Assembly: GCF_964204645.1 (NCBI RefSeq)
Contig: NC_134036.1
Coordinates: 9,465,859 to 9,529,858 of the forward strand
Source: Tubulanus polymorphus
Lineage: Eukaryota > Animalia > Nemertea
Direction of reading: 5' to 3'
Length of the DNA stretch: 64,000 nucleotides
The position numbers and the translations under genes are program-made. Positions 1 through 64,000 of this stretch are shown one piece after another. A model generated the notes under the pieces. That model searched no databases and was not told the DNA's origin. It saw nothing but the letters and a program-made list of their open reading frames with translations. Every line of letters begins with the position of its first letter. Within the stretch, counting starts at the first letter, position 1.

Positions 1-1340
1 ATGCAAACATCCTTTAGGTCTTTTTGCCGTGTGATGATGTGGTCAATCAGGTGACAGTGTTTAGACCTTGGGTGCATCCAGGACGCTTTGTGTTTTTCAG
101 GGAGCTCAAAGTAAGTATTCGTCAAGGCAAGACTATGCTGAGAGCAGGTGGAGAGTAGGAGTGTACCATTGGTGTTCGAGTGGCCGATTCCATGATGGCC
201 CAGTTCCTTAGGTCATGTGGCATGATCACGTCCAACTCATGCATTGAAGTCGCCCATGAGAAATAATCTGTGGTTTTCAGGGGTTACCATGATTATTCTG
301 TTTAGCCCATCGTAGAACTCCTCTTTGGTGTCCTCGCTGTGCATCATTGTGGGTGCATATGCGCTCACAACGGTCATGTTATGCGAGCCCGACTTTATGC
401 GTAGTACCAATAGACGTTCAGATATCCCTTCTGGGGCTATCTCTAGGTCTTTCATCAAGTCGGTTCTGATGGCAAAGCCAACTCCAGCATTCCTTGGGGT
501 ACCCTCTGGTAGACCTTTCCAGTAGAAAGTGTAGCCAGAATCTGACAGCTTGCCTTCCCCACTAAATCTCGTTTCACTTAGTGCTGCGATGTCGATACCA
601 TACTTTTCTAGTGTTTTAGCAATGATCGCTGTTCTGCGTTCTAACTGACGATCATTGTCGACTACTAGTGTTCTGACAATACATTCCAAGATGCGAAATA
701 TAGTTTCTTCTGACCGTTTCTACCGCATGATTGGATTACTAACCAGGCGCGGCTGCCTGATAAGTTTAGGTGTGACAGGCGATGTTTGAGACATCTTTTC
801 TAGTCTCTTCCTCATTCAAGGAGAGCAGCGTTAATCCTAAAGAGGCCTGCTCTTGACATCTGGACAGGATACGAATCTGTCACGATTCTTGGCTGAGCGA
901 CCATCCTATCCAGATCGCCTTACGTGTATAGTCTTGCCTTGTAGCTTCCAGCAGTATCCTCCACCTGCTACCGTCAGTATTTCTCCATCGCCGAAGGACT
1001 TGTGAAAAAAAGCTTTGAGAAGCTGTTGACCTGCACGTATTGTAAGTGGGTGTTGTTTGTGCAGAGCAAGACCCACTCTCACGCCTGCAGCAGTCATGCT
1101 CCATCTGGTGCCACTGGGACCACAAGCTGGAGGCTGGAGCAGATTCAGATCAATTGCCTTGTAGCGCTTAAGGATTTGATCTATCCTGGTTTTGAGGTCG
1201 GTGATGTCCTTCACTTAGGAAGGCTGCCATTATCCTTCCTGTCCGGGTTTGAAATCAGTGTTTTCCGTCACCTAGGAAGGCTGCCATTATCCAAGGCTGC
1301 GACCCCTCCCTGCCCTGGGAAGATGCCTTGCAGGGCTTAT
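1..1340 (-). mobile_element. RTE-clade LINE, 5' portion (5' UTR and AP endonuclease); continues past the window start
   Basis: The minus-strand translation has the RTE APE signature (VRTL..ERRTAIIA..L..YGIDIAALSETR..GEG..GYTFYW.G..GVGFAI..SAYAPT..MGDFNA). Downstream SWMHPRSK.CHLIDH is visible near 40-85. The upstream GC-richer segment looks like a 5' UTR; its outer boundary is approximate. Confidence 0.88.
237..689 (-). pseudogene. LINE apurinic/apyrimidinic endonuclease domain, interrupted by an in-frame stop after GDFNA
   Basis: ORF 237-689 carries the APE motifs SETR, GVGF, SAYAPT and GDFNA. Homology continues beyond the TGA stop. Confidence 0.88.
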
Positions 1341-3572
1341 GGTCCCTTACCAGAACATGTTTTTGAATAACGTTATTAGCAATGTCTCTATTGGAACCGC
1401 TGGACCGTAAAAATGTCTCTCTCTCTATCTACGTCTCCGCTACTGCCGCTTCTGCTACTCATTTCAGCGAGTCGAAAATACTTCAAATATTTTGCAGTAA
1501 AAATACGTGCGTAAATCAACTGAAGAAAAAATGATTAAGCAACCGAAATTCACGTGTTTGCAGTTATCCTCGTTTAAGTTTGTTCACTGATTGCTATATA
1601 TGTTATGAGGTCATCTTATCATCGAAGCTCATACACTCGACAAAAGCGAGTTAAATACGCGCGGAAATATTCAAATCCAAATTTCCAATTTAATGAATAT
1701 TCATCGTCAAACATGAATTTTTTTCTGTATATGATCGCCAATATACTTTATGATCAAAGATTCCAAACACCCATATAACATTGTTAAGTGTTCGGAGATT
1801 TTTGAAACGTTGGATTCTAATCAATTTTGAATCCATAGCTGCGTAGAAAGGAGCGTTGTTATGAAACGTGTTAATAAAATAATTTGATCACAATAAAGTT
1901 TTTGATATTTGCATTTTTACTACCACCTAACTATACTGGACGCGCTTCCGAAATTGTATTTCACGCTACTACAATTACGCAGGTCCCATGCTGAAAGTCA
2001 TTAAATTAAAATTGAAACCGCAATTTATTTATTTTATATTTAGAAAATGAAACTTAAATCAAATTCAATTGAACATAGATACGCCTATCTGATATATTCC
2101 TCAGCCTCCTCGCAGAGCCATTCACCAGAGATTTGGATGTTCAAATCTAAGGTAAATCATATTATATATAATGCATGATATATTATATAATGCATAGGTA
2201 GTGATTCGTGCAAAGTATCGCGTAGTGTCGTGTTTTTAGACAATCTGTATGCCTTATTTTGTGATTTAGAGAAAAAAATATTTGTTTGAAAATCAAGATT
2301 TATCATCGACAGAATCTGAAGATTGCGTTGGATTCAAACTACTTTGGTTATAAGGATCTAGCACATCCATTCCTATTTGAAATATCCTGCATATTTCAGC
2401 GTTTTTTTAGAATCGACTATCACTGAAAACATACTGAATAGATTTTACAGCAAGGCGTATATGTTAAATGCCTCGCGTCGTTCATTACATATGTTTCATG
2501 CATGCTTCCATATCAGATTTACTCACGAGGGTTTTGCGCGCCACAGTCTTTTGAAAAACAGCAAATTGTTAATGCATATAAATCACGATATCATTCTAAA
2601 CCTAATGTTGATATCATGTAATGTACGAAAACATTTATTAGTAGATTGGAAAATGTCTTAGAAGATGGTAACGCTTTGTTCCTAGCGTGGGAATCTTGTA
2701 TGGTTATAGGCAGCAACGATTGTCTCCTTGGAATAAGAATTTGAAAATATGTTTTCGATTATAATCGATTATCCATGTTGTATTGAGAGAGATATAGTTT
2801 CATTTCTAGGAGGGAAAACCTTATTCCTCGGTCTTGCTAGTCTCCATTCAAGGACCGGTCGCTCAAAATTTGGTAACAGTCAGCCAGTGAATAGTTGACG
2901 TAGTAATAGTTAAAAGTTCATCATTACTATGCTATTCGTCTGCCGCATATCTTTAACCATTTCTTTTATCTACTTTGAAGATTTTGGGATTTTTACCTCG
3001 GGGATTTCTACCCAGGGGATTTTTAACTTCATCCACATACCAGGCTGGGCAAAAATTAAGTTTATGACCCGGGTGACGGTCTAGATCACGGGACTATAAT
3101 TGCGACTGTGCGTGATGTCTGTATAACTATGGTCTACGGTATTTATTCGCCAGTCAGGACCGCACCCAGTGGTCGACAGGGATACGCGCAGGGTCACTTT
3201 ATGATCGCAGATGTAAGAACAGAAGAACGGTTGGTCACTCGTCAGAATAATGTATTCCACATACAGGGACCGAAGATGAGCGAAAATATTGAAATATACC
3301 GTATGAAAAATTGATGTTCAGAAATTCTAAAAGGGGACAGCTCAATAAATATAACGACTGTCCTTGAGAGACCAAACTAGAAAAACACTTTGCGCGAGTA
3401 AATAGTGATCCGCGCGTGGGTTGATTTTGAAATGCCGGGTGCGCATCGATTCGGCTCGACAAAACACCGATATAGATTTCACGCAATATCAAGCTGTGCA
3501 ATCATTGGTATAATTTATGAACTATTTCGCACAGCGTGTTTTATTCTTTCGCTGACTGTTCCTGCTTTCTAG

Positions 3573-3616
3573 CGACGAGATATTTTCATTTCGAAAGTTG
3601 AACAGGTTAGAAGAAG
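3573..3616 (+). other. Possible small non-coding (5' UTR) exon
   Basis: Polypyrimidine tract ending TTTCTAG| and a strong donor AAG|GTAAGC. Based on splice signals only. Confidence 0.3.
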
Positions 3617-5304
3617 GTAAGCCCAGAGATGAAATATTATTCAATTATTTCCTAATCGAACGTTCGTTGTCAATGGATGCAGAATCAAAGTATCATGAGA
3701 AAATCTTGATTATGGATTTTATGCGGCGTAATTAAAATACGTGACATGGGCGAATACGTTCATTAGTTAACTGGATTATATTAGGGCCTGAATTTTCAGT
3801 AAAATATATCGGACAAAATAGTTTCATATTCCAACCGTTCTCACTCTTGATTCAAATACTAATATTAACAGCTGTCATGTTAAGAGAATTGAATTGAAAT
3901 GTGAATAATGTATAAAACGTATTAAGTGTAAAATGGATGAGCGAATTTTCTACATAAACTTTCCTATATTGAATACAGCAGCCGAACCTGAGGCCACTCC
4001 CTAAGTAAATAACATACGTAGTGTTATAGCATATTTATGAGGATTATTCATTGACGTGTCACTGATCATCCCATCTAGTTAAGTTACATATTCTGAGTGT
4101 TTCAACATTTAACCACATGAAGACATTAGATTACACAATCTCGCGTTTTAAAGATAAGATACGAATTAACAATGGTTACCTTTATCACATATAACGCCTA
4201 TTCAACCAAAAATAATTTACAGAAATGTGCTAAACGATTTAGCTCATCGATCACCGATATCAGTTTCCAATCGACATCAGGCTGTACAAACATCGGTATA
4301 ATTCAGCAAATTTTAAATAAGACATCACACGTAACGTGTTTCATTCATTCGTCGACAGGTTCTGGTTCGGGAAACGAGAAATATTCACTTCGACAGTTTA
4401 ATACGTTAGAAGATTCGACAAAACACCATTAAATTGTAAAAGTAAAGATTAGAGAGAGTAAGAAGATTAATCGTTTCATTAATTTCATCACATTAAGTGA
4501 GAATCCAACGCCTGTTTAAACTAGTGAACGTATTCATTTCGGTCAAACTCGGCTCGTCTACGTTATGGGTGGTTTTTGGTTGAGATTGGGTATTAAAAAC
4601 TAGTAGAGAAAAGTGGTTACAGTCGTACACGCGATGAATTGAGAAGTCCGACTATGGAATTCGGACCGCGATCAGGTGGAAACGCATTTCTAAATCAAAT
4701 GCGTTTGACACCTACATAAATAGGCCTAAGGATTTACATTCATTCAAATGAATCTTGTGTTTTAGAAACAACGCCTCGTCGGGTAAATGACTTCAATCTA
4801 TCAACGCTGGTGTTACGAATACAAACAAAAACTGATTTCCAACGAATAACCCAATATTATATATGAAGGCCATCACCACACAGAAAAACTGCGACGGAAA
4901 CTTGCTTGTGTGATTTCAAACGCACCCGTGCGTGTTTGTGTAATGACAAACGCAAGCGATGTGGCCGCTCCGCAATCAGGGCCAGAGAAACAATCGCCCG
5001 ATTTAGTTCCAAGATGTAAAACAAAATTAAATCAACATAGTCCAGTGTAACAAAAAAAACAAATATTCACTGAATGGTTCATAACTATTATTATCACTTA
5101 TATATTATTATTATCACGGATTGCTGAGACCGACAAAACTCTGTATGCTTCACATTCCGGCATTCAAACCGGCAATGTAGAAAACCCGTTAGCGCTTACT
5201 CACACTAGGTCATTCACTCAGAACCTGACGAAGACCGTTGAAGAATCAAAATTTTGGATTTACCCAAATGCATGATTGCTGATATATTTCCATTCAAATT
5301 CTAG

Positions 5305-5386
5305 GTTACAAAAATGGTTGCGTATTTGATGAATCGTGTATGTGCTGTTGTTGTGATTGTGGTCAGTGCCGCGTCATTAGCAGAAG
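5305..5386 (+). CDS. Candidate first coding exon of a secreted or membrane host protein (signal peptide MVAYLMNRVCAVVVIVVSAASLAE-G)
   Basis: Acceptor TTCTAG| at 5304, ATG at 5314 in AAAATGG context, hydrophobic core, small-residue cleavage site (SLA), and a phase-1 donor AAG|GTGAGT at 5387. Downstream exons were not identified. Confidence 0.6.
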
Positions 5387-6139
5387 GTGAGTAACGACTG
5401 GGAAAATCTTACGCAATTTCGTAGGATTTCGTGAAATATATAAATTGAAGTCGCAATTATCAATTCACATTCAGAAGTTGATTTTCGTTGGATGGATTCA
5501 TTTGATGAAGTAGTTTTCAGATATATCATAAATAACTTGTGTTCTGACGAAAGTTAATTGACGTACAATATTATTCTTATGAACACGCATTTCCTATCAC
5601 CCACATTGTCGGAATGACCACCGGTACTACACCTGGGATGGGGGTTCGAGTTTTTCTAAAAACTAAGGGCAAATGTGTTTCACTTCAAATTTCATTCAGA
5701 ATTTCATGCTTTTTTTAAATAAAGGTTGCCGTGCAAAAGCCGCGTATTGCAGTATTGACGCTGTGTGTTGCAGCAATAATTGTTCCGCGGGAACGTGTTC
5801 CTAATTGTTGGTGATTATTTGGTTCGTAATGGGATATACCTGTGGTGGTTTGGAAAGCATATGATTATGAAACTGAAGCAGTCAGGTTACCGTCCGAGTC
5901 TGAAACATCGCGAATTGAATTTATATTTTTAAGCCATTCTTCAAATCTTGTGTTATAATTAGATTCAATAAAACTGCAAGTAAAAAAATATTTATCGGGT
6001 TTTTAGCTGTTTATGATTTCCTAGCCTTCAGTATAGCTATTTGTTGGTAAGGATATTCGACATTGATCTCCATCGCCCACGTCGTCGGAATAGGTTGTCA
6101 TCATAGGACAGCAATCTTGAGTCTGATCGACCCAATTTA

Positions 6140-6482
6140 TGTTATGCTGATGGGCCCTGGGGGGATTTACACATATCCTAAAGATCAAGGTAATTAATCA
6201 AAGCGTCATTAAAATTTCCCTCAAAAAGTTCAAAAATGTGTAAAAAGTGTTGATTTTGGCGAACAACAATGACTGCCAGTCGGCCATCTTGATTTTGACA
6301 GGGCCAGTTTATGGGCTGAAGATGTGTCTAGGGTAGATACATGTGTAACCAAAAATCAAGACATTATATTGAAGCGTCTTCAAAACTTCCCAAAATAACT
6401 GGATTCCGTCTACGGACGGACGGACGACGGCTGAAAAGTGAACGCAATAGCGCGATGGGACTAAAGTCCCAAGTGGGCTAAA
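6140..6482. mobile_element. Non-autonomous Helentron-associated (HINE/DINE-1-like) element end
   Basis: (ACGG)n microsatellite at ~6412-6430, terminal hairpin GGGACTAAAGTCCC, GCTAAA end, and internal ~180-bp degenerate repeats (AAGATCAAG..AAAGCGTC / AAAATCAAG..GAAGCGTC). Left boundary approximate. Confidence 0.55.
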
Positions 6483-6992
6483 GAGGGTGATAATGGTGAA
6501 TGTCGTAGTTTATGGTCCTCAGCCAGAAACTTTTAGATAAAGTCCTAAATTTTTAAAAATCTAGAAAAGACAATTATGCGGTCATCTATGATGCACGGCA
6601 AATTGTGTCAAATTATGCACGGCAAATTATTATTAAAAATTAACCATGCGGGTATCTATGATGTGTCGATTAGTAGCTGATTAATTTCTCCCTTACTTTG
6701 TAGTTTTTGGGCTTTTCTTTTTGATTACTTTCCATGAGAATCTAGATTAAAGAATAAAGATAAGCTGATGATAACACGCTTTCACTAAATCTCGTAAACA
6801 AAATTTAATATATGAATTGCAAGTAGCAATCAATGAAAATTTTATACCCACTTATCAAGACTTATGCAGAGGCTAGATATTATTTTGGCAACAATTAATA
6901 TGTTAAGAAAATATATATACCTCTGTGCTTCTCGAGAAAATCATCTTCTGAATTATTCTCGGAAGAATCAGCTAACGATATGAAGTAAATGT

Positions 6993-8340
6993 TTATAAAA
7001 TTGAGGGAATGACAGCAATGTTTGTCTTGTCTTCTGTTGAGGGAATAATGTAAACATATAATACATTGTACATAATTGAGAGTTTACACTCAAACAGGTA
7101 ATAAGTGATAAGCTGAATTATTCCACCTTCAATGTTTAGGGATGATGTTATAGGGAATTTTGCAATACTACGTAATCTATTCATTTCAAGCTTAACTAAG
7201 TCACTAACTTTAATTTTCTGTTCATTGAGGTCTAGTATATGTAGTCCTGACAGTTTAGTGGCACGACTTAGAGCTACATAGTGCAAGTGAGATTCTGCTC
7301 TACCAGATAAGTCCACAACTACCTGATCTAATGTAGACCCCTGGGCCCTATGTACTGTTTTCGCCGCTGAAGCACGCAAGGGAAATTGTATTCTGTCGAC
7401 TGTAGCATTACGTGATCGACCAACTTGTAAAGACTTTTTAACTGGCATTATCGGAGTCCAGTTAGCAAAGGTAAGCTGCTTCTGTAGCTGCATTGTTTTG
7501 CGATCGTCTGAAGGTATTAATGAAATGATTGTTTTAGCTGCTGCCGAAGTAACATTAGAAGAGACATTATCACGAGCCTGAATGACATATCTTTCTAAGC
7601 CAGAAGTTTCATGAATCAAATTGTTATGATATTGTACTTTACTGTTTGTTATATAAAGATGTGGTAGTTTATGTAGTTCTGGAGCAGAAGCGTTTGCTAG
7701 TCGAGTCTTTAGAAGTTTAATATCTTGATTTGTATGATTACCTTCACGTAGACGATTCTGCAAATTTGCTAATGGAAGACATTCTTTTTGGCGCACAATT
7801 TCATGGAGTTCATACATTTTGAACAGATCTTTCCATAAATTACAGGCCAATGAACCATAATTTTGGTTTAAATCTTCAAATAAATATCCGTCCATAACGG
7901 GCTTCAGCTGATATAAGTCGCCCACACACAAGACAGACACTCCACCAAAAGGTGTAGCTAAACCCGTTATTTCTTGTAAACGTTTGTGTAGGACATAAAA
8001 CATCTTTTTTCCTACCATCGAAACTTCATCAATAATCAACAAGCTAAGATCACCTAAAGCACATCTGAGGTTATTAAGTTTTTCTGACTGAAGGGGTTGC
8101 CATGCCAGCGCTTGGTTTGGCAATATTTTAAACGCAGAGTGAATTGTAGAACCGTTAATATTGAAAGCTGCTTTTCCAGTGGGTGCTACCATCATTACTT
8201 TTGTTTTAGTGTAATCACTTCCTGCTCGAGTATTGTAGAATTTAATCACAGCTTGATTTACTGCATGAATGAATCTGCTTTTTCCTACACCTCCAGCACC
8301 AGAAAGGAAGACATGAAATGGCTCAACAGAAGTTTTGACT
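6993..8340 (-). pseudogene. Pif1-family helicase domain of RepHel
   Basis: FLSGAGGVGKS (Walker A, ~8277-8310), APTGKAA, IIDEVSM, GDLYQLKPV, QFPLRASAAKTVHRAQGSTL, YVALSRA. Confidence 0.93.
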
Positions 8341-8995
8341 AGATGCAGTATCTCTAAAAAAACAATTTTTGAGATTTGTTTAAAGAATTAAGTAGGGACA
8401 AGTATTCTTGTTCTTCAAGTTCATTTTGGATGTAGTTCTCTTCTTGACTTGCACACCCAATGCCAAAATCCAAAGCAAGATCAGTTGTAGCATATTCCCG
8501 ATGCGTTGGATGTAGAGAAGCATAATATGCACTATCACTGTCTCCATTTTCTTCTGCATTTAATTGTTGAGTATTTGGGGCAAGTATATCCCAACTATCC
8601 TCTAATTCCTGAATTTCACCTCAATTTGCAATCGCAAAATCTAACTCCAGTGAAGCAGGTTCCAAGGCAGTCATGTTTCTTTTTATGACATCTAAATGGT
8701 GTTGATAATTAGCTTTGTAATCATTATATGGGGATAATAGATCTGACTCTTTAATCCATGGGGTATACAACATTAATTTTTCTCGATAAAAATTATCAGG
8801 ATCAATTTCTTCACTGAAGCGGACATATCTGAGAATCTTAGCTTTAGTGCGTTTCTTCAATTCTGTAGAATTCTGTAAGTTTGCTTCAGAGATGTTTTTC
8901 ATCAAGTCATCATGGTTGAGTATCAAATCATCCTCAGTTTGTTGTTCTTCAAGAGGATATCCATCATCAGTGATATTTACATTTTTTTTTCTTTT

Positions 8996-10652
8996 CTATT
9001 TCTTAGAGATATCATACCAAGCTGCAAATTCTGCAAGGCATTTATCTTTCGTCTGCAATGGGCGTTTTGTGTAGCGTTCGATTAATCCACCATACCGAAT
9101 ATTTATGTCATCATCTTTCATTTTATCAATGATATCTGATGGTTTTAGCAAATGAACCCTTTGGTCTGGGTGTGATGTATTTATGAATACAAAAGATCTT
9201 GATGATTTTCTCAATGGCATTTGCGGAAGTAAATACACAGGTTCTTGGGCTGAAATGTCGATGTTGTTCAATAATTTATTGCCAATAGCTCTCACCTGCT
9301 ATTTGATATCAGAATTTGTATATAACGCTTCTTCACATGCTTGTCTCATTAGCTGGCTTGTTCCTTTTTGGCTTTTGGACAAATATGATGCTACATACAC
9401 AGCACATGAATATACATCTAATATGAATTGGATATCAATGTTAGCCTGCCAAGCATTTAAGATAACATAATTATACCCGTTGACGTAACATTGAGAGCGA
9501 TTACGTCTAAGAAACACAGTTGCAGTATGGAGTTGACTTCTTAATGCTAAAAGATATTCACTTTCAGACAGAGAAAGGTTCTCCAAAAACTGTTCATATG
9601 TTTGAGATTCATCATCACACTTGTCATTCAATTTGGTTTTGATTTGGTCATATATACGAAAGTGGTGCAACTCGTCTTTCTTGGGCATCTCTTTATCCAG
9701 AAGTGTGAGAATACAAGTGTTCTTCATAGGGGGTTTGGGAAATCCAAAACGGCATTTTGTTTTGCTGCCAATTTTTCTTTTACAGGCAAAGGAATGTTTA
9801 TGGATTTGTAGGTTGATTAAATCACCAACTGCAGAGCTGTCATTGTTCTGACATGATATTAGTGTGTCAATGAACTCTGTCACCTTAGTATCTGGGTCTT
9901 TACCGAAGACAGGTGCATTGTGAAACCATACCAACATGTGGACATGTGGTGATCCACGATGCTGAAACTCAATTCGATAAAAGAAATCTTTTGCAGTTCC
10001 AAGTGAAGTAAACTTTGAAAACAGAATATGTTTCATAAAACATTGTACCTGGTAATCGAAGTGCCGTGCACAGGTGACCGGGTCACTTTGAATTAAACGA
10101 TATTTTGTTTTCCAACTGAATTTTCTAATTTCTTCATCAGTATAAATTCTAAGGTCAATTATTTCACCAAGGATCCTTAGTAAATGTATCCATCTCGTCT
10201 CAGCTGCACTCAAAGTAAGAAAGACAGTAGCTGGTCCAAGTTGACGGATCATGGCAAACAAATCCTTCTTTGCCTGTTCAAAATAGGCGGGAGAACCACG
10301 GATAGTTTTTAGTAACCTGGATCCTTCGTTGAGATTAACTAAAGCATTACTTTGACCACCTTTAACATCTTAAGCAGTTATAGTAGCACCATTTGTTTTA
10401 TACTTTCTTACAGCCAGCTGAACTTTATCAAGAAGCATTTTCATTTGCAGTTTTTTGGTCTTAAAAAACAAATTATCAACAGAATTACTTACACGCCTGT
10501 CACTACGTCGTACCTCAGATTTACAGAGCTCACTGTAAAACACTTGTGTTTGAGAGAGTTCATCTAACTTTCGAGCTTGGCCGCAAAATATACCAGGGAA
10601 TGCTAATTCTACTGCATATTTGTCTTGAAATATACTTTTAGGTCTATTCCTC
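8996..10652 (-). pseudogene. HUH replication-initiator (Rep) domain of RepHel
   Basis: FLTLSAAE, YRIEFQHRGSPHVHMLVW (HUH motif), QIHKHSFAC, CRFGFP, YVASYLSKS (two catalytic Tyr), ISAQE. Confidence 0.93.
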
Positions 10653-13276
10653 TGTGGCGAAAATTGTCAATATCTGGGGTGGGTTTGACCACAAAATGTC
10701 GGTCTTTGGTGAAATTATATTATGTATTTCGGAATGGCCTTAAGCCGTTCTTTTCTCATTGTTTCTTTTTAGATGTACGTATTCCGGGATGGGGCTGGGT
10801 GTTCTGCGGCGATGTTTCGGGATCTTTTCGGCTCAATTTCAATCTGACAGATTTTTGGCAGTCCTGTCAGATTCCAATTTCACGACCTGGGCAGGCCCCC
10901 GCGGTGTTGGCCACGCCACATCGCGGTGACATTAGCGATTTTTCGGCGCCTGTCCAGGCCATTCTTTTATCCTCCACCTACCTATTAGTGTGTGTTCTCC
11001 TTTTTATATTCGAGACCCAACTTCTTTGATTTTGGGCCGTTTTGGTTCCGTCTCGTCGCCGGAGAATTCTCCAGCCCTGCTCGTGTTTACGCTCGTTTTT
11101 ACGACGCCGTTCGCTGGCGCCGCCTCACTTCCGTGAGAGCGTTTTCGCGGTGGTGCGGTTAACTCCGGTTTATTTTTAGTAAATATCTCCGTATCGGTCT
11201 TATAGTCGTCATTTTTTCGCGTTAATCTTAAAATATTATAGAACTTAATTCTATTTCTCGCGTATGAAGTCTTTATTTAGGGTTTTATCATTCGTCACGG
11301 TCGAATGATTTCGCGTGCTCTACTTTGTCCGCGGATCGTATCACTGCTCGTCACGCTTGACCAATCACCGCGTGCGTTGACCGCATGAAAACTATAAATT
11401 TGGCGCAATCGCGCTCATTGGCAACTTGGCTCTGGCAGAGCCACATTAGAAACTCTTCTTGCTGCCTCTTCACCGTTTTACGAATCGGACGCTGTAAATC
11501 GTACAGATCATGTAAGAAGACAATTTTACTCTCTAGTTAAGACACGGGCCTCCGGGTCGTCTGACCCCGGGATCGCTGCAGTGGTTTTTGACATCCCGCC
11601 CTCAGTGAGTCCCGAGTGCCGACGCACCCGGGGGTCGTGTAGTCGTCGGCCATGGGCTGCCGATAAACTCGTCACTTACAATCCTGTAAATATTGTAAAT
11701 TCTCCGTCAGTTCATCGTCTGTTTAAATTCAATCCTCTGACGATGCCAACTTAACGCTCTCGTCGCTGTAATTAGTAATAGTAATAATAATAGTATGGTA
11801 GGCCTATATCTTCTGTGCTATTTCCGTAATTTTACTCCGAGATGTCGTTTCTGCTGACCATGAAAATCACCTGTATTCAGTAACTCCTTTTTCGAACGAA
11901 CGCGCGGTCGTTTCATCTTCTTGACGTCGCCTCTGAATTTCGACTCTTTGAGTTCGCGTCACCGACATTTTGAATTTGGCGCGCAGTCGTTGATTAACGA
12001 CAACGCTCGTCGTTAACTATTTGACGCTCCGTCGTATAATTCTTATCGTTGATTGAAGACAACGCTCGTCGTTAACTATTTGACGCTCCGTCGTATAATT
12101 CTTATCGTTGATTAACGACAACGCTCGTCGTTAACTATTTGACGCTCCGTCGTATAATTCATATCGTTGATTAACGACCACGCTCGTCGTTAACTATTTG
12201 ACGCTCCGTCGTATAATTCTTATCGTTGATTGAAGACAACGCTCGTCGTTAACTATTTGACGCTCCGTCGTATAATTCTTATCGTTGATTAACGACAACG
12301 CTCGTCGTTAACTACTTGACGCTCCGTCGTTAACATCTTAATCGTTGATTACGTAGCTTCGACGCTCGTTTACTGAGACCTAAGTGATATTAGATACACA
12401 CCGGAGTCCGCCGCGCCACCGCTTCTATTTGACGTTCGGTCGTCTCCTTTGTATGCTACCGTACATTGACTGTACCAAGGCTTTGCAAGCCATGAAGGGC
12501 ACATTCTTTTTATATATCGAAATGTAAATAATCAAGGTGTTTTGCGTGTGGACATGATGTCCCCTTGGCATCAAGAACGATGAACTTTGTATTATAAGAA
12601 AATATATATATTTAATAATTCGTACTACATTCCAATCAAACTTCGAATCTTGCGTTTATTTGATTCGCCGGCACTGGAGGGAAGGACGAGGATTTCTGTT
12701 TGTTTTCCTGCTGCATCAAACCCATTTAGTTCTACGTGAGGATCGTTCCCCTATTGACCGTCGCTACGGACAACACTTATGCATACGACTAGTTTGACAG
12801 ATCTGGCATGAGTCGCAATTAGCTCCTGAGATGACGGGGGACAGCTGTGCGAGAGGGCACTTGGAATGGGGGTAGCCATATCCGCCGAGTAATCAACACT
12901 GCGAGTTTCGTCCGAGGAAAGCCCCTAAAGCGGATTACTCTGAGGAGAGCGGGTTGGGGGGTCTGTATTGGCCACACAGATTAAGGCTACGTGGAGTAGG
13001 GAGGCGACTGTTTGGAGGAGAGCGTACTGCTTAAGCGCCCTTTTTAGCGACATTTTTTAATAGAGGAACCGATTCTACATGTTTTATATCATTTACTTTC
13101 CTGGGGAAGACAAGAGTCTCCTTGCCGTATTCACTACCCGAGTGCGGTCGACCCAGGCGGACCCGTGTAGCGAGCGCCCCGGCACAGCAGAGTGACTACG
13201 ACTACGCTACCTATGGACAACAGCAGTCACTACCTGAATTACTATTTTTTTCTATGTTTACACTACAACCGCTACA
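10653..13276. mobile_element. Long (2624 bp) solo LTR, probably Gypsy-type, inserted in the Helitron
   Basis: TG...CA ends with imperfect inverted termini TGTGGCG / CGCTACA and a 4-bp target-site duplication CCTC (10649-10652, 13277-13280). Removing it restores the Helitron frame APGE-RNRPKSIFQDKY. No pol ORF inside. Confidence 0.82.
11987..12349. repeat. 59-bp tandem repeat, about 6 copies, inside the solo LTR
   Basis: Unit TCGTTGATTAACGACAACGCTCGTCGTTAACTATTTGACGCTCCGTCGTATAATTCTTA, with near-identical copies and no unique spacers. Confidence 0.95.
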
Positions 13277-14209
13277 CCTCTCACCTGGAGCCAAGTTGTA
13301 GACAAGTCCCCGCTCAGTGTCCCCAAGGAAGTCAGGTGCAGTCAACAATGTGTCACAAATGCCAGCTATATCTTCAGAATCATCCTTATTGTCGTTTAAA
13401 TATAGGTCAGGCTGACTGGTGTCTGTTACGCTTATATCTGTTTCTGTCTCGTTTGGAATGATATCCCATTCTCTATCATATTGAATACCCATAAGTTTAT
13501 AACAGTCTCGATTTGAACATAACCATTCGGCAGCTTTTCGTACACGCTCAGGCCGTACGTTCTCTGTGGCTTCTTCCGATCTATTTTTGAAGTTTTCTCT
13601 TGAGCTGTATTTTTATTGTAGCATCATCATGCTCCATCCTTGGTAATGATGTAACAGTCTGGACAATGTCTGCGGGTACATTCACAACATTACCTTTCAG
13701 CTTAAACTGACGACCACAAGATGCCTCTTGAATTTTCATGAATGGCAATCTAGGAGATACAAGTCGCAATTCAAGTGGCTTGAGATCCTTTAATTCATCA
13801 GGAATTGGTGGAAATTGTAACCCATTATTGATAGAGCATGGGGGTATTTTTCCAGCTGATATGTACTTAAAACATGTTAGACAAACCCATTCAATGCCCC
13901 CAACGCTTGTAATGCACTGTATACATATAATAACTGTATACATAGATCAGAGTTAATGTCTCTTAATGTTTTAGCCCTTTTAACAGAATGTTGATAATAC
14001 ATTTGATCACAAGATGAACAAATGTACAATGGACCATGTTTAATAGCATCATGATATCTTTCAATCAAAACTTGGGCAAAAACTTCACTACTGACTTCGA
14101 GAGAACATTCATTAAGTTCACCACATCCATCAAGAACAGGTTTATTTAAACATGGATTTAAAAATGAAACAAGTTCATCTGATACAGTTGATGGCTTCGC
14201 TGATATCAT
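13277..14209 (-). pseudogene. Helitron pre-Rep Cys-rich region (DUF6570-like)
   Basis: GPLYICSSC, WVCLTC..GKIPP....NGL.FPPIPDELKDL..LELRLVSPRLPFM, GNVVNVP, APGE. Confidence 0.8.
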
Positions 14210-15000
14210 TTTGGGGATGCATTATACATATGTTTGGAATCAGAATTTCTGGTCAAATGTAAATTCTCATAAGTAAAATATGAAGCTATGTTTTTTTGCA
14301 TCATATGTTCACACGTGTCAGATGATGTGTTTCCAGTATCCACAAGAAAACAAACTGGTGTTAATTCATAAAATTGATCGTGTAACTGTAGTGCTAAAGC
14401 CAACTGCTGCAAATATTTAGCAACATCATCCAAACTGAAAAATGTCAACATGACAGCTTTTCCATCTGAAATTGGCAAACCAGAGATATTTCTCGAATGA
14501 GAATCAAAGATATAATAGTTGTTATCTTTACAGCATATAGCTGATGTGTAGCCACCAACAACAGCATAATATCTAGCTTCTGAAAGGGAATTCTGGTTGA
14601 TGTTAAAAAGCTTGAGTCAGATTTTTCAAAGCAAGAGAGCAGAGCTGAATAAAGAGACACACATGGTGGATCTTGGATGACAACATTTGGAATGCCAAAA
14701 TAGGGTTGATCATGCGAAAATGTTAGTGTTCTCTTGTTAAGTGAGAAACTAGATGGTAGGTCTTCCACCGTAAGATATTGATGTACTGTACCAATGCATA
14801 AATTCTGATACACATTTGATCCTGAAATCAAAATATCATCCAAATCTTTTGTTTGTAATGAATTTGGTGCAGTGTCATTCACTGAGAGAATATATACATA
14901 ACAACACGCAACGCACTGCTTTCCAGCTGCATCAGAAAAAATATCTGATCCCTGGTGAACAGAAGCTTGAAGAATAGTATTGCTTCTCCTTTGCTTGTTC
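14206..15000 (-). pseudogene. Herpesvirus tegument-type (peptidase C76, BPLF1/UL36-like) deubiquitinase domain at the Helitron N-terminus, frameshifted
   Basis: ASVHQG..FSDAAGKQCVAC (catalytic Cys), LDDILISG..Y, and in the shifted frame YIFDSHSRN..G.P..DGKA (Asp-x-His) near 14460-14512. Confidence 0.75.
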
Positions 15001-15472
15001 CTTATTGGGAGATGAATTCTGAATAAGTAACGAAAATTGAACCGGTAAAGTCGAAAATCTGAATAAGGAACAAGGAACAAGTTACTTGTTCCTTATTGGG
15101 CGGTGAATTCTGAATAAGTAACGAAAATTGAACCGGTAAAGACGAAAATCTGAATAAGTAATAAGTAACAAGTTACTTGTTCCTTATTGGGAGATCAATT
15201 CTCAATAAGTAACGAAAATTGAACCGGTAAAGTCGAAAATCTGAATAAGGAACAAGTAACATGTTACTTGTTCCTTATTGGGAGATGAATTCTGAATAAG
15301 TAACAAGAAAATCTGAATAAGGAACAAGTAACATGTTACTTGTTCCTTATTGGGAGTTGAATTCTGAATAAGTAACAAGAAAATCTGAATAAGGAACAAG
15401 TAACATGTTACTTGTTCCTTATTGGGAGTTGAATTCTGAATAAGTAACGGAATAAGGAATAAGGAACAAGTA
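14995..15472. repeat. Tandem array (72-90 bp units) built on a 36-bp perfect palindrome
   Basis: AATAAGGAACAAGTAACA|TGTTACTTGTTCCTTATT occurs perfectly at 15244-15279, 15316-15351 and 15388-15423, with degenerate copies upstream. Confidence 0.93.
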
Positions 15473-17094
15473 ATGAACTTCACTGGGGTTAAATCGGATG
15501 ACATCTTTTGACAACTTTCCTACTTTTGAAGTGGGAACTGCATTGATACATCATGGCGGCCGCCGATACGTGCCACCACGTGAATCAATCAAGCATGCAA
15601 CGGCCGGCCCCCCTCATTCGACAGAGTTTCTCTGTTCATTACCAAACGGAAAAGGGAAGCAAATGTAGAAACTAGGCCTAGACATAAGTAGCGTGTCACA
15701 TAAGGCCTAATGAATATCATTCGAAGCCAAATTTAGCGGATATTTCTGTTCTTGCTCATTAATCCCCAACATCACTCACCTTTTTTTGACAATATGGCGC
15801 GTCCTGCTCACTGCGACTGCTTACTGTCGCAGATGAAGAATTTGTCATTGCGCACAAAATAGTTCCACGAAAACGTGGGACTAAAACAACCATAAATCAT
15901 GTCTGTTTGATACCATTTTTATTCTACTACGTGCATCTTAAAATATAACTCAATGGGAAGGGAACATTTCGTATTTCAATCCATTTTAGACCTTCAGAAA
16001 TCTTCTTACGTCATCATTGGCAGCATGTGATGTGCGATGTAATGAACGAGTGATGTCATGAAATCGATACGGGGGAATTTCTTCAAGAGGGCACAGCAAA
16101 AATTATGCCACCATTTTTGACCAGATTAAATCACAACCTGGAGACACCCTTTTTAAAGTAGAATTTGAAGAAACTTTTCACTAACTGACTTTAAAACAAC
16201 ATTAAACGTCTGTCAACCAAATCGGACGTGACGGTCGGAGGAATATTCCTCCCAAGGTCAATTTTCACAACAGCGGTCCTCTTAATTGGTGACACTCAAA
16301 GAACGCGCGGCTCAGATTTCTATTGTGCGCCTATCGCGCGCTGCGCGTGAATCACTTACGTAATCGTTTCTGTAAATGTGAAGACCTCGGGGCATTATGT
16401 TCTCTAAAGCCCAATATTATCCCAAATTCCGGACTGTTAATAGGTTGATTTTACGGCAGAGTCGACATGTTTCAACAATTTTTAACTGTTCGTTTATGAA
16501 TATTTGAGGACTTATGAACTAAAAATTAGTTAAATTTTTGATACATTTTGAGAAAGTCACAAAACAGTTGAGACTGCGTTAGTTTTGAGAGGGACAACTT
16601 TGTAAGAAACATTTCATTTAAAAGGATAAATAAACAATTATGCTGAGATAAGTATGTTAACCTGTTGAGTGTCAAAATCATCCGTTAGAAGTACTGAAAT
16701 ATTATGTAAAATCAGGTCAAAACATATATTTAGTGTGTTTACAACCTGTGTATTTGTAGATTTGAATCGCCGCTGTTTGTCAGATGCCATAGTGCTGTAC
16801 TGAAAATAAACTATGTATATACGTTAAGTTCATCTCGCTGGTCGTAGTTTATTTCGCTAGTCCTGTCCACAGCTCAGCATCAGGCGCATCCAAATAAGTT
16901 GAATTCCATTCTCACCAGTCCAGATAGAACTATTCAACTACAACTCCGTCTGAATATTTAATGTTTAACTTTTCCATATCATCATAGAATATTCTAGAAT
17001 ATTAAACACGATAAAGATATTGGAGGAAAACCCTCACACTATCAAGGAAATAGTGTAATAAAAATATTGAACTTACCCCACGACCGCGCGACCA

Positions 17095-17445
17095 CAACCC
17101 ATCCTCCCCCGGCAGGGATTCGAACCTGATGGCATCGAGATTGCCACGGCACGAAACCCAGCCATAATCGACCGTGTGCGCAGACACATGCGCAGTTCAG
17201 ATGATGGGATTTTTAGCCAATCAGAAATCCCGTTTTATTTTAGCCCGGGTTTTCCCATTTATAGTTCTTCCTTGAAATTTGCCTCAATGATTATACAACG
17301 AGCAATCTGATTGGTGCCGCCAGTTTTCGTTCGGAAAGCTGCGCATGTACCTGCGCACCCGGTCTACTGATGCAGCGGTTCGTGCCGTGGCTGAGTGTAG
17401 CGATGCCATCAGGTTCGAGTCCCTGCAGAGGGAAGATGCCACAAC
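17095..17445. repeat. Palindromic MITE-like element with tRNA-like (B-box) arms
   Basis: GCAGGGATTCGAACCTGATGGCATCG...GCCACGGCACGAA is mirrored by TTCGTGCCGTGGC...CGATGCCATCAGGTTCGAGTCCCTGC. Inner ACATGCGCAG and CCAATCAGA motifs are mirrored too. Confidence 0.65.
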
Positions 17446-18266
17446 CACGCTCGTCATTGTATGAGTGTACACACGCAGGCTTATGGCGAAATGAGTGTTA
17501 CAAATTGAACCAGAGAAATATAGAATACCCATATATAATACCCGTTATTGTAACGTTCATAGAATATGAAAGATGTCGGCAGAGTGAAGGACACGAAGTA
17601 CCTACCCTACCGGGGTTATATGAAACGCATTCGGTCGTGACAAGCATCCACAAGTTAAGGCTAGGCGCAAGATTAAACTATGGCTCCAAGGTCTTTTAGT
17701 TCTGGAGTGTTATACACATTAACGGTAATTGTATTTTACTGAAGTGTTACCGGAATATGCGGATTTAAGTTGTAAGAATCTAACTATGAATCAATGATTA
17801 ATGCTTGATTACATAACTTCATTTCTACAGCGGATTTTCAAACAGAAATATTTCTCGTCCATCTACAAAAAAAGCTTTGATAAACTTCTGTTTGTATTTG
17901 TGTGTTGCATACAAAAATGATCAACGAAAAGGAAAAGATTCAACATAGGTAGAAAGAAAATTAAGATTTTCCAAACTGTTTTATTATATATTTGTAGCTG
18001 TATAACAATCGAATTTAATTAACTGAATATCACACTGTTACCAGGCCACAGAAAATACGGTTTCAAGTTGTATGACTTCGTGGGGTGGGGGATAAGGGGG
18101 AAGGGGATTATATTTAATGATTAAAAGGCTGCGGTTCATAGTAACCATTTTACACTAATAGGTCCATTGAAACGATTTTCAAGGGCAGTGATTTCTTTAT
18201 CAATATCCAATTCTCAAACAAAATGTCCTACTGTAAATCGATGTGAATAAAATTTTAAATCAGTGG

Positions 18267-19175
18267 TTATTTGATTGAATTTCTACAGCAGATTTTCGTA
18301 CAGAAATATTCACGAATTTCTCGTCCAAGTAAAAGATATATGTAGAAATTTACCACATAGTTACACATTACGAATTGTGTGAAAATGTCATACAGAAATT
18401 CTTTCCGTTCCGTAAGGATTGGTAAAAATGCAGCAATAGTGGTTGGAAGTGTGAATATTGCAAATGCGAGTGAAACTGTTACAAGCATCATTGTTGTACG
18501 TTTCGATTTTGTAGTTTTCTTATCAGACGAAAGCATTTTTGTACCTCTGAATAACTGAATAATTATGATAGAATTTGATATTAGAATCAAACATAGATAA
18601 AGATTAGATAAAGGCAAAACAAAAGCGTAGACACCAAGCGGAGTAAGAAATTTTATTTGGACAATCAATTCATAGTAACATCCGAAAAACTGGTCGGAAA
18701 AATGTATCGACAAAACAGCGGGAATTTGATCCAGTCCAGTCACTGAAGTTATTATCAATATAGCAAATCTAGCGAATCTAGGTGTACATATCAAACGCGA
18801 ACAGAACGGAAAGAGAACAACTGCCGCACGTTCTAGAGCTATAGCTACCTATAACCAGGAACTGCTAGAATTGGCACCTGCCATCAATATTTCATATATC
18901 TTACAACTGATCAGTGAATTCATGATGAATATAAGACTAGTGTTTAGATTCAAGAGAACAAACTGTAAAAAAGGCATCAGTGTAAAATGTATACAGAACA
19001 GGAAATCACAGACTGATAAAATGACAAGATAGTTAGTGTAAGATAAACTGCGGAATCTGCGACTTGTCATTATGAGAAAAGTAGCTGAATTTCCAAAGAC
19101 TCCAAACAGAAACACGATAGGCAGAATGACCAAGGACACAGTACGGTACGTTCCAGACCTGTTCTGCACCGACAT
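18267..19175 (-). pseudogene. Single-exon class A (rhodopsin-like) GPCR, peptide-receptor-like; frameshift near 18850
   Basis: GN in TM1, LSVCD in TM2, SSSWL..A.ALER..VV.FP in TM3, NFYIY in TM7. Split into ORFs 18849-19175 and 18267-18794. Paralog of 48087-49034. Confidence 0.88.
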
Positions 19176-19470
19176 TAGAACGACGTAACTGCTATACGTT
19201 CGACCAATTCGAATCTAAGTTGAATTCATGATTCACGAGAATTAACTCAGTTCGGTATGCTCCGACCTGTTCACTACACGCATTATAGCAATGTAACTGT
19301 TTAACTGCATCTGAGTTGAATTCATGATTCGATTAAGTGTCAGAGGTGTGTGCACTGATTGTATCAATAGACCGACGATAAGTGCAAGCCATGACGTATA
19401 TTCATTTACGCACACAATTTATTGTTCGCAACAAATGAAAAACAAATTCTCAGAAATCTGACTGAAATTA

Positions 19471-19960
19471 TTAACCCGTTAGCACTCAAACCACCCGAAT
19501 TTGCCCGGCACTTTTTTCGTATGTTGCACGAAAACGGTTATAGTGGGACTCGAGCCCAAAAGCTTATGATAAACTAGACATCTAAGTTCTTGAAATACCG
19601 AACAACTGAAGATAATTTATTACATGGTTCTGGAAAAAATTACAAAATACAAAAGATAGAACCTCAAAGCACCCGAATTTGCCCGGCACTTTTTTCGTAT
19701 GCTTCATGAAAACGGTTATAGTGCGACTCGAGCCCAATAGCTTATGATCAACTAGACACCTAAGTTCTTGAAATACCGATCGGAAATCAACATCCTCCTA
19801 TTTCAATTTCTCGAGTATTTCAAATTTGAACATGACACATCTGAGCGCTCACTTCGAAATAGAACTCTGCTCTTTCAACACTGCGGACCTTGTTGTAGAA
19901 AGAAGTGACATTCTTTTAAGTCTGATTTCCCACTCAACTTTTGGCAAGAAGCAGCAGAAA
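19471..19960. mobile_element. Non-autonomous DNA-transposon fragment upstream of the GPCR (possible piggyBac-like TTAA-CCC end)
   Basis: Starts TTAACCCGTT and has an internal ~110-bp direct repeat (~19493-19600 / ~19670-19780). Related sequence lies at ~49300-49540 and ~55040-55520. No second terminus found. Confidence 0.35.
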
Positions 19961-22900
19961 TTGGAAAAAAGCGTTTTCATACTAGAGTACGAGAGTACGA
20001 CAAATCACTCATCACCACTAGTAAATTTTTTCCCTTATAAATGGGAGACTGTGAGTACAGGACAGAAAAATTGATGCTAATAAAAATCAATATTATTGTC
20101 CATATTGTAAAAAGTACATCGAACACATTATTATTCAAAAATGGAATTATTAAATTCGTGGAATCAGTTCTAAAGTTGAAAAAAGAAATACGGTTATGAT
20201 TGGGCCGGGATAAAGACAAAGCAATCAGTAACCTGGCAGACTAGGTTGAGGCAAATGTATGATTCATCAGTGGAACACTGACCGAGGCTACAATATTGTA
20301 ACCTAGGTCGGTTGACTTGCGCGGTTTATCTGCATACACTGACCGAGGCTACAATATTGTAACCTAGGTCGGTTTACTGCATTATATTTGCAGTATTCAC
20401 TCATCCAAGATTAAGATCAGTCAGTTAACTTGATCAGTTTTGGAAGTTATTGCTGGTCCGATATCAGTCGGTTGATTTGTAGTTTTGACTAACGAGGAAT
20501 CCAAAAGTGTTTCAGTCAAACGTCTCCTATCATTGAGGAATGACTTGAAAAGTTAGGAATGTACATCGTACACATTCCAAATTAAGGGTTTAAAAGAAGT
20601 TTAAGTGAGAGCCTTATACTTATATTGCGCAATTGCCATGATTGATACGAAAACGTTTCTAGAATCGGATGACAATTTATATAGAATTGGAGTCAGATGT
20701 GCATTGTTTTGGGGATGTTCGAACTTCGCTGAATCACTGAATCGTTGATTATTATATTAATTTCGCTGATTTGAATTTACGCGGAATCCATGCACATTTT
20801 ACATATTCTAAAGAAAATGTTTCATTAGACCGATTCATTGATAAATTTCGTTACATATATTCTATTAAAATTCAGTTGGATTACGGTAACGAATGTATTT
20901 TGCGGAGAGCGGTAACGGCTTTCGGCTTACGTCATCGGTACTTCGATGTAGTCTCACGGCTTTAATAGTGATTCGCCCTGGGGATCCGAGTTTCAGATAT
21001 GACGGAAAAATATAAAAAAAATCGTGACGATTGTAAGTTGAGGCAACGATTGAAATGAAATCATTTGACTGCTGGATGTAATCACAAATAACAAATAAAT
21101 GACGCCGAAATAGTCTACCTTTCAATTCAGTTGGTTTTCCACAGTAGCTGTTTGAAAGAGTCTACTGCTGAAAAGTGACTGTTGTAAAACATCTGATGTG
21201 GTAGTGTGCTAGCATTTTGATAGTGCACACTGGCAGTAGATGTGACTGTAACCAACCGATTGTAAACAGCGACTTAGTGATAGTAACTCCTACCACAATA
21301 GCTACTCTCAAAACACATCGTTTCTAAAAGTCAACTAGTGAAAAATTTACCATTTTGAGATGGCACAGTAATTTCTTGTTCAAAATAGGCACATCTGTTA
21401 AAGATTTGCAGTGATACGTGACAGGGTCAAAGGTACTGTTAAACCCCATATGCTTTGTATACAGAACTCTGTATGCTTTGAATACAGTTCTGTCAATAGA
21501 AATCCTAGATTCTGAGTTGCTAAGAACCCCCTAAATTATATCACGCTCAACAAAATGGGAATAACCAATAGGAAAACTATTGATTTATATACTATGATTA
21601 TGGATTCAATCCGTTAAAACAAGTATTGTGCCAGATCTAATTTAGAATTTTATGATTTTTGTTTTATATTTGCGATAATAAAACATGCTGGTGCATTCAT
21701 ACTGTCATAAATCTTTGATTCTGTAGAAATAAATTTGTCTTTTTTGAATTTGGCTTCATTTGTCTTCAAGGATATATGAGAGACGAAAATACAAATAAAA
21801 TCATATGTTCATGAAATGGATTATGTCTTTAGATCTCTTTACTTGGATGAAAGACTACAAAAAAATTTCCCCAAAAATGTATCTAAAATACTTACAATTT
21901 ACCTACAATTATTGTTTATTTCGATACAATCAATTTTTAAGTAATCCATGTGATGTTCACTTTGTCACGCTGTTCTCTGCTTGTTCGTTTATGAATATTG
22001 AACCCTTTAATGCTTGTTAGAATTGATACCTTAACCGAAATGTCATTTCATAGTTATACAGTTTGGTTGAAATGATATCACAACTTCTAATAAGATCAAA
22101 ATAATAGTGCATTATATTATAATCTAATACGCATTACTCACTGAGGGTATGCTAGTGAGAATAAGCCTAACAATTATCATTATTGATTGAATAAATACTG
22201 AAATAAATTCAGTTGAGATGTTCACGTAGTTTTGAAATCATTTATTCCAATTTGATAAAAAAACCTCTTCTGGTCTAAGTAAAAGAATGCAAGGCTGAAA
22301 TTTCAGTTTCACATGCTTTCCTACTTTGTTGAGTAAATTGTTTGTATAGGTTATCAAAAGCCCAGCAGCAGCTATCAGTCAACAGGTGAATTACACTGGC
22401 TAACTAGACAGTGATTGATGAACGAATAAACAAACTGCACTGACCGCCAACAATAATGACCTCTTAATAGTAATAAACTTAGCACCTCAAAACTCTATTT
22501 GAAGATGCCAATGGAATAAAATGCCAATGAATCGCTGAATTTCAAGGTACTTTATCAGTTGTTTTCCAATATAACTCATTTTCTCAAATTATCGTAGAAT
22601 AAAAACTACTTTTATATCAGTGGCACCATATTCTACGACAAAAAGGCATTCATGGTAAGAATAACGTTACCAATTCGTTAGATTGGAAGTGAATGCAGGC
22701 TAGGACCAACAAAGGTGCCGATTTAAGATGCCGATATACAGAGAATCTCTCCCGTAGCGACTGACACGGTTGCATATACCTTCCGTGGCGACAAGTAATA
22801 ATTTTCTATGTAAACGACTACATGACCCGAAGTAGTCGAATAGAACACTAATCCGATAAATGAAGAAATTCTGCAATAAAATTTTATACGATGACATTTA

Positions 22901-24840
22901 ATTATCAAAATTAAACCGCAACTACGTTCGGATTTTCAGTAACTGCCATCTGACTTAAAGCTCAAATCACTGGAATCACAGCCAAAACGTTGCGGTTTCA
23001 TCTCAACACATGTTATCATATTAAGAGTTCTATTACGGTATTTCTTCATTCATGACCTCAAGGTGAAGATCACCAAAGGCCGTTACCGTAACCCAAATGA
23101 AATCTTGAATACTATACGAAATTTCTTATTTCTATTAAATTCGGCCTCAGTTCGGAAGATTTCTTTAGAATGCATTGATAGATCCACATAAATCTATTAT
23201 AGATACAGCATATTTTATTTTTTTCAAATCAACATTTCAGCGAAATTAATATAAAATCATGGGAGGTTCGAACACTCCAAAATGCACATCTAAATTTATG
23301 ATGCAAAGACATCCAGACCCCCGTTGAAAATAAACCACCATTTCAATAATGAGAGGTTAGCCTGCATTTATGATTACGCTTCTAATAGAAATAAAATCAA
23401 AATATGAATGCAGACATGCTTGAAAATAGCTGCATTTGTTAAAATCGAATTCTGCATTAAACTAATATCGCCATAAAAAGAAGGAAATTTCGATTCATCG
23501 TAAAACTCCATAACCAATGACAAGTTGTAAACTTATTTACTCCAATCTCGATTTTTATTGGTTAGACTATCTTCAGAGCTTAACTGAGACACTCAAAATA
23601 CAACTATATCCCAAACTATAGCGTGGGTATAGAATTTTCCACTAGTTTCTCAATGTGTTCATGTTGTCACGTATCACCGACATGGGGTCAGGCCCTCATC
23701 CATTTTTCTGACGCTTGAACATCATTTTTTTCATCGCCTGCTGTTAAAGGATACCAGTGTAAAACCGTTATTGTCGTATTTCTGCATAGCGTTACATTCT
23801 GAAATTCTTCAACAGTTCGTGGGCTTAGATAGATTTTAACCTTCATTTTATACATCAGATAATCGTTATTATCCTTTTTACATAAAACATGCCTGAAATT
23901 GTGAGCATATACCATTCCTAATTTCAACTAAGAAAGTGCTCAGAAAGCGCCTAAACGCATCTCATTCTTCAAAGACCACACCCCTTTTGTGCCTTATGCA
24001 CCTGTGGCCCTTTCTCCAAAAGCTAGATTCTGGAACATTTTACTGAATTACTCAATGGCATTTATTTCAAGTCTGCCCCCCCCGCGATCATGCCACTCTC
24101 CAAAAGCGTCTTCTTTTCAGTTTGGATTCGCTTGCCAGATTCCCTGTTATAAATAGCGACATATGCTTCAGATTTGCAGTGATACGTGGCAATATAAACA
24201 GCGTATAAACAGTAGTGCAAAACTGTATGCAAACGCTATAGTTTTCAGGGCAGTTAAAATATTCTGAATATGCTCTTTGAGGATGTGAAATATATGAGCG
24301 ATAAAACTCTAACCGATAACCATCGAGCTAAATCTGTTTGTATAATGTGATAAGTTTTGAAGTTTTAAGATTAATCGAAATTGCCTTTATTTCATGGCAA
24401 TAATTTAATGAAAATTCAATTGGAAGATTAAATGCAGCTTTTTCAAGTATAGGTCAACATGATTTTTGTCATTAAAATGGTTTATTTTCGGAAAAATACC
24501 CCAGTAAATATCCCCCCGGTAAAAATCTCCTCTAGGTAAATGTCCCCCTTTGCTAACAGCAACATTTAATAAAATACTTCAATATTCTGATTTTGAAAAG
24601 CTTAAATCGTTTCAAAAATTTCAAATTTTCCGTGTTGTCTTTCCAAATATTCATCTTGAATAATCTGTGACTTTTACTAAGCTGCGTACCTACATATAAG
24701 ATGACATAATTCGTGACTTTTAGCAAGCAACATGCGTAAAAAATGATGATATTATCAGATGTAAGATAAAACCCACTATTTAAAAATCAAAAGAAATCTA
24801 AAATCGAGAATTATTTATTGAAATAATCTAAAATGTAAGA

Positions 24841-24884
24841 ACATGGCGTTTCGATCTCACACTAGAGATCATCGTCAGGTGTGA
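24841..24884 (-). ncRNA. Decayed minimal type I hammerhead ribozyme of the Penelope pLTR
   Basis: Minus strand reads ACAC-CUGACGA-UGAUCUC-uagugu-GAGAUC-GAAA-CGCCAUGU. Core boxes and stem II are intact. The cleavage triplet differs from CGUC-GUGU seen in the copy at 63585-63618. Confidence 0.65.
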
Positions 24885-26200
24885 GACTAAAAACAAGGGT
24901 ATATAAAAAGAGGAGAACAGGTTAATTGAGTAAATTGGTGAGTGAGTAACTAATGGCAAGGCATGAAGTAATATACTTAGAAAGAAGGGAATTGTGAGGA
25001 GAAAAGCCATTATTTAAAATTGGTACTAATATCTGAGTGACGAGTAATTAGGGCAGACTCAACTGTGTGGCGTTTAGTGTAATTGCTGGAAGTATAAATA
25101 GTTTCGGCTTTATCAAAATTAAAACGATGACCAGTGTTCCAAACATGATTGGCTACACCACTAGCCGGTTTTTGATTTATTATATCCTTTTTGTGTTCCG
25201 AAATTCGAGTTTTTAAATCACGACCAGTTTCTCCAAAGTACATTTTATCACAGCCAAAACGAGGAATTTTGTAAACTCCGCAGTCCAAAGGTTTAGATTG
25301 ATTATTTTTTACCAAAGTCTTGCTAATTTTGTTTTCATACGTGAAAATGATTTGTCTATCCAATAAAGGGAGAGAGTGACGAAACTTTTCCAAAACAGGT
25401 ACATACGGAACTAAAATGAATTCTGAAATGTGTTTGTCTATTTTCTGGAGGTTTAGAATTAAAGAGAGTACGTTTAGCCTTAGAAATAGCGATTTTCAAA
25501 ATGTGATCAGGATAGGCCAATTTTCTAAGAGAGTTGGATATGTGGTCAAATTCAGCCGAAAGGAAGGTTCATCGCAAATCCGCAGTGCACGGAGAAAGAG
25601 GCCTTGAAAAAAACAAATGAGAGTATTTATTGTGAATTAGAACATCTAAAAACGGGATTTGGTAATTTTGTTCCCATTCAAATGTGAATTTCAAAGATGG
25701 ATATTGAGAGTTGATGAAGTCAATAAAAGAGTTAAGATCAAAATCATCAGAAACTAAAGCACAGAATGTCATCAACACATCCAATCCAAAAGTTAGGTTT
25801 AGAGCCAGCTTAATTTCGGAAGAATTTCGCATTCAAAATGTTCAAGGAAAAGATTAGCCAAAATGGGGGATAATGGGTTGCCCATAGCGAAACCGAAAAT
25901 TTGTTCATAGATTTTGTCTTGGGTTTGGAATTATATATTGGTTGTACAGAGCTCCAAAAGTTCAAGTAAGCAATCTACAGGAACCGGGAGATCAAGATTG
26001 GAGTCCGGGAGTTTTCTTCTTAATAAATTGAGAGTTGGTTCCAATGGTATATTTGTGAACAAGGATATAGCGTAGAAACATATAAATTTTTGGCCATTAG
26101 GTTTGAGATTTTTGAGTTAGTCTAGAAGATCCATATTGTGCCGAATGTGAGAATCAGAATAAGTACCCAGAGCCGGGGAGTACTTTAGCCAGATATTTGG
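24841..26200 (-). mobile_element. Penelope-like retroelement remnant (reverse transcriptase, GIY-YIG endonuclease, pseudo-LTR)
   Basis: RT motifs SLFTNIP, QIFGFAMGNPLSPILANLFLEHFE and FTFEWE...IPFLDV. GIY-YIG motif CGVYKIP..GCDKMYFGETGRDLKTRISEHK in ORF 25010-25393. Frameshifted. Confidence 0.9.
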
Positions 26201-27174
26201 ACGTAGTTTTTATTCTGAAGAAATCTTGTTTAAAAGTATTAGTTAAATATTTATGTACCCTGTGTTAAATCAGATGGAGAGGCCCGTGTACTTCTTCACA
26301 AAAATAGCATTTTGACCTTTCAAGGAGATCGGTGTGCAGCAAAGATATACGCGTTACCTCCGCTATGAGATTTTCAGGCAGGTTGGGAAATCGGGTCACC
26401 CGGTTCTATAGTCATGAACACTGTACTATAACGTCCAGACATCCATCTAAAAGAGTCCATGCTCGTAGGTACCAGGTTTATAGTATCCAGGCAGCAGGCG
26501 AATCATTTGGGTCACCTGCAATGTACTTTAACCATAGAAATTTAGCACTGCTATGCTTTAACCAACCAACAGCTGCTAGAGTTCATCAGAGCATCCAAAC
26601 TTTAAATCTCCAGAAATCTATCTACTGTTTTATATGCAGTGGATGCCATGTGTCCCTCTAATCGCCTGTATCAATGCAAACATTTAACACCTGTGGCGAT
26701 TTTAACTGCTAAATCTGTCAGCGATCACTCGATACCGTTACTTTTCATAGTGAGCTGTTGATATCTTAAAAGTGAGATTGAAACAAATCCTTCCCGGATA
26801 AAAGGAACACCTTAAACGGTCACCTAAAACATATTCATAGTCTTGGATAATTACATGCCATATAATCATTTTAGTTCAGGAATCGAAATGTTTGAAGCTC
26901 GGCTTAAAAATCCTCCGATATTTAACAAGTGTTTTAAAGAACACTGGTATGTTTGATAACAGGGTCGAATGGCTTATTTTGAATTTGAACATTTCATCCA
27001 ATTCCAAATTGGCTACATATTTCTAGGTTTCATACTTTTTGAGACAGGATGATTCGATATTGTTTTAACAATTAAGAGAAATCCCTCAAGAAAATCAAGA
27101 CGCGGTGAATATATTTAAAGCAACGTTTCGCCTAAAAAATTGAAAAGCTATATTGTATTTCTAATATAACACAT

Positions 27175-27366
27175 GAGTAATAGGGATAATAGGCTTCCAG
27201 GTTAAAGGTCGAAGGGTCGAGCTCGTAAAAAAATGAAAATAACTATAATTTACAGTTGAATTAGTCGCGCACACTCCTAATTCAACTGCAAATTATTGTT
27301 ATTTTCATTTTTTACTCACTCGCCCCTTCAACCTTTAAACCTGAAAGCCTATTACCCCTATGACTT
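27175..27366. other. Long imperfect hairpin (~90-bp arms) upstream of pPolB
   Basis: GAGTAATAGGG...CAGTTGAATTAG / loop TCGCGCACACTC / CTAATTCAACTG...CCCTATGACT. Homologous hairpin at 56109-56236. Confidence 0.9.
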
Positions 27367-27374
27367 TTAAAATA

Positions 27375-27377
<3 letters not shown>

Positions 27378-27416
<39 letters not shown>
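27378..27416. repeat. (TA)n microsatellite
   Basis: About 19 consecutive TA units. Confidence 0.97.
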
Positions 27417-27419
<3 letters not shown>

Positions 27420-27643
27420 ATAATTTACATGAATAACATATAAATTGACAGATTTTTCAATATAAAAGTGTAAGCTCTTGTAGAATAGATATATAGATAT
27501 ATTTTAAACATTATTTCAATATTTATATTTGTATGAGTTAGATTTTTAAACATTAAAAGTGTTAGTAAAGTGTGATTGAAATAATACATGATATAAATCA
27601 TTGAACTTCTAAAATCAATTAAAAAAAAAGATTTAGTATTAAA

Positions 27644-30600
27644 ATGGAAGCAAATAAGTACTACTGTCCAACATGTAATATCAATATAGATAAATCCCAA
27701 AAAGCAAGACACAATTAAACTAAAACACATTTAGAGAATAAATTGAAACTAGAATATAAAGATGATATATTAGAAACTAAATTAGATGAAATAAAGAATG
27801 AAAAAGAAACATACAAATGTGATACATGTAATCAAACATTCAGTGATAAAGATATTATAATGAACATTTAAAATCTAAAAGTCATATTAGAAAAAAGAAT
27901 AATGATGTTTTAGGTTAAGATTATTTTGATGAAGATAATGATAAGAAACAGAAGACAATTAAAAACATAAAAGATATATTAAACAATAAAAGACCATACA
28001 TGGAAGATGTAAGAAAATATATTAATTCATTAGATAATAAAAAAGATATAGAGATTACCGAAGCATTTAAAAGTGATATTGGCCCAGCAGCTATTGAGTT
28101 TAAATTTCATAAAGGAAAAACAGAAGAAAATAAAAAAACATTTAGAAAATATGAAAGAAATAATAAAAATAATTACAGATGTTGAATATCCTAAAATAAG
28201 TATATCTTCTAAAGTAAAGTTTATAAAATCTGAAGATAAACCAATATATAATATAAATTCTCATTCACAACATATTATATCTAAACAACATATAGATGAT
28301 AAATTAGATAAATGTTATAATGAAGTAAAAACTAAAATAGAAGAGAAATATTTTGAAGGATCTGGTTTAATATTTGATGAAATAATATTTATGACTTTAC
28401 ATGTTTATAACACAAAATATAATAAGTTAACTAAATCAAAACCAATTGATGAAAATAATGTATCATATTATAAAGAACCAGATATTGAAGCATCGAGTTA
28501 TATTAAACTACCATTTAAAACTAATGCTGTAATAAATGTACAAAATGAAGATGATAAATGTTTTCTATGGGTAATAATAAGTTGTTTACATCCTGCAACT
28601 TATAATATTTGTAGATTAACTCATTATAAACCATTTGAAAATAATTATAAGATAGATAAGTATCCTGTTATAAATAAAAACATCCCAAAGATAGAAAGAG
28701 ATAATAATTTAAGAATAAATGTATTTGATTTAATCAAATTACCAAATATAAAAGGTAACAACATAAAACATTATACATTAGAACCTTTATACCTATCAAA
28801 AGATTATGATTCAAACGATGTTATAGATATACTATATTATGAGAATCATTATATGTGGATTAAACAAATAGATTTATTCTTTAGAACAGAAAGTGATCAC
28901 CATAATAAAATATATCTATGTAGAAAATGTTTACATAAATTCAGTAATGAAAGTACATTATTAAATCATAAACAATTATGTGAAAATCATGATTATTGCA
29001 AATTTGTTTTACCAAATGAAAAGGATAAAATATTAGAATTCAAAAAATATGATTACAAAAATAAAGTACCATTTGTAATATATGGAGATTTTGAATCATT
29101 AAATAAGGAACTAACTGATCAAGATAGAAAAGAAATATATTATAACAGAAAGAAATTAAATTCTAATGAAAATTATTTTTCATATGAACCACCAATAACA
29201 AATACAATTAAAAAGATTCATCAATCAGCTTTTGGATTATATATTAAATCTGATTATCCAGAACTAATTGAAAGTGAATATTATGATTATAGAAATGAAA
29301 ATGTTATCAATCATTTTTGTGACTTATTAATTGAATATGAAATAAGATTTAGTAAATTATTGAATACAAATATAGAAATTATAATGACAGAAGAAGATAA
29401 AGAAGAATTTGCGTTTGCAGATAAATGTTATTATTGTGAAAAGATATTTAATTATAAAGATAAAAAAGTAAGAGACCATGATCATTTGAACGGAAGGTTT
29501 AGAGGCGCTGCACATGAGAATTGTAACTTACAAGCTAAGAAAATTAATTTTGTACCAGTTATATTTCATAATCTATCAGGATATGATGCACATTTATTCA
29601 TCAAACCGTTATGCCATAAAATAGAAGAAATTAATAATGAAATAGAAAGATTAGATTCAAATAGATCAAAAGATAAAATACCAACTTATAAATTTAGAAT
29701 GTTAGCTAAAACATCTGAGAATTACATATCATTCCAATTTGGGTGTCTAAGATTTATAGATTCATATAGATTTTTAAATAGTTCATTAGATAACTTATCA
29801 AAATCATTAGTTGATGATGAATTAAAGATATTAAAGCAACACTACCCAAATAATGATGATTTTCAATTAATGAGATATAAAGGCGCAATTCCATATCCAT
29901 TTTATAAATCACATAATGATTTTAACATAACTGAATTATTAAAAGAACAATTCTATGATGAATTAAAAAATGAATATGTTAAAGATGAAGTATATAATAG
30001 AACATTGAATATTTGGAATCATTTCAAAATAGAAAATCATGGACAATTAGTAGATTTATATTTGAAATCAGATGTATTATTATTAACCGATATATTAGAA
30101 AGGTTTAGAGATGTAAACCTAAAATATTTTAACATTGATCCATGTCATTGTTATTCATCACCAGGTTTACCATGGGATTGTGGATTAAAATTTACAGATA
30201 TAAAAATGGATTTGTTAACCAATATAGATCAATTATTATTATTTGAAGAATCTATAAGAGGAGGAGTTTCAGGTGTATTAGGTGATAGATATTTCAATGT
30301 AAATGATGACGCTGGATATAAGTTATTATATATAGATGCAAATAATTTGTATGGTTGGGCAATGATGGAACCACAACCTTATGGAGTATTTGAATTAACT
30401 GAAGTTTTACAGAATGAAAATAATGATAAATTTGATTGGAAGAAAATAATTCTAGATATTGCAGATGATTCAGATACTGGTTACTTCTTTGTTGTAGATT
30501 TAGAATATCCTGAACACATTAAATTTAAATCTAGAAATCTAGCTTACTGTCCCGAACATAAAACTGTCACACATGAAGAATTATCAAATTACCAAAAAAG

Positions 30601-31363
30601 AATTAAACCCGAAAATCATATTCATACAGAAAAGTTAATGGTAACTCAAGAAGATAAATATAATTATGTAGTACATTATAGAATGTTAAAGTTTTATCTA
30701 AAACAAGGAATGATCCTAAAAAAAGTACATAGTTATATTTCATTTAGTCAATCTAAGTGGTTAGAAAAATATATAGATTTTAACACCAAACAGAGAACTG
30801 AAGCTAAATCTGATTTTGAGAAAGATTTCTTCAAACTAATGAACAATGCATTCTATGGTAAGACTTGTGAAAATATCAGAAATAGAAATGATATTGAGTT
30901 AGTTAGTAATGGTAAAAGAATTAGACATTTACAATCATATCCTAAGTTCATTGGTAACAGAATATTTGATGACAATTTAGCTGCAGTTAAAATGAGAAGA
31001 ACATCTATGAAATTTAATAAACCAATTTATGTTGGTGCTTCAGTTTTAGAATTATCAAAATTACTAATGTATGAATTCTATTATAATGTATTACAACCAC
31101 TTTTTGGAGAAAAACATATAGAAATCTTATATTTTGATACTGACAGTTACATATTAAAGATAAAAACTGATAACATAACTAATGATTTAAAAACATTAAA
31201 ACATCATTTTGATTTCAGTAATTATCCTAAAGATCATGAATTGTTTAGCAATGATAATAAAAAAGTTCCCGGTAAATTCAAAGATGAATTAGGTGGCGAA
31301 GAAATGATTGAATTCATTGGTATTAGATCTAAAATGTATTTTTTTGATACTGATTTTTTTTAA
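27644..31363 (+). pseudogene. polB: Protein-primed family B DNA polymerase (pPolB), intein-free allele, with N-terminal zinc fingers and an inserted HNH/EndoVII-like domain; main ORF 28073-31363
   Basis: ExoI IYGDFES, CYYC..VRDHDH..GRFRGAAH..CN, FHNLSGYDAH, FIDSYRF, YIDANNLYGWAM (motif A), KLMNNAFYGKT (motif B), YFDTDS (motif C). The N-terminus from ATG 27644 (CPTC..H, CDTC..H) is broken by stops and frameshifts, and the C-terminal thumb is truncated. Confidence 0.95.
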
Positions 31364-31685
31364 GCGGCATTGTCGGTATTTCAGTATTGTTGAAGGCACA
31401 TGATTCAGTTGATAATTCGGATTCTGTTGTACTCGACGATGATCCGTTGATCTCGGGTAGCTTTACGCATGGAATGATTGGCTTCTCTAGGGCAAACGAT
31501 TCTAACTCCGGTACACACGGTGACTCAACGGCAGCTTCGAGCAGTGGTTTGGTCGCTCGAGCGTCGTCTTCTTCTATTTTTGACACAGCAGACGTTTTTC
31601 GTTTAACGGCAATTATCCGCGCGGAAGCGAATTTTTTTTTCACACCAGGTCCGCCATTTTGTTTCTCCATATGACATGCTATCAC
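31329..31685 (-). other. Unassigned CpG-rich ORF fragment abutting the truncated polymerase; possibly the 5' end of a host gene
   Basis: About 118 open codons of low-complexity Ser/Glu-rich sequence, CAAAATGGCGG and TCACGTGA promoter-like motifs, and a sharp composition change at 31340. No recognisable domain. Confidence 0.3.
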
Positions 31686-32065
31686 GTGATCTCAACATGT
31701 AAACACGCTAACTACCGGTATACATAAAACACGTGTTCCTTATAAATCTGGAATAAGTTGAATAACGAAACCCACTCAGTAACAAAACGAAAATTGGAGT
31801 CTAGAATATAATCCTTGATTATAATGTTAATAAAATTGGGGAATTATATGCTCAATTTTATTAATTATAATTTATACTGAAGTAGACACCGCGTGTAGAA
31901 GACGCTGTCCTCAATTATGCCAGATCCCAAAGAGTCTCAAGTCTAGACTTTTGTGTCCTTGTAAATAAAAAATTATACGGGGGAATATCCTCTTAGCCTC
32001 TGCAGGGAATCAAGTCTACGTCCTTGAGCTCCTTCTGAAGGGCCGAAAATAAATACAGGCCTCTT

Positions 32066-32295
32066 CATAGGCGTCGCCGGGATTTTTTTATGGGGGTCCG
32101 AATATCGGCAATTTGGTAAATCTAGTAAGGCAGCGAAGCTGCCTTTGACGAGGACCGAAGAAAATTTTGAAAATTAGGAGCGATTTAAAGCGTTTTCCCG
32201 CCACCTTGTGGAGTTTTTATATAGTAAAAAACGAAGAAACCTAGCCGAAAAAGGGGGTTCGTTCGCTCCCCCGAACCCCCCTGGCGACACCTATG
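32066..32295. mobile_element. MITE (hAT-like terminal inverted repeats)
   Basis: TIRs CATAGGCGTCGCC / GGCGACACCTATG. No clean TSD. Confidence 0.7.
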
Positions 32296-32667
32296 CTCTC
32301 TGCTGCCACCAGACTTCAGCACCACTCATAAGTCAGATATTTATCACAAATCAAACATTTATTTGCTAAACAAACAAGCCCAATCCTGGGCTTCCACACT
32401 ATTTGTCAAAGAAAATATCTATGAAAATGTAATACAAAATTAATTAGTTATTTACAAATACTGGTAGGGATCAGCAGTATGACAGCCTCAGATTGTCACG
32501 AAGAGAGACAAATTATTATATTGAAATCTTTACATAATATACTAATACATAAGATGCTATTTTATATATTTTGATAATACAGCAGTTATGAAGAGTGAGA
32601 CTTAAATGATTATTGCAGTATCTTTATACGGGGTGCAGCAGTTTAGGAACTAATGCTAACAGATTTG

Positions 32668-33105
32668 TCATAATTTGTCTGAATTTGGCTCACCAAGAGA
32701 GGAATTGTATGGGGAATTGTTTACAATGCTATGATACTTGCTCAGGTGTCCATCCATTTCTTTGGTATACCATATCTTTTTCTTGAGGGTTTTAAACCAG
32801 GTATCCTCCCTCTCAACCTCAATTTGTATCTGACGCCAACTTTGAATAATATGACAGAAAGAAAGAGCTCCACGATCATATGAACAATGCGAAAATTTAA
32901 CAATATGATTGGGCTTGGAGTCCAATATCTTGATAAGAGTGGTGCATACATTTTCTGGCAGAATGGACGGATACTTTAAAAGATCACCAACTTCAGCAGA
33001 ATGTTTCTCCACGACAGTGAACTGTCCAAAACTGGTCGGCGGAATACGCAATTGACTGATTCTCCTGCGGGAAATATTTTCATATGCTGTGTCAATATCA
33101 GGCAC
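32668..33105 (-). CDS. Probable terminal exon of an unidentified host gene or gene fragment
   Basis: Acceptor TCTTTATTACAG| followed by 145 open codons (VPDIDTAYENISRRR...SDKL*) with globular composition. Other exon-like pieces at ~33648-33736 and ~34085-34266 lie on the same strand. Confidence 0.45.
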   Translation of the reverse strand: MPDIDTAYENISRRRISQLRIPPTSFGQFTVVEKHSAEVGDLLKYPSILPENVCTTLIKILDSKPNHIVKFSHCSYDRGALSFCHIIQSWRQIQIEVEREDTWFKTLKKKIWYTKEMDGHLSKYHSIVNNSPYNSSLGEPNSDKL

Positions 33106-34759
33106 CTGTAATAAAGATAATAGCCATAAGAAATATTGTACAGATTTACATATAACATCATATACCAATCAACTGACATGACTATCTGAACAGAGTTTTT
33201 GTAATTCCCTACTTTTTCCCGGATTCTATCAAATTTTGATCAATTCCCTGACTTTTCCCAACCGGGAATTCAATTTTTAAATTCCCTACTTTTTCCCGTT
33301 TTCCCGGTAAGCTGGGAACCATGCATTAATGGCGGCCAGTCAGCAACAAGAAACTCGTCCAAGATATTTTATGCCCAGTGCGAAGACAGGAAACCACAAG
33401 AGGCCCTCGACAGGGTGTTTGTATGCTGTATTCCAAGGAATTTGGCATATGTAATCTGGAAAATATCCCTGTATTCCGTATTCCGATGGCAAAACAAGAC
33501 AGTTTTCTCCTTGTATTCCAAGAATTTCAGCAAAATCGACAATTTTCAGCTTTTTATGCTGTATTCCACTTCAAATTAGTATTCCGTATTCCATGACCCC
33601 CTGTAGAGAACCTCACACAAAGGACTTGTGATATAAAATCAACTTACCGTTACTATAGCTGAATCCATACTTGTTATCTAAGCATTGTTCACATTATTTA
33701 ATAACTACATTTTAGTATCACGATAATATTCTTTGCCTAAAATTAAAACAGAGAAATTTGGTTGGCATCTTATGTGAATTTGACCAAAACTGTCTGATTT
33801 ATGAGGTGCCGCACGTTTTTAAATAGGACTCGTTGCGTCTTGGGAGGTTGATGGAGCAGGCGTCTGAAGCGCTAGAGTGTAAAGCCTGCGGAGGTGTTCT
33901 CTGCAAATTTTGGGAGAAGATCTACACAACTCGGTATTGCGGCTTATCACACTCAACACATACACTGTCATGATTTTAGGCCTATATGTTTACAATAGAC
34001 ATTAATTGGCTTCAAAAGTTTAAGTTGCAAATTCTTAATAGAATCTTAATAGTTCAGATTTCTACCGTCACAGTTTGAGCCTACAAATGAGGGAGCTGTG
34101 GTCTGACAGCGGGGGTCTGACACTGACAGGCCAAATTTTGGGCAATTCCGACATTTCTTATATTCCCAAATAATAGTTTCTCTGATGAAGATAAATTCCT
34201 ATTAATCATTTCGTCCCCACTAATGACACGTAGCCTAGGACAGTTTACAGCTTTTGGGTTTTCCAACTCATAAATAAAAAATTGTCACTTAATGGTAATA
34301 TATAAAGTAGAATGTACATGTATATATACATATTCTTGTATAACGAATAAGTCTAATGCTTATGTTGTGTTGTGTTTTATTCTATTTTATATCATTTTAT
34401 TTTTGTTACAATTGCATTGCATCTACAATCATGTATGATAATAAAGAATTGAATTGAATTGAATTAAAGTCAAAGAAGGAAAAACGTGCCTGTAAAAAGA
34501 ATGAAACCATTAACTTACTTCGGTTTCCTACTGGTCTGAGACGCGAAGCTGGCAAGTAGTCAATCATGGTCAATTGGCTGGCGCTAGGCCTCCTACCACA
34601 GCTTATATTTAGTCAAGAGTCGACAGTAGATTTTGTCGTTCACATCATGGATTTCTTCATGCATTGCGACATGCAGTCCGGAAGCGAAACTGAGTTGGGC
34701 ATGCGCAGTGGCTATCTGACATGGTGTGAAAAAAAAATTCGCCGCGCGGAACCATCCGG

Positions 34760-35982
34760 ACGCGTCACCGTCGTGTTAGAGAGTAACTGTAGCGGGCTTG
34801 GAGGCATTTCTTTTCTAATTTCTTCTAAAATTCTATGGAGATCGTCGTTCGTTGGAAATGACGTTGTTTTATAATCTGGACTCTTTGGCGACGGTATTTC
34901 CTTGGTATGAGTTACGAGCGGGTTTTCTTCCTTAATTACTGTCGGTGTCTTCTGTCTTTTGCCGGTCGGAACCTTGTTCTCTTTTCCCGGTTTTCTTTTA
35001 GTCGGATGAAGGATCGGGGTCTCCGGGCGACTTAATTAAACACTGGATCTCCGGAGGGGCAAATTCAAATTCATCATCGTCGTCTATCGCGACGAGTTTC
35101 ACTTTTTCGATGATCGATCTGGTATCTTCCTAGTGTCTTCTGTGTGTTTTTCTAGCATGTTGTCGAATCAGGTCTCGACGTCCGTTCTTGTAACTGCAGA
35201 GTTTGCATCGATATTCATACCCCTGATGCGGCTTACTTTGACATTTTAAATCATGCGCCTTGAGGTTCCTCATTGACGCGAAATCTTTCTTACAGTGGAC
35301 ACATAAAAATGGCGTTGTCCCGTGCATTCTGAAATGTATAATCATATTCAAAGTTACAGAGCGAGTAGCAATGGTGGTATAACTCTTCTCCCCGACCTGG
35401 TGTAAGTGGGTGGATCTGGACTGGGTTTCCAGAAGGTCAATTCAGCGAATTGCGGTTTTGTTTCATTTTCTCGCTCGTATAATTTAAGTCGGTCGAAATG
35501 CACTCGTTTAATTTTGTGTATCTTTGTGTATCTCATACCCTACGTTTAATTTTGTGTTTCTCTGTGTATCTCATACCCTACGTCATTTACTTTACGTTTG
35601 ACTGTCCAGGGACCATCCCACGGATGGTATAACTTTGGTGACATTCCCCGAGGGCAAGCGGGGTTATGAAGCCAAACTAATGCTCCGACAGAAAATGCGA
35701 CTCCGGTGGCTTTAGTATCGTAGTTACGCTTCATTCTCCGAGTCCGAACAGTAGAATTGTGTCTTGCCAAATCGTGCGCTGCACGAATACGCTCTCTTAG
35801 TTCTACGGTGAACATATTTAAGCTACGAGAGCTTTCGTGAGGCGGGCCTTCATACATTAAGTCGATGGGTAGGCGAATCTCATGCCCGAACATCAGATTC
35901 GGGGTGAATTTAGTCGAATCATGAACGGCCGATCGATAGGCCATAGCGATGAACGGCAATTGTTCGTCCCAGTCAGAGTGGT
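34760..35982 (-). mobile_element. Gypsy LTR-retrotransposon fragment (integrase C-terminus and downstream zinc-finger ORF)
   Basis: DWDEQLPFIAMAYRSAVHDSTKFTP..MFG.E.RLPIDL, KL...WDGPW.V (GPY/F module), VHFDRLK, TRSGR. Left boundary approximate. Confidence 0.85.
35130..35351 (-). CDS. Two-finger C2H2-type zinc-finger ORF downstream of the Gypsy integrase
   Basis: FLCVHC..F....NLKAH...C and YRCKLC.Y...RRDLIRQH...TH. Confidence 0.6.
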   Translation of the reverse strand: MNMIIHFRMHGTTPFLCVHCKKDFASMRNLKAHDLKCQSKPHQGYEYRCKLCSYKNGRRDLIRQHARKTHRRH

Positions 35983-35989
35983 TAATTAA

Positions 35990-38900
35990 TAAAATTAATA
36001 ATTTAAAAATATATGTATTCGAATTAATGCAATAACCAAAGACAAAAGGTGAAAATATTAAGGATTATACATTGGAAGCTTTATATTTAACAGAATATTA
36101 TGATGATGAAAATGCTATAGATTTGTTATATTACAAAAAAGATGAAAATGAACATTATATGTGGTTAAAACAAATTGATTTATTCTTTAGCACAGAAAGT
36201 GATTTTAACAGGCATAAAATTTATCTATGTAGAAAATTTTTATCTAAATTTAGAACTGAGAATGCTTTACTAAAACATAAAGAATTATGTGGTAATAAAG
36301 ATTTTTGTAAATTTATAATGCCAACAGAAAAAGATTATAAATTGAAATTTACTAATCATAAATTTAAGAATATTGTTCCATTTGTAATTTATGGGGATTT
36401 TGAATCGTTCAATAAAGAATTAACTGATCAAGATAGAAAAGAAATATATAACAAAAAGCAATTATTAAAATCAATGGATAAAGGAAATGAATTAAATGAA
36501 GACACAACACAAGATCCGCCAATTATAAACACAATTAAAAAAGTTCATCAAAGAGCTGCTGCTTATGGAATTTATATGAAATCAAATTATCCTGAATTAT
36601 ATGAAAGTCAATATATTTCTTTTAGAGGTGAAGATGTAGTTAATGATTTTTGTGACAAAATGATTGAATTTGAAAGTGATTTTGCAAAATTATTAAACAA
36701 AAATAAAAGAATAGTTATGACAAAAGAAGATGAAATTGATTTTAATTATGCAACTCATTGTTGTTGTTGTGAAAAAAACGTTTTCATTCATTTGATAAAA
36801 AAGTAAGAGATCATGATCATTTAAATTCAAAATATCGTGGAGCTGCTCATGAAGATTGTAATTTACAAGCTAAGAAAGTTAATTTCGTACCAATATTATT
36901 TCATAATTTATCAGGCTATGATACCCATCTATTTATAAAACAATTATCGAGAAAATTGGGCGCAATTAATCAAGAAATAGAAGAATATAATGCTATGAAT
37001 GGTGTAAATGTAAGAACTATTAGCTAAAACATCCGAAAATTATATTTCATTTCAATTTGGTTGCATTAGTTTTTTAGATTCTTATAGATTTCTTGCAAGT
37101 TCATAAGATAATTTATCAAAAAGTTTAGTTGATAATGATTTTATAATAACTCGATATTATTATCCAAATGAACAAGATTTTAAATTATTGAGATATAAAG
37201 GTGCAATTCCTTATTCATTTTATAAAACACACAATGATTTTAATGTAACAGAATTATTAAAAGATCAATTTTATGATCAATTAAAAGAGGAGTATGTGAA
37301 AGATGAAGTGTTTAATAGTACATTAAATATTTGGAACCATTTTAAGATGAAAAATCATGGTGAATTAGTTGATTTATACTTAAAATCAGATGTTATGATA
37401 TTGGCTGATATATTTGAAAAATTTAGAGAAGTTAATTTGAATCATTTTAATGTTGATCCTTGTTATTGCTACTCTAGTCCTGGTTTAACCTGGCAATGTG
37501 GTTTAAAATACACAAATGTAGAATTAGATTTATTAAAAGAACCAGACATGGTTTTATTATTTGAAAAATGAATTAGAGGTGGAATTAGTGGTGTTATGGG
37601 AGATAGGTATTTTAAAGCAAATGATGAATATAAATTATTATATATTGACGCCAATAATTTATATGGTTGGGCAATGATGCAACCTCAACCATACACAAAT
37701 TTTATATTGACAGAAGTTGAAAATGATGATAAAACTGATTGGGAAAGCGCAATTGCGAGTTTAAAAGATGAAACACCAATTGGTTATTTCTTTGTAGTTG
37801 ATTTAGAATATCCTGAAAATATAAAGTTTAAAACAAGAAACTTACCTTATTGCCCAGAACATTTAACCGTAGATGATAGTTATTTAAGTGAATACCAGAA
37901 GAAAATAAAACCGAAAGATCATGTTTTTACAGAAAAATTAATACTTACTCAAAATAATAAATACAATTATATTGTTCATTATAGAATGTTAAAATTTTAT
38001 CTAAAACAAGGAATGAAATTAAAGAAAGTACATAGATATATTGAATTTTTAATCAATCGAAGTGGTTAGAAAAATATATAGATTTCAATACTCAACGGAG
38101 AACCATATCAAAAAAAGATTTTGAAAAAGATTTCTTCAAATTAATGAATAATAGTTTTTATGGTAAAACATGCGAAAATATTAGAAATAGAAATGATATT
38201 GAATTAGTAAATAATTCTGAACGATTAAGACATTTACAATTAAGTCCTAGACATTTAGGAAATAAAAGATTTGAAGATTAGTTAACAGCAGTTAAATTAA
38301 AAAGAACGTCAATGAAATTTAATAAAGCTATATTAATTGGTTCAACTGTTTTAGAAGTATCAAAATTATTAATGTATGATTTTTATTATAATGTTTTACA
38401 ACCACTTTTTGGGGAAAAGCATATTGAAATATTGTATTTTGATTCTGTAACAGCTGACACCCCAATATTATTAAAATGTAATGATAAAATATTGATAAGA
38501 AGAATTTCAGAAATAATTCCCAAACAAAATGAATGTTATATTTCATATGGTGAAAAAGAATTAATACAAATAAATGGTTTAATGGATGTTTGGACAAGAA
38601 ATGGATTGAAAAAATTAAAGAATATTATTAGGCATAAAACAAATAAGAAAATCTATAGAGTTAGAACTAAATTAGGGTTTGTAGATGTTACAGAAGATCA
38701 TAGTTTAACTAAACGAATTGGCGATGAAATAAAACCAACTGATATAAACATTGGAGATGAATTATTACATAAAAGATTTTTCCAAAGAATGAATCATATG
38801 TCATTCGACGAAATTATTGATAATATTCATAATATAGAACCTGAAACATTAGAAGAAAAAGAATATTTTATCAAAGGATTTTTCATGGGTGATGGTTCAG

Positions 38901-39964
38901 CAGGTGCGTATAATTATGTTTGGGGTAATAAATATTGTTGGTATTTATGCAATCAAGACTTAAAATTATTAGAAAGAATTAAGAAATTCTGTGAAGAAGT
39001 TTATTCACATAAAACATTTAGAATCATGGATGTTATGAAATCATCAGCAGTTTATAGAATACTTGTAAATAATCCTAAAGATTTTGCTATAAAATATAAT
39101 GATGAATTCTATATTCATGCAATAGTGAAAAGTAATACTTCAACAAAAGAAAAGATAGTTCCAGATTATGTATTAAATGCAAAAAATTATTTAAGAAAAT
39201 GGTTCTTCATTGGATTCTACGCAGCAGATGGTGCTAAAAAATTTACAAAGGATAAAAAGAAAACCTTTGCACAGATAGGAAAAGTTGCTTTATCGGGGTT
39301 AAATATATTATGTAATTCATTAGGCTTCAATATGAATATTGGATTGATTAAATCTAAAGGAAATTGCTTTAATTTAAGCCACACAGAAAAAGATTTAACT
39401 GAAGAAGTTAAAGATTTATTTGAAATATATAACCCAACAGATTATGTTTATGATTTATCAACCGAAGATGGCACATTCACCTGTGGATTTCCATTAATTT
39501 GCTTCATTACTGATGCGTACATACTAAAAATCAAGACAAATGACATAACAAAAGACATAAAAACATTAAAACATCATTTTGATTTTAGCAATTATCCCAA
39601 AGATCATGAACTATTTAGCAATGATAATAAACAAATTCCTGGTAAATTTAATAATGAATTAGGGGGTGATGAAATGATTGAATTTGTTGGGATAAGAAGT
39701 AAAATGTATAGTTACAGAACAAAAGATCATGAAGCTACAAAGTTAAAAGGAATAACAAAGCATGTGGTTGATAAACATATAGAATTTCAAGATTATATAA
39801 AGTGTTTATATAACTCAATTGTAATGAAACACAAAATGAATTGTTTAAGATCAGAAGATCACGAGATGTACATTAATGAAGTTGAAAAAACTAGTTTGAA
39901 TCCATTTGATGATAAAAGGCATATTTTAGATGATGGTATAAAAACATTACCTTATGGTTATTAA
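35990..39964 (+). pseudogene. polB: pPolB, intein-containing allele; several frameshifts and stops upstream of the intein
   Basis: Collinear with copy A: IYGDFES, VRDHDH..YRGAAH..CN, YIDANNLYGWAM, KLMNNSFYGKT, YFD[intein]TDA, GIRSKMY, KLKGI, DDKRHIL.DGI.TLPYGY*. Fragmented into ORFs 36072, 37188, 37596 and 38312. Confidence 0.95.
38444..39508 (+). mobile_element. Intein (355 aa) with LAGLIDADG homing endonuclease in pPolB motif C
   Basis: In-frame 1065-bp insert absent from copy A. Block A SVTADTPIL, block B VDVTEDHSL, LAGLIDADG motifs FIKGFFMGDGS and FFIGFYAADGA, block F YVYDLSTEDGTF, and +1 Thr. The terminal residue reads Ile (ATT) where Asn (AAT) is expected. Confidence 0.95.
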
Positions 39965-41288
39965 AATGGATCAATATCATCAAACTCGAAATCGCTATTG
40001 GCTTCTTCATTTTCATTTAATTGTTCTTGTATAATTTGTTTAGGTTCTTCCATTTCATTTTTCTCATTTAAATAACGTGTTATATTGTGCCACATTTCAT
40101 CTCGCTCTCTTTGTTTCTTTTTGTTCGTCAATTCATCAAATGGAAATATAATATCTATGTTTAAATAATTTACAATCTTATTAAAAAAGAGTTCATAATT
40201 AGTTGAATCTGTTATTCTATTATCCACATAATATCTTAATATTTGTTTGAATGTTTCTTTTATATTTTCCATATCTTCTTCTGTTAATTTAGGTTTTTCA
40301 TAATTATCGTTAAATAATAAATATAAATACATTTTCTTTTGTTTTGTGTTAAATGTTGATGGAATAATTGTTTTTATAATATCTTTTTTAGTTATTTCAC
40401 CATTTTTATTTTCTATTTTTTTCATTTTTTCAAGCCATTGCATATATTCTGGTGTATGATCTTCTATAGAAAATATTTTAAAAATGTCATCTAGATAATT
40501 TAATTTTGGTTCTACGAGAAATTCTCTAGTTTTTTCATCACCCCATAAATTCTTTTGCCATCCACATTCATTACAAAATAACACAGTACCTTCTTGTCTT
40601 AAGGTCGCATAAATACATTGTGGGCATTTTTGTTTATAATTTATTGGTGATAGATCTTCATTAAGCTCTTGGTATTTTTTTACGTTTTCTTTATGTTTTA
40701 TTGTTCTATTATGTAGATTTTAATTACTTGTTGTAATAATCAATTTACAATATTTACAATAATATGTTTTTCTTGTTAATTCATTATATTGTTTTTCTAA
40801 CTTTTCAACTGTTTCTTTATTATCTGGTAACGTTTTCTCATAATTCATTTTTTCTAATATTTTATTTTTTCTTTCATTGAATTCTGCTTCAAATTTATTA
40901 GAAATTTTTATCTATATGTACTTTACGAAATTGATGATTCTCCCAATCTTCTATATTTTCAGGGCTATATTTTATTCGACAAGGCTCACAGAAATAATCT
41001 TTTATATTATCCTTATCATAGAATAAGAAAGGTCTTTTCCAAATAATTTCAGATTCAACTTCAACAGAATTACTATTACTTTCATTACTATCAACATTAG
41101 CCGTTGCGCCATTAATTTTACACTTCTCTGAATGATTTTTAACATAATTTCTTGAGAATAATTTATTACATTTAGGGCAGTTTATTTTAGGGGGTTTATA
41201 ATTTTCATCGTGTTTTTTTCATATGTCGAGCCATATTACTTTTTCTTAGAAGTTCACCACAAATTTCGCATGGTATCTTCTCATCCAT
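39961..41288 (-). pseudogene. Multi-zinc-finger protein fused to a VLTF3 (poxvirus A2)-like late transcription factor domain; open C-terminal ORF 39961-40584
   Basis: From ATG 41288: four CxxC..H fingers (two frameshifts, one stop), then a CPQC-x12-CNECG zinc ribbon and F.QI...NY..FF.KI...L....FP...L...K.RERD.MW..I...L, matching my recollection of the VLTF3 C-terminus. Confidence 0.68.
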
Positions 41289-41357
41289 TTATTTAGGAAA
41301 AATTTTATCAAAATTAATTTTTAGTGATGAGCGGTAATTTTTTTATGTTATAAATAA

Positions 41358-42020
41358 ATGGTAGAATTAAAAGAATACAGAATATTTGTTGATTCTAGAA
41401 AACTTTCAAATTATAAATCACATAATTTACTAATACAATTAGATAGAGAATTTGAGAATTGTGTTGATTTAAAATTAGTAAATATAAGTTTATGTAACTC
41501 ATTTTACAATATATCGGATAAAAGTCTAGAACATTTAATTTTTTCAATCTTTTACAAAAAAAGGAATAAATGTTTTTTTATATATTTAAAACCAGGATTA
41601 TATAATTTAGATACATTAGCACAAGAGATTAAATGAAAAGCTCGAGCTGAATTAGGAAGTGATTCCGGATTTAGTATTAGATTTTCAAAAAGTCATAGTT
41701 CTAATAAAAGAAGGTAGATCAAATTTAATGCCTTTTACACACTTTTATATTTATTGCAATTTAATCGATCCTACACAAACATTTGATTGAAGCAACTAAA
41801 GATAAAACTTGCAATTCTAGTATACTAAATATTTTTACCATTAAAAAATGTTAAACAATTTGGAACTCAAATAAATTTTAATTTAACAGAATGTGATTTT
41901 AAACTTTGCATTCCACATTTCAATAATTTCAAATTAGAAATAAGAAATCATAATGGTTATTTAATTGATTTAAATAACTTTCCTGTGATATATGAATTAG
42001 TTATAAGATGTAGAGAGTAA
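41358..42020 (+). pseudogene. Minor capsid protein (penton)-like, disrupted
   Basis: IFVDS..L.IQL......LKLV.....NSFYNIS...YLKPGLYNLDTL, then FYIYCNLID and FKLEIRNHNGYLIDLNNFPVIYEL in downstream frames. This pattern is typical of Polinton single jelly-roll proteins. Confidence 0.7.
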
Positions 42021-42036
42021 TTTTTTCATTATATAA

Positions 42037-42297
42037 ATGAATATAACTGTTGGACCGAGTATATGTTTTGGGTTTGATTTTAAACATGAGAAAGAAATGA
42101 AATTAAACATTAATGATGTAATAACACATATTAAAAATATTGCATTTTCTAATGAAACAACATTTGAGTATGAAACAACAATAGATAATGAAACTTTAAA
42201 TGTAGAAAAGATTACTAATTTAATTAGAGAATCTTTAAGATTTTATGAATTAGTTGAACATTTTATCATCGATGATATTAAAAAAAATAATAATTGA
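42037..42297 (+). CDS. Polinton hypothetical protein
   Basis: ORF preceded by the shared TAAATG motif. Confidence 0.6.
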   Translation: MNITVGPSICFGFDFKHEKEMKLNINDVITHIKNIAFSNETTFEYETTIDNETLNVEKITNLIRESLRFYELVEHFIIDDIKKNNN

Positions 42298-42393
42298 AAT
42301 ATATACAAATGAAACTGGTATTGAAATAAATGTTGAATTAATCATTAATAAGTTAGCTAAATATTTTGAAGATAGTATTTTTTTTATTAATAA

Positions 42394-42615
42394 ATGAGTG
42401 ATAATAAGTGGATAATAACTGGATTATATAATGGAGCATTACTATCAGTTGGAACTGTTGGTTATTCAATGGTATTAAAGAAAGTATTTAAAATGGGAAG
42501 TGTTAATGTTGATAGATTTGATATCAATGATATTTTAAAATTAACATTAGCAGTTACTTTATCTAATTTAACTATTGATCATTTGGAAAAACAAAAATAT
42601 ATTCCTCCTATATAA
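42394..42615 (+). CDS. Small Polinton membrane-associated protein (73 aa)
   Basis: Intact ORF with the shared motif and two hydrophobic or amphipathic segments. Confidence 0.7.
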   Translation: MSDNKWIITGLYNGALLSVGTVGYSMVLKKVFKMGSVNVDRFDINDILKLTLAVTLSNLTIDHLEKQKYIPPI

Positions 42616-42639
42616 ATGCGTAATTATTTTACTAAATAA

Positions 42640-43062
42640 ATGGCTTCTGCAGTTATAACTATTATAGGATCAGCAATTGTTAACGCTTTAGCATTTACTG
42701 GTGGTGGTTATTTATTTAAGCATATCGATAAAAATGGGTCATTAACAGAACAAAAAAGACATAACTTAGCATTAGAGAAATACAATAAAGCTGCAGAAGA
42801 ATATAGAGAAAAGAGGCAAAACTACATGGATTATATTAACAAGGAATTATATGATCAGAAGACTTCACATAGAGATTTTCAATCAGTTGATGGTGCAATG
42901 AGTTTATATAACGCGGTAACCAATAAAGAACAATTACATCTATACAAATCTAAATTATCAGATTATTATACCCCGAGTAAAGAACAACAGAAATATGAAA
43001 TAATATGGATTTTAGGTGGAACTGTTATTGTTATATATGTAGCATATAGATTTACTAATTAG
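42640..43062 (+). CDS. Polinton protein with N- and C-terminal hydrophobic helices and a central coiled coil (140 aa)
   Basis: Intact ORF with the shared motif; IIGSAIVNALAFTGGGYLF...KRHNLALE...WILGGTVIVIYVAY. Confidence 0.75.
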   Translation: MASAVITIIGSAIVNALAFTGGGYLFKHIDKNGSLTEQKRHNLALEKYNKAAEEYREKRQNYMDYINKELYDQKTSHRDFQSVDGAMSLYNAVTNKEQLHLYKSKLSDYYTPSKEQQKYEIIWILGGTVIVIYVAYRFTN

Positions 43063-43082
43063 TAATTTTTTTTGCTAAATAA

Positions 43083-43508
43083 ATGGATGATAATATTGAT
43101 AATATTCCTCATGATATAAATAAACATAAATTAAAAATATATTTAGAAAAACAAATATTAGAATTTGAAAATGATTTAAAAGTTAAGAAGAAAAAATATT
43201 TAAAATCTAAAATTATTTATTGTTTTATTAATAGTGGTTCGGTTACAATTAGTTCTGTAATAACATTTCTAGCAATATTCAGCCCACTAACACCTTTAGC
43301 TATATCAATTGGTGTATTAGGATTAAGTTCAAGTGTTTTAACTGGTATAAGTTGAAAATTAAATATAAAAAGTAATAAAGAAAAAATTAAAACTAATATA
43401 AAAGAAATTAATAAATTAAAGAATACACTAGATTATATAATAAGTTTAAATGGTCATATAACAGTTGAAGAACAAGATAAATTATTAAAAGAATTAATAA
43501 ATTATTAA
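43083..43508 (+). pseudogene. Polinton two-TM, coiled-coil protein with one in-frame stop (43353-43355)
   Basis: Hydrophobic hairpin SGSVTISSVITFLAIFSPLTPLAISIGVLGLSSSVLTGI. The frame continues past TGA to TAA at 43508, just before the next gene motif. Confidence 0.65.
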
Positions 43509-43523
43509 TTTTTTATCATATAA

Positions 43524-44836
43524 ATGGTAGATAGTTTTCCAAAAGCTTTCCAATATTATAAATCAATTAAATATAATATTCCAGCAATAGATTTTACTAA
43601 AGATATTTCATATAGAAATGAAGTTTTAAATTCATTAATTGATTTATATATTTATGTTACTGAAAGTAATAATTTTCATGTAAAGATGGAAAATATATTC
43701 AATGTTTATGAAATTAATTTTAAAGATTTAAATGAGGCAAAACAATGGTTATTAAAATCTTATATGAAGTATTGGCAGAACCAATTAAATTTTGCTGTTT
43801 ATTGTGCAACAACAGGATGTGGAATTAGTTGGAATGATCATTTGAATAAACCAAGTTTACCATTGATGTTATCACTTTTTAGATTGCATACTTATTTTCA
43901 AATAAAATTAATATTAGATGAATTAGAATGTCCTTTACCAGGTTCAAAATACTTTAATGAACTAAATAATAATATTAATTTTTCAAAGTTTTATAAATTA
44001 TGTAATGAATTTAATATTAATTCAAATAAAGATTTTAGAGCAAAAATTGGAACAATGGGTGGATTAGGAATATTATATACTAAAGAATTTGGAAAAATAA
44101 GGACAAATTCAGATATAAGAACACTAAATTGGAATGAATTACCAAAATATTATAATAATATACAACAACAAAACAATAATGGTTGGGTTAATTTCATTTT
44201 AGAAAATATTGAAGGTTTTACTAAAGCTGGAATACAAAGAATAAATCAAACTTATTTGATATGTATTTTAGGCGCTCAAGTTGAAACAAGATCACCAATA
44301 GTTGGAAATGATAACACTTCATTTGATGCGCAGAAACAATTCAAAGTATTATTTGAAGATTCCATTCATAATGATAAAAATAGATCGATTCCAGAAAACA
44401 TTGTAAGATATCAAAATTATTTAGATAAATCTCATGTAAGACTAAATTATTGTATAGGCCCTAAACTTTTAATTATTGCTAATGATTTAGTACTAAAGCT
44501 GGGAAACATAATTGGTTATAATAATCTAACTAAACTGCAACAGTAAATAATTCATTTGGGTTGAATGATATAAATAAAAAGATTATTACTGCCCCAAAAT
44601 TAATGGAAGGTGAAAAAAATAAAAAACATATTCAATCAACAGAAACTAAAACTAAGAATATTAAATTCAATAATGATTCTAAACCGGATTATAATACATC
44701 AGAAAATATTAAAACTGATAATATTCAACAGGATATAATTAAAACTGATAATGATAATAAATTCCATGAAAATACTAAATTAGCTTTAACTTGTATAGGA
44801 ATTGTAATCGGAGGAATGTTATATTTTAAATTTTAA
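43524..44836 (+). pseudogene. Conserved Polinton hypothetical protein with a C-terminal TM anchor; ORFs 43524-44546 and 44561-44836 are probably one frameshifted gene
   Basis: YWQNQLNFAVYCATTGCGIS motif. The second ORF lacks both an ATG and the TAAATG motif and ends in LALTCIGIVIGGMLYF. Confidence 0.65.
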
Positions 44837-44851
44837 TTTTTTATTATATAA

Positions 44852-46308
44852 ATGGATGTAGAAGGTGGAGAAGATATTGGAATGGATACTTTTGATGAAC
44901 CTGGCATAACTGATGAACAACAACCTGATTTTAGTGAAACAAGTTTTAATGACGGTAATGAGCCAGAATATAATAACAATTTAAATATGCCTGATTATAT
45001 TAAAAATGCAGAATCACAATTAAATCCTGAAAATTTAGACCCAGATTTAGTAAAACAAGATTTAGAAAATTTAAACAAAATACCTAAATTAGAACGTATA
45101 ATTGAAAATTCTAAATTTAACATAAATGATGAAGACGTTGGACCTTTAGCAGATAAATTAAAATTTTTAGATAATGGTAAATGGTATTATCATTTGAAAG
45201 ATGATTATTATATTGATATCACTTTTAAAAATGAAAACAAAATATTAGCAAAATCAACTTTAGACAAATTAGAACCAGGTAGAATTAAAAGAACTAGTAA
45301 TAGTAATGTAATAACTGATGTTATAAAACAAGAATTAACTGTAAATGATATAGACGTATTTAAACAAAAAATTAATGAATTATTTGACAAAATCAAAAAG
45401 AAATCAGAAACAGAAATAACTTCTGAACATAATATAACTTCCAATACTAGTAAACTTAAATCAAATAAATTGAAAAACTTTTACCGAATGGATTAATTGA
45501 TGCAACAGATCAAGAATTAGAAGATTTAAATAATATATTTTCTGTTGAAGCAATTAGAGAAATAAAAAGTATATGACTTGCATCTGATAAAATTGCGCAT
45601 GATATAAGTATAAGAGATTTTAAAATTCGAACTTTAGAAAAAGAATTAACTGATAAAAATAAAGAAATAGAACAATTAACGTCTGATTTAGATCATCAAG
45701 TAATTGATGTAATAGAATATAGGCAAAAAGAATTACGTTTAGAAAAAGAAATAGATGATTTAAAATATAACATAGAATTACAAAAAGAAAAAATTAAATT
45801 ATTATTAAAATCATATGATTATAATGTTAATAGATTAAAAGTTATTTTTAAAGATTTGTTGATAAAACCAAATTCTGAAATATCATTAAAAGATAGAATA
45901 AAGTTATTATTTAAATTAGAAGGAATAACAATTCTTTCAATTCTAACAGCTGTAACTATGTTATTTACAGCAATTGGTTTAGCAATATCAAATTCTTTGA
46001 AATCTACTCCTACTCCCAATAAACCGGATAAACCCCCGAATGATAATAATTCTATACAAGATAAAGTTAAGGATGGTTTAAAGAAATTAGCCAAATATTT
46101 ATGGGAACTATCTAAAAAATCTGCTGCAGCATTACCCGGAATTATTGCATCAATTGTTGGTTTTATATTGAAATCTGCAGGTAATATTCTTAACTTTGCT
46201 GCTGAACATATTATTTCATTTTTAATTACAGTTGTAAGTGCTATTATTTTTGGGTTAGTGAATATGATATCAAAAAGATATCAAGAAAAAGTAATAAAAA
46301 ATAAATAA
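44852..46308 (+). pseudogene. Large Polinton protein (acidic N-terminus, coiled coil, C-terminal TM segments), disrupted into ORFs 44852-45496 and 45856-46308
   Basis: Single TAAATG start, coiled-coil-like coding between the two ORFs, and EGITILSILTAVTMLFTAIGLAI...KSAAALPGIIASIVGFIL. Confidence 0.65.
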
Positions 46309-46328
46309 TTAATTTTTTTGTTAAATAC

Positions 46329-46707
46329 ATGAGTGGGAGTTATATAAGTCCTTCTAAGATTTCTAGAATATCTATGCTATTAAAGCAGAAAGATCACATC
46401 ATATAATTACTCATAATCCTTCAAATATTAATCCCGATGAAACTTTATATGTTAGAATTCCTAGATTAACACAAAATACTTTTTATGTTCCAAATAGTAT
46501 TTATTTATCAGCCGATATAAAAGTAACTGGTCATGATAATAATTGTGTTGTCGATAATGTTGGGAGATATTTGATTAAAAAATTAACTATAAAGATTGGT
46601 CCAGAAACAGTTTTCTCATTAGATGATTATAATTTATTTATGCATTATAAAGATTTATGGTTAACTAAAGAAAATAGAAATAATATGATATTTCAAGGCA
46701 TTCAATC
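46329..46707 (+). pseudogene. Major capsid protein (double jelly-roll) N-terminal third, frameshifted and truncated
   Basis: ERSHHIITHNPSNINPDETLYVRIPRL...YVPNSIYL...VVDNVGRYLIKKL.IK...VFSLDDY.LF.HYKDLWLT...R.NMIFQGIQ, matching my recollection of invertebrate Polinton MCP N-termini. Composition breaks at ~46707. Confidence 0.72.
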
Positions 46708-47207
46708 GTCCGTCGCGTCACTGTCTAATATCCGGCGTTTAACATTCAATTTCAATCGATGTTTCAGGTGAAATCCTGAACACTCGTTTATCGAGTACGA
46801 TCACGTTTTTTTCCCCGTGAAGTTTGCTATTAAAACGTTTATGCCCGATGTTTGCGAGGTTCAGGCTGTACATTGATACCAGCAAGAGTCACTTGCACCG
46901 CAATCGGTCGAATATACTCCGCACATTTATTGAAGATTTTCAATAAAAAAAAACTAAAATAAAACTGCAAGTTTCAAAAGTCTTTGCATTTTGAAAACAA
47001 CTCAAAGCTGATCGCCATTGCTTTACTAAAACGACGAAGAACGCAAATAAATACCTTGACAAGCGATGTGGCCTTCTCCCTGTACAAAGCCCTACAAGTT
47101 CAACAACGAATACGTATTTGTATTGAATATATCCGCATGTAATTATTGGGCAACCCCCTAGAATATCTGTCCCTACGCCCAATCGCACCCCCTAACCTCA
47201 TTATTAC

Positions 47208-47288
47208 CTGTATGTAGTTGGCGTTGATATAGTCGCTATAAGGATCAGCGCCAGTCTCAACTTCCAGCACGACTCGAGAGGCATCATC
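47208..47288 (-). pseudogene. Orphan exon of a classical (receptor-type) protein tyrosine phosphatase
   Basis: DDASRVVLEVETGADPYSDYINANYIQ (PTP motifs DxxRVxL and DYINA) followed by donor CAG|GTAAT. The acceptor AG is missing. Confidence 0.82.
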
Positions 47289-48086
47289 AAGAGAGGCACT
47301 CATTGCATGAGTGTACACATGCAGGCTTATGGCGAAATCCTGTTACAAATTGAACCAGAGAAATATATAATACCCGTTATTGTAACGGTTCATAGAATAT
47401 GAAAGATATCGGCAGAGTGGAGGACACAAACCTACCCTACCGGTCGTGACACGCATCCACAAGTGAAGAAGGCAAGGCGCAAGATCAAACTATGGCTCCA
47501 AGGTCTTTTAGTTCTGGAGTGTTATACACATTAACGGTAATTGTATTTTACTGAAGTGTTACCGGAATATGCGGATTTAAGTTTTATGAAGTCAATCAAA
47601 CTATGAATCAATGATTAATAAATGATTACATGACTTCATTTCTACAGCGGATTTTCATACAGAAATATTTCTCGTCCAGCTACAATAAAGTTTTGATAAA
47701 CTACTGTTTGTATTTGTGTGTTGTATACAAAATGACCAACGAAAATGAAAAGATTCAACAATTTGTAGAAAGAACATGTAGATTTTCCAAACTTTTTGTT
47801 TTATTATATATTTGCAGCTGTATAACAATCGAATTTCACTAACTGAATATCACACTGTTACCAGGCCACAGTAAATACGGTTTCAAGTTGTATGACTACG
47901 TGGGGTGGGGGATAAGGGGGCAGGGGAGTATATTTAATGATTAAAAGGCCGCGGTTCATAGGAACCATTTTACACTAATAGGTCCATTGACACGATTTTC
48001 AAGGGCAGTGATTTCTTGATTAATTTCCAATTCTCAAGCAAAATGTCCTACTATAAATCGATGTGAATAAAATTTTAAATCAGTGG

Positions 48087-49034
48087 TTATTTGATTGAAT
48101 TTCTACAGCAGATTTTCATACAGAAATATTCACGAATTTCTCGTCCCATTAAAAGATATATGTAGAAATTTACCACATAGTTACACATTAGGAATTGTGT
48201 GAAAATGTCATATAGAAATTCTTTCTGTTCCGTAAGGATTGGTAAAAATGCAGCGATAGTGGTTGGAAGTGTGAATATTGCAAATGCGAGTGAAACTGTT
48301 ACAAGCATCATTGTTGTACGTTTCGATTTTGTAGTTTTCTTATCAGACGAAAGCATTTTTGTTCCTCTGAATAACTGAATAATTATGATAGAATTTGATA
48401 TCAGAATCGACGATAAAGGCAAAACAAAAGCGTAGAAACCAAGTGGAGTAAGAAATTTCATTTGGACAATTAATTCATAGTAACATCCGAAAAACTGGTC
48501 GGAAAAATGTATCGACAAAGTAGCGGGAAGTTGAACCAGTACAGTCACTGTAGTAATTATCAATATAGCAAATCTAGCGAATCTAGGCGTGCATATCAAA
48601 CGAGAAGTGAACGGAAAGAGAACAACTGCCGCACGTTCTAGAGATATAGCTACCAATAACCAGGAACTGCTAGAATTGGCAACTGCCATCAATATTTCAT
48701 ATATCTTACAACTGATCAGTGAATTCATGATGAATACAAGACTAGTATTTAGATTCAATAGAATAAACTGTAAAACAGGCATCAGTGTAAAATTTTTGCA
48801 GTACAAGAAATCACAGACTGACAAAATGACAAGATAGTTAGCGTAAGATAAACTGCGGAATTTGCGACTTGTCATTATAAGAAAAGTAGCTGATTTTCCA
48901 AAGACTCCAAACAGAAACACGATAGGCAGAATGACCAACGACACAGTACGGTAAGTTCCAGACCTGTTCTCCACCGACATTAGAATGATGTAACTGCTAT
49001 ACGTTCGGCCAATTCGTATCTTAGTTGAATTCAT
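48087..49034 (-). CDS. Single-exon class A GPCR, peptide-receptor-like, open frame (315 aa; second Met MSVENRS may be the true start)
   Basis: Seven hydrophobic segments, LSVCD, C at the top of TM3, SLERAAVVLFP, FAIFTLP, NFYIY and a C-terminal CC. TM1 GN is changed to GK. Confidence 0.88.
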   Translation of the reverse strand: MNSTKIRIGRTYSSYIILMSVENRSGTYRTVSLVILPIVFLFGVFGKSATFLIMTSRKFRSLSYANYLVILSVCDFLYCKNFTLMPVLQFILLNLNTSLVFIMNSLISCKIYEILMAVANSSSSWLLVAISLERAAVVLFPFTSRLICTPRFARFAILIITTVTVLVQLPATLSIHFSDQFFGCYYELIVQMKFLTPLGFYAFVLPLSSILISNSIIIIQLFRGTKMLSSDKKTTKSKRTTMMLVTVSLAFAIFTLPTTIAAFLPILTEQKEFLYDIFTQFLMCNYVVNFYIYLLMGREIREYFCMKICCRNSIK

Positions 49035-49666
49035 GATTCACGAGAATTAACTCAGTTCGGTATGCTCCAGACCTGTTTACTACACGCATTATAGCAATGT
49101 AACTGTTAAACTGCATCTGAGCTGAATTCATGATTCGATTAAGTGTCAGCGGTATGTGGACTGATTGTATCAATAGACTGAAGCTACGTGCAAGCCATGA
49201 CGTATATTCATTTACGCAAGCAATTTATTGTTCGCATCAAATGAAAAACAAATTTTCAGAAATCTGACTCAATTTACTCAGATTCAGTAAAAATTTATCA
49301 CCCCATTGGCACTCAAGCTGTCCCTATCCCCCCAGACTTATACTACTCAAATCCCGAATCCGCCCGGCACTTTTTTCGTATGCCGCACGAAAACGGTTAT
49401 AGAAGGATTCGAGCCCAATAGCTTATGATAAACTACACGCCTAAGTCCTTGAAATACCGTACATAAATCAACATCCTCCTACTTCAGTTTCTCGAGTATT
49501 TCAAATTTGAACATGATACATCTGGGCGCTCACTTCGAATCCAAGTAAGTTGGGATTAATTTCGGGGGAGAAAAGGACATGATTTTGGTGGCCCGCCTCA
49601 TCAAATCTTACATCATATGAAAACCTTGACTATTTACTACAAATTACTACATTTACTACAAACTTA

Positions 49667-52444
49667 CAGGTTCAAAATACTTTAATGAACTAAATAATAA
49701 TATTAATTTTTCAAAGTTTTATAAATTATGTAATGAATTTAATATTAATTCAAATAAAGATTTTAGAACAAAAATTGGAACAATGGGTGGATTAGGAATA
49801 TTATATACTAAAGAATTTGGAAAAATAAGGACAAATTCAGATATAAGAACACTAAATTGGAATGAATTACCAAAATATTATAATAATATACAACAACAAA
49901 ACAATAATGGTTGGGTTAATTTCATTTTAGAAAATATTGAAGGTTTTACTAAAGCTGGAATACAAAGAATAAATCAATCTTTTAGAACTTATTTGATATG
50001 TATTTTAGGCGCTCAAGTTGAAACAAGATCACCAATAGTTGGAAATGATAACACTTCATTTGATGCGCAGAAACAATTCAAAGTATTATTTGAAGATTCC
50101 ATTCATAATGATAAAAATAGATCGATTCCAGAAAACATTGTAAGATATCAAAATTATTTAGATAAATCTCATGTAAGACTAAATTATTGTATAGGCCCTA
50201 AACTTTTAATTATTGCTAATGATTTAGTACTAAAGCTGGGAAACATAATTGGTTATAATAATCTAACTAAACTGCAACAGTAAATAATTCATTTGGGTTG
50301 AATGATATAAATAAAAAGATTATTACTGCCCCAAAATTAATGGAAGGTGAAAAAAATAAAAAACATATTCAATCAACAGAAACTAAAACTAAGAATATTA
50401 AATTCAATAATGATTCTAAACCGGATTATAATACATCAGAAAATATTAAAACTGATAATATTCAACAGGATATAATTAAAACTGATAATGATAATAAATT
50501 CCATGAAAATACTAAATTAGCTTTAACTTGTATAGGAATTGTAATCGGAGGAATGTTATATTTTAAATTTTAATTTTTTATTATATAAATGGATGTAGAA
50601 GGTGGAGAAGATATTGGAATGGATACTTTTGATGAACCTGGCATAACTGATGAACAACAACCTGATTTTAGTGAAACAAGTTTTAATGACGGTAATGAGC
50701 CAGAATATAATAACAATTTAAATATGCCTGATTATATTAAAAATGCAGAATCACAATTAAATCCTGAAAATTTAGACCCAGATTTAGTAAAACAAGATTT
50801 AGAAAATTTAAACAAAATACCTAAATTAGAACGTATAATTGAAAATTCTAAATTTAACATAAATGATGAAGACGTTGGACCTTTAGCAGATAAATTAAAA
50901 TTTTTAGATAATGGTAAATGGTATTATCATTTGAAAGATGATTATTATATTGATATCACTTTTAAAAATGAAAACAAAATATTAGCAAAATCAACTTTAG
51001 ACAAATTAGAACCAGGTAGAATTAAAAGAACTAGTAATAGTAATGTAATAACTGATGTTATAAAACAAGAATTAACTGTAAATGATATAGACGTATTTAA
51101 ACAAAAAATTAATGAATTATTTGACAAAATCAAAAAGAAATCAGAAACAGAAATAACTTCTGAACATAATATAACTTCCAATACTAGTAAACTTAAATCA
51201 AATAAATTGAAAAACTTTTACCGAATGGATTAATTGATGCAACAGATCAAGAATTAGAAGATTTAAATAATATATTTTCTGTTGAAGCAATTAGAGAAAT
51301 AAAAAGTATATGACTTGCATCTGATAAAATTGCGCATGATATAAGTATAAGAGATTTTAAAATTCGAACTTTAGAAAAAGAATTAACTGATAAAAATAAA
51401 GAAATAGAACAATTAACGTCTGATTTAGATCATCAAGTAATTGATGTAATAGAATATAGGCAAAAAGAATTACGTTTAGAAAAAGAAATAGATGATTTAA
51501 AATATAACATAGAATTACAAAAAGAAAAAATTAAATTATTATTAAAATCATATGATTATAATGTTAATAGATTAAAAGTTATTTTTAAAGATTTGTTGAT
51601 AAAACCAAATTCTGAAATATCATTAAAAGATAGAATAAAGTTATTATTTAAATTAGAAGGAATAACAATTCTTTCAATTCTAACAGCTGTAACTATGTTA
51701 TTTACAGCAATTGGTTTAGCAATATCAAATTCTTTGAAATCTACTCCTACTCCCAATAAACCGGATAAACCCCCGAATGATAATAATTCTATACAAGATA
51801 AAGTTAAGGATGGTTTAAAGAAATTAGCCAAATATTTATGGGAACTATCTAAAAAATCTGCTGCAGCATTACCCGGAATTATTGCATCAATTGTTGGTTT
51901 TATATTGAAATCTGCAGGTAATATTCTTAACTTTGCTGCTGAACATATTATTTCATTTTTAATTACAGTTGTAAGTGCTATTATTTTTGGGTTAGTGAAT
52001 ATGATATCAAAAAGATATCAAGAAAAAGTAATAAAAAATAAATAATTAATTTTTTTGTTAAATACATGAGTGGGAGTTATATAAGTCCTTCTAAGATTTC
52101 TAGAATATCTATGCTATTAAAGCAGAAAGATCACATCATATAATTACTCATAATCCTTCAAATATTAATCCCGATGAAACTTTATATGTTAGAATTCCTA
52201 GATTAACACAAAATACTTTTTATGTTCCAAATAGTATTTATTTATCAGCCGATATAAAAGTAACTGGTCATGATAATAATTGTGTTGTCGATAATGTTGG
52301 GAGATATTTGATTAAAAAATTAACTATAAAGATTGGTCCAGAAACAGTTTTCTCATTAGATGATTATAATTTATTTATGCATTATAAAGATTTATGGTTA
52401 ACTAAAGAAAATAGAAATAATATGATATTTCAAGGCATTCAATC
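49667..52444 (+). mobile_element. Duplicated Polinton B segment (ORFs 49783, 50298, 50589, 51593 and the MCP fragment 52066-52444)
   Basis: Translations are identical to those of 43939-46707 apart from a 3-aa indel (SFR) and one substitution. Confidence 0.93.
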
Positions 52445-52944
52445 GTCCGTCGCGTCACTGTCTAATATCCGGCGTTTAACATTCAATTTCAATCGATGTT
52501 TCAGGTGAAATCCTGAACACTCGTTTATCGAGTACGATCACGTTTTTTTCCCCGTGAAGTTTGCTATTAAAACGTTTATGCCCGATGTTTGCGAGGTTCA
52601 GGCTGTACATTGATACCAGCAAGAGTCACTTGCACCGCAATCGGTCGAATATACTCCGCACATTTATTGAAGATTTTCAATAAAAAAAAACTAAAATAAA
52701 ACTGCAAGTTTCAAAAGTCTTTGCATTTTGAAAACAACTCAAAGCTGATCGCCATTGCTTTACTAAAACGACGAAGAACGCAAATAAATACCTTGACAAG
52801 CGATGTGGCCTTCTCCCTGTACAAAGCCCTACAAGTTCAACAACGAATACGTATTTGTATTGAATATATCCGCATGTAATTATTGGGCAACCCCCTAGAA
52901 TATCTGTCCCTACGCCCAATCGCACCCCCTAACCTCATTATTAC

Positions 52945-53025
52945 CTGTATGTAGTTGGCGTTGATATAGTCGCTATAAGGATCAGCGCCAGTCTCAACTT
53001 CCAGCACGACTCGAGAGGCATCATC
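52945..53025 (-). pseudogene. Duplicate of the orphan PTP exon
   Basis: Identical to 47208-47288. Confidence 0.82.
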
Positions 53026-53823
53026 AAGAGAGGCACTCATTGCATGAGTGTACACATGCAGGCTTATGGCGAAATCCTGTTACAAATTGAACCAGAGAAA
53101 TATATAATACCCGTTATTGTAACGGTTCATAGAATATGAAAGATATCGGCAGAGTGGAGGACACAAACCTACCCTACCGGTCGTGACACGCATCCACAAG
53201 TGAAGAAGGCAAGGCGCAAGATCAAACTATGGCTCCAAGGTCTTTTAGTTCTGGAGTGTTATACACATTAACGGTAATTGTATTTTACTGAAGTGTTACC
53301 GGAATATGCGGATTTAAGTTTTATGAAGTCAATCAAACTATGAATCAATGATTAATAAATGATTACATGACTTCATTTCTACAGCGGATTTTCATACAGA
53401 AATATTTCTCGTCCAGCTACAATAAAGTTTTGATAAACTACTGTTTGTATTTGTGTGTTGTATACAAAATGACCAACGAAAATGAAAAGATTCAACAATT
53501 TGTAGAAAGAACATGTAGATTTTCCAAACTTTTTGTTTTATTATATATTTGCAGCTGTATAACAATCGAATTTCACTAACTGAATATCACACTGTTACCA
53601 GGCCACAGTAAATACGGTTTCAAGTTGTATGACTACGTGGGGTGGGGGATAAGGGGGCAGGGGAGTATATTTAATGATTAAAAGGCCGCGGTTCATAGGA
53701 ACCATTTTACACTAATAGGTCCATTGACACGATTTTCAAGGGCAGTGATTTCTTGATTAATTTCCAATTCTCAAGCAAAATGTCCTACTATAAATCGATG
53801 TGAATAAAATTTTAAATCAGTGG

Positions 53824-54771
53824 TTATTTGATTGAATTTCTACAGCAGATTTTCATACAGAAATATTCACGAATTTCTCGTCCCATTAAAAGATATATGT
53901 AGAAATTTACCACATAGTTACACATTAGGAATTGTGTGAAAATGTCATATAGAAATTCTTTCTGTTCCGTAAGGATTGGTAAAAATGCAGCGATAGTGGT
54001 TGGAAGTGTGAATATTGCAAATGCGAGTGAAACTGTTACAAGCATCATTGTTGTACGTTTCGATTTTGTAGTTTTCTTATCAGACGAAAGCATTTTTGTT
54101 CCTCTGAATAACTGAATAATTATGATAGAATTTGATATCAGAATCGACGATAAAGGCAAAACAAAAGCGTAGAAACCAAGTGGAGTAAGAAATTTCATTT
54201 GGACAATTAATTCATAGTAACATCCGAAAAACTGGTCGGAAAAATGTATCGACAAAGTAGCGGGAAGTTGAACCAGTACAGTCACTGTAGTAATTATCAA
54301 TACAGCAAATCTAGCGAATCTAGGCGTGCATATCAAACGAGAAGTGAACGGAAAGAGAACAACTGCCGCACGTTCTAGAGATATAGCTACCAATAACCAG
54401 GAACTGCTAGAATTGGCAACTGCCATCAATATTTCATATATCTTACAACTGATCAGTGAATTCATGATGAATACAAGACTAGTATTTAGATTCAATAGAA
54501 TAAACTGTAAAACAGGCATCAGTGTAAAATTTTTGCAGTACAAGAAATCACAGACTGACAAAATGACAAGATAGTTAGCGTAAGATAAACTGCGGAATTT
54601 GCGACTTGTCATTATAAGAAAAGTAGCTGATTTTCCAAAGACTCCAAACAGAAACACGATAGGCAGAATGACCAACGACACAGTACGGTAAGTTCCAGAC
54701 CTGTTCTCCACCGACATTAGAATGATGTAACTGCTATACGTTCGGCCAATTCGTATCTTAGTTGAATTCAT
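53824..54771 (-). CDS. Single-exon class A GPCR, duplicate of 48087-49034
   Basis: 315 aa with one amino-acid difference (FAIL vs FAVL). Confidence 0.88.
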   Translation of the reverse strand: MNSTKIRIGRTYSSYIILMSVENRSGTYRTVSLVILPIVFLFGVFGKSATFLIMTSRKFRSLSYANYLVILSVCDFLYCKNFTLMPVLQFILLNLNTSLVFIMNSLISCKIYEILMAVANSSSSWLLVAISLERAAVVLFPFTSRLICTPRFARFAVLIITTVTVLVQLPATLSIHFSDQFFGCYYELIVQMKFLTPLGFYAFVLPLSSILISNSIIIIQLFRGTKMLSSDKKTTKSKRTTMMLVTVSLAFAIFTLPTTIAAFLPILTEQKEFLYDIFTQFLMCNYVVNFYIYLLMGREIREYFCMKICCRNSIK

Positions 54772-56108
54772 GATTCACGAGAATTAACTCAGTTCGGTAT
54801 GCTCCAGACCTGTTTACTACACGCATTATAGCAATGTAACTGTTAAACTGCATCTGAGCTGAATTCATGATTCGATTAAGTGTCAGCGGTATGTGGACTG
54901 ATTGTATCAATAGACTGAAGCTACGTGCAAGCCATGACGTATATTCATTTACGCAAGCAATTTATTGTTCGCATCAAATGAAAAACAAATTTTCAGAAAT
55001 CTGACTCAATTTACTCAGATTCAGTAAAAATTTATCACCCCATTGGCACTCAAGCTGTCCCTATCCCCCCAGACTTATACTACTCAAATCCCGAATCCGC
55101 CCGGCACTTTTTTCGTATGCCGCACGAAAACGGTTATAGAAGGATTCGAGCCCAATAGCTTATGATAAACTACACGCCTAAGTCCTTGAAATACCGTACA
55201 TAAATCAACATCCTCCTACTTCAGTTTCTCGAGTATTTCAAATTTGACAAGATACATCTGGGCGCTCACTTCGAATCCAAGTAAGTTGGGATTAATTTCG
55301 GGGGAGAAAAGGACATGATTTTGGTGGCCCGCCTCATCAAATCTTACATCATATGAAAACCTTGACTATTTACTACAAAATAACACTAACTTGTTATGCA
55401 TGAAAATCGAGATCTGGAATAGAACTCTGCTCCCCCGAGACTGCAGACCCTTTTGTAGAAAGAAGCGGCATTCTTTAAAGTCAGATTCTCCCATCCAACT
55501 TTTGGCAAGAAGCAGCGACCTAGCTGCCATGACAGTTTTTGGTAAAGTATTTAGCCCTAATGATCTCAAATTAATTTGAAAACTGATTCGCATAACTTAA
55601 CTGTGGAAATCATGAATTGGAATTGTATTTTACCTATGACCGCGTTGTGCTTGTCACGTGATTTTAGTAACGGCGGAAGTTTCGTTCCTTTACCTCGTTA
55701 GTAGTGATAGGGGATTACTATACACGAGTGGTTAAAATTGTGGTTGTGGTTAAATCCAAAATGGCGGCTGTCATGTGATCCAAGATGGCGCCCCGTTCCA
55801 AGATGGCGGCGGTCGCGTGACCCCCGTATGATTCAAGAATTGCGATGGATGCTCCCAACAGCTGTTACACGATTACTGATGCGATAACCCGCGTTCGAAT
55901 AGAACATTATACAATATTGATTAACGACTGTTATATATTTCAAATAATGCTTTTTATTTCGAACCACACATCACAATCGATTTTACGTCACAGAACAAGT
56001 GCGGGCAAGAATATTTACGCAATTGATATACATCATAGGTTGAAAAGTTATCATTTAGTTACCAGGGGGTAAACATCATCACGACGACGATCCGATCGCG
56101 ATAGAATA

Positions 56109-56236
56109 TAAGTAATAGGGAATATATTGTTTCAAGCCAAAGGTCGAAGGGTCGAAAAATAATTTCTCGCACACTCGAATTTATTTTTCGACCCTTCAAC
56201 CTTTAACTTGAAACAACTTATTCCCTATTACTCTTA
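56109..56236. other. Long imperfect hairpin (~56-bp arms) homologous to 27175-27366
   Basis: AGTAATAGGGAA...AAAGGTCGAAGGGTCGAAAAATAA / loop CGCACACTC / TTATTTTTCGACCCTTCAACCTTT...TTCCCTATTACT. Confidence 0.9.
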
Positions 56237-56290
56237 TAATTTTCATATAATAACTTCTAAAATCAATTTTAATAAAAATATGTTATTAAA

Positions 56291-56628
56291 ATGGAGAGTA
56301 AACAAATACATAGTGAATTCTTAGATAGAATCAAAGATACTACAAATGTCAAATCTGTAGATTATAACTTTAAGAAGTTAACAGAATTAACAATTCATAA
56401 GAAATATATAATTACCAACATTGATACAGTTTCTAATAAATATGGAGATAAATTAATAATTCACTCTAGAATATGAAAGATTAAAAGGAAATAAATATAA
56501 ATTCAGAATTTATTTACCAGATAGATTTCATAGGTTATCTAGTGAAGATTTAGAAGAATTATGGTGATTTCTATTTCATATATTAGGGTAAGAATAAAAA
56601 AGAGCACCATGAAATAGATTTCGAATAA
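56291..56628 (+). pseudogene. Small Polinton ORF upstream of pPolB, frameshifted
   Basis: MESKQ...FKKLTEL...KKYII.....VSNKYG.KLII...FRIYLPDRF. Preceded by the same AAAATCAATT...TATTAAAATG motif as pPolB. Confidence 0.6.
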
Positions 56629-56664
56629 TATAAAATCAATTTTAATAAAAAAATTAGTATTAAA

Positions 56665-58533
56665 ATGGAAGCAATGAGAAATACCATTGTCCAACATGTA
56701 AAATCAATATAGATAAATCCCAAAAAGCAAGACAGAATAAAACTAAAACGAATTTAGAGAATAAATTGAAATTAGAATATAAAGATGATACATTAGAAAC
56801 TAAATTAGAAGAATTAAAGAATGAAAAAGAAATATATAAATGTGATGAATGTAATCAATCACTCAGTAAGAAAAGATATTGAAAAGAACATTTAAAATCT
56901 AAAAGTCATATTAGAAATATGAATAATGATATTTTAGGTGAAGATTATTTTGATAAAGATAATGATAAGAAACAGAAGACAATTAAAAGAATAAAAAATA
57001 AATTAAACAATAAAAGATCATACATAGAAGATGTTAGAAATTATATTAATTCATTAGATAATAAAAAGAGATAGATATAACTGAAGCATTTAAAAGTGAT
57101 ATTGGTCCAGCAGCTATTGAGTTTAAATTTCATAGAGGTAAAACATTAGAAGAAAAAAAAACATTTAGAAAATATGAAAAATATGATAAGGATAATTACA
57201 GATGTAGAATACCCTAAAATTAGTATATCTTGTAAAGTTAAATTTATAAAATAAAATGTGAAGATAAACCAATATGTAATATAAATTCTCATTCACAACA
57301 TATCATATCTAAACAACATATAGCTGATAGATTAAATGAATGTTATAATGAAATAAAAAGTAAAATAGAAGAGAAATATTTTGAAGGATCAGGTTTTATA
57401 TTTGAAGAAATAATATTTATGGCTTTACATGTTTATAACACAAAATATAATAAGTTAACTAAATCAAAACCAATTGATGAAAATAATTTATCATATTATA
57501 AAGATGATAATATAAATGGATCAAGTTATATCAAAATACAATTTAAAACTAATGCTGTTATAAATGTACAAAATGAAGATGATAAAAGTTTTCTATGGTC
57601 AATAATTAGTTGCTTACACCCAGTTGAAGATTATAAACAACATAGTTTTAGATTAACACATTATAAACCATTTGAAAATGATTATCAGATAGATAACTAT
57701 CTTGTAAGAATTAAAAATATCCCAAAAATAGAAAGAGATAAAATTACCAAAAACATAAGGTAACAATATAAAACATTTTACATTAGAGCCTTTCTATTTA
57801 TCAAAAGATTATGATTTAAATGGTGTTATAGATATATTATATTATGAAAATCATTATATGTGGATTAAAAGAATTGATTTATTTTTTAAATCAGAAGATG
57901 ATTTTGATTATAAAATATATCTATGTAGAAAATGTATAACTAAATTCAAAACTGAAAGTGCATTATTAAATCAATTATGTGAAAATCATGATTATTGTAA
58001 AATGGTTTTACCAAATGAAAAAGATAAAGTATTAGAATTCAAAAAATATGATTACAAGAATAAGGTACCATTTGTAATATATGGAGATTTTGAATCATTA
58101 AATAAAGAATTAACTAATCAAGATAGAAAAGAAATATATTATAAAAGAAAGAAATAAAATTGTAATGAAAATGATGTAATTGATTATTCAGATCCTCTAA
58201 TAACAAATAATATTAAAAAGATTCATCAATCAGCTGCAGCTTTTGGATTATATATTATATCTGATTATCCAGAATTAATCAAAAGTGAATATTATATTTA
58301 TAGAAATGAAAATGTTATCAATCATTTTTGTGAATATGAAATGAAGTTTAGTAAACTAATAGATACAAATATAGAAATTATAATGACAGAAGAAGATAAA
58401 GAAGAATTTGAGTTTGCAGATAAATGTTATTATTGCGAAAAACTATTTAATCTAAAAGATAAAAAAGTAAGAGACCATGATCATTTGAATGGAAAGTTTA
58501 GAGGCGCAGCGCATGAGAATTGTAACTTACAAG
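56665..58533 (+). pseudogene. polB: pPolB 5' half (zinc fingers, terminal-protein region, ExoI, HNH-like), heavily disrupted
   Basis: Aligns by eye with 27644-29533 (NAVINVQNEDDK.FLW, VPFVIYGDFES, VRDHDHLNGKFRGAAHENCNLQ). Confidence 0.92.
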
Positions 58534-58874
58534 TGTAACCGGCTGGTTGTTGTATCGGCAGGCTAGCTGGGCAACTAGCATTTACACCAGCGGTACATGA
58601 TTTCATCCATCAGGAACAACAAGGCAGTTAAACCTTATGTACAATCTTTATTGCATCCCGGAATGAGAATGATTATCATAGCTTTACATAGTCTTTATAT
58701 ACAGAATCATGAGTATAATGTGAGAACTAGGTGTCAGACAAGTTGTAGACATCAGGACTCACAAACAAACACCTAGTGACACGTTTGAGAGACATTAATT
58801 GATTATCGATGAGCACTGACTATAGCTAATTATTGTGAAAACATATTGAGTAATGTCACATGTTGATTACGACT

Positions 58875-59002
58875 TTATTATTATTATTATCATCATTACC
58901 ATTATCATTACCATTATCATTACCATTATCATTACCATTATCATTACCATTATCATTACCATTATCATTACCATTATCATTATCATTATCATTATCATTA
59001 TC

Positions 59003-59040
<38 letters not shown>

Positions 59041-59077
59041 CATTATTATTATCATTATTATTATTATTATTATTATT
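58875..59077. repeat. Compound (ATT/ATC/ACC)n microsatellite
   Basis: (ATTATCATTACC)n grading into (ATTATC)n and (ATT)n. Confidence 0.97.
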
Positions 59078-62000
59078 AATAGTTAGTAGAGCTATGAAAT
59101 ATTATGAACTGTTGGATATGACATTGTAGATCTATATGATTATGAAATATGCAAATTATATCAGGGTGACACCTGAATCGAGTTTTACAGTCTTGTTTGC
59201 TTTGACTGCTTATCCCGTTGCACCGTTTAGTCAGTTTCACCCGCCTTTAATCACGGTCATTTGGGACTAATTTGACTTTGTATCCAGTCCCATACATTTT
59301 AGGTTTATTTTACATGACAAGTTTGAAAACGTTATTTAGTTTAATAATATCAGATCCAGAATTTTGAGATAAAATATTCCAGACGAAAAGGTTTCATATT
59401 TCACTCGATTCCACTCAGGTTTTTAAGTACTGAAATTAGCACCTGTCGTGAGCATTGAATAGAAAATCCAATACTATATTTAATGTATGAAGCATAAAAT
59501 TCATGAGCGAATTTTCAGCCTAAATGTTCCAATACTAAACGCCGCAACCGAACTTTAACTAGAAGGCAGAATCGTAAGTAGATAACGTAGTGTGATAACA
59601 AAGTGGCCGCGACAACCGAATCGTGTTTTTAGATGATTTCAATTCAATTTTTATGAATTTCATAGCCTTAAATTCATTTTGTTACTATGGACTTTATTTC
59701 ATTCAAAAGATTCTCGACAACTAACGGAATCTGTAAACTTATTTCAATTAAACGACCTTCGTGTTCACAAAACAATGAACCATAAACCGTCTCTAATACT
59801 TCCCAGCAGACAAAGGAATGATAGCCCGACGATTTTTCTCCTTTATCTGATGCCAATCACAAGCAATTTGACCGCCTAGCACTAACGGCTATAGAAACAC
59901 TCCGCCAACAGAAAGTCACGTGACTAAAAGAAGTACTGTCTATGCCATTAAATTGACTTCAAATTGATAAAATGTTACAAGAAAATATTCACTAATTTCT
60001 CGTATTTGCTAAAGGTCTGATTGTGGTCACTATCGCGTCGTTTGCTGCAGGTTATTGATGGTGGCAGATTAATACGCTAGATTTTATAGCATGTTTTGGA
60101 TATAAATCAGAAACTCAATTATCAGTAAACAACAATTGTTTTTGATTGGTCTGATTTAATACTAAATCTTTAAAATTTGTGTTAAGTGGGTGTATGTATT
60201 TTTCAATCATTGATTCAAATCTCGTTTATTCTTGAGCCTCCCAACCAATATGTTTTAAACAAGCATCTACATTTTTCAGATCTCGAAGACACTAAAAAAC
60301 AGTTTGTGAAATCTGGGCATTCGCAATTAGAACACGTGCTTAAGACAAGTTTTCTGAATTGATGATAGATAAAGATTGATATGATAGATGTGTTTATATA
60401 ATGTCGTTGCTCTCGAATATCTGAAAAGATGCATGTGGTCAATTGACATACAAAAATGCAGTGAAAAATACGAAATAAAGAGCACGAAAATGTGTTTACA
60501 ATTATGATTAATTATGATCAATTTGATTAATAATTACAGTCGTCGGGGGATCGTCGTATTCTCCCCGTTCCAAGAAATATGGTATTATCTAGAGTTGTTA
60601 AAGACATGGGTTATAAATTATCGAATATATGTTTAGAATATGACGCAGTAAGTGATGAAAATATTGTAACACAATTCAAACTAAATACAATCCAGGATTT
60701 TCATTATCATATGATTATATCGATAAATTCAAAACTGTAACTATTAATGCAAATGATGCTACGAGCAATTATCTCAGGTTGAGATTATTGCTCGTAGGTT
60801 TGTGTTATTCAGCTCAAACGTACATGTGTAGCTGCAGTGATCAGCGCATTTTCTGTATGCGGATGCAATACAAGTTTATAGATTAATTTGTCCTAGTCGC
60901 ACTTTTCGCGTCCTATTGATCCGCAGCAAGATTTCGTAGTAGCTAAAAATATTTGTAATGTTGATTTCCTGTATGCGTTGGTAGTTATTAATGGGTGTCA
61001 GATAAAAAACGATGTAGTAAGCAGGTTGTTGTTAGATGCGAAGAAAGAAGGACACGTTGGGACTCGACCTCACAACAACTACTTGTGCTGATCTCATGTC
61101 AACCTTTGTAGTACACTATATCTTGTTTTGCATTGTTTAAACTCGCTTAATAGTTGAACACGACAGAAGATTGACGACACCGGCCTGACTTTTTTATATC
61201 ACGTACGTGTCTTTTTTATGAATGAAAATAAGAACATACCTTTTTTATTGCGAAGTGGTGAGTCTAAATCTCGCTCGCACCAAATGGACCATTGCGCAGC
61301 GAACGCGTACACGTACACGTGGCTCCATAGGAGATTCACCGACGCCGGCCGTTAGCTCGTGCCACCATCTCGATCATTATCTTTACATCACATCTTAATT
61401 TTTTTTCTAATGGAAAGCTCCACTTACATCTACACCGCACCCACTGGAGTCAGGTGGGGGACTGAAAAATTGTTACATGATTGTAGCGAGAAATTGTAGT
61501 TTAGGAAGAAAATTACCTCAAGCTCCGTGAGTAAAGGGAAATTGGGGGTTTGAGGCCAGAAGTATGGAGTATGAGGCTAGGTAGGTTTTTGGGTTAAAAT
61601 GTTGGGTAAAATATATGGGGTAATTTTTTTCTTGGAGGATGGAAATGCAAGTAAAAATGTTGATAAAATAAAATATTTTCCAAACGTTGTGATAAATATG
61701 TTGGTAAATCGAATATATCTTTTCATAATAAATCATGTAAACATCAGAAAAAATGTAATTGATGGTGAAAAAATAAATATAGATGAAAAAAATAGATTCT
61801 ATAAAACTGAATGAAATTTATTGTGATATTTTCGCAGGTTAAAGACAGTATATTTCTCGGTTTCAGCAGAAAGGAGTACCATTTTGCTTGGTTCTAGGTG
61901 TTCCTTTAGCGGTTTGTGACATATTGTGTCAGCTCCAGTTATGTCATTTTATTACTATACCGTTATAGCGTCATTTTATTACTATACCGTTATAGCGTCT

Positions 62001-63584
62001 CGTACGATGTTTAATTCGTGTTTGTCGTATATATTTCTGTCTGATGTGATTCCTTACCTTCGCCTGAAGATACGACAGATTATTCCCTATTTAGTGATGA
62101 TCGTTAGAACAGATGTCCGTTTCTCCAGTATTTGACTATGTTATTAGGTGTTGCTGTTCCCTATGAATTGGTGTAAATTCACAGGGAACAGCAACAGTTA
62201 TAAGGCGCAGCTATAAATTGACTTTCAATTTTGGAATTGAAGAAAATTATATGAACTTTAAAAAGTCCGATATTTTCAATCTATGATTTGCTGTGATATT
62301 TTGTAATCGTATTTCATTATACAATCGTCGCGAGTGTTGTGTTCTGAGTTTTGTTTGTCTCATCTTGATTTTCGGGGCGAAAATATTAAGTCCTTGGGGA
62401 TATTAGGAAGATAGTGATGTGTACGGAAGCTGGAGTTCATGGTTAGTGTTACTATTGCCAGACTACTGCCTGCGTTGATGCATGAGGCAGACATAAACAA
62501 TTAATAGAAATAATGTAAATAAACACGTCTGGATGTGACGTATGTGTCTACGTAGGAAAACCTAAACATAGTACGGCCATGAGTTCCGACGAGTACACAA
62601 GATATGTTGTTGTGACGTGTATAGGTACGTTTACATTCCATACATGGGCTGGAGGAATGTTTTGACGCATAAATACATGAAAATCCTTGAATTCCAGCCA
62701 TGTGTGGTAAGGGTCTGCACACGTTACAACATTCCTCCAGCCTCCTTTTAAAGAGTAAAATGATTTAAAATGAGACACCGGGAAACATTAAAAGTAGAAA
62801 AAAAACAACGAGACTGGAAAGAAAACAGCCAGAGCGAATATACCTCTGTGAATAAAAGATTATTATACCTACTGGAGAAGATTCTTTCAACCTTCATTAT
62901 CTATCACTTATTTTCGATCGAATTGTCTGTAAAACATCAGTCTTCGTCCATGATTTGAATTCAATCCAATAGTTTTCACTATTTTCAATTTGTTCTGCTT
63001 ATAATCTCTTATCTAGAGTACCAATGCTTAATTTTGATGCTGATTAAACATACACTCACGTAAATTTAGGAAAGTCCATATTAAGAATTTCGTTTCTTGT
63101 TTTTGTATTGCATCTACACGCCAGAGGTAATAACGGATTCATACATTTGACTACAAAGAGAAAAAAAATTCCTTGTGTACAGACAGTTCAACTTTTTAGA
63201 TCCCTGAAAAGCTTCCATTTTAGATATCTCGATAATAATTGACCATTTATTTTTCTGATTGACCATTAATTTTCCCAAAAAGTCCCCCCTTCGAAAAACC
63301 TAAGCAACCGATGTATGTTTGCTTTGTGTTTACCAATGCACTTATTATTAGTACATTAGCAAGCACATTGTTACCTTTTCTAGCTATTTCCACTGTTTTC
63401 AGTGAAATATTGCATCCTGTATTACATGAATCATTCAACGATACTCCGGGACTAATAACTCACAAAAAGTTTAGATTAACCATTAAACCATATGATACAT
63501 GACCAAATACACGTTTAATACGAAAAAGACCCACTACGCGCATATTTCAAATTTCGAACCATGGCTTATCATTTAAAAATTACG

Positions 63585-63618
63585 ACACGACGTTCGATCT
63601 CTCACTAGAGATCATCGT
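63585..63618 (-). repeat. Fragment of the same Penelope hammerhead/pLTR
   Basis: Minus strand ACGATGATCTCTAGTGAGAGATCGAACGTCGTGT nearly matches 24841-24876. The CUG of the core is lost. Confidence 0.55.
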
Positions 63619-64000
63619 TTTAAATTTATACGCAGCGGGTTTGATTGTTTTGTCAAATATCTACATTTGAGTGTGACTATACTACAAATACAAAGTTATT
63701 TTAGCAATGAAGTTTTAATTGCAATTACAAATATTAACAATCCACTGGTAAACTCCAAACAACTTTGGGCAACTGACCTTAGGTCGTAGATTGGTCTCAG
63801 GTGGCCTGCTGATCCATTATTTTTATACTACTAAATAAAATTAAATATACAGTATAATTTGAAGTAGTACATTGAAGTACCCTTTATTTTCATATCAGGA
63901 TAATTTGTGTACGGAAGATTGAAAAACGATATTCCATTGAGTTTTATGATTCTCTAGATTATAGTGTATACAATCAATAATTAACTTTCTTCCACGGATA

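Follow-up and report, generated by a model that had tools for sequence, protein, structure and literature searches.

The closest described counterparts of the structure reported here come from protists. Virophages of Halocafeteria seosinensis (subtypes 1, 2, 5 and 6) and a Polinton-like virus (PLV subtype 4) carry terminal palindromes beside their target-site duplications, and a hairpin-priming model has been put forward for them; in the available part of that report, the palindromes measure 52 nt in the figured subtype, have at most 4 mismatches and accompany preferentially replication genes other than pPolB (bioRxiv 10.64898/2026.07.28.741278). Terminal palindromes of protist virophages and Polinton-like viruses, mostly without pPolB, are known already. 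Some terminal repeats of casposons also contain palindromes (PMC4046053), bidnavirus repeats are described as forming no hairpin (PMC4061559), and vertebrate Mavericks end in (AGT)2 or (AG)3 (PMC8097293), each according to the accessible portion of the source. In the literature on Polinton and Maverick termini, covered as titles and the beginnings of abstracts, with most subscription papers and Repbase outside that scope, no animal Polinton with pPolB was found for which a long and imperfect hairpin at the terminus is described.

Linear genomes that are replicated from their ends offer further precedents, cited here from partial texts. Adenovirus and PRD1 use protein-primed strand displacement, with an ssDNA-binding protein (P12 in PRD1) and with intramolecular pairing that rebuilds the duplex end; the panhandle is the standing model for their displaced strands, direct evidence for it is lacking there, and the pairing partner lies at the other end of the genome (PMC11886824). 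Origins of phi29 show very little activity when their ends are single-stranded (PMC4150772). At the telomeres of Streptomyces, a folded 3' single strand with non-canonical pairs templates terminal-protein priming, and these telomeres have several short palindromes, an internal origin and end patching by Tap/Tpg (PMC4513846). Parvoviruses have at the left, where the minus strand has its 3' end, an imperfect hairpin that is kept mostly in one orientation and has one active arm, the origin forming on one side only; priming proceeds from the 3'-OH and needs a nick by NS1 (PMC1185569).

The Tubulanus element described below shares something with several of these systems. Like the Halocafeteria virophages and the PLV, it is an integrating and probably double jelly-roll element that ends in a palindrome beside the host junction; unlike theirs, its hairpin is imperfect, measures 122 to about 258 nt, has polarised wobble and compensatory change, and comes in length classes that are symmetric, and it adjoins a pPolB with a predicted terminal-protein fold, in a likely animal host. 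With Streptomyces telomeres no homology is expected. Whereas adenovirus and PRD1 find the pairing partner at the far end of the genome, here it is 120-260 bases away, and whereas parvoviruses prime from a 3'-OH, the Tubulanus element encodes a protein-primed polymerase. What is new here is the longer, imperfect, polarised terminal hairpin in a pPolB Polinton.

The window, by which we mean the whole stretch of 64,000 nucleotides of Tubulanus DNA that was analysed, contains three truncated copies of one AT-rich Polinton (22-24% GC) inside DNA of 35-38% GC (Table 1), with a step in GC at the hairpin end of copy 1. The element resembles Polintons and Mavericks in its 5'-AGT start, its pPolB, rve integrase and probable capsid genes, and its many integrated copies (PMC8097293; bioRxiv 10.1101/2023.08.22.554363; both in part), and departs from the (AGT)2 end in its second triplet, which is AAT: the end letters are AGTAAT in the two hairpins of the window, H1 and H2, and in the relative L005, and AGTAAG in the relative L009, one or two bases off (AGT)2. 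The polymerase is of family B2 (Pfam PF03175, E 6e-14, above cut-off), its named relatives being those of spider, anemone, coral and abalone at ~36% identity. Together with the rhodopsin-family receptor genes of the window, these relatives point to an invertebrate as the likely host. Copy 2 holds pPolB pieces with an intein, several virion-type ORFs and what may be the start of a major capsid gene; that it encodes the start of a capsid protein is probable from the fragment at 46367-46706, for which a Pfam scan of the submitted ORFs gave Capsid_N at E 0.002, under cut-off. The rve integrase (E 6.5e-9) is present in the close relative L006 (77% polymerase identity) and absent from the truncated window copies, in which no packaging ATPase or maturation protease was recognised.

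Table 1. Positions of the hairpins, Polinton copies and adjoining genes in the window.
Feature	Positions	Strand	Remarks
Terminal hairpin H1, long class, 89-nt arms	27176..27365	-	Left end of Polinton copy 1
H1 arms	27176-27264 and 27277-27365		From alignment of the arms
Outer-arm end signature, H1	27176..27220	+	AGTAA at terminus; GGTCGA boxes at offsets 31 and 39 (27207-27212, 27215-27220)
H1 apical loop	27265..27276		Contains CGCACACTC
H1 inner arm	27320..27365	+	Looser complement of end signature
pPolB gene, copy 1	27644..31363	+	Zinc-finger start broken; cut off at about 31350
Open frame of copy 1 pPolB	28151-31363	+	Terminal-protein, vOTU-like, EndoVII-like and polymerase parts; predicted domain folds taken from the intact relative L005
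Polinton copy 2	35996..46706	+	Both ends cut, no hairpin remaining
Terminal hairpin H2, short class, 56-nt arms	56111..56232	-	Left end of Polinton copy 3, terminus 56111
H2 arms	56111-56166 and 56177-56232		From alignment of the arms
ORF1	56288..56625	+	Broken in three pieces; intact in L005 (571-936) and L007 (338-724)
5' part of copy 3 pPolB gene, broken	56665..58533	+	Cut off at 58533

The surroundings of the copies have features of their own. The copy 2 polymerase (38312-39964) carries an intein with a LAGLIDADG-like domain (Pfam, under cut-off) inside the DTD motif; the same insertion occurs in the metagenomic protein P0011, copy 1 is without it, and it is unusual to find an intein in a Polinton that resides in what is likely an animal genome. 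The segments 43939-49646 and 49667-55382 form a 5.7-kb tandem duplication of 99.8% identity, either recent or an artefact of assembly, which takes in a host receptor gene along with the capsid end of copy 2; the receptor gene, intronless and of the rhodopsin family, is present in two intact copies (48087-49034 and 53824-54771), and a third region, at 17454-19604, is 88% identical to it. Other repeats, at 17100-17438, 23416-24450 and 14991-15453, served only as controls and comprise a MITE-like element, a long degenerate inverted pair and a palindromic minisatellite.

A sequence-only reading of the window had described hairpins with arms of ~90 and ~56 bp, and alignment gave arms of 89 nt for H1 and 56 nt for H2. 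On the plus strand H1 has 78 Watson-Crick pairs, 5 A·C pairs, 5 other mismatches and 2 gaps, and H2 has 50 Watson-Crick pairs, 4 A·C pairs and 2 T·T; G·T pairs number 0 in both. The four A·C mismatches claimed for each hairpin were right for H2 and one too few for H1, and the claimed conserved A·C position was recovered in both, 34 bases from the end; a further one, 26 bases from the end, is common to H2 and L005. Folded as DNA, H1 reaches -59.6 kcal/mol on the plus and -70.1 kcal/mol on the minus strand (z -15.2 and -17.1, respectively, with 0 of 200 shuffles as good), and the 3' end of the better-folding minus strand is position 27176. The shared stem blocks that the reading had named are present, AAAGGTCGAAGGGTCGA occurring four times at up to 3 mismatches, once per arm, where 0.06 occurrences are expected, and AGTAATAGGGA three times at up to 1 mismatch, but the latter, a terminal block, is degraded in the right (inner) arm of H1. 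Similarly, the loop it considered kept, CGCACACTC, is found in both hairpins (27268-27276 and 56168-56176), but two of its positions vary in 36% and 47% of reads and the loops of the relatives L005 and L007 are different.

That the hairpin is located upstream of pPolB, as had been stated, was correct, but it proved to be the terminus of the element itself. A run that bears the species label of the best source was read to about 12%. In its raw reads depth climbs roughly twentyfold at 56111, reaching about 1100 from about 50-60, and at that base 422 reads continue out of the window into flanks whose agreement is only 0.35; these figures concern the left end, the only one observed, and would combine both ends if the element has matching terminal repeats, which reads cannot tell apart. 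The left flanks of H1, H2, L005 and L009 are unlike each other and unlike all other loci compared, both as DNA and as 60 translated peptides. The base of the hairpin is flush with the left end of the element. A palindrome formed at the junction of two terminal repeats, as in a circle or tandem array, was ruled out by the same flanks, which are unrelated and not element-like. Further inward, at 56780, 276 reads exit into one well-agreeing sequence (0.93) and depth falls by about a quarter; this exit may mark a variant subfamily, or else the point where a terminal repeat ends on its inner side.

The reads also address the case that the sequence-only reading had itself set against its proposal, namely a dispersed MITE unlinked to Polintons. 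The hairpin does resemble a short element with inverted ends starting AGT, and such an element might have inserted independently upstream of the Polinton. Depth at the hairpin base is, however, 785-860, below the 1500-1640 at the polymerase start, and where the inner arm ends it drops only from 860 to 732, so that ~85% continues into element sequence; because of these two observations there is no excess of solo hairpins. Moreover, the hairpin precedes ORF1 or pPolB at every locus that has one. The hairpin is tied to the Polinton, and an independent MITE is largely refuted and extremely improbable.

Relatives were sought among 119 polymerase loci (80 from metagenomes, 23 viral and 16 from prokaryote bins), and the six close ones that include the polymerase start region are L005 to L010. 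At 78% polymerase identity, L005 has a full hairpin in the same position, some 258 bases long, and the contig of L007 (77%) begins inside a hairpin, while the contigs of L006, L008 and L010 start too far inside to show one. The contig of L009 (64%) has the outer-arm signature but lacks an inner arm, a sign that the fold-back may be dispensable or has been lost. All four outer arms (H1, H2, L005 and L009) start with AGTAA and have GG[T/G]CGA boxes at exactly offsets 31 and 39, and four inner arms have complementary boxes at offsets 30-32 and 38-41. All 8 outer boxes retain the C, whereas 5 of the 8 inner ones have another base there (Fisher p 0.026, ignoring relatedness); in H1 one inner-arm box is TCAACC, which makes a G·T pair on the minus strand. 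The end signature of H1 is a candidate origin with putative protein-binding boxes.

The end signature is absent from the distant polymerase loci. Palindromes upstream of the polymerase were checked in 12 distant regions and none was counted as a homologue: those of L081 and L094 are strong but show no strand bias and have a different start motif, those of L016 and L020 lean to the plus strand, and those of L086, L090, L100 and L104 are AT-rich repeats. The palindromes of L081 (7526-7708) and L094 (4657-4840) are 180-190 bases long, start with TACTACTATA and lie about 0.8-1.2 kb upstream of distant polymerase matches, that of L094 between divergent genes inside a viral contig. A sequence-only model of five ends, run against 98 of 124 sources, found only its training loci below E 0.01. 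The end-signature pattern had 0 matches in viral contigs and the two-motif pattern 0 in metagenome contigs, and searches of the viral contigs with the window polymerase and P0011 found no relative. An exact 17-mer had 4 matches in viral contigs, 0 of them in a long palindrome, and these were set aside as chance. Polinton-type polymerases were also observed on contigs binned into bacterial or archaeal assemblies (L108-L123, P0009), which are probably contamination.

Pairing despite sequence change, another claim of the first reading, held over the outer 45 base pairs in three hairpins, H1 and H2 from one genome and L005 from a metagenomic relative. At least two types of Watson-Crick pair occur at 14 of the 45 positions, and the arms within a copy are 76-90% complementary, while between copies the outer arms are 48-62% identical over offsets 10-30. 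The 135 cells comprise 117 Watson-Crick pairs, 10 A·C pairs of the plus strand (G·T on the minus), 0 G·T pairs of the plus strand, 6 other mismatches and 2 gaps. These wobbles occupy 8 distinct positions, all of minus-strand polarity (8 of 8 at one half, p 0.004, one-sided), counts that come from three full hairpins, two of them of one genome, and are not independent events. The claimed bias toward minus-strand wobble is borne out accordingly; an earlier alignment of the whole L005 arms gave 4 to 1, its lone plus-strand G·T being in a bulged part where the alignment is ambiguous. Among the reads, 9 of the 11 variable left-arm positions listed face a partner that varies at similar frequency (Fisher p 1e-5), the frequencies being unphased and some rows inflated by indels between length classes. 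Two of the four A·C pairs of H2 are minority or near-half states among reads and not family-wide, and its wobbles at offsets 26 and 34 have no variant among those listed.

Strand-biased mutation was ruled out as the cause of this polarity, because substitutions in the element are strand-symmetric (per 1000, G>A 20.4 against C>T 21.5 and T>C 16.2 against A>G 15.8) and the other four inverted repeats of the window, taken as a wobble control, stand at 21 to 20. In DNA energies the minus strand is ahead of the plus strand by 10.6 kcal/mol in H1 and 4.1 in H2, but by only 0.4 in L005.

The hairpins also differ in length, and in a way that bears on what the covariation means. Besides the classes of 122 (H2) and 190 bases (H1), further ones are indicated by loose ends of 218-514 reads at the inner stem; when the loose-end cells on its two sides (494 and 514 reads) are compared by eye, 26 of 30 letters of one match the reverse complement of the other, and the unmatched block resembles the two halves of the loop, as if a new stem-loop had been placed within the old loop. 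Such mirror-image growth would need one arm to be copied from the other, and for this reason compensatory change alone is no proof of selection, as covariation can arise by arm-to-arm copying without it. Joints at which a read switches strand are rare (3-7 reads each).

It is conceivable, if on balance improbable, that the whole hairpin is a by-product of such copying, in which a template switch copied the end back on itself and so left the origin duplicated in inverted orientation, repeated gene conversion or copying by fold-back kept the arms alike and lengthened them, and the wobble polarity was inherited from a few early changes. Growth of both arms together speaks for copying and not for stepwise selection, and the state of L009, without an inner arm, and the small DNA energy difference of L005 are in keeping with it. 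So is the wobble shared at offset 34, a CpG-to-CpA change in a CpG-poor element: CpG observed/expected is 0.36-0.55 in the element, and since it is near 1.0 in the host-like DNA of the window (1-27100 and 59100-64000) the depletion is specific to the element. On the other hand, eight distinct wobble positions run in one direction in spite of symmetric mutation, and the hairpin is kept at the same place in L005 and L007, at 77-78% polymerase identity. Long palindromes are generally unstable, and its persistence for that reason suggests use.

The reading that we prefer, and hold tentatively at a little under an even chance, is that the hairpin is a fold-back DNA replication origin, in effect a local panhandle, acting on the strand that bears the 3' end. 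At a left end, protein priming uses as its template the 3' terminus of the minus strand, and it is the minus strand that has the better fold. The outer 45 bases would be the origin, in which a protein would prime at the AGT end and a binding protein would occupy the two boxes. The minus strand would be released when strand-displacement synthesis proceeds from the far end, and its 3' arm could then pair with the inner arm 120-260 bases away, rebuilding a blunt double-stranded end that carries the signature; there the terminal protein and the polymerase would start synthesis, pushing the inner arm aside. Since pairing is all that the inner arm would have to do, G·T pairs and bulges could be tolerated in it, and these might also make it less apt to act as a false origin inside the duplex; one arm would at times be copied from the other, as the mirror-image length changes indicate. 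A strict outer arm with a loose inner arm is what a fold-back origin predicts. Of the possibilities that the sequence-only reading had listed, a single-stranded replication signal is the one that best suits the terminal position, the covariation, the minus-strand wobble and the end signature. That the hairpins have kept CpG (observed/expected 1.0-1.4) in a CpG-depleted element also counts in its favour. A simple jump-back start is not evident from the AGTAAT end, an imperfect (AGT)2, and a local fold-back would be superfluous should the far end carry a long terminal repeat that matches.

The genes beside the hairpin are of interest in this respect. The N-terminal part of the L005 polymerase gave a confident fold (pLDDT 87), the best Foldseek matches of this domain being little-finger/PAD domains of Y-family polymerases (E 0.002-0.015), which is the fold assigned to PRD1-like terminal proteins in the available text of PMC11071308; the model indicates that the pPolB beside the hairpin bears a terminal-protein fold. 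In 62 of 62 rows of the polymerase alignment there is an invariant Cys and an invariant His, of the kind that vOTU proteases are described as having, and no OTU was among the Foldseek matches listed for the L005 model. An EndoVII-like domain at residues 413-461 matches at E 6e-5, slightly under cut-off. ORF1 lies directly inside the hairpin of copy 3 and is missing in H1-type copies, in agreement with a 380-base skip in reads. Its model (pLDDT 80) has as top Foldseek match the PRD1 ssDNA-binding protein P12 (E 0.014), followed by bacterial SSBs; a phage SSB is second against viral models (E 1.4e-4), and a second structure aligner gave OB folds at Z up to 5.8. With these coherent but weak fold scores ORF1 is a predicted candidate for an OB-fold ssDNA-binding protein of Polintons. 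Its family has 110 representatives, with Atlas neighbours mostly from arthropods and one Atlas row naming the phi29 SSB family (score 0.82), which is a lead only; Pfam and sequence searches of solved structures returned nothing useful for it.

The same 3' end could be put to use more directly, the minus-strand 3'-OH at the stem base serving as the primer itself and a nick, possibly by the EndoVII-like domain, resolving the product. We judge self-priming of this kind unlikely, although several points favour it: the 3' end is flush with the stem base, giving a palindrome at the very 3' end, the active outer and looser inner arms recall the parvovirus left end, and mirror-image growth would fit hairpin transfer. 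Against it, the terminal-protein fold is kept and the vOTU-like Cys and His are invariant, and no HUH nuclease was found in Pfam scans of the submitted ORFs, the element being seen incomplete. All five loci, furthermore, have one polarity, not an equal mix of flip and flop, although a minor class is possible and parvovirus ends of single orientation exist. Among the six loose ends listed (the lowest with 218 reads) there is none behind 56232, where depth makes only the modest step at the end of the inner arm, and the rarity of strand-switch joints also counts against self-priming.

A structured RNA from the minus strand, pre-miRNA-like or VA-like, was among the options of the sequence-only reading, and it has fared less well, as has a source of endo-siRNA. 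G·U pairs are more stabilising in RNA, in which the minus strand leads by 26 (H1), 11 (H2) and 15 kcal/mol (L005), and H1 and H2 have a conserved block of 17 bases in common. However, the window has 0 Rfam matches at the gathering score, the transcript would have to run outward to the last base of the element, and what is conserved is the distance to the DNA end, with which the stem base is flush, and not the loop or the stem length (122 to about 258 bases). Transcripts of Pol III end at runs of four or more T, and as such runs lie within the minus-strand stem (T7 in H1, T5 in H2 and T8 in L005), where they would end the transcript, they count against a Pol III RNA. We consider an RNA quite improbable as the selected molecule.

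More improbable still, to our minds, is that the end serves as a signal for integration or packaging, the boxes binding the integrase or the packaging ATPase and a hairpin or cruciform marking the end. The fixed spacing of the boxes from the terminus would suit this, an rve integrase is encoded downstream in L006, and the flank cell beside the terminus ends, by eye, in a palindromic hexamer. Integration of a duplex end, however, gives no cause for one strand to fold better than the other, and a cruciform folds both.

Taking the fold-back origin further, one may speculate that an animal Polinton lineage has swapped the genome-length panhandle for a self-contained fold-back end, with a strict and a sacrificial arm, that is renewed and lengthened by arm copying, in a hybrid of protein priming and hairpin transfer in which the EndoVII-like domain would resolve the fold-back and the P12-like protein would hold the strand; this extended version is doubtful.

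The broader relevance of the hairpin is in what it may say about how these elements replicate. Polinton replication has so far been modelled and not observed, the model in the available part of the literature being a single-stranded intermediate closed by the terminal repeats. Wobble that selects a strand, arms that covary between hosts and an outer arm with base-exact spacing are sequence evidence for a constrained intermediate with a single-stranded 3' end, and even the by-product reading, if true, would still document recurrent copying of arms at Polinton ends. The hairpin also offers a natural substrate, and a short one, for which the predictions of protein priming and of self-priming differ, and with it terminal palindromes are extended from elements of protists, mostly without pPolB, to a pPolB element in a likely animal genome.

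Follow-up and report, generated by a model that had tools for sequence, protein, structure and literature searches.

Polinton-like copies in the window

The window analysed here is a stretch of 64 kb from the nemertean Tubulanus polymorphus, and it contains three broken copies of a Polinton-like element, referred to as A, B and C. The polymerase gene of copy A (28052-31340, forward strand) has an open frame, with an Endonuclease_7-like stretch inside it. The ORF around it (28052-31363) encodes the product P0001, which matches PF03175 (E 6e-14, 52 bits, cut-off 25.8); the protein-primed family-B polymerase (pPolB) that marks Polintons and Mavericks is thus present above cut-off. This ORF encloses an empty intein site in polymerase motif C (31085-31200, forward strand). 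Positions 31130-31147 read TAT TTT GAT / ACT GAC AGT, i.e., YFD/TDS, where the slash marks the junction at 31138/31139. This direct reading confirms the claim of an earlier note on the same DNA that copy A carries the uninterrupted homologous site. By itself, the empty site is ordinary.

The copy A polymerase breaks off at 31340, which is 67 codons past the empty site. In run X5, a set of raw reads from another sample and study under the same species label, of which about 12% was read, 138 reads run on from 31340 into a polymerase C-terminus, and the break is therefore private to the copy A of the window. Directly past the break point, a sequence match reveals a 12-nt repeat of the core of the empty site (31342-31353, forward strand). 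It is the sole further copy of this core in the 64-kb window, where 0.02 copies are expected, and it may have arisen by end-joining repair as a templated insertion, or else by chance.

In copy B (polymerase gene 35996-39964, forward strand), the same upstream codons end at 38443, followed by an in-frame insert of 1065 bp (38444-39508), after which the polymerase resumes with ACT GAT GCG at 39509. The insertion point is the Asp/Thr boundary of motif C (YFD/intein/TDA), which places the insert among pol-c inteins. The gene is missing its 5' end and is open from 38282 to its end; upstream of the intein it bears at least three in-frame stops and at least three frame changes. The rest of element B (39961-46771) holds unnamed ORFs by ORF scan, including ORF 43524-44546, as well as a weak match to the N-terminal part of the major capsid protein at 46367-46771 (PF16903, E 0.002, under cut-off, in a truncated ORF). 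Copy C (56106-58533, forward strand) carries a hairpin at its left end (56106-56237, z -13.7), and its polymerase fragment (56631-58533) is A-like, with 86% DNA identity to copy A. Copy C was considered as a third allele and dropped, since the fragment stops short of the intein site.

Polintons and Mavericks bear terminal inverted repeats and a 6-bp target duplication. Left ends are the only element ends visible in the window, at A (27176-27365, z -14.0) and at C, and a right end was not found there. Both of these left ends are long imperfect hairpins, unlike plain terminal repeats. RVE integrase, packaging ATPase and adenain protease gave no Pfam match in the scanned ORFs of the three copies, all of which are fragments, and the assignment of these elements to Polintons proper is accordingly provisional. 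The three fragments share one orientation and lie within 32 kb (27176-58533); such a cluster could represent an insertion hot spot or a graveyard resembling a small-RNA cluster.

The intein of copy B and its family

The insert of copy B is an intein of 355 codons in an open frame (38444-39508, forward strand), with Ser as its first residue, TxxH and block F. It matches TIGR01445 at 31.3 bits (cut-off 24.5), in agreement with the presence of the N-terminal splicing motifs (Ser 1, TxxH), and it matches the Intein_splicing profile at E 1.4e-7, under the curated cut-off. Alignment reveals two LAGLIDADG-type motifs with their acidic residues on the forward strand, the first ending in GDG (38867-38896) and the second in ADG (39203-39232). 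The match to PF14528 (E 4.5e-4) is under cut-off in the B intein and above it in the inteins of P0051 and P0159. The B intein is without a terminal Asn or Gln, though Thr is present at +1; the 120 parsed relatives end in Asn (118) or Gln (2), and both P0051 and P0159 retain the terminal residue. GC (0.26) and GC3 (0.17) are the same in the B intein and its extein, and this lack of a shift rules out base composition as a signal of recent intein gain.

According to PMC549080, pol-c inteins occupy the Mimivirus PolB at YGD/TDS and position III of the archaeal PolI. The B intein resembles them in the same motif C point, the first Ser, TxxH, two LAGLIDADG motifs, Thr at +1 and a length of about 350 residues. 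It has 28-40% identity over full length to giant-virus alleles and matches PI-PkoII weakly (E 5e-5). However, the pol-c inteins of viruses and archaea reside in an RNA-primed PolB, whereas the B intein resides in a protein-primed PolB (PF03175), within an element integrated in an animal genome. Additionally, the pPolB inteins form a group of their own, and the window copy differs in the absence of the terminal Asn.

A total of 37 viral loci with the intein were found, by name mostly giant-virus contigs, and in 25 of the 27 IMG/VR loci examined, the intein lies between the Asp of the motif and TD. Closer inteins (44-71% identity) occur in pPolBs, comprising about 20 fragments along with proteins that are long or complete, P0051, P0159 and P0162 among them. 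In a quick tree of 50 rows, the 14 inteins from pPolBs cluster as a single group (SH-aLRT 98), which suggests one entry of the intein into these polymerases, presumably in the direction from the large-virus pool. Related inteins (27-32% identity) are also seen in the type II topoisomerase-domain proteins P0263, P0266, P0275, P0276 and P0277, which cluster in the tree and possibly represent a non-allelic jump. Another related intein is found in P0258, a protein named by its source as DNA polymerase delta of Chloropicon primus.

Local identity between copies A and B

The junctions of A and B are separated by 7,305 bp. The 21 codons of the upstream extein are identical in protein between the two copies, and the identical run reaches 23 residues when +1 and +2 are counted, against 70% protein identity over the whole gene (863 codon pairs; 74-84% identity in DNA). 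The upstream extein is thus identical despite diverged polymerases, as had been claimed. It does not, however, set this pair apart: a longer identical run of 24 residues lies at +18 to +41, 13 runs of at least 10 residues are spread along the gene, and four relatives from other assemblies (P0039-P0042) share 18-19 of the 21 upstream residues with both copies. These relatives support active-site conservation, which the earlier note had offered as an alternative source of the local identity, and the identical upstream peptide reflects mostly the constraint on motif C. Conserved regions are the usual seat of inteins, as stated in PMC2814812.

The other source put forward, a recent co-conversion between A and B, fails the very check proposed for it, as the synonymous profile shows no dip. 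The pS between A and B is 0.49 over 863 codon pairs and 0.89 within ±10 codons of the site, where 10 of the 19 identical-residue codons differ silently (p below 1e-4 against the A-C rate of 0.116). No flank window falls under the gene-wide synonymous rate (P 0.65-0.98) and all windows are above the A-C rate (p <=0.012), in a test that is weak for old events: with 187 differences against 201 expected at saturation, silent sites are about 93% saturated, and old conversion events are therefore invisible to it.

A reading of neighbouring A and B as a local donor-target pair with recent co-conversion would draw on their 7.3-kb spacing and the 21 identical upstream residues. It is very improbable and already largely refuted, as the silent differences lie far above the A-C rate, both copies are truncated, and both stem from multi-copy families. 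The spacing of 7 kb noted earlier is correct as a measurement, yet a meaning for it is not supported, both copies being broken fragments. That A and B lie next to each other is likely incidental, since neither copy is complete, the frame of B is broken upstream of the endonuclease and both families are multi-copy.

Two candidate markers were set aside. The Leu shared by A and B at -13 and -4 was weakened as proof of conversion between them, since Leu at -4 is shared by P0323 of the A lineage and Leu at -13 turns up in 6 of 131 other rows. Ala at +3 was rejected as an intein-linked marker, since it is also present in the empty P0052, P0287, P0288, P0290 and P0323.

Read depth and allele make-up

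The read figures from run X5 are depth ratios, not allele counts, and give 481-620x for A, 238-327x for the upstream extein of B and a median of 60x for the spacer, with the A family at about twice the depth of B. The first two intein bins, covering its 5' two-thirds, stand at 215-239x with no step at the 5' junction, and the bin with the 3' junction stands at 124x. A and B are multi-copy families, B being mostly filled and A mostly empty; the intein share of at most about 27% of the A+B depth implies the latter. Filled and empty alleles thus coexist in one host species, as the earlier note held for one host, and both multi-copy families are also found in the reads of another sample.

Around the 3' junction of the intein (39224-39624), the depth halves, with 72-104x at 39480-39502 against about 245x upstream, which indicates that family copies differ there from the copy in the window. 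Additionally, one contig of run X4 joins the 3' end of the intein to 31137, on the A side of the junction, and filled A-like alleles may therefore exist.

Lineages and the evidence for homing

Among the best 120 of 2225 matches of the A polymerase, 119 are empty at the site, and on this comparison empty is the default state. An extein tree, built from 42 rows chosen from available proteins, places the B extein nearest P0042 (locus L038) and the A extein nearest P0039 (L039), P0040 and P0041, all of which are empty. On this tree, A and B belong to distinct lineages, and for each of them a nearer relative, itself empty, is found elsewhere. By its lineage, and by flanks that are not near-identical in DNA, A is evidently not the cognate allele of the intein of B. 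The loci L038 and L039 represent B- and A-lineage elements together in one other assembly, both empty. Filled exteins are scattered on the tree, with 8 of the 42 rows filled and 6 changes, at least 4 of them forced by well-supported branches. A viral scan with the A polymerase returned 3 distant loci, and no filled allele with DNA context was present among 41 metagenome loci.

A related family supplies a further comparison. P0159 belongs to a 90% cluster of 136 members, and 12 of the 15 listed have the length needed for comparison, 7 of them filled and 5 empty. Filled and empty members share 98.4% identity far upstream and 95.6% far downstream, and 80% and 75%, respectively, within 20 residues of the site. 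Filled and empty members are separated by 10 fixed differences, every one of them at -7 to +44, and the filled flank looks like that of another pPolB lineage. This pattern is the footprint that would be expected of homing with co-conversion. Counting against homing, an empty member of the P0161 cluster carries flanks that match those of filled alleles exactly.

Pairs of empty alleles vary at the same place. Site-focused variation is significant in 5 of 8 comparisons (p <=3e-4), two of which share P0323 (P0324-P0323 being a duplicate); one of the remaining comparisons gives p 0.09 and two have no difference at the site. Within the A lineage, P0323 and P0041 differ at 7 of 1241 residues, 3 of them at -4, -2 and +3 (p 1e-4). 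Empty alleles thus appear to differ mainly at -5 to +3, a pattern in these alignments for which escape from the intein is the proposed cause. In the empty pPolBs P0055, P0056, P0100, P0284 and P0286, Cys replaces Thr at motif C +1 (CDS), a splicing-compatible residue in an altered DNA site.

In the window itself, a four-taxon test was applied to A, B, L038 and L039. The lineage (vertical) signal is missing from codons -15 to +15 of copy A (31094-31183, forward strand): none of the 9 informative sites that lie within ±15 codons has the vertical pattern, whereas the rest of the core has it at 111 of 147 (p 7e-6; p 3e-5 without codon +3; scan-corrected p 0.01-0.02). At 9 of 9 resolvable sites from -13 to +13, B agrees with the A-lineage relative. 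Its upstream flank (codons -15 to -1, 38399-38443, forward strand) belongs to the mosaic tract, and its downstream flank (codons +1 to +15, TDA, 39509-39553, forward strand) is A-lineage-like at the diagnostic positions. Windows that are equally or more conserved keep 5-12 vertical sites, and a second run equally poor in such sites (-576 to -523) falls in a badly aligned part. A synonymous-only version of the test gives p 0.3 and a protein-only version p 0.049. With 9-10 informative sites in a single quartet, the test points to an older mosaic tract at the site, as a DNA-level signal that is weak in protein.

These results bear on the view that no homing took place in the host lineage, the intein having been inherited vertically in B and lost elsewhere, with the local identity put down purely to active-site constraint and the mosaic to noise or to ordinary recombination within conserved sequence. 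The flat synonymous profile, the same peptide in relatives, the seating of inteins in conserved regions anyway (PMC2814812) and the concordance of the two main clades between intein and extein trees are all compatible with it, as is the equal GC and GC3 of intein and extein, which carries no sign of recent foreign origin. We nevertheless regard it as improbable, as more conserved windows keep the vertical signal, the closest relative of B (L038/P0042) is empty, and the P0159 family displays a clear co-conversion tract. Overall, intein homing among Polinton polymerases appears well supported by these comparisons.

Status of the empty site in copy A

The reading that we favour, at a probability of roughly 0.6, is that 31138/31139 represents an intact empty site in a truncated Polinton-like copy A, that the intein of B spread by homing with short co-conversion, and that A is an escape-type allele, not the target of its broken neighbour. 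The proposed course would begin at polymerase motif C, the position of the giant-virus and archaeal pol-c inteins, with an insert such as that of B, which carries Hint and two LAGLIDADG motifs. In an active element, from what is known of the family, the intein would be translated in frame, splice itself out and cut empty motif-C sites. Repair would then copy the intein together with short donor flanks, leaving mosaic tracts, as the related P0159 family displays and as the window suggests. Empty alleles that persist carry altered amino acids at -5 to +3, and these would be the outcome of escape. Exchange of this kind would take place between active elements in one host cell, and not between the decayed chromosomal A and B.

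That A itself is an escape allele may be argued from a single amino-acid difference, at +3, and from analogy. The flanks of A and B are mismatched at 6 of 30 nt, mostly silent, and at 9 of 42 nt when ±21 nt are taken, with the one amino-acid change at +3; for L039 and B the mismatches are 3 of 30 and 4 of 42 nt. Intein endonucleases are described in PMC3159444 as accepting silent changes, and one non-silent change can block them.

The same figures also lend weight to a different view, in which the site of A is fully cleavable, and A is empty as active A and B elements seldom met or as the endonuclease decayed before a sweep, with few filled A-like alleles in existence. The mismatches are few and mostly silent, and tolerance at wobble positions is documented in PMC3159444. 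Of the 20 parsed filled alleles, 19 have TDS downstream, as A does; TDS sites are therefore targeted by the intein family overall, and for this reason the site of A may well be cleavable. Additionally, the X4 contig links the intein end to the A side of the junction, and the flanks of B look derived from the A lineage, which suggests that A-lineage elements once carried the intein. Against this view stand the abundance of A, about twice that of B, and its mostly empty state although B is nearly fully filled, as well as the differences at -5 to +3 among the empty alleles that survive in related families; taken as a whole, we consider it rather unlikely. Under the favoured escape-type reading, the suggestion of the earlier note that A provides a ready candidate substrate for the endonuclease stands in part: with its 6 mismatches in 30 nt mostly silent, the site is a reasonable assay candidate, but it is likelier a poorly matched survivor than a ready target.

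A broader picture can be drawn tentatively, at somewhat short of even odds. An intein of giant-virus type would have established itself in the catalytic motif of the polymerases of Polintons, among them families in the animal germ line, and would home from one Polinton lineage to another with short co-conversion tracts. An arms race would have followed in which empty families such as A survive through changes at -5 to +3, in the motif under the strongest constraint in the enzyme.

Relation to known systems

Like Polintons/Mavericks and adintoviruses (PMC8502044 and Jeong et al. 10.1101/2023.08.22.554363), the elements in the window have a PF03175 polymerase with an embedded HNH/Endonuclease-VII-like stretch. 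Also Polinton-like are their many relatives in animal genomes, the weak capsid match, the multi-copy state and the integration, whereas integrase, packaging ATPase and protease gave no match in these fragments and the left ends are hairpins. Inteins have 0 occurrences in the main text of either source. Also comparable are the HNH and VSR nuclease insertions in polinton pPolBs, for which PMC11071308 suggests an origin in intein invasions. As in B, a nuclease sits inside a Polinton polymerase; those nuclease domains come without a reported splicing domain, whereas in B the catalytic motif holds a complete intein of Hint and LAGLIDADG type, and both filled and empty alleles exist.

Among other intein systems, the haloarchaeal MCM sites, as PMC10643990 presents them, likewise have empty alleles that differ beside the site and flanks that are co-converted on invasion. 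They differ in belonging to a cellular archaeal gene, with experimental proof and a resistance ascribed to failed splicing, whereas the window system is read from sequence comparison. Algal and labyrinthulid nuclear scaffolds (PMC10710043) likewise contain virus-derived polymerase inteins in a eukaryotic nuclear genome; the hosts there are non-animal, and Polinton has 0 occurrences in the main text. A review states that inteins are absent from metazoan genomes (PMC8529194), and in a survey of inteins in eukaryotes (PMC5784728) the viral polymerase inteins listed come solely from families of large DNA viruses and from unclassified viruses.

In the literature searched, including PMC12220804, PMC11071308, PMC10710043, PMC5784728, PMC8502044 and Jeong et al., a Hint and LAGLIDADG intein in a Polinton polymerase was not found to be reported; such proteins could be present in the sequence files of PMC8502044 or among the tabulated inteins of PMC10710043 and PMC5784728. 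Both mechanism and allele type are known, and what appears to be new is the protein that hosts the intein and its setting in an animal genome. If true, a homing intein in Polinton polymerases would mean that DNA passes between these elements and that they took up inteins from the giant-virus pool, which needs shared host cells and active replication. It would also mean that intein homing runs its cycle within animal genomes, from which inteins are said to be missing. Filled and empty alleles represent natural enzyme-substrate pairs, which makes the escape idea directly testable.

Other features of the window

Beyond the polymerase copies, the window contains a 5.7-kb tandem duplication (43939-49646 and 49667-55382, 99.8% identity), which takes in the end of element B together with a repeat that bears a GPCR, and represents either a recent duplication or an assembly artefact. 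A 2.2-kb repeat is found three times (17454-19604, 47300-49463 and 53037-55200) at 88-99.8% identity. Riding on it is a single-ORF rhodopsin-family GPCR (48087-49037, minus strand), whose ten nearest clusters among the matches listed are commonest in animal phyla. A broken Helitron with Helitron_like_N and PIF1 helicase matches lies at 6993-10369 on the minus strand.

Follow-up and report, generated by a model that had tools for sequence, protein, structure and literature searches.

We analyzed a 64,000-nucleotide stretch of the Tubulanus polymorphus genome (the window) and found that positions 35983..46707 are a truncated, broken Polinton of a multi-copy family. The strongest new point of our analysis is a start motif, repeated along the element, that has the layout of a poxviral late promoter. 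We suggest, with a probability of about 0.45, that a co-infecting large DNA virus supplies the pox-type RNA polymerase that transcribes the genes of intact family members. This reading, drawn from sequence comparison, leads only narrowly over one in which a late factor of the element's own recruits host Pol II.

Polinton fragments and their gene content

The main element, fragment B, has genes on both strands and is cut on the left inside the polymerase gene and on the right inside the major capsid protein (MCP) gene. Several of the genes between carry stops or frameshifts, and the defective state noted in an earlier sequence-only reading is borne out. Its GC content is 20-27%, compared with 33-45% in the flanks, and 499 raw reads continue with other sequence past 46707. 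Two further fragments lie on the plus strand. Fragments A (27176..31345) and C (56111..58533) each have a palindromic left end. In A it is followed by a long protein-primed PolB (pPolB) reading frame that stays open over 28052-31363, is truncated close to the 3' end and has no intein at the insertion site; in C, by the 5' half of pPolB in broken form. Both left ends start with AGTAAT; no right end occurs within the window. A second copy of 43939-46707 is found at 49667..52444 on the plus strand, in a 5.7-kb tandem duplication that is 99.8% identical and takes in host flank too. The closest relative of fragment B is locus L042, at 83-85% amino acid identity. An apparent amplification in run X1 was rejected: the high depth is a sum over many contigs, and the raw reads do not match. 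A marine metagenome contributed a share of 0.05, in short partial pieces only, and was not used for habitat.

The polymerase gene of fragment B (36036..39964, plus strand) is 5'-truncated and split into six pieces, with stops and frameshifts inside. Matches to PF03175 (E 5.7e-14 for copy A, 2.6e-5 for one piece of B) identify it as a protein-primed PolB, and it contains an Endonuclease VII-like insert, as does copy A. The MCP gene (46329..46707, plus strand) retains only its first ~125 codons, with one frameshift. This piece is 35-42% identical to full-length relatives, one of which (39% identical) folds as a double jelly roll, the capsid type of Polintons (Polintoviricetes). The MCP named in the earlier reading is confirmed by these relatives and their fold, for the 5' part present. 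For the L065 MCP, a model (pLDDT 51) retrieved the capsids of PBCV-1, SGIV and mavirus with E-values of 1e-11 to 1e-13; in this low-confidence model, PBCV-1 and SGIV rank at or above mavirus and Sputnik. A sequence search of PDB with the A3 profile gave no capsid. The MCP is not of the virophage type (Maveriviricetes), its relatives being Polinton proteins, and the viral_contigs set held no relative of pPolB or MCP. RVE integrase, A32 ATPase and protease are absent from the truncated window fragments; an integrase is present in the close relative L038, and integrase and ATPase in L053 and L065.

The remaining plus-strand genes begin with a likely penton, or minor capsid protein (41358..42020), broken by stops and frameshifts. 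Its Atlas feature scores are 0.97-0.98, with one cluster set carrying DUF5901 on 10% of members, and its recognition score of 1890 falls under the tool's 2300 mark, which makes the penton of the earlier reading a feature-level lead on a broken gene. There follow an 86-aa ORF with no family found (42037..42297); a 73-aa conserved Polinton protein with homologues in L054 and L065 and no segment above the hydropathy cut-off (42394..42615); a conserved Polinton protein of 140 aa that has two hydrophobic segments and homologues in 14 of 80 loci (42640..43062); a hydrophobic ORF, interrupted by a stop, that has one segment above the cut-off and no homologue in the loci (43083..43508); and a 340-aa conserved Polinton protein, 29-36% identical to L065, L066 and L070, for which no function was found and Atlas was uninformative (43524..44546). 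A 77-aa ORF with a borderline hydrophobic tail starts with TTAATG (44603..44836). At 44852..46308, an acidic N-terminal piece and a coiled-coil/three-helix hydrophobic piece probably belong to a single broken gene, comparable to the ~450-aa gene next to MCP in relatives. About five of these products had been taken for membrane proteins; at a Kyte-Doolittle cut-off of 1.6, three of the five pass, one is borderline (1.57) and one fails (1.16). The membrane-containing virion proposed from them is not supported: homologues of three of the five occur in ordinary Polintons related to this one, and membrane-active genes have been published for adintoviruses.

The start motif and its possible readers

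The start motif, a T-run at -12..-7, a 6-nt spacer and TAAATG, recurs on the plus strand across 41340..44854, with ATGs at 41358, 42037, 42394, 42640, 43083, 43524 and 44852, and occurs on the minus strand at ATG 41288. Position by position, T fills -12..-7 in 7-8 of 8 starts and A fills -1 in all 8; the MCP start has the T-run and has not kept TAAATG. The TAAATG starts pointed out in the sequence-only reading are well above chance: they open 7/9 first ATGs compared with 10/114 other ATGs in fragment B (p 8e-6), and their T-run spacing is fixed relative to 15 other TAAATG sites (p 1.6e-4). Between 41300 and 46707 we counted 17 TAAATG sites against 7.0±2.5 expected, and in the polymerase region 4 against 5.5. 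Five close relatives show TAAATG at 11/14 starts, polymerase genes included. The figure for other pPolB loci is 29/459 overall (19/207 AT-rich, 10/252 GC-rich), these control sets containing spurious ORFs that lower their rates. The strict motif opens 4/14 starts in the close relatives and 0/459 in the other loci. A sigma-70 scan stayed at chance level and is irrelevant here.

A candidate factor for this motif is encoded at 39961..41288 on the minus strand, where a zinc-finger and VLTF3-like gene lies in three pieces (40898-41218, 40720-40911 and 39961-40719); its intact counterpart in L042 (P0152) is a single 697-aa gene. The VLTF3-like label given by the earlier reading finds its support in fold. 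Pfam VLTF3 (PF04947) has no match at E<=1 to the window protein and none to its three homologues, nor did it match in the one of five giant-virus records reached. A word search for VLTF3 homologues returned none, and hhalign against the true Polinton VLTF3 of L053 gave no match (probability 2%). A structure model (pLDDT 67) searched against BFVD placed VLTF3 names at ranks 2, 3, 5, 6, 7, 9 and 10, at 13-20% identity; of six matches with E<=0.001, four carry the name late transcription factor/VLTF3, one has no name and one is named exonuclease. PDB fold matches are weak, to TFIIB and Rap94 chains (E>=0.14). The fold search supports a zinc ribbon plus a helical domain with a predicted VLTF3 fold; with identities of 13-20% and three homologues, the data do not suffice for a tree. 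The VLTF3-like factor plausibly has TAAATG as its target, which would make the two one trait, and the independence of the three traits in the earlier reading is not confirmed. L042 combines this gene with TAAATG starts but lacks the intein.

The start layout matches the published vaccinia late promoter, with its T core, 5-7 bp spacer and TAAAT(G) over the start codon (PMC5294985; PMC11980589), a large-virus late motif. We propose that the motif would act as promoter, its initiator overlapping the start codon, that the element's own VLTF3 would direct a polymerase to it, and that this pox-type polymerase would be supplied by a helper. This proposal draws on the motif geometry and on TAAAT/TAAAN initiators in vaccinia and yeast virus-like elements, where a pox-type polymerase slips and adds a 5' poly(A) leader (PMC6211774). 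It also draws on the absence of an RNA polymerase gene from the window fragments and scanned relatives, none of them a complete element, and on two precedents: mavirus promoters, which resemble the late motif of its helper (10.1101/068312), and Polinton-like viruses (PLVs) present in entomopoxvirus occlusion bodies (PMC11296320). Several observations count against it. The analysis turned up no sequence, transcript or particle of a helper. Full helper machinery would leave no obvious need for an own VLTF3, the sister group of the intein is not poxviral, and left-end genes in the window begin with TAAAATG. The element is 76-80% AT, and TAAATG also opens 58/486 ORFs in viral contigs. The traits name no single helper, because the intein relatives are metagenomic giant-virus PolBs and the promoter looks poxviral.

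Other arguments against a helper favor an autonomous nuclear Polinton, a tentative alternative that we take seriously, wherein the VLTF3-like (TFIIB-like) factor brings host Pol II to the T-run/TAAATG starts, both having been inherited together from a large-virus ancestor. Mriyaviruses have VLTF3, lack an RNA polymerase and are probably nuclear (PMC11253617), and VLTF3 has already been reported in coral polintoviruses (PMC11131425, which cites Krupovic and Koonin 2016). Among other pPolB loci, L109 and L114 carry TBP and TFIIB-like genes, and L053, with a Pfam-level VLTF3, has TATA <=12 nt from 11/11 starts; the TFIIB and Rap94 fold matches point the same way. However, an initiator over the ATG would, unless the polymerase slips, yield transcripts with next to no leader, and the VLTF3-like gene and the polymerase gene themselves start with the motif, which would require another activator first. 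Considerably less probable is a reading in which extreme AT content and translation context produced the TAAATG starts as a side effect, with no link to VLTF3 or a viral polymerase. The low GC content agrees with it, as do a few AT-rich loci with several TAAATG starts (4/14 in L080, 3/5 in L094), but it does not account for the enrichment over other ATGs in the same DNA, the fixed T-run spacing or the strict motif's absence from the AT-rich control loci (0/207), and the TAA of the motif is not the stop codon of the preceding gene. It is very improbable that a pox-type polymerase is encoded in the missing right part of the intact element itself, in the way that yeast virus-like elements pair TAAAN initiators with their own RNA polymerase (PMC6211774), since no such gene occurs in the window or in scanned ORFs of relatives, and those relatives that share the structural genes resemble ordinary Polintons with an integrase.

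The Pol-c intein

The intein story is separate from the promoter story and older. The Pol-c intein of the earlier reading is indeed present at 38444..39508 on the plus strand: a 355-aa LAGLIDADG intein with two LAGLIDADG-type motifs, Ser first and Ile last, in frame between YFD and TD of polymerase motif C, where empty alleles have no insert. Its Pfam matches are Intein_splicing (E 1.4e-6) and LAGLIDADG_3 (E 0.004), both below curated cut-offs, and homologues numbered 283 and 79. The splice features S1, block B TEDH (TxxH) and +1 Thr are present. The C-terminal Asn (or Gln) is replaced by Ile, compared with Asn in six other full-length Polinton-type inteins, and because of this absence the intein of fragment B is predicted not to splice. 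The Asn end of all 116 intein homologues is circular, as their extraction required Asn, and was not used. TDA in motif C was rejected as a private lesion, since the intein-free L038 has it too. No exact read joint skipping the intein was found among the 15 of 117 and 15 of 37 joints listed.

In our careful tree, the seven Polinton-type inteins form one clade (support 100/99) whose sister (95/93) comprises inteins including those of giant-virus MAG PolBs; a short C-terminal signature is shared by exactly these 7 and 19 sister-group inteins among 143. Two cheaper trees gave other, unstarred sisters. The nearest relatives are other Polinton-type inteins at 45-61% identity, and 17 of the 37 loci fetched for Pol-c intein relatives are GVMAG contigs. 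Two donor candidates were rejected, as they appear in quick trees only and are absent from the careful one: an asfarvirus-like donor (P0075, resembling PDB 8ywg, which we take to be the ASFV polymerase) and a Pol delta-like donor (P0009). Intein-bearing and intein-free alleles coexist in one genome, fragment B being filled and fragment A empty; 7 of the 15 listed members of the P0004 cluster have the intein, and P0133 is contiguous across the insertion site. The single clade, together with the intein's absence from L042 and neighboring copy A, points to one old capture, shared by divergent Polintons, and then patchy spread. The likely course is a single acquisition by an ancestral Polinton, with a giant-virus-type PolB as donor and the equivalent site in motif C as the point of insertion, after which the intein was probably retained in some Polintons, lost from others and spread again by homing. 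The intein transfer from a giant virus claimed earlier is supported by the tree as far as a giant-virus-type PolB source goes, but it does not point to this element's own partner.

Implications and known systems

For animal Polintons, transcription and the need for a helper are an open question, and their virions have yet to be observed (10.64898/2026.06.19.733378). With its sharp pox-type start motif, the present lineage makes the transcription question testable: 5' poly(A) leaders would indicate a pox-type polymerase, and upstream capped starts host Pol II. The intein clade directly supports the published guess that homing endonuclease inserts in pPolB stem from intein invasions (PMC11071308) and would record at least one co-infection of a Polinton and a giant virus, while filled and empty alleles in one genome offer material for studying homing. 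Taken to its full extent, this would make a Polinton lineage in the animal germline a satellite of an undiscovered pox-like virus, its own late factor recruiting the polymerase of that helper to promoters of the pox type, and with an intein of giant-virus origin still moving by homing between Polinton copies in animal genomes, a composite picture that we consider doubtful.

Like the Polintons/Mavericks (adintoviruses) of animals, the family of fragment B has a pPolB with an endonuclease insert, a double jelly-roll MCP, a likely penton, conserved hydrophobic accessory genes, AGT-type ends and many integrated copies, with integrase and A32 ATPase found in its relatives. Unlike them, it has pox-style starts and, within pPolB, a true Hint/LAGLIDADG intein; our literature search found neither described for Polintons. 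It shares a VLTF3-like gene with VLTF3-carrying coral polintoviruses, yet here the gene is far diverged, with no Pfam match, is fused to zinc fingers and is accompanied by a fixed start motif. Mavirus and the entomopoxvirus-associated PLVs are likewise pPolB elements that integrate, and the late signal of a helper is present, or may be present, at their genes. There, dependence was shown or argued from co-occurrence, whereas here it is inferred from the motif alone; the entomopoxvirus PLV paper (PMC11296320) makes no mention of promoter, TAAATG, VLTF or intein. The vaccinia late promoter and the yeast pGKL initiator have the same T core, 5-7 bp spacer and TAAATG over the start codon, but in those systems the RNA polymerase is self-encoded and none was seen here. 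Finally, the Pol-c inteins of giant-virus PolBs share the D|TDS site of motif C, the Ser start, the LAGLIDADG domain and 33-40% identity with the fragment B intein, whose host protein, in contrast, is a protein-primed polymerase.

Copy state and structural genes

The window holds three AT-rich Polinton fragments, A (27176-31345), B (35983-46707) and C (56111-58533), set in host DNA of 33-45% GC. B, the element under study, breaks off inside the polymerase gene on one side and the capsid gene on the other, and the majority of its genes carry stops or frameshifts, bearing out the sequence-only reading that this copy is defective. The right half of B and its flank form a 5.7-kb tandem duplication (99.8% identity), whose units (43939-49646 and 49667-55382) span B's cut end and host DNA; this near-perfect identity reflects either a recent duplication or an assembly artefact. 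In a run with the same species label, raw DNA read depth was ~170-1080x on B versus 53-66x on its left flank, which shows a multi-copy family; the flank could be repetitive too, and the depth ratios are therefore not copy numbers. B's flank includes an intron-less rhodopsin-family GPCR gene (profile match E 1.5e-17), present in three copies (48087-49034 and 53824-54771, both minus strand, and near 17454-19604), which points to an animal host. A retrotransposon integrase C-terminus remnant (35546-36064, minus strand; weak Pfam matches) adjoins B's left break, and tandem arrays lie at 11987-12351 (59 nt), 14994-15473 (91/72 nt) and 58877-59076 (6 nt). The left ends at 27176-27365 and 56111-56232 are long imperfect palindromes beginning AGTAAT, with a similar loop, that fold at z about -15 as single-stranded DNA and could be self-folding termini; a relative, L039, also has a palindromic left end (183-453).

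Copy A encodes a protein-primed PolB (pPolB; PF03175, E 5.7e-14) that contains an Endonuclease VII-like insert. Among 80 metagenome loci fetched using the polymerase as query, several encode homologues of B's 73-, 140-, 340- and 243-aa proteins and its major capsid protein (MCP), adjoined by an integrase and an A32 ATPase. The proposed MCP is confirmed: B's piece matches that of the relatives, and the structure model of one full-length relative matches double jelly-roll capsids. The proposed penton is a lead from a feature-level match. Of the five genes proposed to encode membrane proteins, three exceed the hydropathy cut-off and two fall below it; L054, L065 and L070, GC-rich relatives whose gene starts lack TAAATG, have homologues of three of the five. 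Nothing in B's genes shows the suggested membrane-containing virion. Membrane-active accessory genes are described in adintoviruses (PMC8502044).

An intein with a patchy distribution

The 355-aa intein proposed for the Pol-c site was indeed found at 38444-39508, between YFD and TD of polymerase motif C. It ends in Ile in place of the terminal Asn and is therefore predicted not to splice. Its best matches are in three pPolBs (61, 48 and 45% identity), followed by RNA-primed PolBs (27-44%) with the insert at the identical site. A further search extended the Polinton-type set by three full-length inteins and eight partial ones, with P0156, too short in its flank, counted by likeness alone. Of the 37 viral contigs that the intein retrieved, 17 are giant-virus MAG contigs. 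The same family occurs in P0089, a green-algal Pol delta (source name Chloropicon primus), and P0163-P0190 are split or N-truncated PolBs of 650-800 aa with Pol-c inteins near the N-terminus.

Of 143 inteins extracted, 52 were chosen for a careful tree. It groups the seven Polinton-type inteins in a single clade (100/99), whose sister group (95/93) consists of 13 Pol-c inteins, P0018, P0025 and P0027 among them. P0018 and P0027 are >99% identical to PolBs on two giant-virus MAG contigs. A shortened tail is common to the seven Polinton-type and 19 sister-group inteins and occurs in 0/117 others. Two quick trees, one of 117 rows and one of 142 that left out the long-branch P0113, recovered the Polinton clade (97 and 99) with differing, unstarred sisters. 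Transfer of the intein from a giant-virus-type PolB is supported by the careful tree.

The intein is absent from copy A (80-81% aa identity at the site flanks), from B's nearest relative, L042 (83-85%), and from all 80 metagenome loci. Read depth was ~165-245x on the intein versus 500-545x around A's empty site. The P0004 cluster is a second Polinton family, with 136 members and ENA contigs as long as 1.0 Mb; 7 of 15 members listed carry the intein, and intein-bearing and intein-free alleles occur within 90% identity, making this cluster a good system for the study of intein homing. Intein and flank have diverged similarly in P0003 and P0004, and the P0005 intein is 45% identical to B's despite a polymerase with no BLAST likeness; this pattern fits a capture long ago and prolonged residence since, with one or more jumps from one polymerase class to another. 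Swapping of pPolB classes has been published (10.1101/2023.08.22.554363), and intein invasion has been proposed as the origin of endonuclease inserts in pPolB (PMC11071308). Our literature search on Polinton polymerases and inteins showed no such intein among the papers listed, though adintovirus and coral supplements may hold annotations; the Anaeramoeba intein paper does not mention Polintons.

Gene starts and the transcription machinery

TAAATG marks 7/9 plus-strand ORFs of at least 70 aa in 41300-46707 versus 10/114 other ATGs (p 8e-6), upholding the proposed start motif; one of the two misses falls at an ATG inside a broken gene. The VLTF3-like gene also begins with TAAATG. Across eight starts, selected for having TAAATG, T occupies positions -12 to -7 in 7, 7, 7, 8, 7 and 7 cases, followed by 6 nt and TAAATG. 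Five close relatives (21-23% GC) have TAAATG at 11/14 starts, with an A-rich stretch replacing the T-run in many replication-side genes. Control frequencies were 19/207 in 33 AT-rich pPolB loci, 10/252 in 42 GC-rich ones and 58/486 in 37 viral contigs; the strict layout of T-run, spacer and TAAATG occurred 0, 0 and 3 times, respectively. The control sets contain some spurious ORFs and some loci that are not verified as Polintons. At the left ends of A and C, genes begin TAAAATG, which speaks against a uniform motif. Our search found no literature on TAAAT starts in Polintons, most subscription papers lying outside it; these pox-style starts and the intein in a Polinton polymerase are apparently both undescribed.

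The minus-strand pieces at 39961-41288 correspond to one 697-aa gene, intact in L042 (P0152) and tail to tail with pPolB. Its identification as VLTF3-like is partly supported: Pfam does not recognise B's protein, and profile comparison gave no match to the true VLTF3 of L053, but a model of the last piece (four sequences, pLDDT 67) matches mostly VLTF3 proteins in BFVD. Entomopox and cowpox proteins rank 2, 3 and 6, which does not place the gene with poxviruses because those proteins are short and only 13-18% identical. VLTF3 is already known from polintoviruses (PMC11131425) and some PLVs (10.64898/2026.06.19.733378). L053 is a Polinton with the same structural genes and a Pfam-level VLTF3 (E 1.3e-16); TATA, resembling the asfarvirus late motif TATATA, lies within 12 nt of 11/11 starts, a count to be read with caution in TA-rich intergenic DNA.

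L042 has the start motif and VLTF3-like factor together without the intein, so intein and transcription are two stories and the three traits are not the independent evidence that had been argued. The sequence-only reading was largely right in observation and overstated in synthesis: B's capsid places it outside the virophage class, and its lineage would work like a virophage only if it borrows a polymerase. Transcription of an autonomous element by host Pol II is a close rival reading, somewhat less probable than a borrowed polymerase. Mriyaviruses have VLTF3 without their own RNA polymerase (PMC11253617), and other pPolB loci carry TBP and TFIIB-like genes. These genes lie side by side in L109 (4718-5856) and L114 (5255-6618), which L093 resembles by ORF listing.

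We tentatively favour use of a borrowed pox-type RNA polymerase (roughly 45%), since the predicted initiator resembles those served by a slipping polymerase, no RNA polymerase gene was seen in the window fragments or scanned relatives, and the motif also covers replication genes. The initiator overlapping the ATG would be read by a slipping pox-type polymerase, as serves TAAAT/TAAAN initiators over ATG in vaccinia and yeast virus-like elements (PMC6211774). Mavirus promoters matched to its helper likewise cover replication genes (10.1101/068312). The A-rich stretches of the relatives resemble intermediate promoters, and B's starts, with their T-run, short spacer and TAAATG, resemble vaccinia late promoters, in which a T core with a conserved T at -10 lies 5-7 bp before TAAAT(G) (PMC5294985, PMC11980589).

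Follow-up and report, generated by a model that had tools for sequence, protein, structure and literature searches.

We consider it probable that the 64-kb stretch of DNA analysed here (hereafter the window) carries, in motif C of the protein-primed DNA polymerase (pPolB) of an endogenous Polinton-like element, an intein composed of a Hint domain and a LAGLIDADG endonuclease, that the intein occurs in multiple copies in a likely animal genome, is likely of giant-virus-type origin and likely persists by homing, and that the present copy is probably inactive. The insert is a real intein whose mechanism is already known, and it is the kind of host that is new. The initial annotation had described a homing intein that entered an animal germline inside an endogenous virus; this picture applies to the intein family, not to the window copy.

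The insert lies on the forward strand (38444..39508) and comprises 1065 bp, or 355 codons, with zero stops on translation; a stop-free frame of this length would arise with a chance of about 2e-16 at the window's base composition. It is contained in frame in a 550-aa ORF and is flanked by YFD and TD. An intein-free sister pPolB in the same window (28151..31363, forward strand, cut off near 31340; 74% DNA identity) has an uninterrupted YFD|TDS at 31138/31139, and both boundaries of the insert are thereby fixed. Precise empty-site alleles of this in-frame insert exist in the paralog, in relatives and in raw reads. Within the insert, block A (38444..38464) contains the Ser1 nucleophile (SVTADTP), which is nearly invariant in a 49-row alignment, and the TxxH of block B (38690..38701; TEDH) is invariant in the same rows. 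Alignment and structure model place the two LAGLIDADG helices in block C (38876..38896; GFFMGDG, acidic residue D150, model helix 136-150) and block E (39212..39232; GFYAADG, acidic residue D262, model helix 248-266). Block F (39446..39457; VYDL) contains an Asp that is invariant in the 49 rows, and block G (39485..39508) is degenerate in the window copy, with the lowest model confidence at residues 350-355. The C-extein (39509..39964, forward strand), as read from the ORF, begins with the +1 Thr and continues into an open C-terminal polymerase part. Of the features of a class 1 intein, the window copy thus has the nucleophile in block A, TxxH in block B, the Asp of block F and the +1 nucleophile. 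Translation and the paralog's empty site agree with the initial annotation that an in-frame 1065-bp insert splits motif C as YFD|TD, and Ser1, TEDH, GFFMGDG, GFYAADG, VYDL and the +1 Thr were all found where it had placed them.

The proposed check against Hint and LAGLIDADG profiles gave a consistent outcome. The TIGR01445 profile of intein N-termini scored 31.3 bits (cut-off 24.5), and the Pfam profiles Intein_splicing (E 1.4e-7) and LAGLIDADG_3 (E 4.5e-4) each fell just below their cut-offs. The structure model built from the 49-row alignment (pLDDT 88.7, pTM 0.90) was used instead of a model from only 6 rows (pLDDT 55.6). When this model was searched by Foldseek, ranks 1-5 were endonuclease-bearing inteins (E 2.7e-14 to 7.6e-11), in agreement with the profile search, and further matches included mini-inteins and I-DmoI (rmsd 3.2-5.0). 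The Hint fold was recovered, and, judging from the model, the insert is a true intein with a predicted Hint domain split around a two-motif LAGLIDADG endonuclease.

The description of the intein as full-length holds for its size and domains, but not for its splicing end: block G is degenerate, the last residues are Phe-Ile, and the terminal Asn, which ends all six of the other pPolB-borne inteins aligned, is absent. Class 1 splicing requires this Asn, and the window copy is probably unable to splice. The N-extein (35985..38443, forward strand) consists of a broken protein-primed PolB with an Endonuclease VII-type (HNH) domain, which was also detected by profile; its 5' part is missing, and it contains three frameshifts (about 36773-36800, 37012 and 38046) and four in-frame stops (36033, 37104, 37569 and 38279). 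By its reading frame, the polymerase hosting the window intein is a pseudogene. Because of the missing terminal Asn and the broken N-extein, the window copy is most likely a fossil. Two further readings of this copy were unsupported. One holds the intein to be of more recent date than the broken polymerase that surrounds it; at the rate of the N-extein (6 breaks), the chance of finding no break in 1065 bp is 0.07. The other is that the endonuclease has clearly decayed; it departs at 8 of 85 columns that are invariant in the other six inteins, whose own range is 3-13.

The sister paralog matches PF03175 (protein-primed PolB) with E 5.7e-14, and the atlas clusters closest to one near relative are 94-100% eukaryotic. 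A third pPolB copy (57242..58535, forward strand), recognized by sequence comparison, is partial and broken and ends before the intein site. Small ORFs with no assignment and a truncated capsid-like gene follow downstream of the polymerase. The latter (46367..46771, forward strand; duplicate at 52104-52505) is a fragment of a likely double-jelly-roll major capsid gene, with a Pfam Capsid_N match below the cut-off (E 0.002) and atlas leads to DJR-like and Capsid_N proteins, each lead comprising 10-20% of members. The left end of the intein-free element is a long palindrome beginning with AG (27176..27364), a similar terminal palindrome was found by sequence comparison before the third copy (56111..56233), and sister copies also begin with AG; the intein-bearing copy has lost both element ends. 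Among the element ORFs scanned in the 64-kb window, in which all three copies are truncated, no integrase, packaging ATPase or protease was found, and the element is therefore termed Polinton-like. A weak PHROG integrase match (E 0.01) on a coiled-coil ORF at 45577 was treated as chance. Thus, of the initial assignment to a Polinton/Maverick, the protein-primed PolB stands, but the window offers no integrase and only a capsid fragment below the cut-off; from these genes, the element appears to be Polinton-type, with partial membership.

Outside the element, a host-type gene of a rhodopsin-family GPCR is encoded on the reverse strand (48087..49034; 7tm_1, E 1.5e-17), with copies at 53824-54771 and, broken, at 18270-19214; its best solved matches are the CCK, bradykinin and galanin receptors. 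A Helitron was found nearby by profile, and visual reading of the ORFs gave LINE-, Penelope- and Gypsy-like remnants. These transposon remnants alternate with the element, which has been duplicated together with the GPCR gene. On the basis of the peptide-type GPCRs, LINE and Helitron, the host is very likely an animal.

Examination of sequencing data revealed that 4 of 11 listed runs, all under one species label, contain 38-43% of the sampled words. In the raw WGS run X6, which comes from another study and of which about 12% was read, depth at 90% likeness was about 50 in the lowest bins, about 260 in the N-extein, 140-220 in the intein and 450-590 in the intein-free sister family; at 85% likeness, it was about 200-260 in the first 730 bp of the intein and 110-180 in the remainder. 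These depths give only a floor for copy number, the lowest bins (about 50) being themselves transposon-like. Only 62 of 3802 intein reads in X6 were at least 99% identical to the window copy, most being 85-99% alike, and this combination of high depth with few near-identical reads indicates that the intein is present in many diverged copies. Of 98 reads over the last codon of the intein, 93 deviate from the window copy within that codon; the defective end is thus confined to this copy or to a minority. Reads that skip the intein, corresponding to empty-site alleles, numbered 8, 13 and 16 at the listed joints. At the left end of the sister element (27176), 527 reads had unrelated flanks (agreement 0.36), and the sister family is thus integrated at many chromosomal sites. 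The organism's reads therefore establish a multi-copy intein family with many diverged filled copies and empty alleles. Contigs of two studies that share one species label contain the intein as well. Separately, one contig in X2 joins the intein end to a C-extein resembling that of the sister family; it is ambiguous and was excluded from the counts. In addition, contigs of a marine metagenome run (X5) match the window in short pieces.

We also examined the relatives of the intein. A search matched 334 longer proteins, of which the top five were pPolB-type hosts or fragments (45-61% identity), followed by RNA-primed PolB inteins at about 40% identity or less. A search of the whole library yielded 1816 representatives with an E of at most 0.001; in the 150 top-ranked of these, the ones that could be classified by their flanks were not pPolB-borne, with the exception of fragment P0179. 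Among the related loci listed (37 viral loci and the best 80 of 234 metagenome loci), all relatives of the intein were of the RNA-primed type, with no more than 42% identity over the full length, and the same kind of search found no relatives of the pPolB or of the capsid fragment. In an unrooted tree of 41 rows chosen from 236 extracted inteins, all seven pPolB inteins fall on one side of a branch with 100/100 support, including P0177, which has nearly no extein and was placed by flank and neighbours; the same group was recovered among 75 rows (SH-aLRT 99). Both catalytic acidic residues are kept across this clade. The pPolB inteins adjoin a set with a common GFPL end motif, four members of which sit in an unclassified PolB type; the set contains P0017, whose intein is 99.7% identical to that of the giant-virus MAG locus L002. 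Alignment revealed that the motif C insertion site, which we take to be the Pol-c site of InBase, is common to giant-virus-type PolB inteins, as initially suggested, and the proposed phylogenetic comparison places the pPolB inteins as one group beside them. The lineage is likely derived from giant-virus-type polymerase inteins; since the trees are unrooted, a transfer from giant virus to Polinton is suggested by diversity, which is far greater among the RNA-primed inteins.

The initial annotation further held that a homing intein had spread among Polintons; spread among Polinton-type polymerases is supported, although part of the pattern points to co-descent. In the five HNH-type hosts, the intein and extein trees match, with the window and P0003 as one pair, P0004 and P0005 as another and P0006 outside, and the inteins (46-66%) and exteins (38-70%) show roughly the same degree of identity, a pattern that one old gain with repeated loss and repeated homing would explain equally well. 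Such agreement among closer hosts implies long residence in the lineage, and loss would explain part of the patchiness. In contrast, the intein of P0007 nests within the pPolB group (96/86) and is 46-49% identical to the others, whereas its exteins (N side) are only 22-28% identical to those of other pPolB hosts. Thus, spread is favoured by P0007, by the fixed tract described below and by the empty alleles, but the intein tree largely follows the polymerase tree in closer hosts.

Filled and empty alleles were compared in the cluster of P0004, which has 136 members on contigs of 57 kb to 1 Mb. Among the 15 listed, 7 were filled, 4 were empty and 4 had no detected site. At the protein level (11 of the 136 members), filled and empty alleles are 98-99% identical apart from a fixed tract at the site: of 1191 columns, fixed differences occupy positions -7, -6 and -2 in the N-extein (3 within its final 7 columns) and +3, +4, +8, +9, +23, +30, +39 and +44 in the C-extein (8 within its initial 44), and the remaining 1034 N-extein and 106 C-extein columns contain none. 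In the P0006 cluster (121 members), 3 filled alleles and 1 empty allele were found among the 15 listed, and the empty allele is identical at 498 of 500 positions upstream. In the extein tree, the 5 filled among 29 rows require 5 changes. Among the 120 best homologs of the empty paralog, a query whose emptiness biases the ranking, 1 was filled, 64 were empty and 55 had no detected site. The fixed tract next to the site is as homing would leave it. Alternatively, the empty alleles may carry a variant of the target that resists cutting, which would also point to an active nuclease.

Based on these observations, a course of events can be proposed in which we infer splicing, cutting, the direction of transfer and the animal host. 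An intein of an RNA-primed PolB would have recognized a co-infecting Polinton's conserved motif C DNA and entered it by a single homing event. In intact relatives, class 1 splicing would proceed by an acyl shift at Ser1, transfer to the +1 Thr and cyclisation of the terminal Asn, rebuilding the catalytic YxDTD motif so that the polymerase stays usable. In an element lacking the intein, the endonuclease would cleave the empty site, and once the break is repaired with a filled copy as template, the intein plus some flank would be transferred. Dozens of related elements per nucleus could serve as donors and targets, a situation that would be rare for a single-copy animal gene. The intein may have jumped at least once to a pPolB lineage that is only distantly related, and integrated copies would decay over time, as the window copy presumably did. 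The broader claim, that animal germlines carry homing inteins, with a giant-virus-derived lineage that is still homing among Polintons in several animal genomes, has jumped between distant Polinton lineages and acts as a natural gene drive in a multi-copy endogenous virus family, is in our judgement evenly balanced.

It is conceivable, though unlikely, that a Polinton lineage gained the intein once in the distant past and that vertical descent with repeated precise loss followed, homing being rare or extinct today. The concordance of the intein and extein trees among the five HNH-type hosts, with similar identities, fits this course, as does the single filled allele among the 120 best homologs of the empty paralog (with the ranking bias noted above). 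However, P0007 breaks the congruence, and the fixed tract at the site together with filled/empty pairs at 99.6% identity implies recent local exchange. Unused homing endonucleases are expected to decay, and both catalytic acidic residues are retained across the clade.

It is quite improbable that the elements come from a non-animal source (symbiont, protist or free virus) and owe their place in an animal assembly to joining. Among the listed records, no contig or read crosses the element-host junction of the window copy, and the short matches of the X5 marine metagenome contigs could be read in the same way. Nevertheless, the intein occurs at depth in raw WGS reads and also in the contigs of two studies that bear the same species label; most of its reads are 85-99% alike, the pattern of an aged repeat family and not of a single clonal virus; many different flanks adjoin the end of the sister element; and the element lies amid transposon remnants and was duplicated along with the GPCR gene. 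Hardly credible is the idea that the polymerase has domesticated the insert as a non-splicing endonuclease domain: the window copy lacks the terminal Asn, and other Polinton pPolBs bear nuclease inserts of HNH and VSR type (accessible text of 10.1101/2023.08.22.554363), but here the catalytic motif is split, so that an unspliced product should be inactive, canonical ends are kept in 6 of 6 relatives, and the last codon differs in 93 of 98 reads.

Inteins have been stated to occur in every kingdom save the metazoan nuclear genome (accessible parts of 10.64898/2026.09.14.751524 and PMC8529194), and the many copies in what is likely an animal genome depart from this rule. They suggest that the barrier in animals may be a lack of homing donors and targets, which a replicating multi-copy element supplies. 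Moreover, the intein would be a physical trace of Polinton/giant-virus co-infection, and with filled and empty alleles in one family, homing rates and conversion tracts can be measured in animal assemblies that already exist. In line with the initial annotation, which knew of no earlier description in metazoan Polintons, none of a Hint-type intein in a pPolB or in animal nuclear DNA was found in the literature searched (subscription papers, Repbase, InBase and bioRxiv supplements lay outside its scope), including the accessible parts of PMC12220804, PMC8502044, PMC13768754, 10.64898/2026.10.13.758929, PMC5718144 and PMC3671162. Within this literature, it would be the first Hint-type intein in a protein-primed polymerase.

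The nearest precedent is found in inteins of endogenous giant-virus polymerases of algae. The accessible part of PMC10710043 describes endogenous giant-virus-like DNA polymerases with inteins on nuclear scaffolds of Klebsormidium, Tetrabaena and Hondaea, as well as an intein in the Pol delta of Chloropicon, a protein recovered here as match P0103 (32% identity to the window intein). These cases share the route, in which a virus polymerase is the vehicle or the source of an intein that reaches a eukaryotic nucleus. They differ in that the hosts described there are algae or protists, that the polymerases are viral-like or cellular rather than Polinton pPolBs, and that no animal is named; two supplements of that paper contain no match to Polinton, Maverick or Metazoa. 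With regard to Polintons themselves, HNH and VSR inserts are reported in pPolBs by 10.1101/2023.08.22.554363, and a single sentence of PMC11071308 speaks of them as possible 'intein invasions'. They resemble the present case in placing a nuclease domain within a Polinton polymerase, and the window polymerase also has an HNH-type domain. However, in their accessible text, neither paper reports a Hint or LAGLIDADG domain ('hint', LAGLIDADG and intein have zero occurrences in the former, and 'hint' has zero in the latter), whereas in the present case the active site is split by a complete intein, and alleles with an empty site occur. The best structural matches over both domains are archaeal PI-PkoII, TliVMA, PhoVMA and PI-PfuI and yeast PI-SceI, which have other hosts and 13-18% identity and imply no direct ancestry. 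Animal-infecting viruses with inteins are already known from the invertebrate iridoviruses cited in the accessible part of PMC5784728, which lists 67 motif C inteins in Nucleocytoviricota DNA polymerases (Phycodnaviridae, Iridoviridae and Mimiviridae). The latter share with the window intein the site (YGD|TDS), Ser1, the +1 Thr and the combination of Hint and LAGLIDADG domains, are 33-44% identical to it and are adjacent in the tree. They reside in the RNA-primed PolB of a large virus, whereas the window intein has as its host the protein-primed PolB (PF03175) encoded by a small integrating element with many nuclear copies.

Two of the Polinton-like element copies have a long palindrome as their left end, at 27176-27364 in the intein-free copy and at 56111-56233 ahead of the third copy, each of which folds as DNA into a single hairpin (-59.6 and -43.6 kcal/mol, respectively; z about -15). 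The two hairpins have a loop motif in common, and strand-switch joints at 27175 are present in reads. These left-end structures may be replication-origin hairpins.

A 5.7-kb unit containing element genes and one host-type GPCR gene is tandemly duplicated with 99.8% identity (43939-49646 versus 49667-55382); it either arose very recently or is an artefact of assembly. The block at 17454-19604, which holds a third GPCR copy, is 88% alike. Broken ORFs at 41358-42020 resemble by eye a Polinton minor capsid gene, a putative label for which profile searches of these ORFs gave no support, returning no match. The 3.1-kb insertion at 31616-34742, bounded by inverted ends of 25 nt, is a polymorphic DNA transposon: it is absent from 33 reads of the raw WGS run (X6) that span the site by skipping it, and is likewise skipped in contigs of the X1 and X2 sets. 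A broken Helitron (6993-15092, minus strand) retains pieces of Rep, PIF1 helicase and DUF6570.

Among the proteins matched by the window intein, P0177-P0195 (clusters with 55 and 14 members) comprise many broken fragments of intein-bearing protein-primed polymerase, which lie on contigs of 14-825 kb and suggest another genome set with abundant decayed copies. Related inteins (27-32%) are carried by type II topoisomerases (P0108, P0111 and P0120-P0122), where they occupy a non-allelic site. The intein group studied here is present, too, in a compact type of PolB (P0011, whose contig measures up to 236 kb, P0012, P0013 and P0224), whose exteins are 20-34% identical to both giant-virus and Polinton PolBs and are unlike either.

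Follow-up and report, generated by a model that had tools for sequence, protein, structure and literature searches.

VLTF3, the late transcription factor of vaccinia virus also known as A2 (PF04947, with an A2L-type ribbon), which late promoters require for their transcription, is the closest described relative of the protein considered here. The accessible text of PMC11253617 calls VLTF3 homologs undetectable outside the Nucleocytoviricota and uses the protein as a marker of that phylum. The accessible part of PMC11131425, citing Krupovic and Koonin 2016, places VLTF3 in a subgroup of polintoviruses (stony-coral), and the parts of bioRxiv 10.64898/2026.06.19.733378 and PMC8502044 that were available report homologs in PLV clusters. 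The initial annotation of our locus counted VLTF3 outside the canonical Polinton genes; any novelty on that score is superseded by the published polintovirus subgroup, so far as the accessible text of PMC11131425 describes it. Those elements resemble ours in pairing pPolB with an accessory VLTF3-like gene, and are set apart by their description, which in the available text mentions no zinc-finger fusion, promoter motif, or pPolB-adjacent position. VLTF3 is also kept in nucleocytoviricots without an RNA polymerase, according to the accessible portion of bioRxiv 10.64898/2026.08.29.747986. In the accessible parts of the Ariadnavirales preprint and, for the Mriyaviricetes, of PMC11253617, VLTF3 likewise occurs without an RNA polymerase of the virus's own (stated for ariadnaviruses); unlike our integrated pPolB element, which has only VLTF3, these are nucleocytoviricots that also keep VLTF2.

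We analyzed a 64,000-nucleotide stretch of the genome of the nemertean Tubulanus polymorphus, hereafter the window. The element under study is an AT-rich island of about 24% GC in a host region of 38% GC. Its protein-primed DNA polymerase B gene (pPolB; 35985..39964, plus strand) is broken and lacks its 5' part, and shares 62 to 81% identity with the pPolB of a related locus, L001. It contains an intein of LAGLIDADG type at about 38450-39500 (plus strand), for which the Intein_splicing match (E = 1e-6) fell below the cut-off. Because the intein is missing from both L001 and a second pPolB copy at 28052 in the window, and numerous reads end at its border, we consider it polymorphic in the family. 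The copy at 28052 matched PF03175 (E = 6e-14). Polintons have a double jelly-roll capsid gene; here a probable major capsid protein gene, reduced to its start and surviving part, lies at 46307..46771 (plus strand), with a T-tract and TACATG at 46329; the fragment matched Capsid_N weakly (E = 0.002, below the cut-off). An open reading frame (ORF) scan of the truncated window copy showed no integrase, packaging ATPase, or protease; the related locus L005 encodes an integrase with a chromodomain and an ATPase. Together with the intact tail-to-tail gene pair in L001, the PF03175 match and the identity to the L001 polymerase bear out the Polinton context that had been proposed. Where the 5' end of pPolB has been lost, a retrotransposon-integrase-like remnant gave weak matches (35546-36064, minus strand).

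Polinton termini begin with AG and form inverted repeats. Both ends of the element carrying the VLTF3-like gene have been lost, but ends starting with AGTAA and bearing the word GGTCGA-nn-GGTCGA were found in L001 and next to two further pPolB copies of the window. Just before these two copies lie long fold-back palindromes (27176-27365 and 56111-56232; z about -15). The left arm of the palindrome looks like the one terminal repeat of L001, with its AGTAA start and its GGTCGA-nn-GGTCGA word, so that the element end appears to have been duplicated as a hairpin. Past the terminal repeat of L001, a stretch at L001:6360-6508 reads like an exon of RhoGAP, so that L001, too, is integrated in a eukaryotic genome. 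Elsewhere in the window, a tandem duplication of 5.7 kb (43939-49646 and 49667-55382; 99.8% identity) takes in genes of the element together with an inserted repeat that has an ORF for a rhodopsin-family GPCR, and is either a recent duplication or an assembly artefact. A repeat of 2.2 kb, which contains the GPCR-like ORF, is present in three copies (17454-19604, 47300-49463, and 53037-55200), the first 88% identical to the others, and is possibly a mobile element with a host receptor gene. Helitron Rep/helicase remnants (PF14214, PIF1) occupy 6993-10369 on the minus strand.

The zinc-finger/VLTF3-like gene extends on the minus strand from an ATG at 41288 to a stop at 39961 (39961..41288). It was described initially as convergent with pPolB, and its stop indeed overlaps that of the polymerase frame at 38282-39964 (plus strand), placing the two genes tail-to-tail; the same arrangement, with both genes intact, is found in L001. 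Two frameshifts, one near 41217 and the other near 40900, split the gene over three frames, and it has an in-frame stop at 40720-40722. A HMMER search across 1.84 billion representatives found three relatives: P0001 (697 aa, 47%), P0002 (446 aa, 36%), and P0003 (281 aa, fingerless). Since the intact P0001 spans all three pieces in order, at 36 to 48% identity by tblastn, the pieces are those of one decayed gene; what the window contains is a pseudogene. In raw reads under the same species label (run X7), depth over the gene was about 220 to 300, similar to the 270 to 360 or so over pPolB outside the intein. Only 257 of 19,959 reads on 38000-44000 were at least 99% alike, and about three quarters of the reads at each frameshift site differed in length from the window copy (run X7). 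These read data point to a multicopy family in which the window copy has decayed and the breaks are not family-wide. Directly 3' of pPolB in four further loci are ORFs of 160 to 200 aa with a ribbon plus helices (L162:9668-10189, L152:3342-3830, L183:1463-1966, and L149:5834-6436). Only their ribbon scores against VLTF3, and they are possibly a shortened form of the VLTF3-like protein.

Two parts of the protein correspond to VLTF3: a C4 zinc ribbon of VLTF3/TFIIB type (C-x2-C-x13-C-x2-C; 40564..40626, minus strand), which forms a beta-ribbon in the model, and an all-helical domain (40066..40527, minus strand) recognized by HHalign, modeling, and Foldseek. The C-terminal motif reported at the outset, NY..F.KI...L...FP...K.RERD.MW..I...L., was found as described. 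The reported CPQC-x12-CNECG ribbon is also present, with a spacer of 13 rather than 12 residues; all 37 aligned sequences keep its four cysteines (C8, C11, C25, and C28). For comparison, giant-virus VLTF3 proteins were gathered by one motif (RxNFLSYSYVL-type), which yielded 73 of sufficient length among 125 loci; all six tested members of this motif-selected set passed PF04947. When four family sequences were aligned to the 73 by HHalign, the profiles matched at 94.6% over 188 collinear columns with a score of 55.3, compared to 21.8 for the reversed profile and at most 25.2 in 200 column shuffles. The signal persisted without the ribbon (33.0 versus at most 30.3 in 200 shuffles) and in the last 80 columns (26.9 versus at most 15.0 in 80 shuffles). 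In the ESM Atlas, residues 20-228 alone gave a top cluster at 0.95, with 214 of 256 features in common and PF04947 in 75% of its members, and 28 of 30 hits fell in the PF04947 set. A single-sequence model (pLDDT 51) had no Foldseek match at E ≤ 0.001, with 10 of the best 20 rows named VLTF3 or late factor. An alignment-based model (pLDDT 84) ranked cowpox VLTF3 first (E = 2e-5, TM 0.62), a match that is partly circular because 34 VLTF3 rows went into its alignment. These comparisons uphold the VLTF3-like identity first suggested, and we conclude that the protein is very probably a divergent VLTF3 homolog.

The divergence is considerable. Neither the window ORF nor P0001-P0003 matched PF04947 at E ≤ 1 in a Pfam search, and hmmsearch with our own VLTF3 profile gave the window ORF only 4.1 bits after composition and bias correction. 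What is kept from VLTF3 is the C4 ribbon with a small number of core residues, the invariant positions being the four cysteines and F, Y, L, K, and W, within the same predicted fold (in the partly circular model). The signature motifs NHFxEW, YYEH, and RxNFLSYSYVL, near-invariant in giant-virus VLTF3, are eroded to scattered positions (the reference set having been selected on the last), and with their loss the function may have shifted. The ribbon spacer also differs, at 13 residues versus 14 to 16 in 55 of 57 giant-virus VLTF3 proteins of the motif-selected set. A relation to TFIIB had likewise been proposed. It stands on the literature, A2L being called TFIIB-derived in the accessible part of bioRxiv 10.1101/2022.11.22.517515. 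Like TFIIB, in which tandem cyclin folds come after the ribbon, the window protein has an N-terminal C4 ribbon followed by helices. However, in a Foldseek comparison with the PDB, TFIIB and Rap94 took ranks 1 to 4 at a nonsignificant E of 0.2 to 0.5 (TFIIB, 0.3) and TM under 0.2.

All four of the N-terminal zinc fingers that had been noted were found (minus strand). Finger 1 (41210..41270), C2H2-like and split by the first frameshift, matched zf-C2H2 weakly (E = 0.009, below the cut-off) and is intact in P0001 and P0002. Finger 2 (41120..41179) was recognized by its motif, C-x2-C-x11-H-x3-C. Finger 3 (40916..40990; C-x2-C-x14-H-x5-H) is JAZ/matrin-like, and its equivalent in P0002 passes PF12171. 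Finger 4 (40693..40758; C-x2-C-x11-H-x5-H) is U1-like and interrupted by the in-frame stop, read as X. Each of the intact proteins P0001 and P0002 has all four fingers complete together with the ribbon. A finger motif before the ribbon was found in 0 of 57 complete giant-virus VLTF3 proteins, a set selected by one motif rather than the whole family. A Krüppel-type, DNA-reading C2H2 array was considered and rejected, given spacings of x11/x14 instead of tandem x12 fingers joined by short conserved linkers, the distance between fingers 3 and 4, and their JAZ/U1-like character. Fingers of the x11/x5 type stand at the head of pPolB, too, in both L001 and L005. The proposal that the added fingers confer promoter specificity consequently lost its footing: there is no linked C2H2 array, and the same type heads pPolB. 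These motifs make a general nucleic acid-binding module, common to pPolB, the likeliest role for the fingers, rather than a sequence-reading array. The accessible passages of the literature contained no mention of a four-finger VLTF3 fusion.

The starts of the element's genes share a signal that the initial annotation had missed: a T-tract, about 6 nt, and then TAAATG. It heads the VLTF3-like gene itself (41286..41305, minus strand), its divergent neighbor, ORF 41358 (41338..41360, plus strand), and six further genes (42037, 42394, 42640, 43083, 43524, and 44852; 42017..44854, plus strand), where intergenic gaps are 16 to 25 nt where measured. Nine gene starts in the element were called blind to the motif and compared with 196 other ATGs. 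TAAATG was present at 7 of the 9 versus 13 of the 196 (P = 9e-7), and TAAATG with the T-tract at 7 of 9 versus 4 of 196 (P = 4e-9); the two starts without the motif resemble internal ATGs of broken frames. None of 25 starts in window positions 1-26800 had the T-tract/TAAATG motif. In addition to the factor's own gene, the motif heads both L001 genes, including pPolB, and L002. Across the window, L001, and L002, T occupied positions -7 to -12 in 9 to 12 of 12 starts (one row offset by one base), against a background T of 0.34. In the window's remaining two pPolB copies, an A-rich TAAAATG stands at the start instead. Several starts contain AATAAA, four do not, and a T-tract frequently starts at the stop codon that lies upstream.

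We surveyed the motif in 25 pPolB loci (L001 and 24 viral) and then in 45 loci from MAG contigs. In the first set, TAAATG was found at 2/2 starts in L001 and 5/5 in L005; two loci were marginal (P about 0.05), and 21 showed nothing. Among the MAG-contig loci, of which 10 had no scorable start, two similar ones were enriched, L154 (5/13) and L175 (5/14). AT content does not account for the motif, since the AT-rich pPolB loci L127 (GC 0.22) and L131 (GC 0.29) have TAAATG at 1/9 and 0/9 starts, without enrichment. The start motif is lineage-specific. Motif and VLTF3-like gene occur together in only two pPolB-linked elements, those of the window and L001; in the partial DNA of L005, L154, and L175, no VLTF3-like gene was detected. 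TAAATG starts occur in these elements as well, so any coupling of factor and motif is putative.

In poxviruses, late transcription initiates inside TAAAT and yields a 5' poly(A) leader. In the accessible part of PMC11980589, the vaccinia late promoter is TAAAT with the start codon's G as the next base and T residues lying about 10 nt before it; A2L is listed there as a late factor. The element shares the word, its position, and the T-run at -7 to -12, and we regard its T-tract/TAAATG, on sequence grounds, as a candidate promoter or initiator. Unlike the poxvirus late promoter, it precedes nearly all genes, including that of the factor and one pPolB (L001), and no viral RNA polymerase was seen in the window. 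The idea that the element runs its own genes with a giant-virus-type factor thus gains a pox-like signal of the element's own, while the word "late" was an overstatement, given the motif on the factor gene and the L001 polymerase. Among listings of openly accessible papers, mostly main texts, none was found to link animal Polintons to TAAATG or to a late promoter.

How might factor and motif work together? The reading we favor, tentatively and at a little short of even confidence, is that the intact protein acts in initiation much as TFIIB does and delivers a borrowed polymerase, probably host Pol II, to T-tract/TAAATG starts. One Polinton lineage has kept a divergent four-finger VLTF3 tail-to-tail with pPolB; the intact factor would read the T-tract/TAAATG starts as a TFIIB-like initiation factor and would recruit the borrowed RNA polymerase to them. 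Since the motif also heads the gene of the factor itself, that gene would be switched on too, making the protein a positive-feedback switch that turns on an integrated copy rather than a late-gene-only factor. No DFDGD motif of an RNA polymerase was found in six frames of the window, and a general scan of window ORFs recognized no VLTF1 or VLTF2 partner homologs. Host Pol II is favored because the family is integrated and multicopy and because VLTF3 persists in polymerase-less nucleocytoviricots. However, if transcription began inside TAAATG there would be no 5' UTR; this is unusual for Pol II and counts against it.

The absent 5' UTR would be explained if the element were instead a virophage-like hyperparasite, with TAAATG read by the polymerase of a coinfecting poxvirus-like helper and the VLTF3-like protein redirecting, or competing for, the late machinery. 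Virophages share the late promoter of their helper, and PLVs have been found with entomopoxviruses. The motif layout equals that of the poxvirus late promoter in the accessible part of PMC11980589, the best fold matches of the alignment-based model are cowpox and entomopox VLTF3, and the element's 24% GC departs from the 38% of the host region. A motif on the factor's own gene and on the L001 pPolB would also call for an outside trigger. Nevertheless, this host has no known helper, and the multicopy state of the family in the host genome, together with the chromodomain integrase of L005, whose starts carry TAAATG, indicates a nuclear phase. We consider a helper-driven element rather unlikely.

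Somewhat less probable again is a VLTF3-derived protein that now has another role, for example as a repressor, a modulator of host transcription, or a replication accessory, with TAAATG an independent translation or RNA-processing signal. The vanished signature motifs, the finger type common to pPolB, and the TAAATG starts of elements with no VLTF3-like gene detected would all fit such a change, as would the AATAAA in several starts and the T-tracts that begin at upstream stop codons. Against this, the motif heads divergent starts that have no same-strand gene upstream (41288, 41358, and the L001 pPolB), four starts do without AATAAA, and the ribbon and the whole helical domain are retained. 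Finally, a chance likeness of a generic ribbon and lysine-rich helices to VLTF3, which the missing Pfam match and the bias-corrected hmmsearch score would allow, is largely refuted and very improbable, since ribbon-free HHalign exceeded every shuffle and the ESM and single-sequence Foldseek results agree with VLTF3 without any VLTF3 input.

Returning to the initiation-factor reading and its helper-driven counterpart, a bolder picture, which we hold to be rather doubtful, is of a Polinton lineage with a pox-type circuit: a late promoter on every gene and a finger-VLTF3 that is a self-activating switch or a helper-polymerase adaptor, such elements being virophages of animal poxviruses. VLTF3 forms unseen by Pfam mean that this marker reaches beyond the Nucleocytoviricota and can be missed. 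The locus also touches on how Polintons express their genes and on whether those of animals depend on a helper virus. One small element here combines a candidate factor with a sharply defined candidate promoter, so that both questions become testable by plasmid reporter, and the value of the finding lies in this pairing.

Follow-up and report, generated by a model that had tools for sequence, protein, structure and literature searches.

A poxvirus-late-type start motif at the genes of an integrated Tubulanus polymorphus Polinton and its relatives

The vaccinia virus late promoter has two parts: TAAAT(G) lies over the start codon, and a conserved T occupies the 10th nt upstream (= -13) among further T residues (PMC11980589, PMC5294985). 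Small integrating or satellite elements of protists, whose helpers are known, also have start-proximal motifs of the large-DNA-virus type, which are promoters borrowed from the helper and differ between lineages. Mavirus and the EMALEs are described with the late TCTA of CroV, PgVV Gezel-14T with AAAATTGA and the pacmanvirus transpoviron with TATATA and AAAATTGA (PMC8547959, bioRxiv 2022.07.28.501842, PMC11788076). The yeast cytoplasmic linear plasmids pGKL1/2 are replicons with a protein-primed DNA polymerase B (pPolB), which are described as using TAAAN initiators and 5' poly(A) leaders made by slippage (PMC6211774). In animals, Polinton-type elements have been tied to entomopoxviruses, and one of these lineages has been placed, as a divergent member, in the mavpol2 capsid clade (Barth et al. 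2024, PMC11296320). The main text of that paper contains none of the words 'promoter', 'motif', 'TAAAT' or 'transcription', and the promoter link is not drawn there. Animal Polintons could live autonomously as nuclear viruses or depend as parasites on larger viruses. Two surveys of these elements yielded nothing on their transcription: 'promoter' occurs 0 times in PMC8502044 and twice, in other contexts, in PMC8097293. A literature search yielded no report of a poxvirus-late-type start motif in animal Polintons.

The window, i.e. the whole 64,000-nt stretch of T. polymorphus DNA analysed here, contains a Polinton block (39961-46710) with such a motif. Its features are given below in window coordinates. 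L002 is a locus of clade A, the close relatives of the window, and 'cassette' denotes T-core plus TAAATG.

27600..27646, + strand: other upstream class at another pPolB copy, A-rich core and TAAA-ATG without T-core
36159..39964, + strand: broken pPolB adjoining the block, intein/LAGLIDADG insert at about 38444-39517
39961..41288, - strand: broken zinc-finger-rich frame(s), convergent with pPolB, weak zinc-finger matches only
41286..41304, - strand: cassette of the zinc-finger gene, divergent start, T5 at -14..-10, TAAATAA-ATG
41338..41360, + strand: cassette, divergent start, two overlapping TAAAT, T7 at -20..-14
41358..42020, + strand: broken conserved gene, 37% to L002:565
42021..42039, + strand: cassette forming the entire 16-nt spacer
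42037..43508, + strand: four short conserved genes at 42037, 42394, 42640 and 43083, of which two are broken; aligned parts 67-89% to L002
42378..42396, + strand: cassette within the last codons of the upstream frame (ATGA overlap)
42624..42642, + strand: cassette
43066..43085, + strand: cassette
43509..43526, + strand: cassette forming the entire 15-nt spacer
43524..44836, + strand: conserved Polinton core gene of unassigned function; relatives have about 440 aa, the frame here breaks after 340 aa
44837..44854, + strand: cassette forming the entire 15-nt spacer, duplicate at 50574-50591
44852..46308, + strand: broken coiled-coil gene with hydrophobic C-terminus
46313..46331, + strand: T-core and TAAATAC-ATG of the major capsid gene, variant private to the window copy
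46329..46711, + strand: 5' fragment of the predicted double-jelly-roll major capsid gene, with a broken frame and truncated by unrelated DNA

The element shares pPolB, the rve-chromo integrase, the A32 packaging ATPase and the double-jelly-roll capsid with the animal Polintons/Mavericks (adintoviruses), each being seen in the window or in L002, a 76-80% relative. pPolB was recognized at 28151-31360 (PF03175, E 6e-14) and in a second copy at 36159-39964. Integrase and ATPase are present in L002 and a further relative, L010; tblastn did not find them in the window, where the block ends inside the capsid gene. L002:9410 is a candidate for the adenovirus-like maturation protease without significant Pfam match. 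L002 comprises 15 genes in 11.5 kb, and the gene set of clade A and the more distant, GC-richer clade B (31-43% GC) is the usual Polinton one. In addition, L002 carries a deoxynucleoside kinase, for which a sequence-atlas search revealed no clear origin. The element is a many-copy nuclear insertion. Hairpins resembling element ends are located at 27176-27366 and 56106-56237, and no pair bounds the motif block. The protein encoded at 43524 was the marker used to find relatives, and its model is confident (pLDDT 86). As a recognizable transcription factor it was rejected, since it matched nothing in Pfam or, using Foldseek, in BFVD or PDB. From its size and place, one might guess that the product of 41358..42020 is a minor capsid protein. 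By eye, the N-terminus of the zinc-finger frame resembles L002:11054.

The capsid fragment at 46329 is 81% identical to L002:5877 over 112 aa. The predicted model of the latter matches the PBCV-1, iridovirus and mavirus capsids (E 2e-15); PDB sequence searches with capsid queries returned nothing useful. Judged by this model, 46329 is the start of a double-jelly-roll capsid gene. It reads TAAATAC-ATG and has a T-run upstream. This deviant initiator is private to the window copy. The L002 capsid start reads TAAATAAATG, and contigs from sister copies agree with the motif here (34, 13 and 8 contigs in X1-X3).

All eight starts for which TAAATG had been claimed read TAA-ATG (41288-, 41358, 42037, 42394, 42640, 43083, 43524 and 44852). 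This corresponds to 8/9 gene starts vs 16/249 other ATGs of the block (Fisher 1.4e-8). The chance of at least 8/9 such starts is 6e-9 given the base make-up of the spacers and 5e-7 at 50:50 A/T, the most favourable make-up. The T-tract, previously placed about 20 nt upstream, is present at all nine starts as a run of 4-8 T within -20..-9, but slightly closer, mostly at -16..-10; T occupies -13 at 8/9. A caveat had been that some of the TAA triplets are upstream stop codons. This does not apply to any TAA fused to ATG: the stops of the upstream genes lie 15-24 nt further upstream or overlap as ATGA, and it is the TAA inside TAATTTTTT that is often the upstream stop (42020, 43508, 44836). Both divergent starts (41288-, 41358), 69 nt apart, carry the cassette, and the start of L002:11054, homologous to that of the zinc-finger gene, also has TAAATG. 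AATAAA overlaps the initiator at 5/9 starts. As in the vaccinia late promoter, TAAATG lies over the start codon, a T peak is found 10-11 nt upstream of TAAAT among further T, there is no room for a templated leader, and a few variants have TAAAT some bases before ATG. Unlike in vaccinia, the signal lies in a Polinton that is inserted in an animal genome and in which no polymerase gene was seen, and it stands at nearly all genes of the module, integrase included.

In the relatives, TAAATG was found at 28/31 starts vs 75/1009 other ATGs in clade A and at 70/76 vs 68/2034 in clade B, compared with 5/224 starts of other lineages, 4/65 of their AT-matched starts and 1/34 starts in motif-free loci with GC up to 0.40. 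The enrichment over other ATGs and AT-matched DNA, proposed as a check in the preliminary description, is thus borne out. These counts took in 80 of 81 sources (L065 had no scorable start) and are not independent, as homologous genes and related loci recur; L057 (1/1 TAAATG, long branch) was counted under other lineages. L002 has TAAATG at 15/15 genes and T at -13 in 14/15; its integrase ATG at 7588, scored as a miss among the 28/31, is internal, and the gene start at 7141 has TAAATG. T is found at -13 in 93% of clade A starts and at -14/-13 in 92%/86% of clade B starts. A core model trained on clade B separates the true starts of clade A from other TAAATG (33 vs 70 sites, p 4e-10), and TT at -14/-13 occurs at 26/33 vs 16/70 of these. 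Both the clade B core figures and this test leave out the near-copies L023 and L077 as well as the clade B gene X440, whose motif is partly set by overlapping ATPase codons. At -3, T is present in 90-93% of the starts in the motif lineages, whereas 57% of those in other lineages have A. The divergent starts of clade B carry TAAATG in 34/36 cases, and many overlap by 16-43 nt or lie 14-15 nt apart. The triplet before ATG is TAA in 92, TAG in 1 and TGA in 0 of 100 cases, whereas 25-40% of real stops are TAG/TGA. Two independent origins of the motif are suggested by a quick marker tree (68/77 rows; 9 rows shorter than 250 aa left out), which required 3 changes vs 18 when shuffled. The capsid and ATPase trees give no support to this, and one common origin of the two clades is not rejected (p-AU 0.22 and 0.24).

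The preliminary description had interpreted the motif as a terminator/promoter cassette. Its promoter half is well supported because both vaccinia late-promoter parts occur, correctly spaced, in two clades that diverged deeply. For a terminator, the support is weaker. The T-run coincides with the core T site of the late promoter, is present at divergent starts, where no upstream gene ends, and fits TTTTTNT at only 6/9 window starts; at gene ends, TTTTTNT was found in 10/24 cases in clade A and 3/46 in clade B. Since the T-run stands at head-to-head starts, it belongs to the start, and a terminator role is not needed to explain it. In clade A it may nevertheless double as a terminator: TTTTTNT is rarer than expected in coding strands (6 vs 14.8), although on the other strand, too, and one copy lies 16 nt beyond one of the two convergent stops of the window.

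We consider it probable, at about 60%, that the two-part start signal is a poxvirus-late-type promoter read by the polymerase of a helper virus and not by host RNA polymerase II (Pol II). The genes of this lineage have a core rich in T at about -15..-12 and TAAAT directly joined to ATG, laid out as in a vaccinia late promoter. By analogy with poxviruses, transcription would start inside TAAA, and the polymerase would slip on the three template T and so give the transcript an A-leader. The mRNA would then lack the T at -3, and this would account for a context unfavourable to scanning. With a monocistronic start at every gene, there would be room for 15-nt spacers and for head-to-head or overlapping starts. 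The integrated element would behave like a provirophage, and its helper might be a poxvirus or another virus with TAAAT initiators. A helper is invoked for the machinery because the ORFs of the window block and of 85 kb of incomplete clade A/B loci revealed no polymerase, no capping enzyme and no transcription factor. No clear early class was found, since the integrase starts with the same signal. Access of a cytoplasmic polymerase to a many-copy nuclear insertion is a problem that counts against a helper, as does the overlap of AATAAA with window initiators.

Alternatively, host Pol II, perhaps aided by a factor from the element, could use a compact promoter specific to this lineage and start at the TA of TAAAT, with a very short leader, or further upstream. 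Polintons are generally taken to be nuclear, and integration in many copies as well as the zinc-finger proteins of unassigned role encoded by the element would suit Pol II. However, the distance of 1-9 nt between TATAAA/TATA and ATG is too short for a TATA box serving this gene, which is expected at about -25..-30 (PMC5294985). With upstream starts, the T at -3 would sit in the mRNA; gene ends show no clear enrichment of free AATAAA (clade A 8/24 vs a background of 0.26, clade B 9/46 vs 0.10), and the match to both vaccinia promoter parts would be coincidence. Taken together, transcription by Pol II appears unlikely. Another reading is that intact members need no helper because they have genes for a poxvirus-like RNA polymerase and a capping enzyme. 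All relatives examined are incomplete elements, and pGKL1/2, which have an early-type upstream element and lack capsid and integrase, are described as pPolB replicons that encode both enzymes and whose polymerase generates slippage leaders at TAAAN (PMC6211774). However, the ORFs of L002, like those of the window block and the 85 kb of clade A/B loci, include no such gene; we consider this quite improbable.

The cassette could also serve the upstream gene or translation, by 3' processing at a U-rich stretch plus AAUAAA, by termination at TTTTTNT or by stop-restart on a polycistronic mRNA. AATAAA is found within -20..+60 of 17/24 (clade A) and 23/46 (clade B) gene ends, and the clade A TTTTTNT figures agree with such a role, but much of this AATAAA excess is the initiator itself or the stop, and cleavage after AAUAAA would hit inside the next gene. 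TAA is the upstream stop in 5/24 tandem pairs of clade B, but in 0/8 window starts and 1/19 of clade A. Given the scarcity of TAG and TGA before ATG and of TTTTTNT at clade B ends, and the cassettes at divergent starts in clade B and the window, this role seems improbable. Polintons are related to adenoviruses, whose late genes are spliced to a common leader, and the pyrimidine run close upstream of each ATG might likewise serve as polypyrimidine tract in cis- or trans-splicing. Yet no AG lies between T-run and ATG in 9/9 window and 29/31 clade A starts, and in clade B AG occurs in 32/76 at no fixed place, which makes splicing very improbable. Chance in a block with 76-80% AT, a caveat raised before, has a practically negligible probability: It is refuted by the p-values in the window, by the frequency of the motif in the GC-richer clade B and by its rarity at AT-matched starts and in motif-free loci. 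AT bias, upstream stops, splice acceptors and Kozak context fail to explain the motif.

As for the putative helper, an exact-pattern scan of viral contigs yielded 60 loci, none of them demonstrably a poxvirus, and four protein queries against viral contigs found no relatives. L090, L094, L097 and L134 have at least two TAA-ATG starts each, but were selected by the same pattern, which is circular. G001, the best look-alike bin behind L094, was rejected as a demonstrated helper: The motif is not enriched (43 matches vs 37 in the control), TAA-ATG is present at 3/20 starts in 18 kb, and starts are mostly AAA-ATG. The same layout occurs at single genes of the iridovirus-like L090 and L092, records picked by the pattern itself, and is therefore not diagnostic of poxviruses.

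The Polinton described here resembles the virophages and satellites of the pairs mavirus/CroV and PgVV/PgV and the pacmanvirus transpoviron, but is an animal element with integrase and a motif of the poxvirus type. By description, it also resembles the entomopoxvirus-associated Polinton-like viruses, which, however, were found without rve integrase (PMC11296320). That almost all genes of two deep clades have the two-part poxvirus-late layout offers a sharp test of helper dependence. If helper dependence is true, virophage-like parasitism and possibly antiviral defence reach invertebrate chromosomal elements as well, and the motif is a sign of unknown large DNA viruses, pox-like or other, in these hosts. 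More tentatively, and with less than even odds, many integrase-bearing animal Polintons could be endogenous virophages of large DNA viruses whose start signals record the helper: The T-core is combined with TAAATG (poxvirus-late type) in clades A and B and with TATA (asfarvirus-late type) in L006, a sister element, and another clade has TTGAA...TATA. These words would have been swapped genome-wide as helpers changed and would predict an undiscovered host virus.

The intein of the pPolB at 36159-39964 is related to giant-virus PolB inteins. Among the matches listed, it is nearest, after three pPolBs, to inteins in RNA-primed PolBs, which, like the deoxynucleoside kinase of L002, is circumstantial evidence for the helper reading; 117/120 of these matches contain PF00136, and one is a named mimivirus PolB (38%). 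The A-rich core/TAAA-ATG class seen at 27600..27646 also occurs at 56291 and 56665 and may belong to another subfamily. The GPCR neighbouring the element is closest to Tubulanus proteins (61%).

The block at 39961-46711, part of a decayed Polinton inserted in an animal genome, is AT-rich (76-80%), and its genes share a start signal. TAA is fused to ATG at 8/9 block starts vs. 16/249 other block ATGs (p 1.4e-8). The preliminary description had placed TAAATG at nearly every gene start, and the comparison with other ATGs upholds this. It had also seen a T-tract about 20 nt before each start: A T-run is present at all nine, but mostly nearer, at -16 to -10 counted from the ATG, and T occupies -13 in 8/9. 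Its reservation that some TAA triplets are upstream stop codons does not apply to the fused TAA, which is never the upstream stop in the block. Spacers measure 15-24 nt; in one case, start and preceding stop overlap, and two of the nine starts form a divergent pair. The capsid start (46329) alone lacks TAA-ATG, a deviation private to this copy when compared with sister copies and metagenome locus L002.

A broken gene for a protein-primed DNA polymerase B (pPolB) flanks the block on one side. Beyond 46.7 kb lies unrelated DNA including a GPCR gene whose nearest relatives, among those listed, are Tubulanus polymorphus (ribbon worm) proteins (61%). Seven genes on the plus strand, together with a capsid fragment, are ordered as in L002, which also encodes an rve-chromo integrase, an A32 ATPase and a deoxynucleoside kinase; the L002 capsid, modelled at pLDDT 81, has matches among double-jelly-roll capsids. 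Thousands of sister-copy contigs, in three runs of one study, cover the block, which indicates that this Polinton family is many-copy in its host. Further features of the element and its surroundings are:
17.6-19.9 kb, DNA related to the tandem duplication at 43.9-55.3 kb
27176-27366 and 56106-56237, two related long hairpins at element ends, bounded by AGT...ACT; the first gene begins within about 60-280 nt after each
43524-44546, a core protein found widely in Polintons (3144 representatives at E 0.001); its structure model is confident, and a structure search gave no fold match
43.9-49.6 kb and 49.67-55.3 kb, two nearly identical units in tandem, of about 5737 bp, that include a portion of the element and a GPCR gene with one exon; either a recent duplication or an assembly artefact
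60579-60742, more decayed pieces of the capsid gene
L002:10343-10981, the deoxynucleoside kinase gene, located within a Polinton; its start bears T-core and TAAATG

Relatives were sought with an alignment of the 43524 protein (the marker); it yielded 408 confirmed metagenome stretches, of which the best 80 were used. The first ATG of an ORF was taken as its start, and 14 conserved gene families were scored. Locus by locus, TAA-ATG is nearly all-or-none. It is found at 28/31 starts in clade A (window, L001-L004), at 70/76 in clade B (17 loci, 31-43% GC) and at 5/224 in the remaining 58 loci, counts that are non-independent because homologous genes recur. Even among starts preceded by 20 nt with an AT content of 85% or more, the 58 loci have it at only 4/65. 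In L002, all 15 genes start with TAA-ATG, 14 of them with T at -13. Clade B shares about 40% marker identity with clade A and differs in gene order. The two are separate in the marker tree, but trees of the capsid and of the ATPase are compatible with a single clade. What can safely be said is that the signal has been retained, or made anew, between elements whose proteins share 30-40% identity.

The T-core is the second element of the signal. Of 51 clade B starts from nine gene families, 92% have T at -14 and 86% have it at -13, and neither position ever holds G or C, in DNA that is only 69% AT upstream of starts; in clade A, T peaks at -13 (93%). Within clade B, TT occupies -14/-13 at 42/51 starts vs. 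12/62 other TAAATG sites. A core model of positions -17 to -11 trained on clade B ranks true starts in clade A over other TAAATG sites (33 vs. 70 sites, p 4e-10). Among the 24 TAAATG sites of the window, true starts make up six of its eight top scorers, whereas two others receive low scores. The start signal is real, conserved and specific. In five clade B loci (L007, L010, L011, L017, L021), head-to-head pairs occur either as marker and ATPase genes with an overlap of 22 nt or as capsid and coiled-coil genes at a distance of 14-15 nt. In such pairs, the complement of one TAAATG serves as T-core of the other.

According to PMC11980589, a vaccinia late promoter consists of TAAAT, which in most cases continues with G across the start codon, and of a T conserved at the 10th nt upstream amid further T. 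In our numbering, this T is position -13. PMC5294985 likewise places a core with T ahead of TAAAT(G/A) and mentions the absence of a 5' UTR. Judged by these published descriptions, the cassette fits the poxvirus late promoter class in sequence.

Other functions of the cassette were weighed. If TAA were the stop of the upstream gene in a stop-restart arrangement, other stops should also precede ATG. Genes end in TAG or TGA at 6/24 (A) and 19/47 (B) real stops, but the triplet before ATG is TAA in 92, TAG in one and TGA in none of 100 starts, and TAA is the upstream stop in just 1/19 (A) and 5/24 (B) tandem pairs. Nor does TAA-ATG resemble a Kozak-type translation context: A purine at -3 is the eukaryotic norm, and other lineages have A at 57% and purine at 77%, whereas -3 is T in 90-93% of cassette starts. 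A T-run belonging to a splice acceptor would need an AG, which is absent at 9/9 window starts and 29/31 clade A starts.

Some findings favour a second role as terminator or poly(A) signal for the upstream gene. AATAAA lies near 17/24 (A) and 23/46 (B) gene ends, and coding strands contain less TTTTTNT than expected (A: 6 observed, 14.8 expected, a value that none of 60 shuffles reached; B: 18 observed, 25.8 expected, reached by 3/60 shuffles); one TTTTTNT occurs 16 nt beyond one of the two convergent stops of the window. However, without copies inside initiator or stop the AATAAA ends drop to 8 (A) and 9 (B), the under-use of TTTTTNT is seen on the other strand too, only 3/46 clade B gene ends have this motif, and the cassette is present at 34/36 divergent clade B starts.

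Sequence comparison ties the two-part signal to gene starts. We propose, with a probability of roughly 0.6, that the cassette acts in the manner of poxvirus late promoters and was borrowed from a helper, i.e. a co-infecting large DNA virus. As a late-type promoter, it would provide each gene with its own transcription start. Initiation would occur within TAAA, and slippage would yield an A-leader. The viral polymerase itself is shown to read TAAA at -1 to +3 of intermediate promoters (in PMC12917281). The A-leader is tied to slippage on three template T (in PMC6211774). Neither polymerase and capping genes nor recognisable transcription-factor genes were found in the block or among the 85 kb that partial A and B loci cover, so a helper virus would be the simplest source of the polymerase. 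Mavirus-like elements (in PMC8547959), PgVV (in bioRxiv 2022.07.28.501842) and the pacmanvirus transpoviron (in PMC11788076) offer precedents. Mavirus-like elements are reported to differ in motif by type, taken to mark different giant viruses (in PMC8547959). According to PMC11296320, entomopoxvirus occlusion bodies contain Polinton-like viruses; its main text lacks the words 'promoter' and 'TAAAT'. The discussion of promoter sharing in PMC10328495 concerns virophages only. None of the papers listed by full-text literature searches describes TAAATG or a promoter of poxvirus type for animal Polintons; figures, supplements and subscription papers may contain an earlier mention.

In the neighbouring pPolB, an intein with a LAGLIDADG endonuclease lies within the catalytic-motif region (38444-39517). 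Among the matches listed, its relatives are three other pPolBs (61, 48, 45%), then RNA-primed PolBs including that of mimivirus. This kinship is a circumstantial sign of contact with large DNA viruses. The C-terminal end of the intein looks decayed.

Other lineages also have motifs near their starts. On the marker tree, L006 (1370-9180) is the sister of clade A; in its DNA of 49% GC, 8/12 starts have TATA 5-14 nt ahead of ATG and T-runs 10-14 nt further upstream. This resembles the late signal of ASFV, given as TATTT plus TATA (in PMC5294985, PMC7163114). Starts of L005 and L030 read TAAAA-ATG. A large other clade has TTGAA at -45 to -16 in 38/65 starts (background 0.076) and TATA at -12 to -1 in 31/65 (background 0.033), the background being other ATGs, mostly coding DNA, without AT matching; we regard this pattern as a lead. 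TTGAA is seen about 25-40 nt before ATG at many starts of L041, L064, L070 and relatives as well as L031, L039 and L069, where it resembles the early motif AAAATTGA of giant viruses. In the window, three starts at 27644, 56291 and 56665, which belong to pPolB or to a small gene upstream of it, have AAAATCAATT, an A-run and TATTAAA-ATG in common. These starts, at most two independent genes, differ from the T-core cassette by their A-rich core and TAAA-ATG, and possibly represent an earlier expression class.

A pattern scan of viral contigs and a motif check of the candidate viral genome bin G001 did not find the helper, and single genes of iridovirus-like records have the T-run and TAAATG layout too. 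'Poxvirus-type' therefore names an architecture, not a partner virus. T-run and ATAAATG were observed at gene starts of three large-virus records (1501-1523 in each of L090, L092 and L094); the gene at the L092 start has a WIV domain, and the L090 start adjoins a NIF phosphatase.
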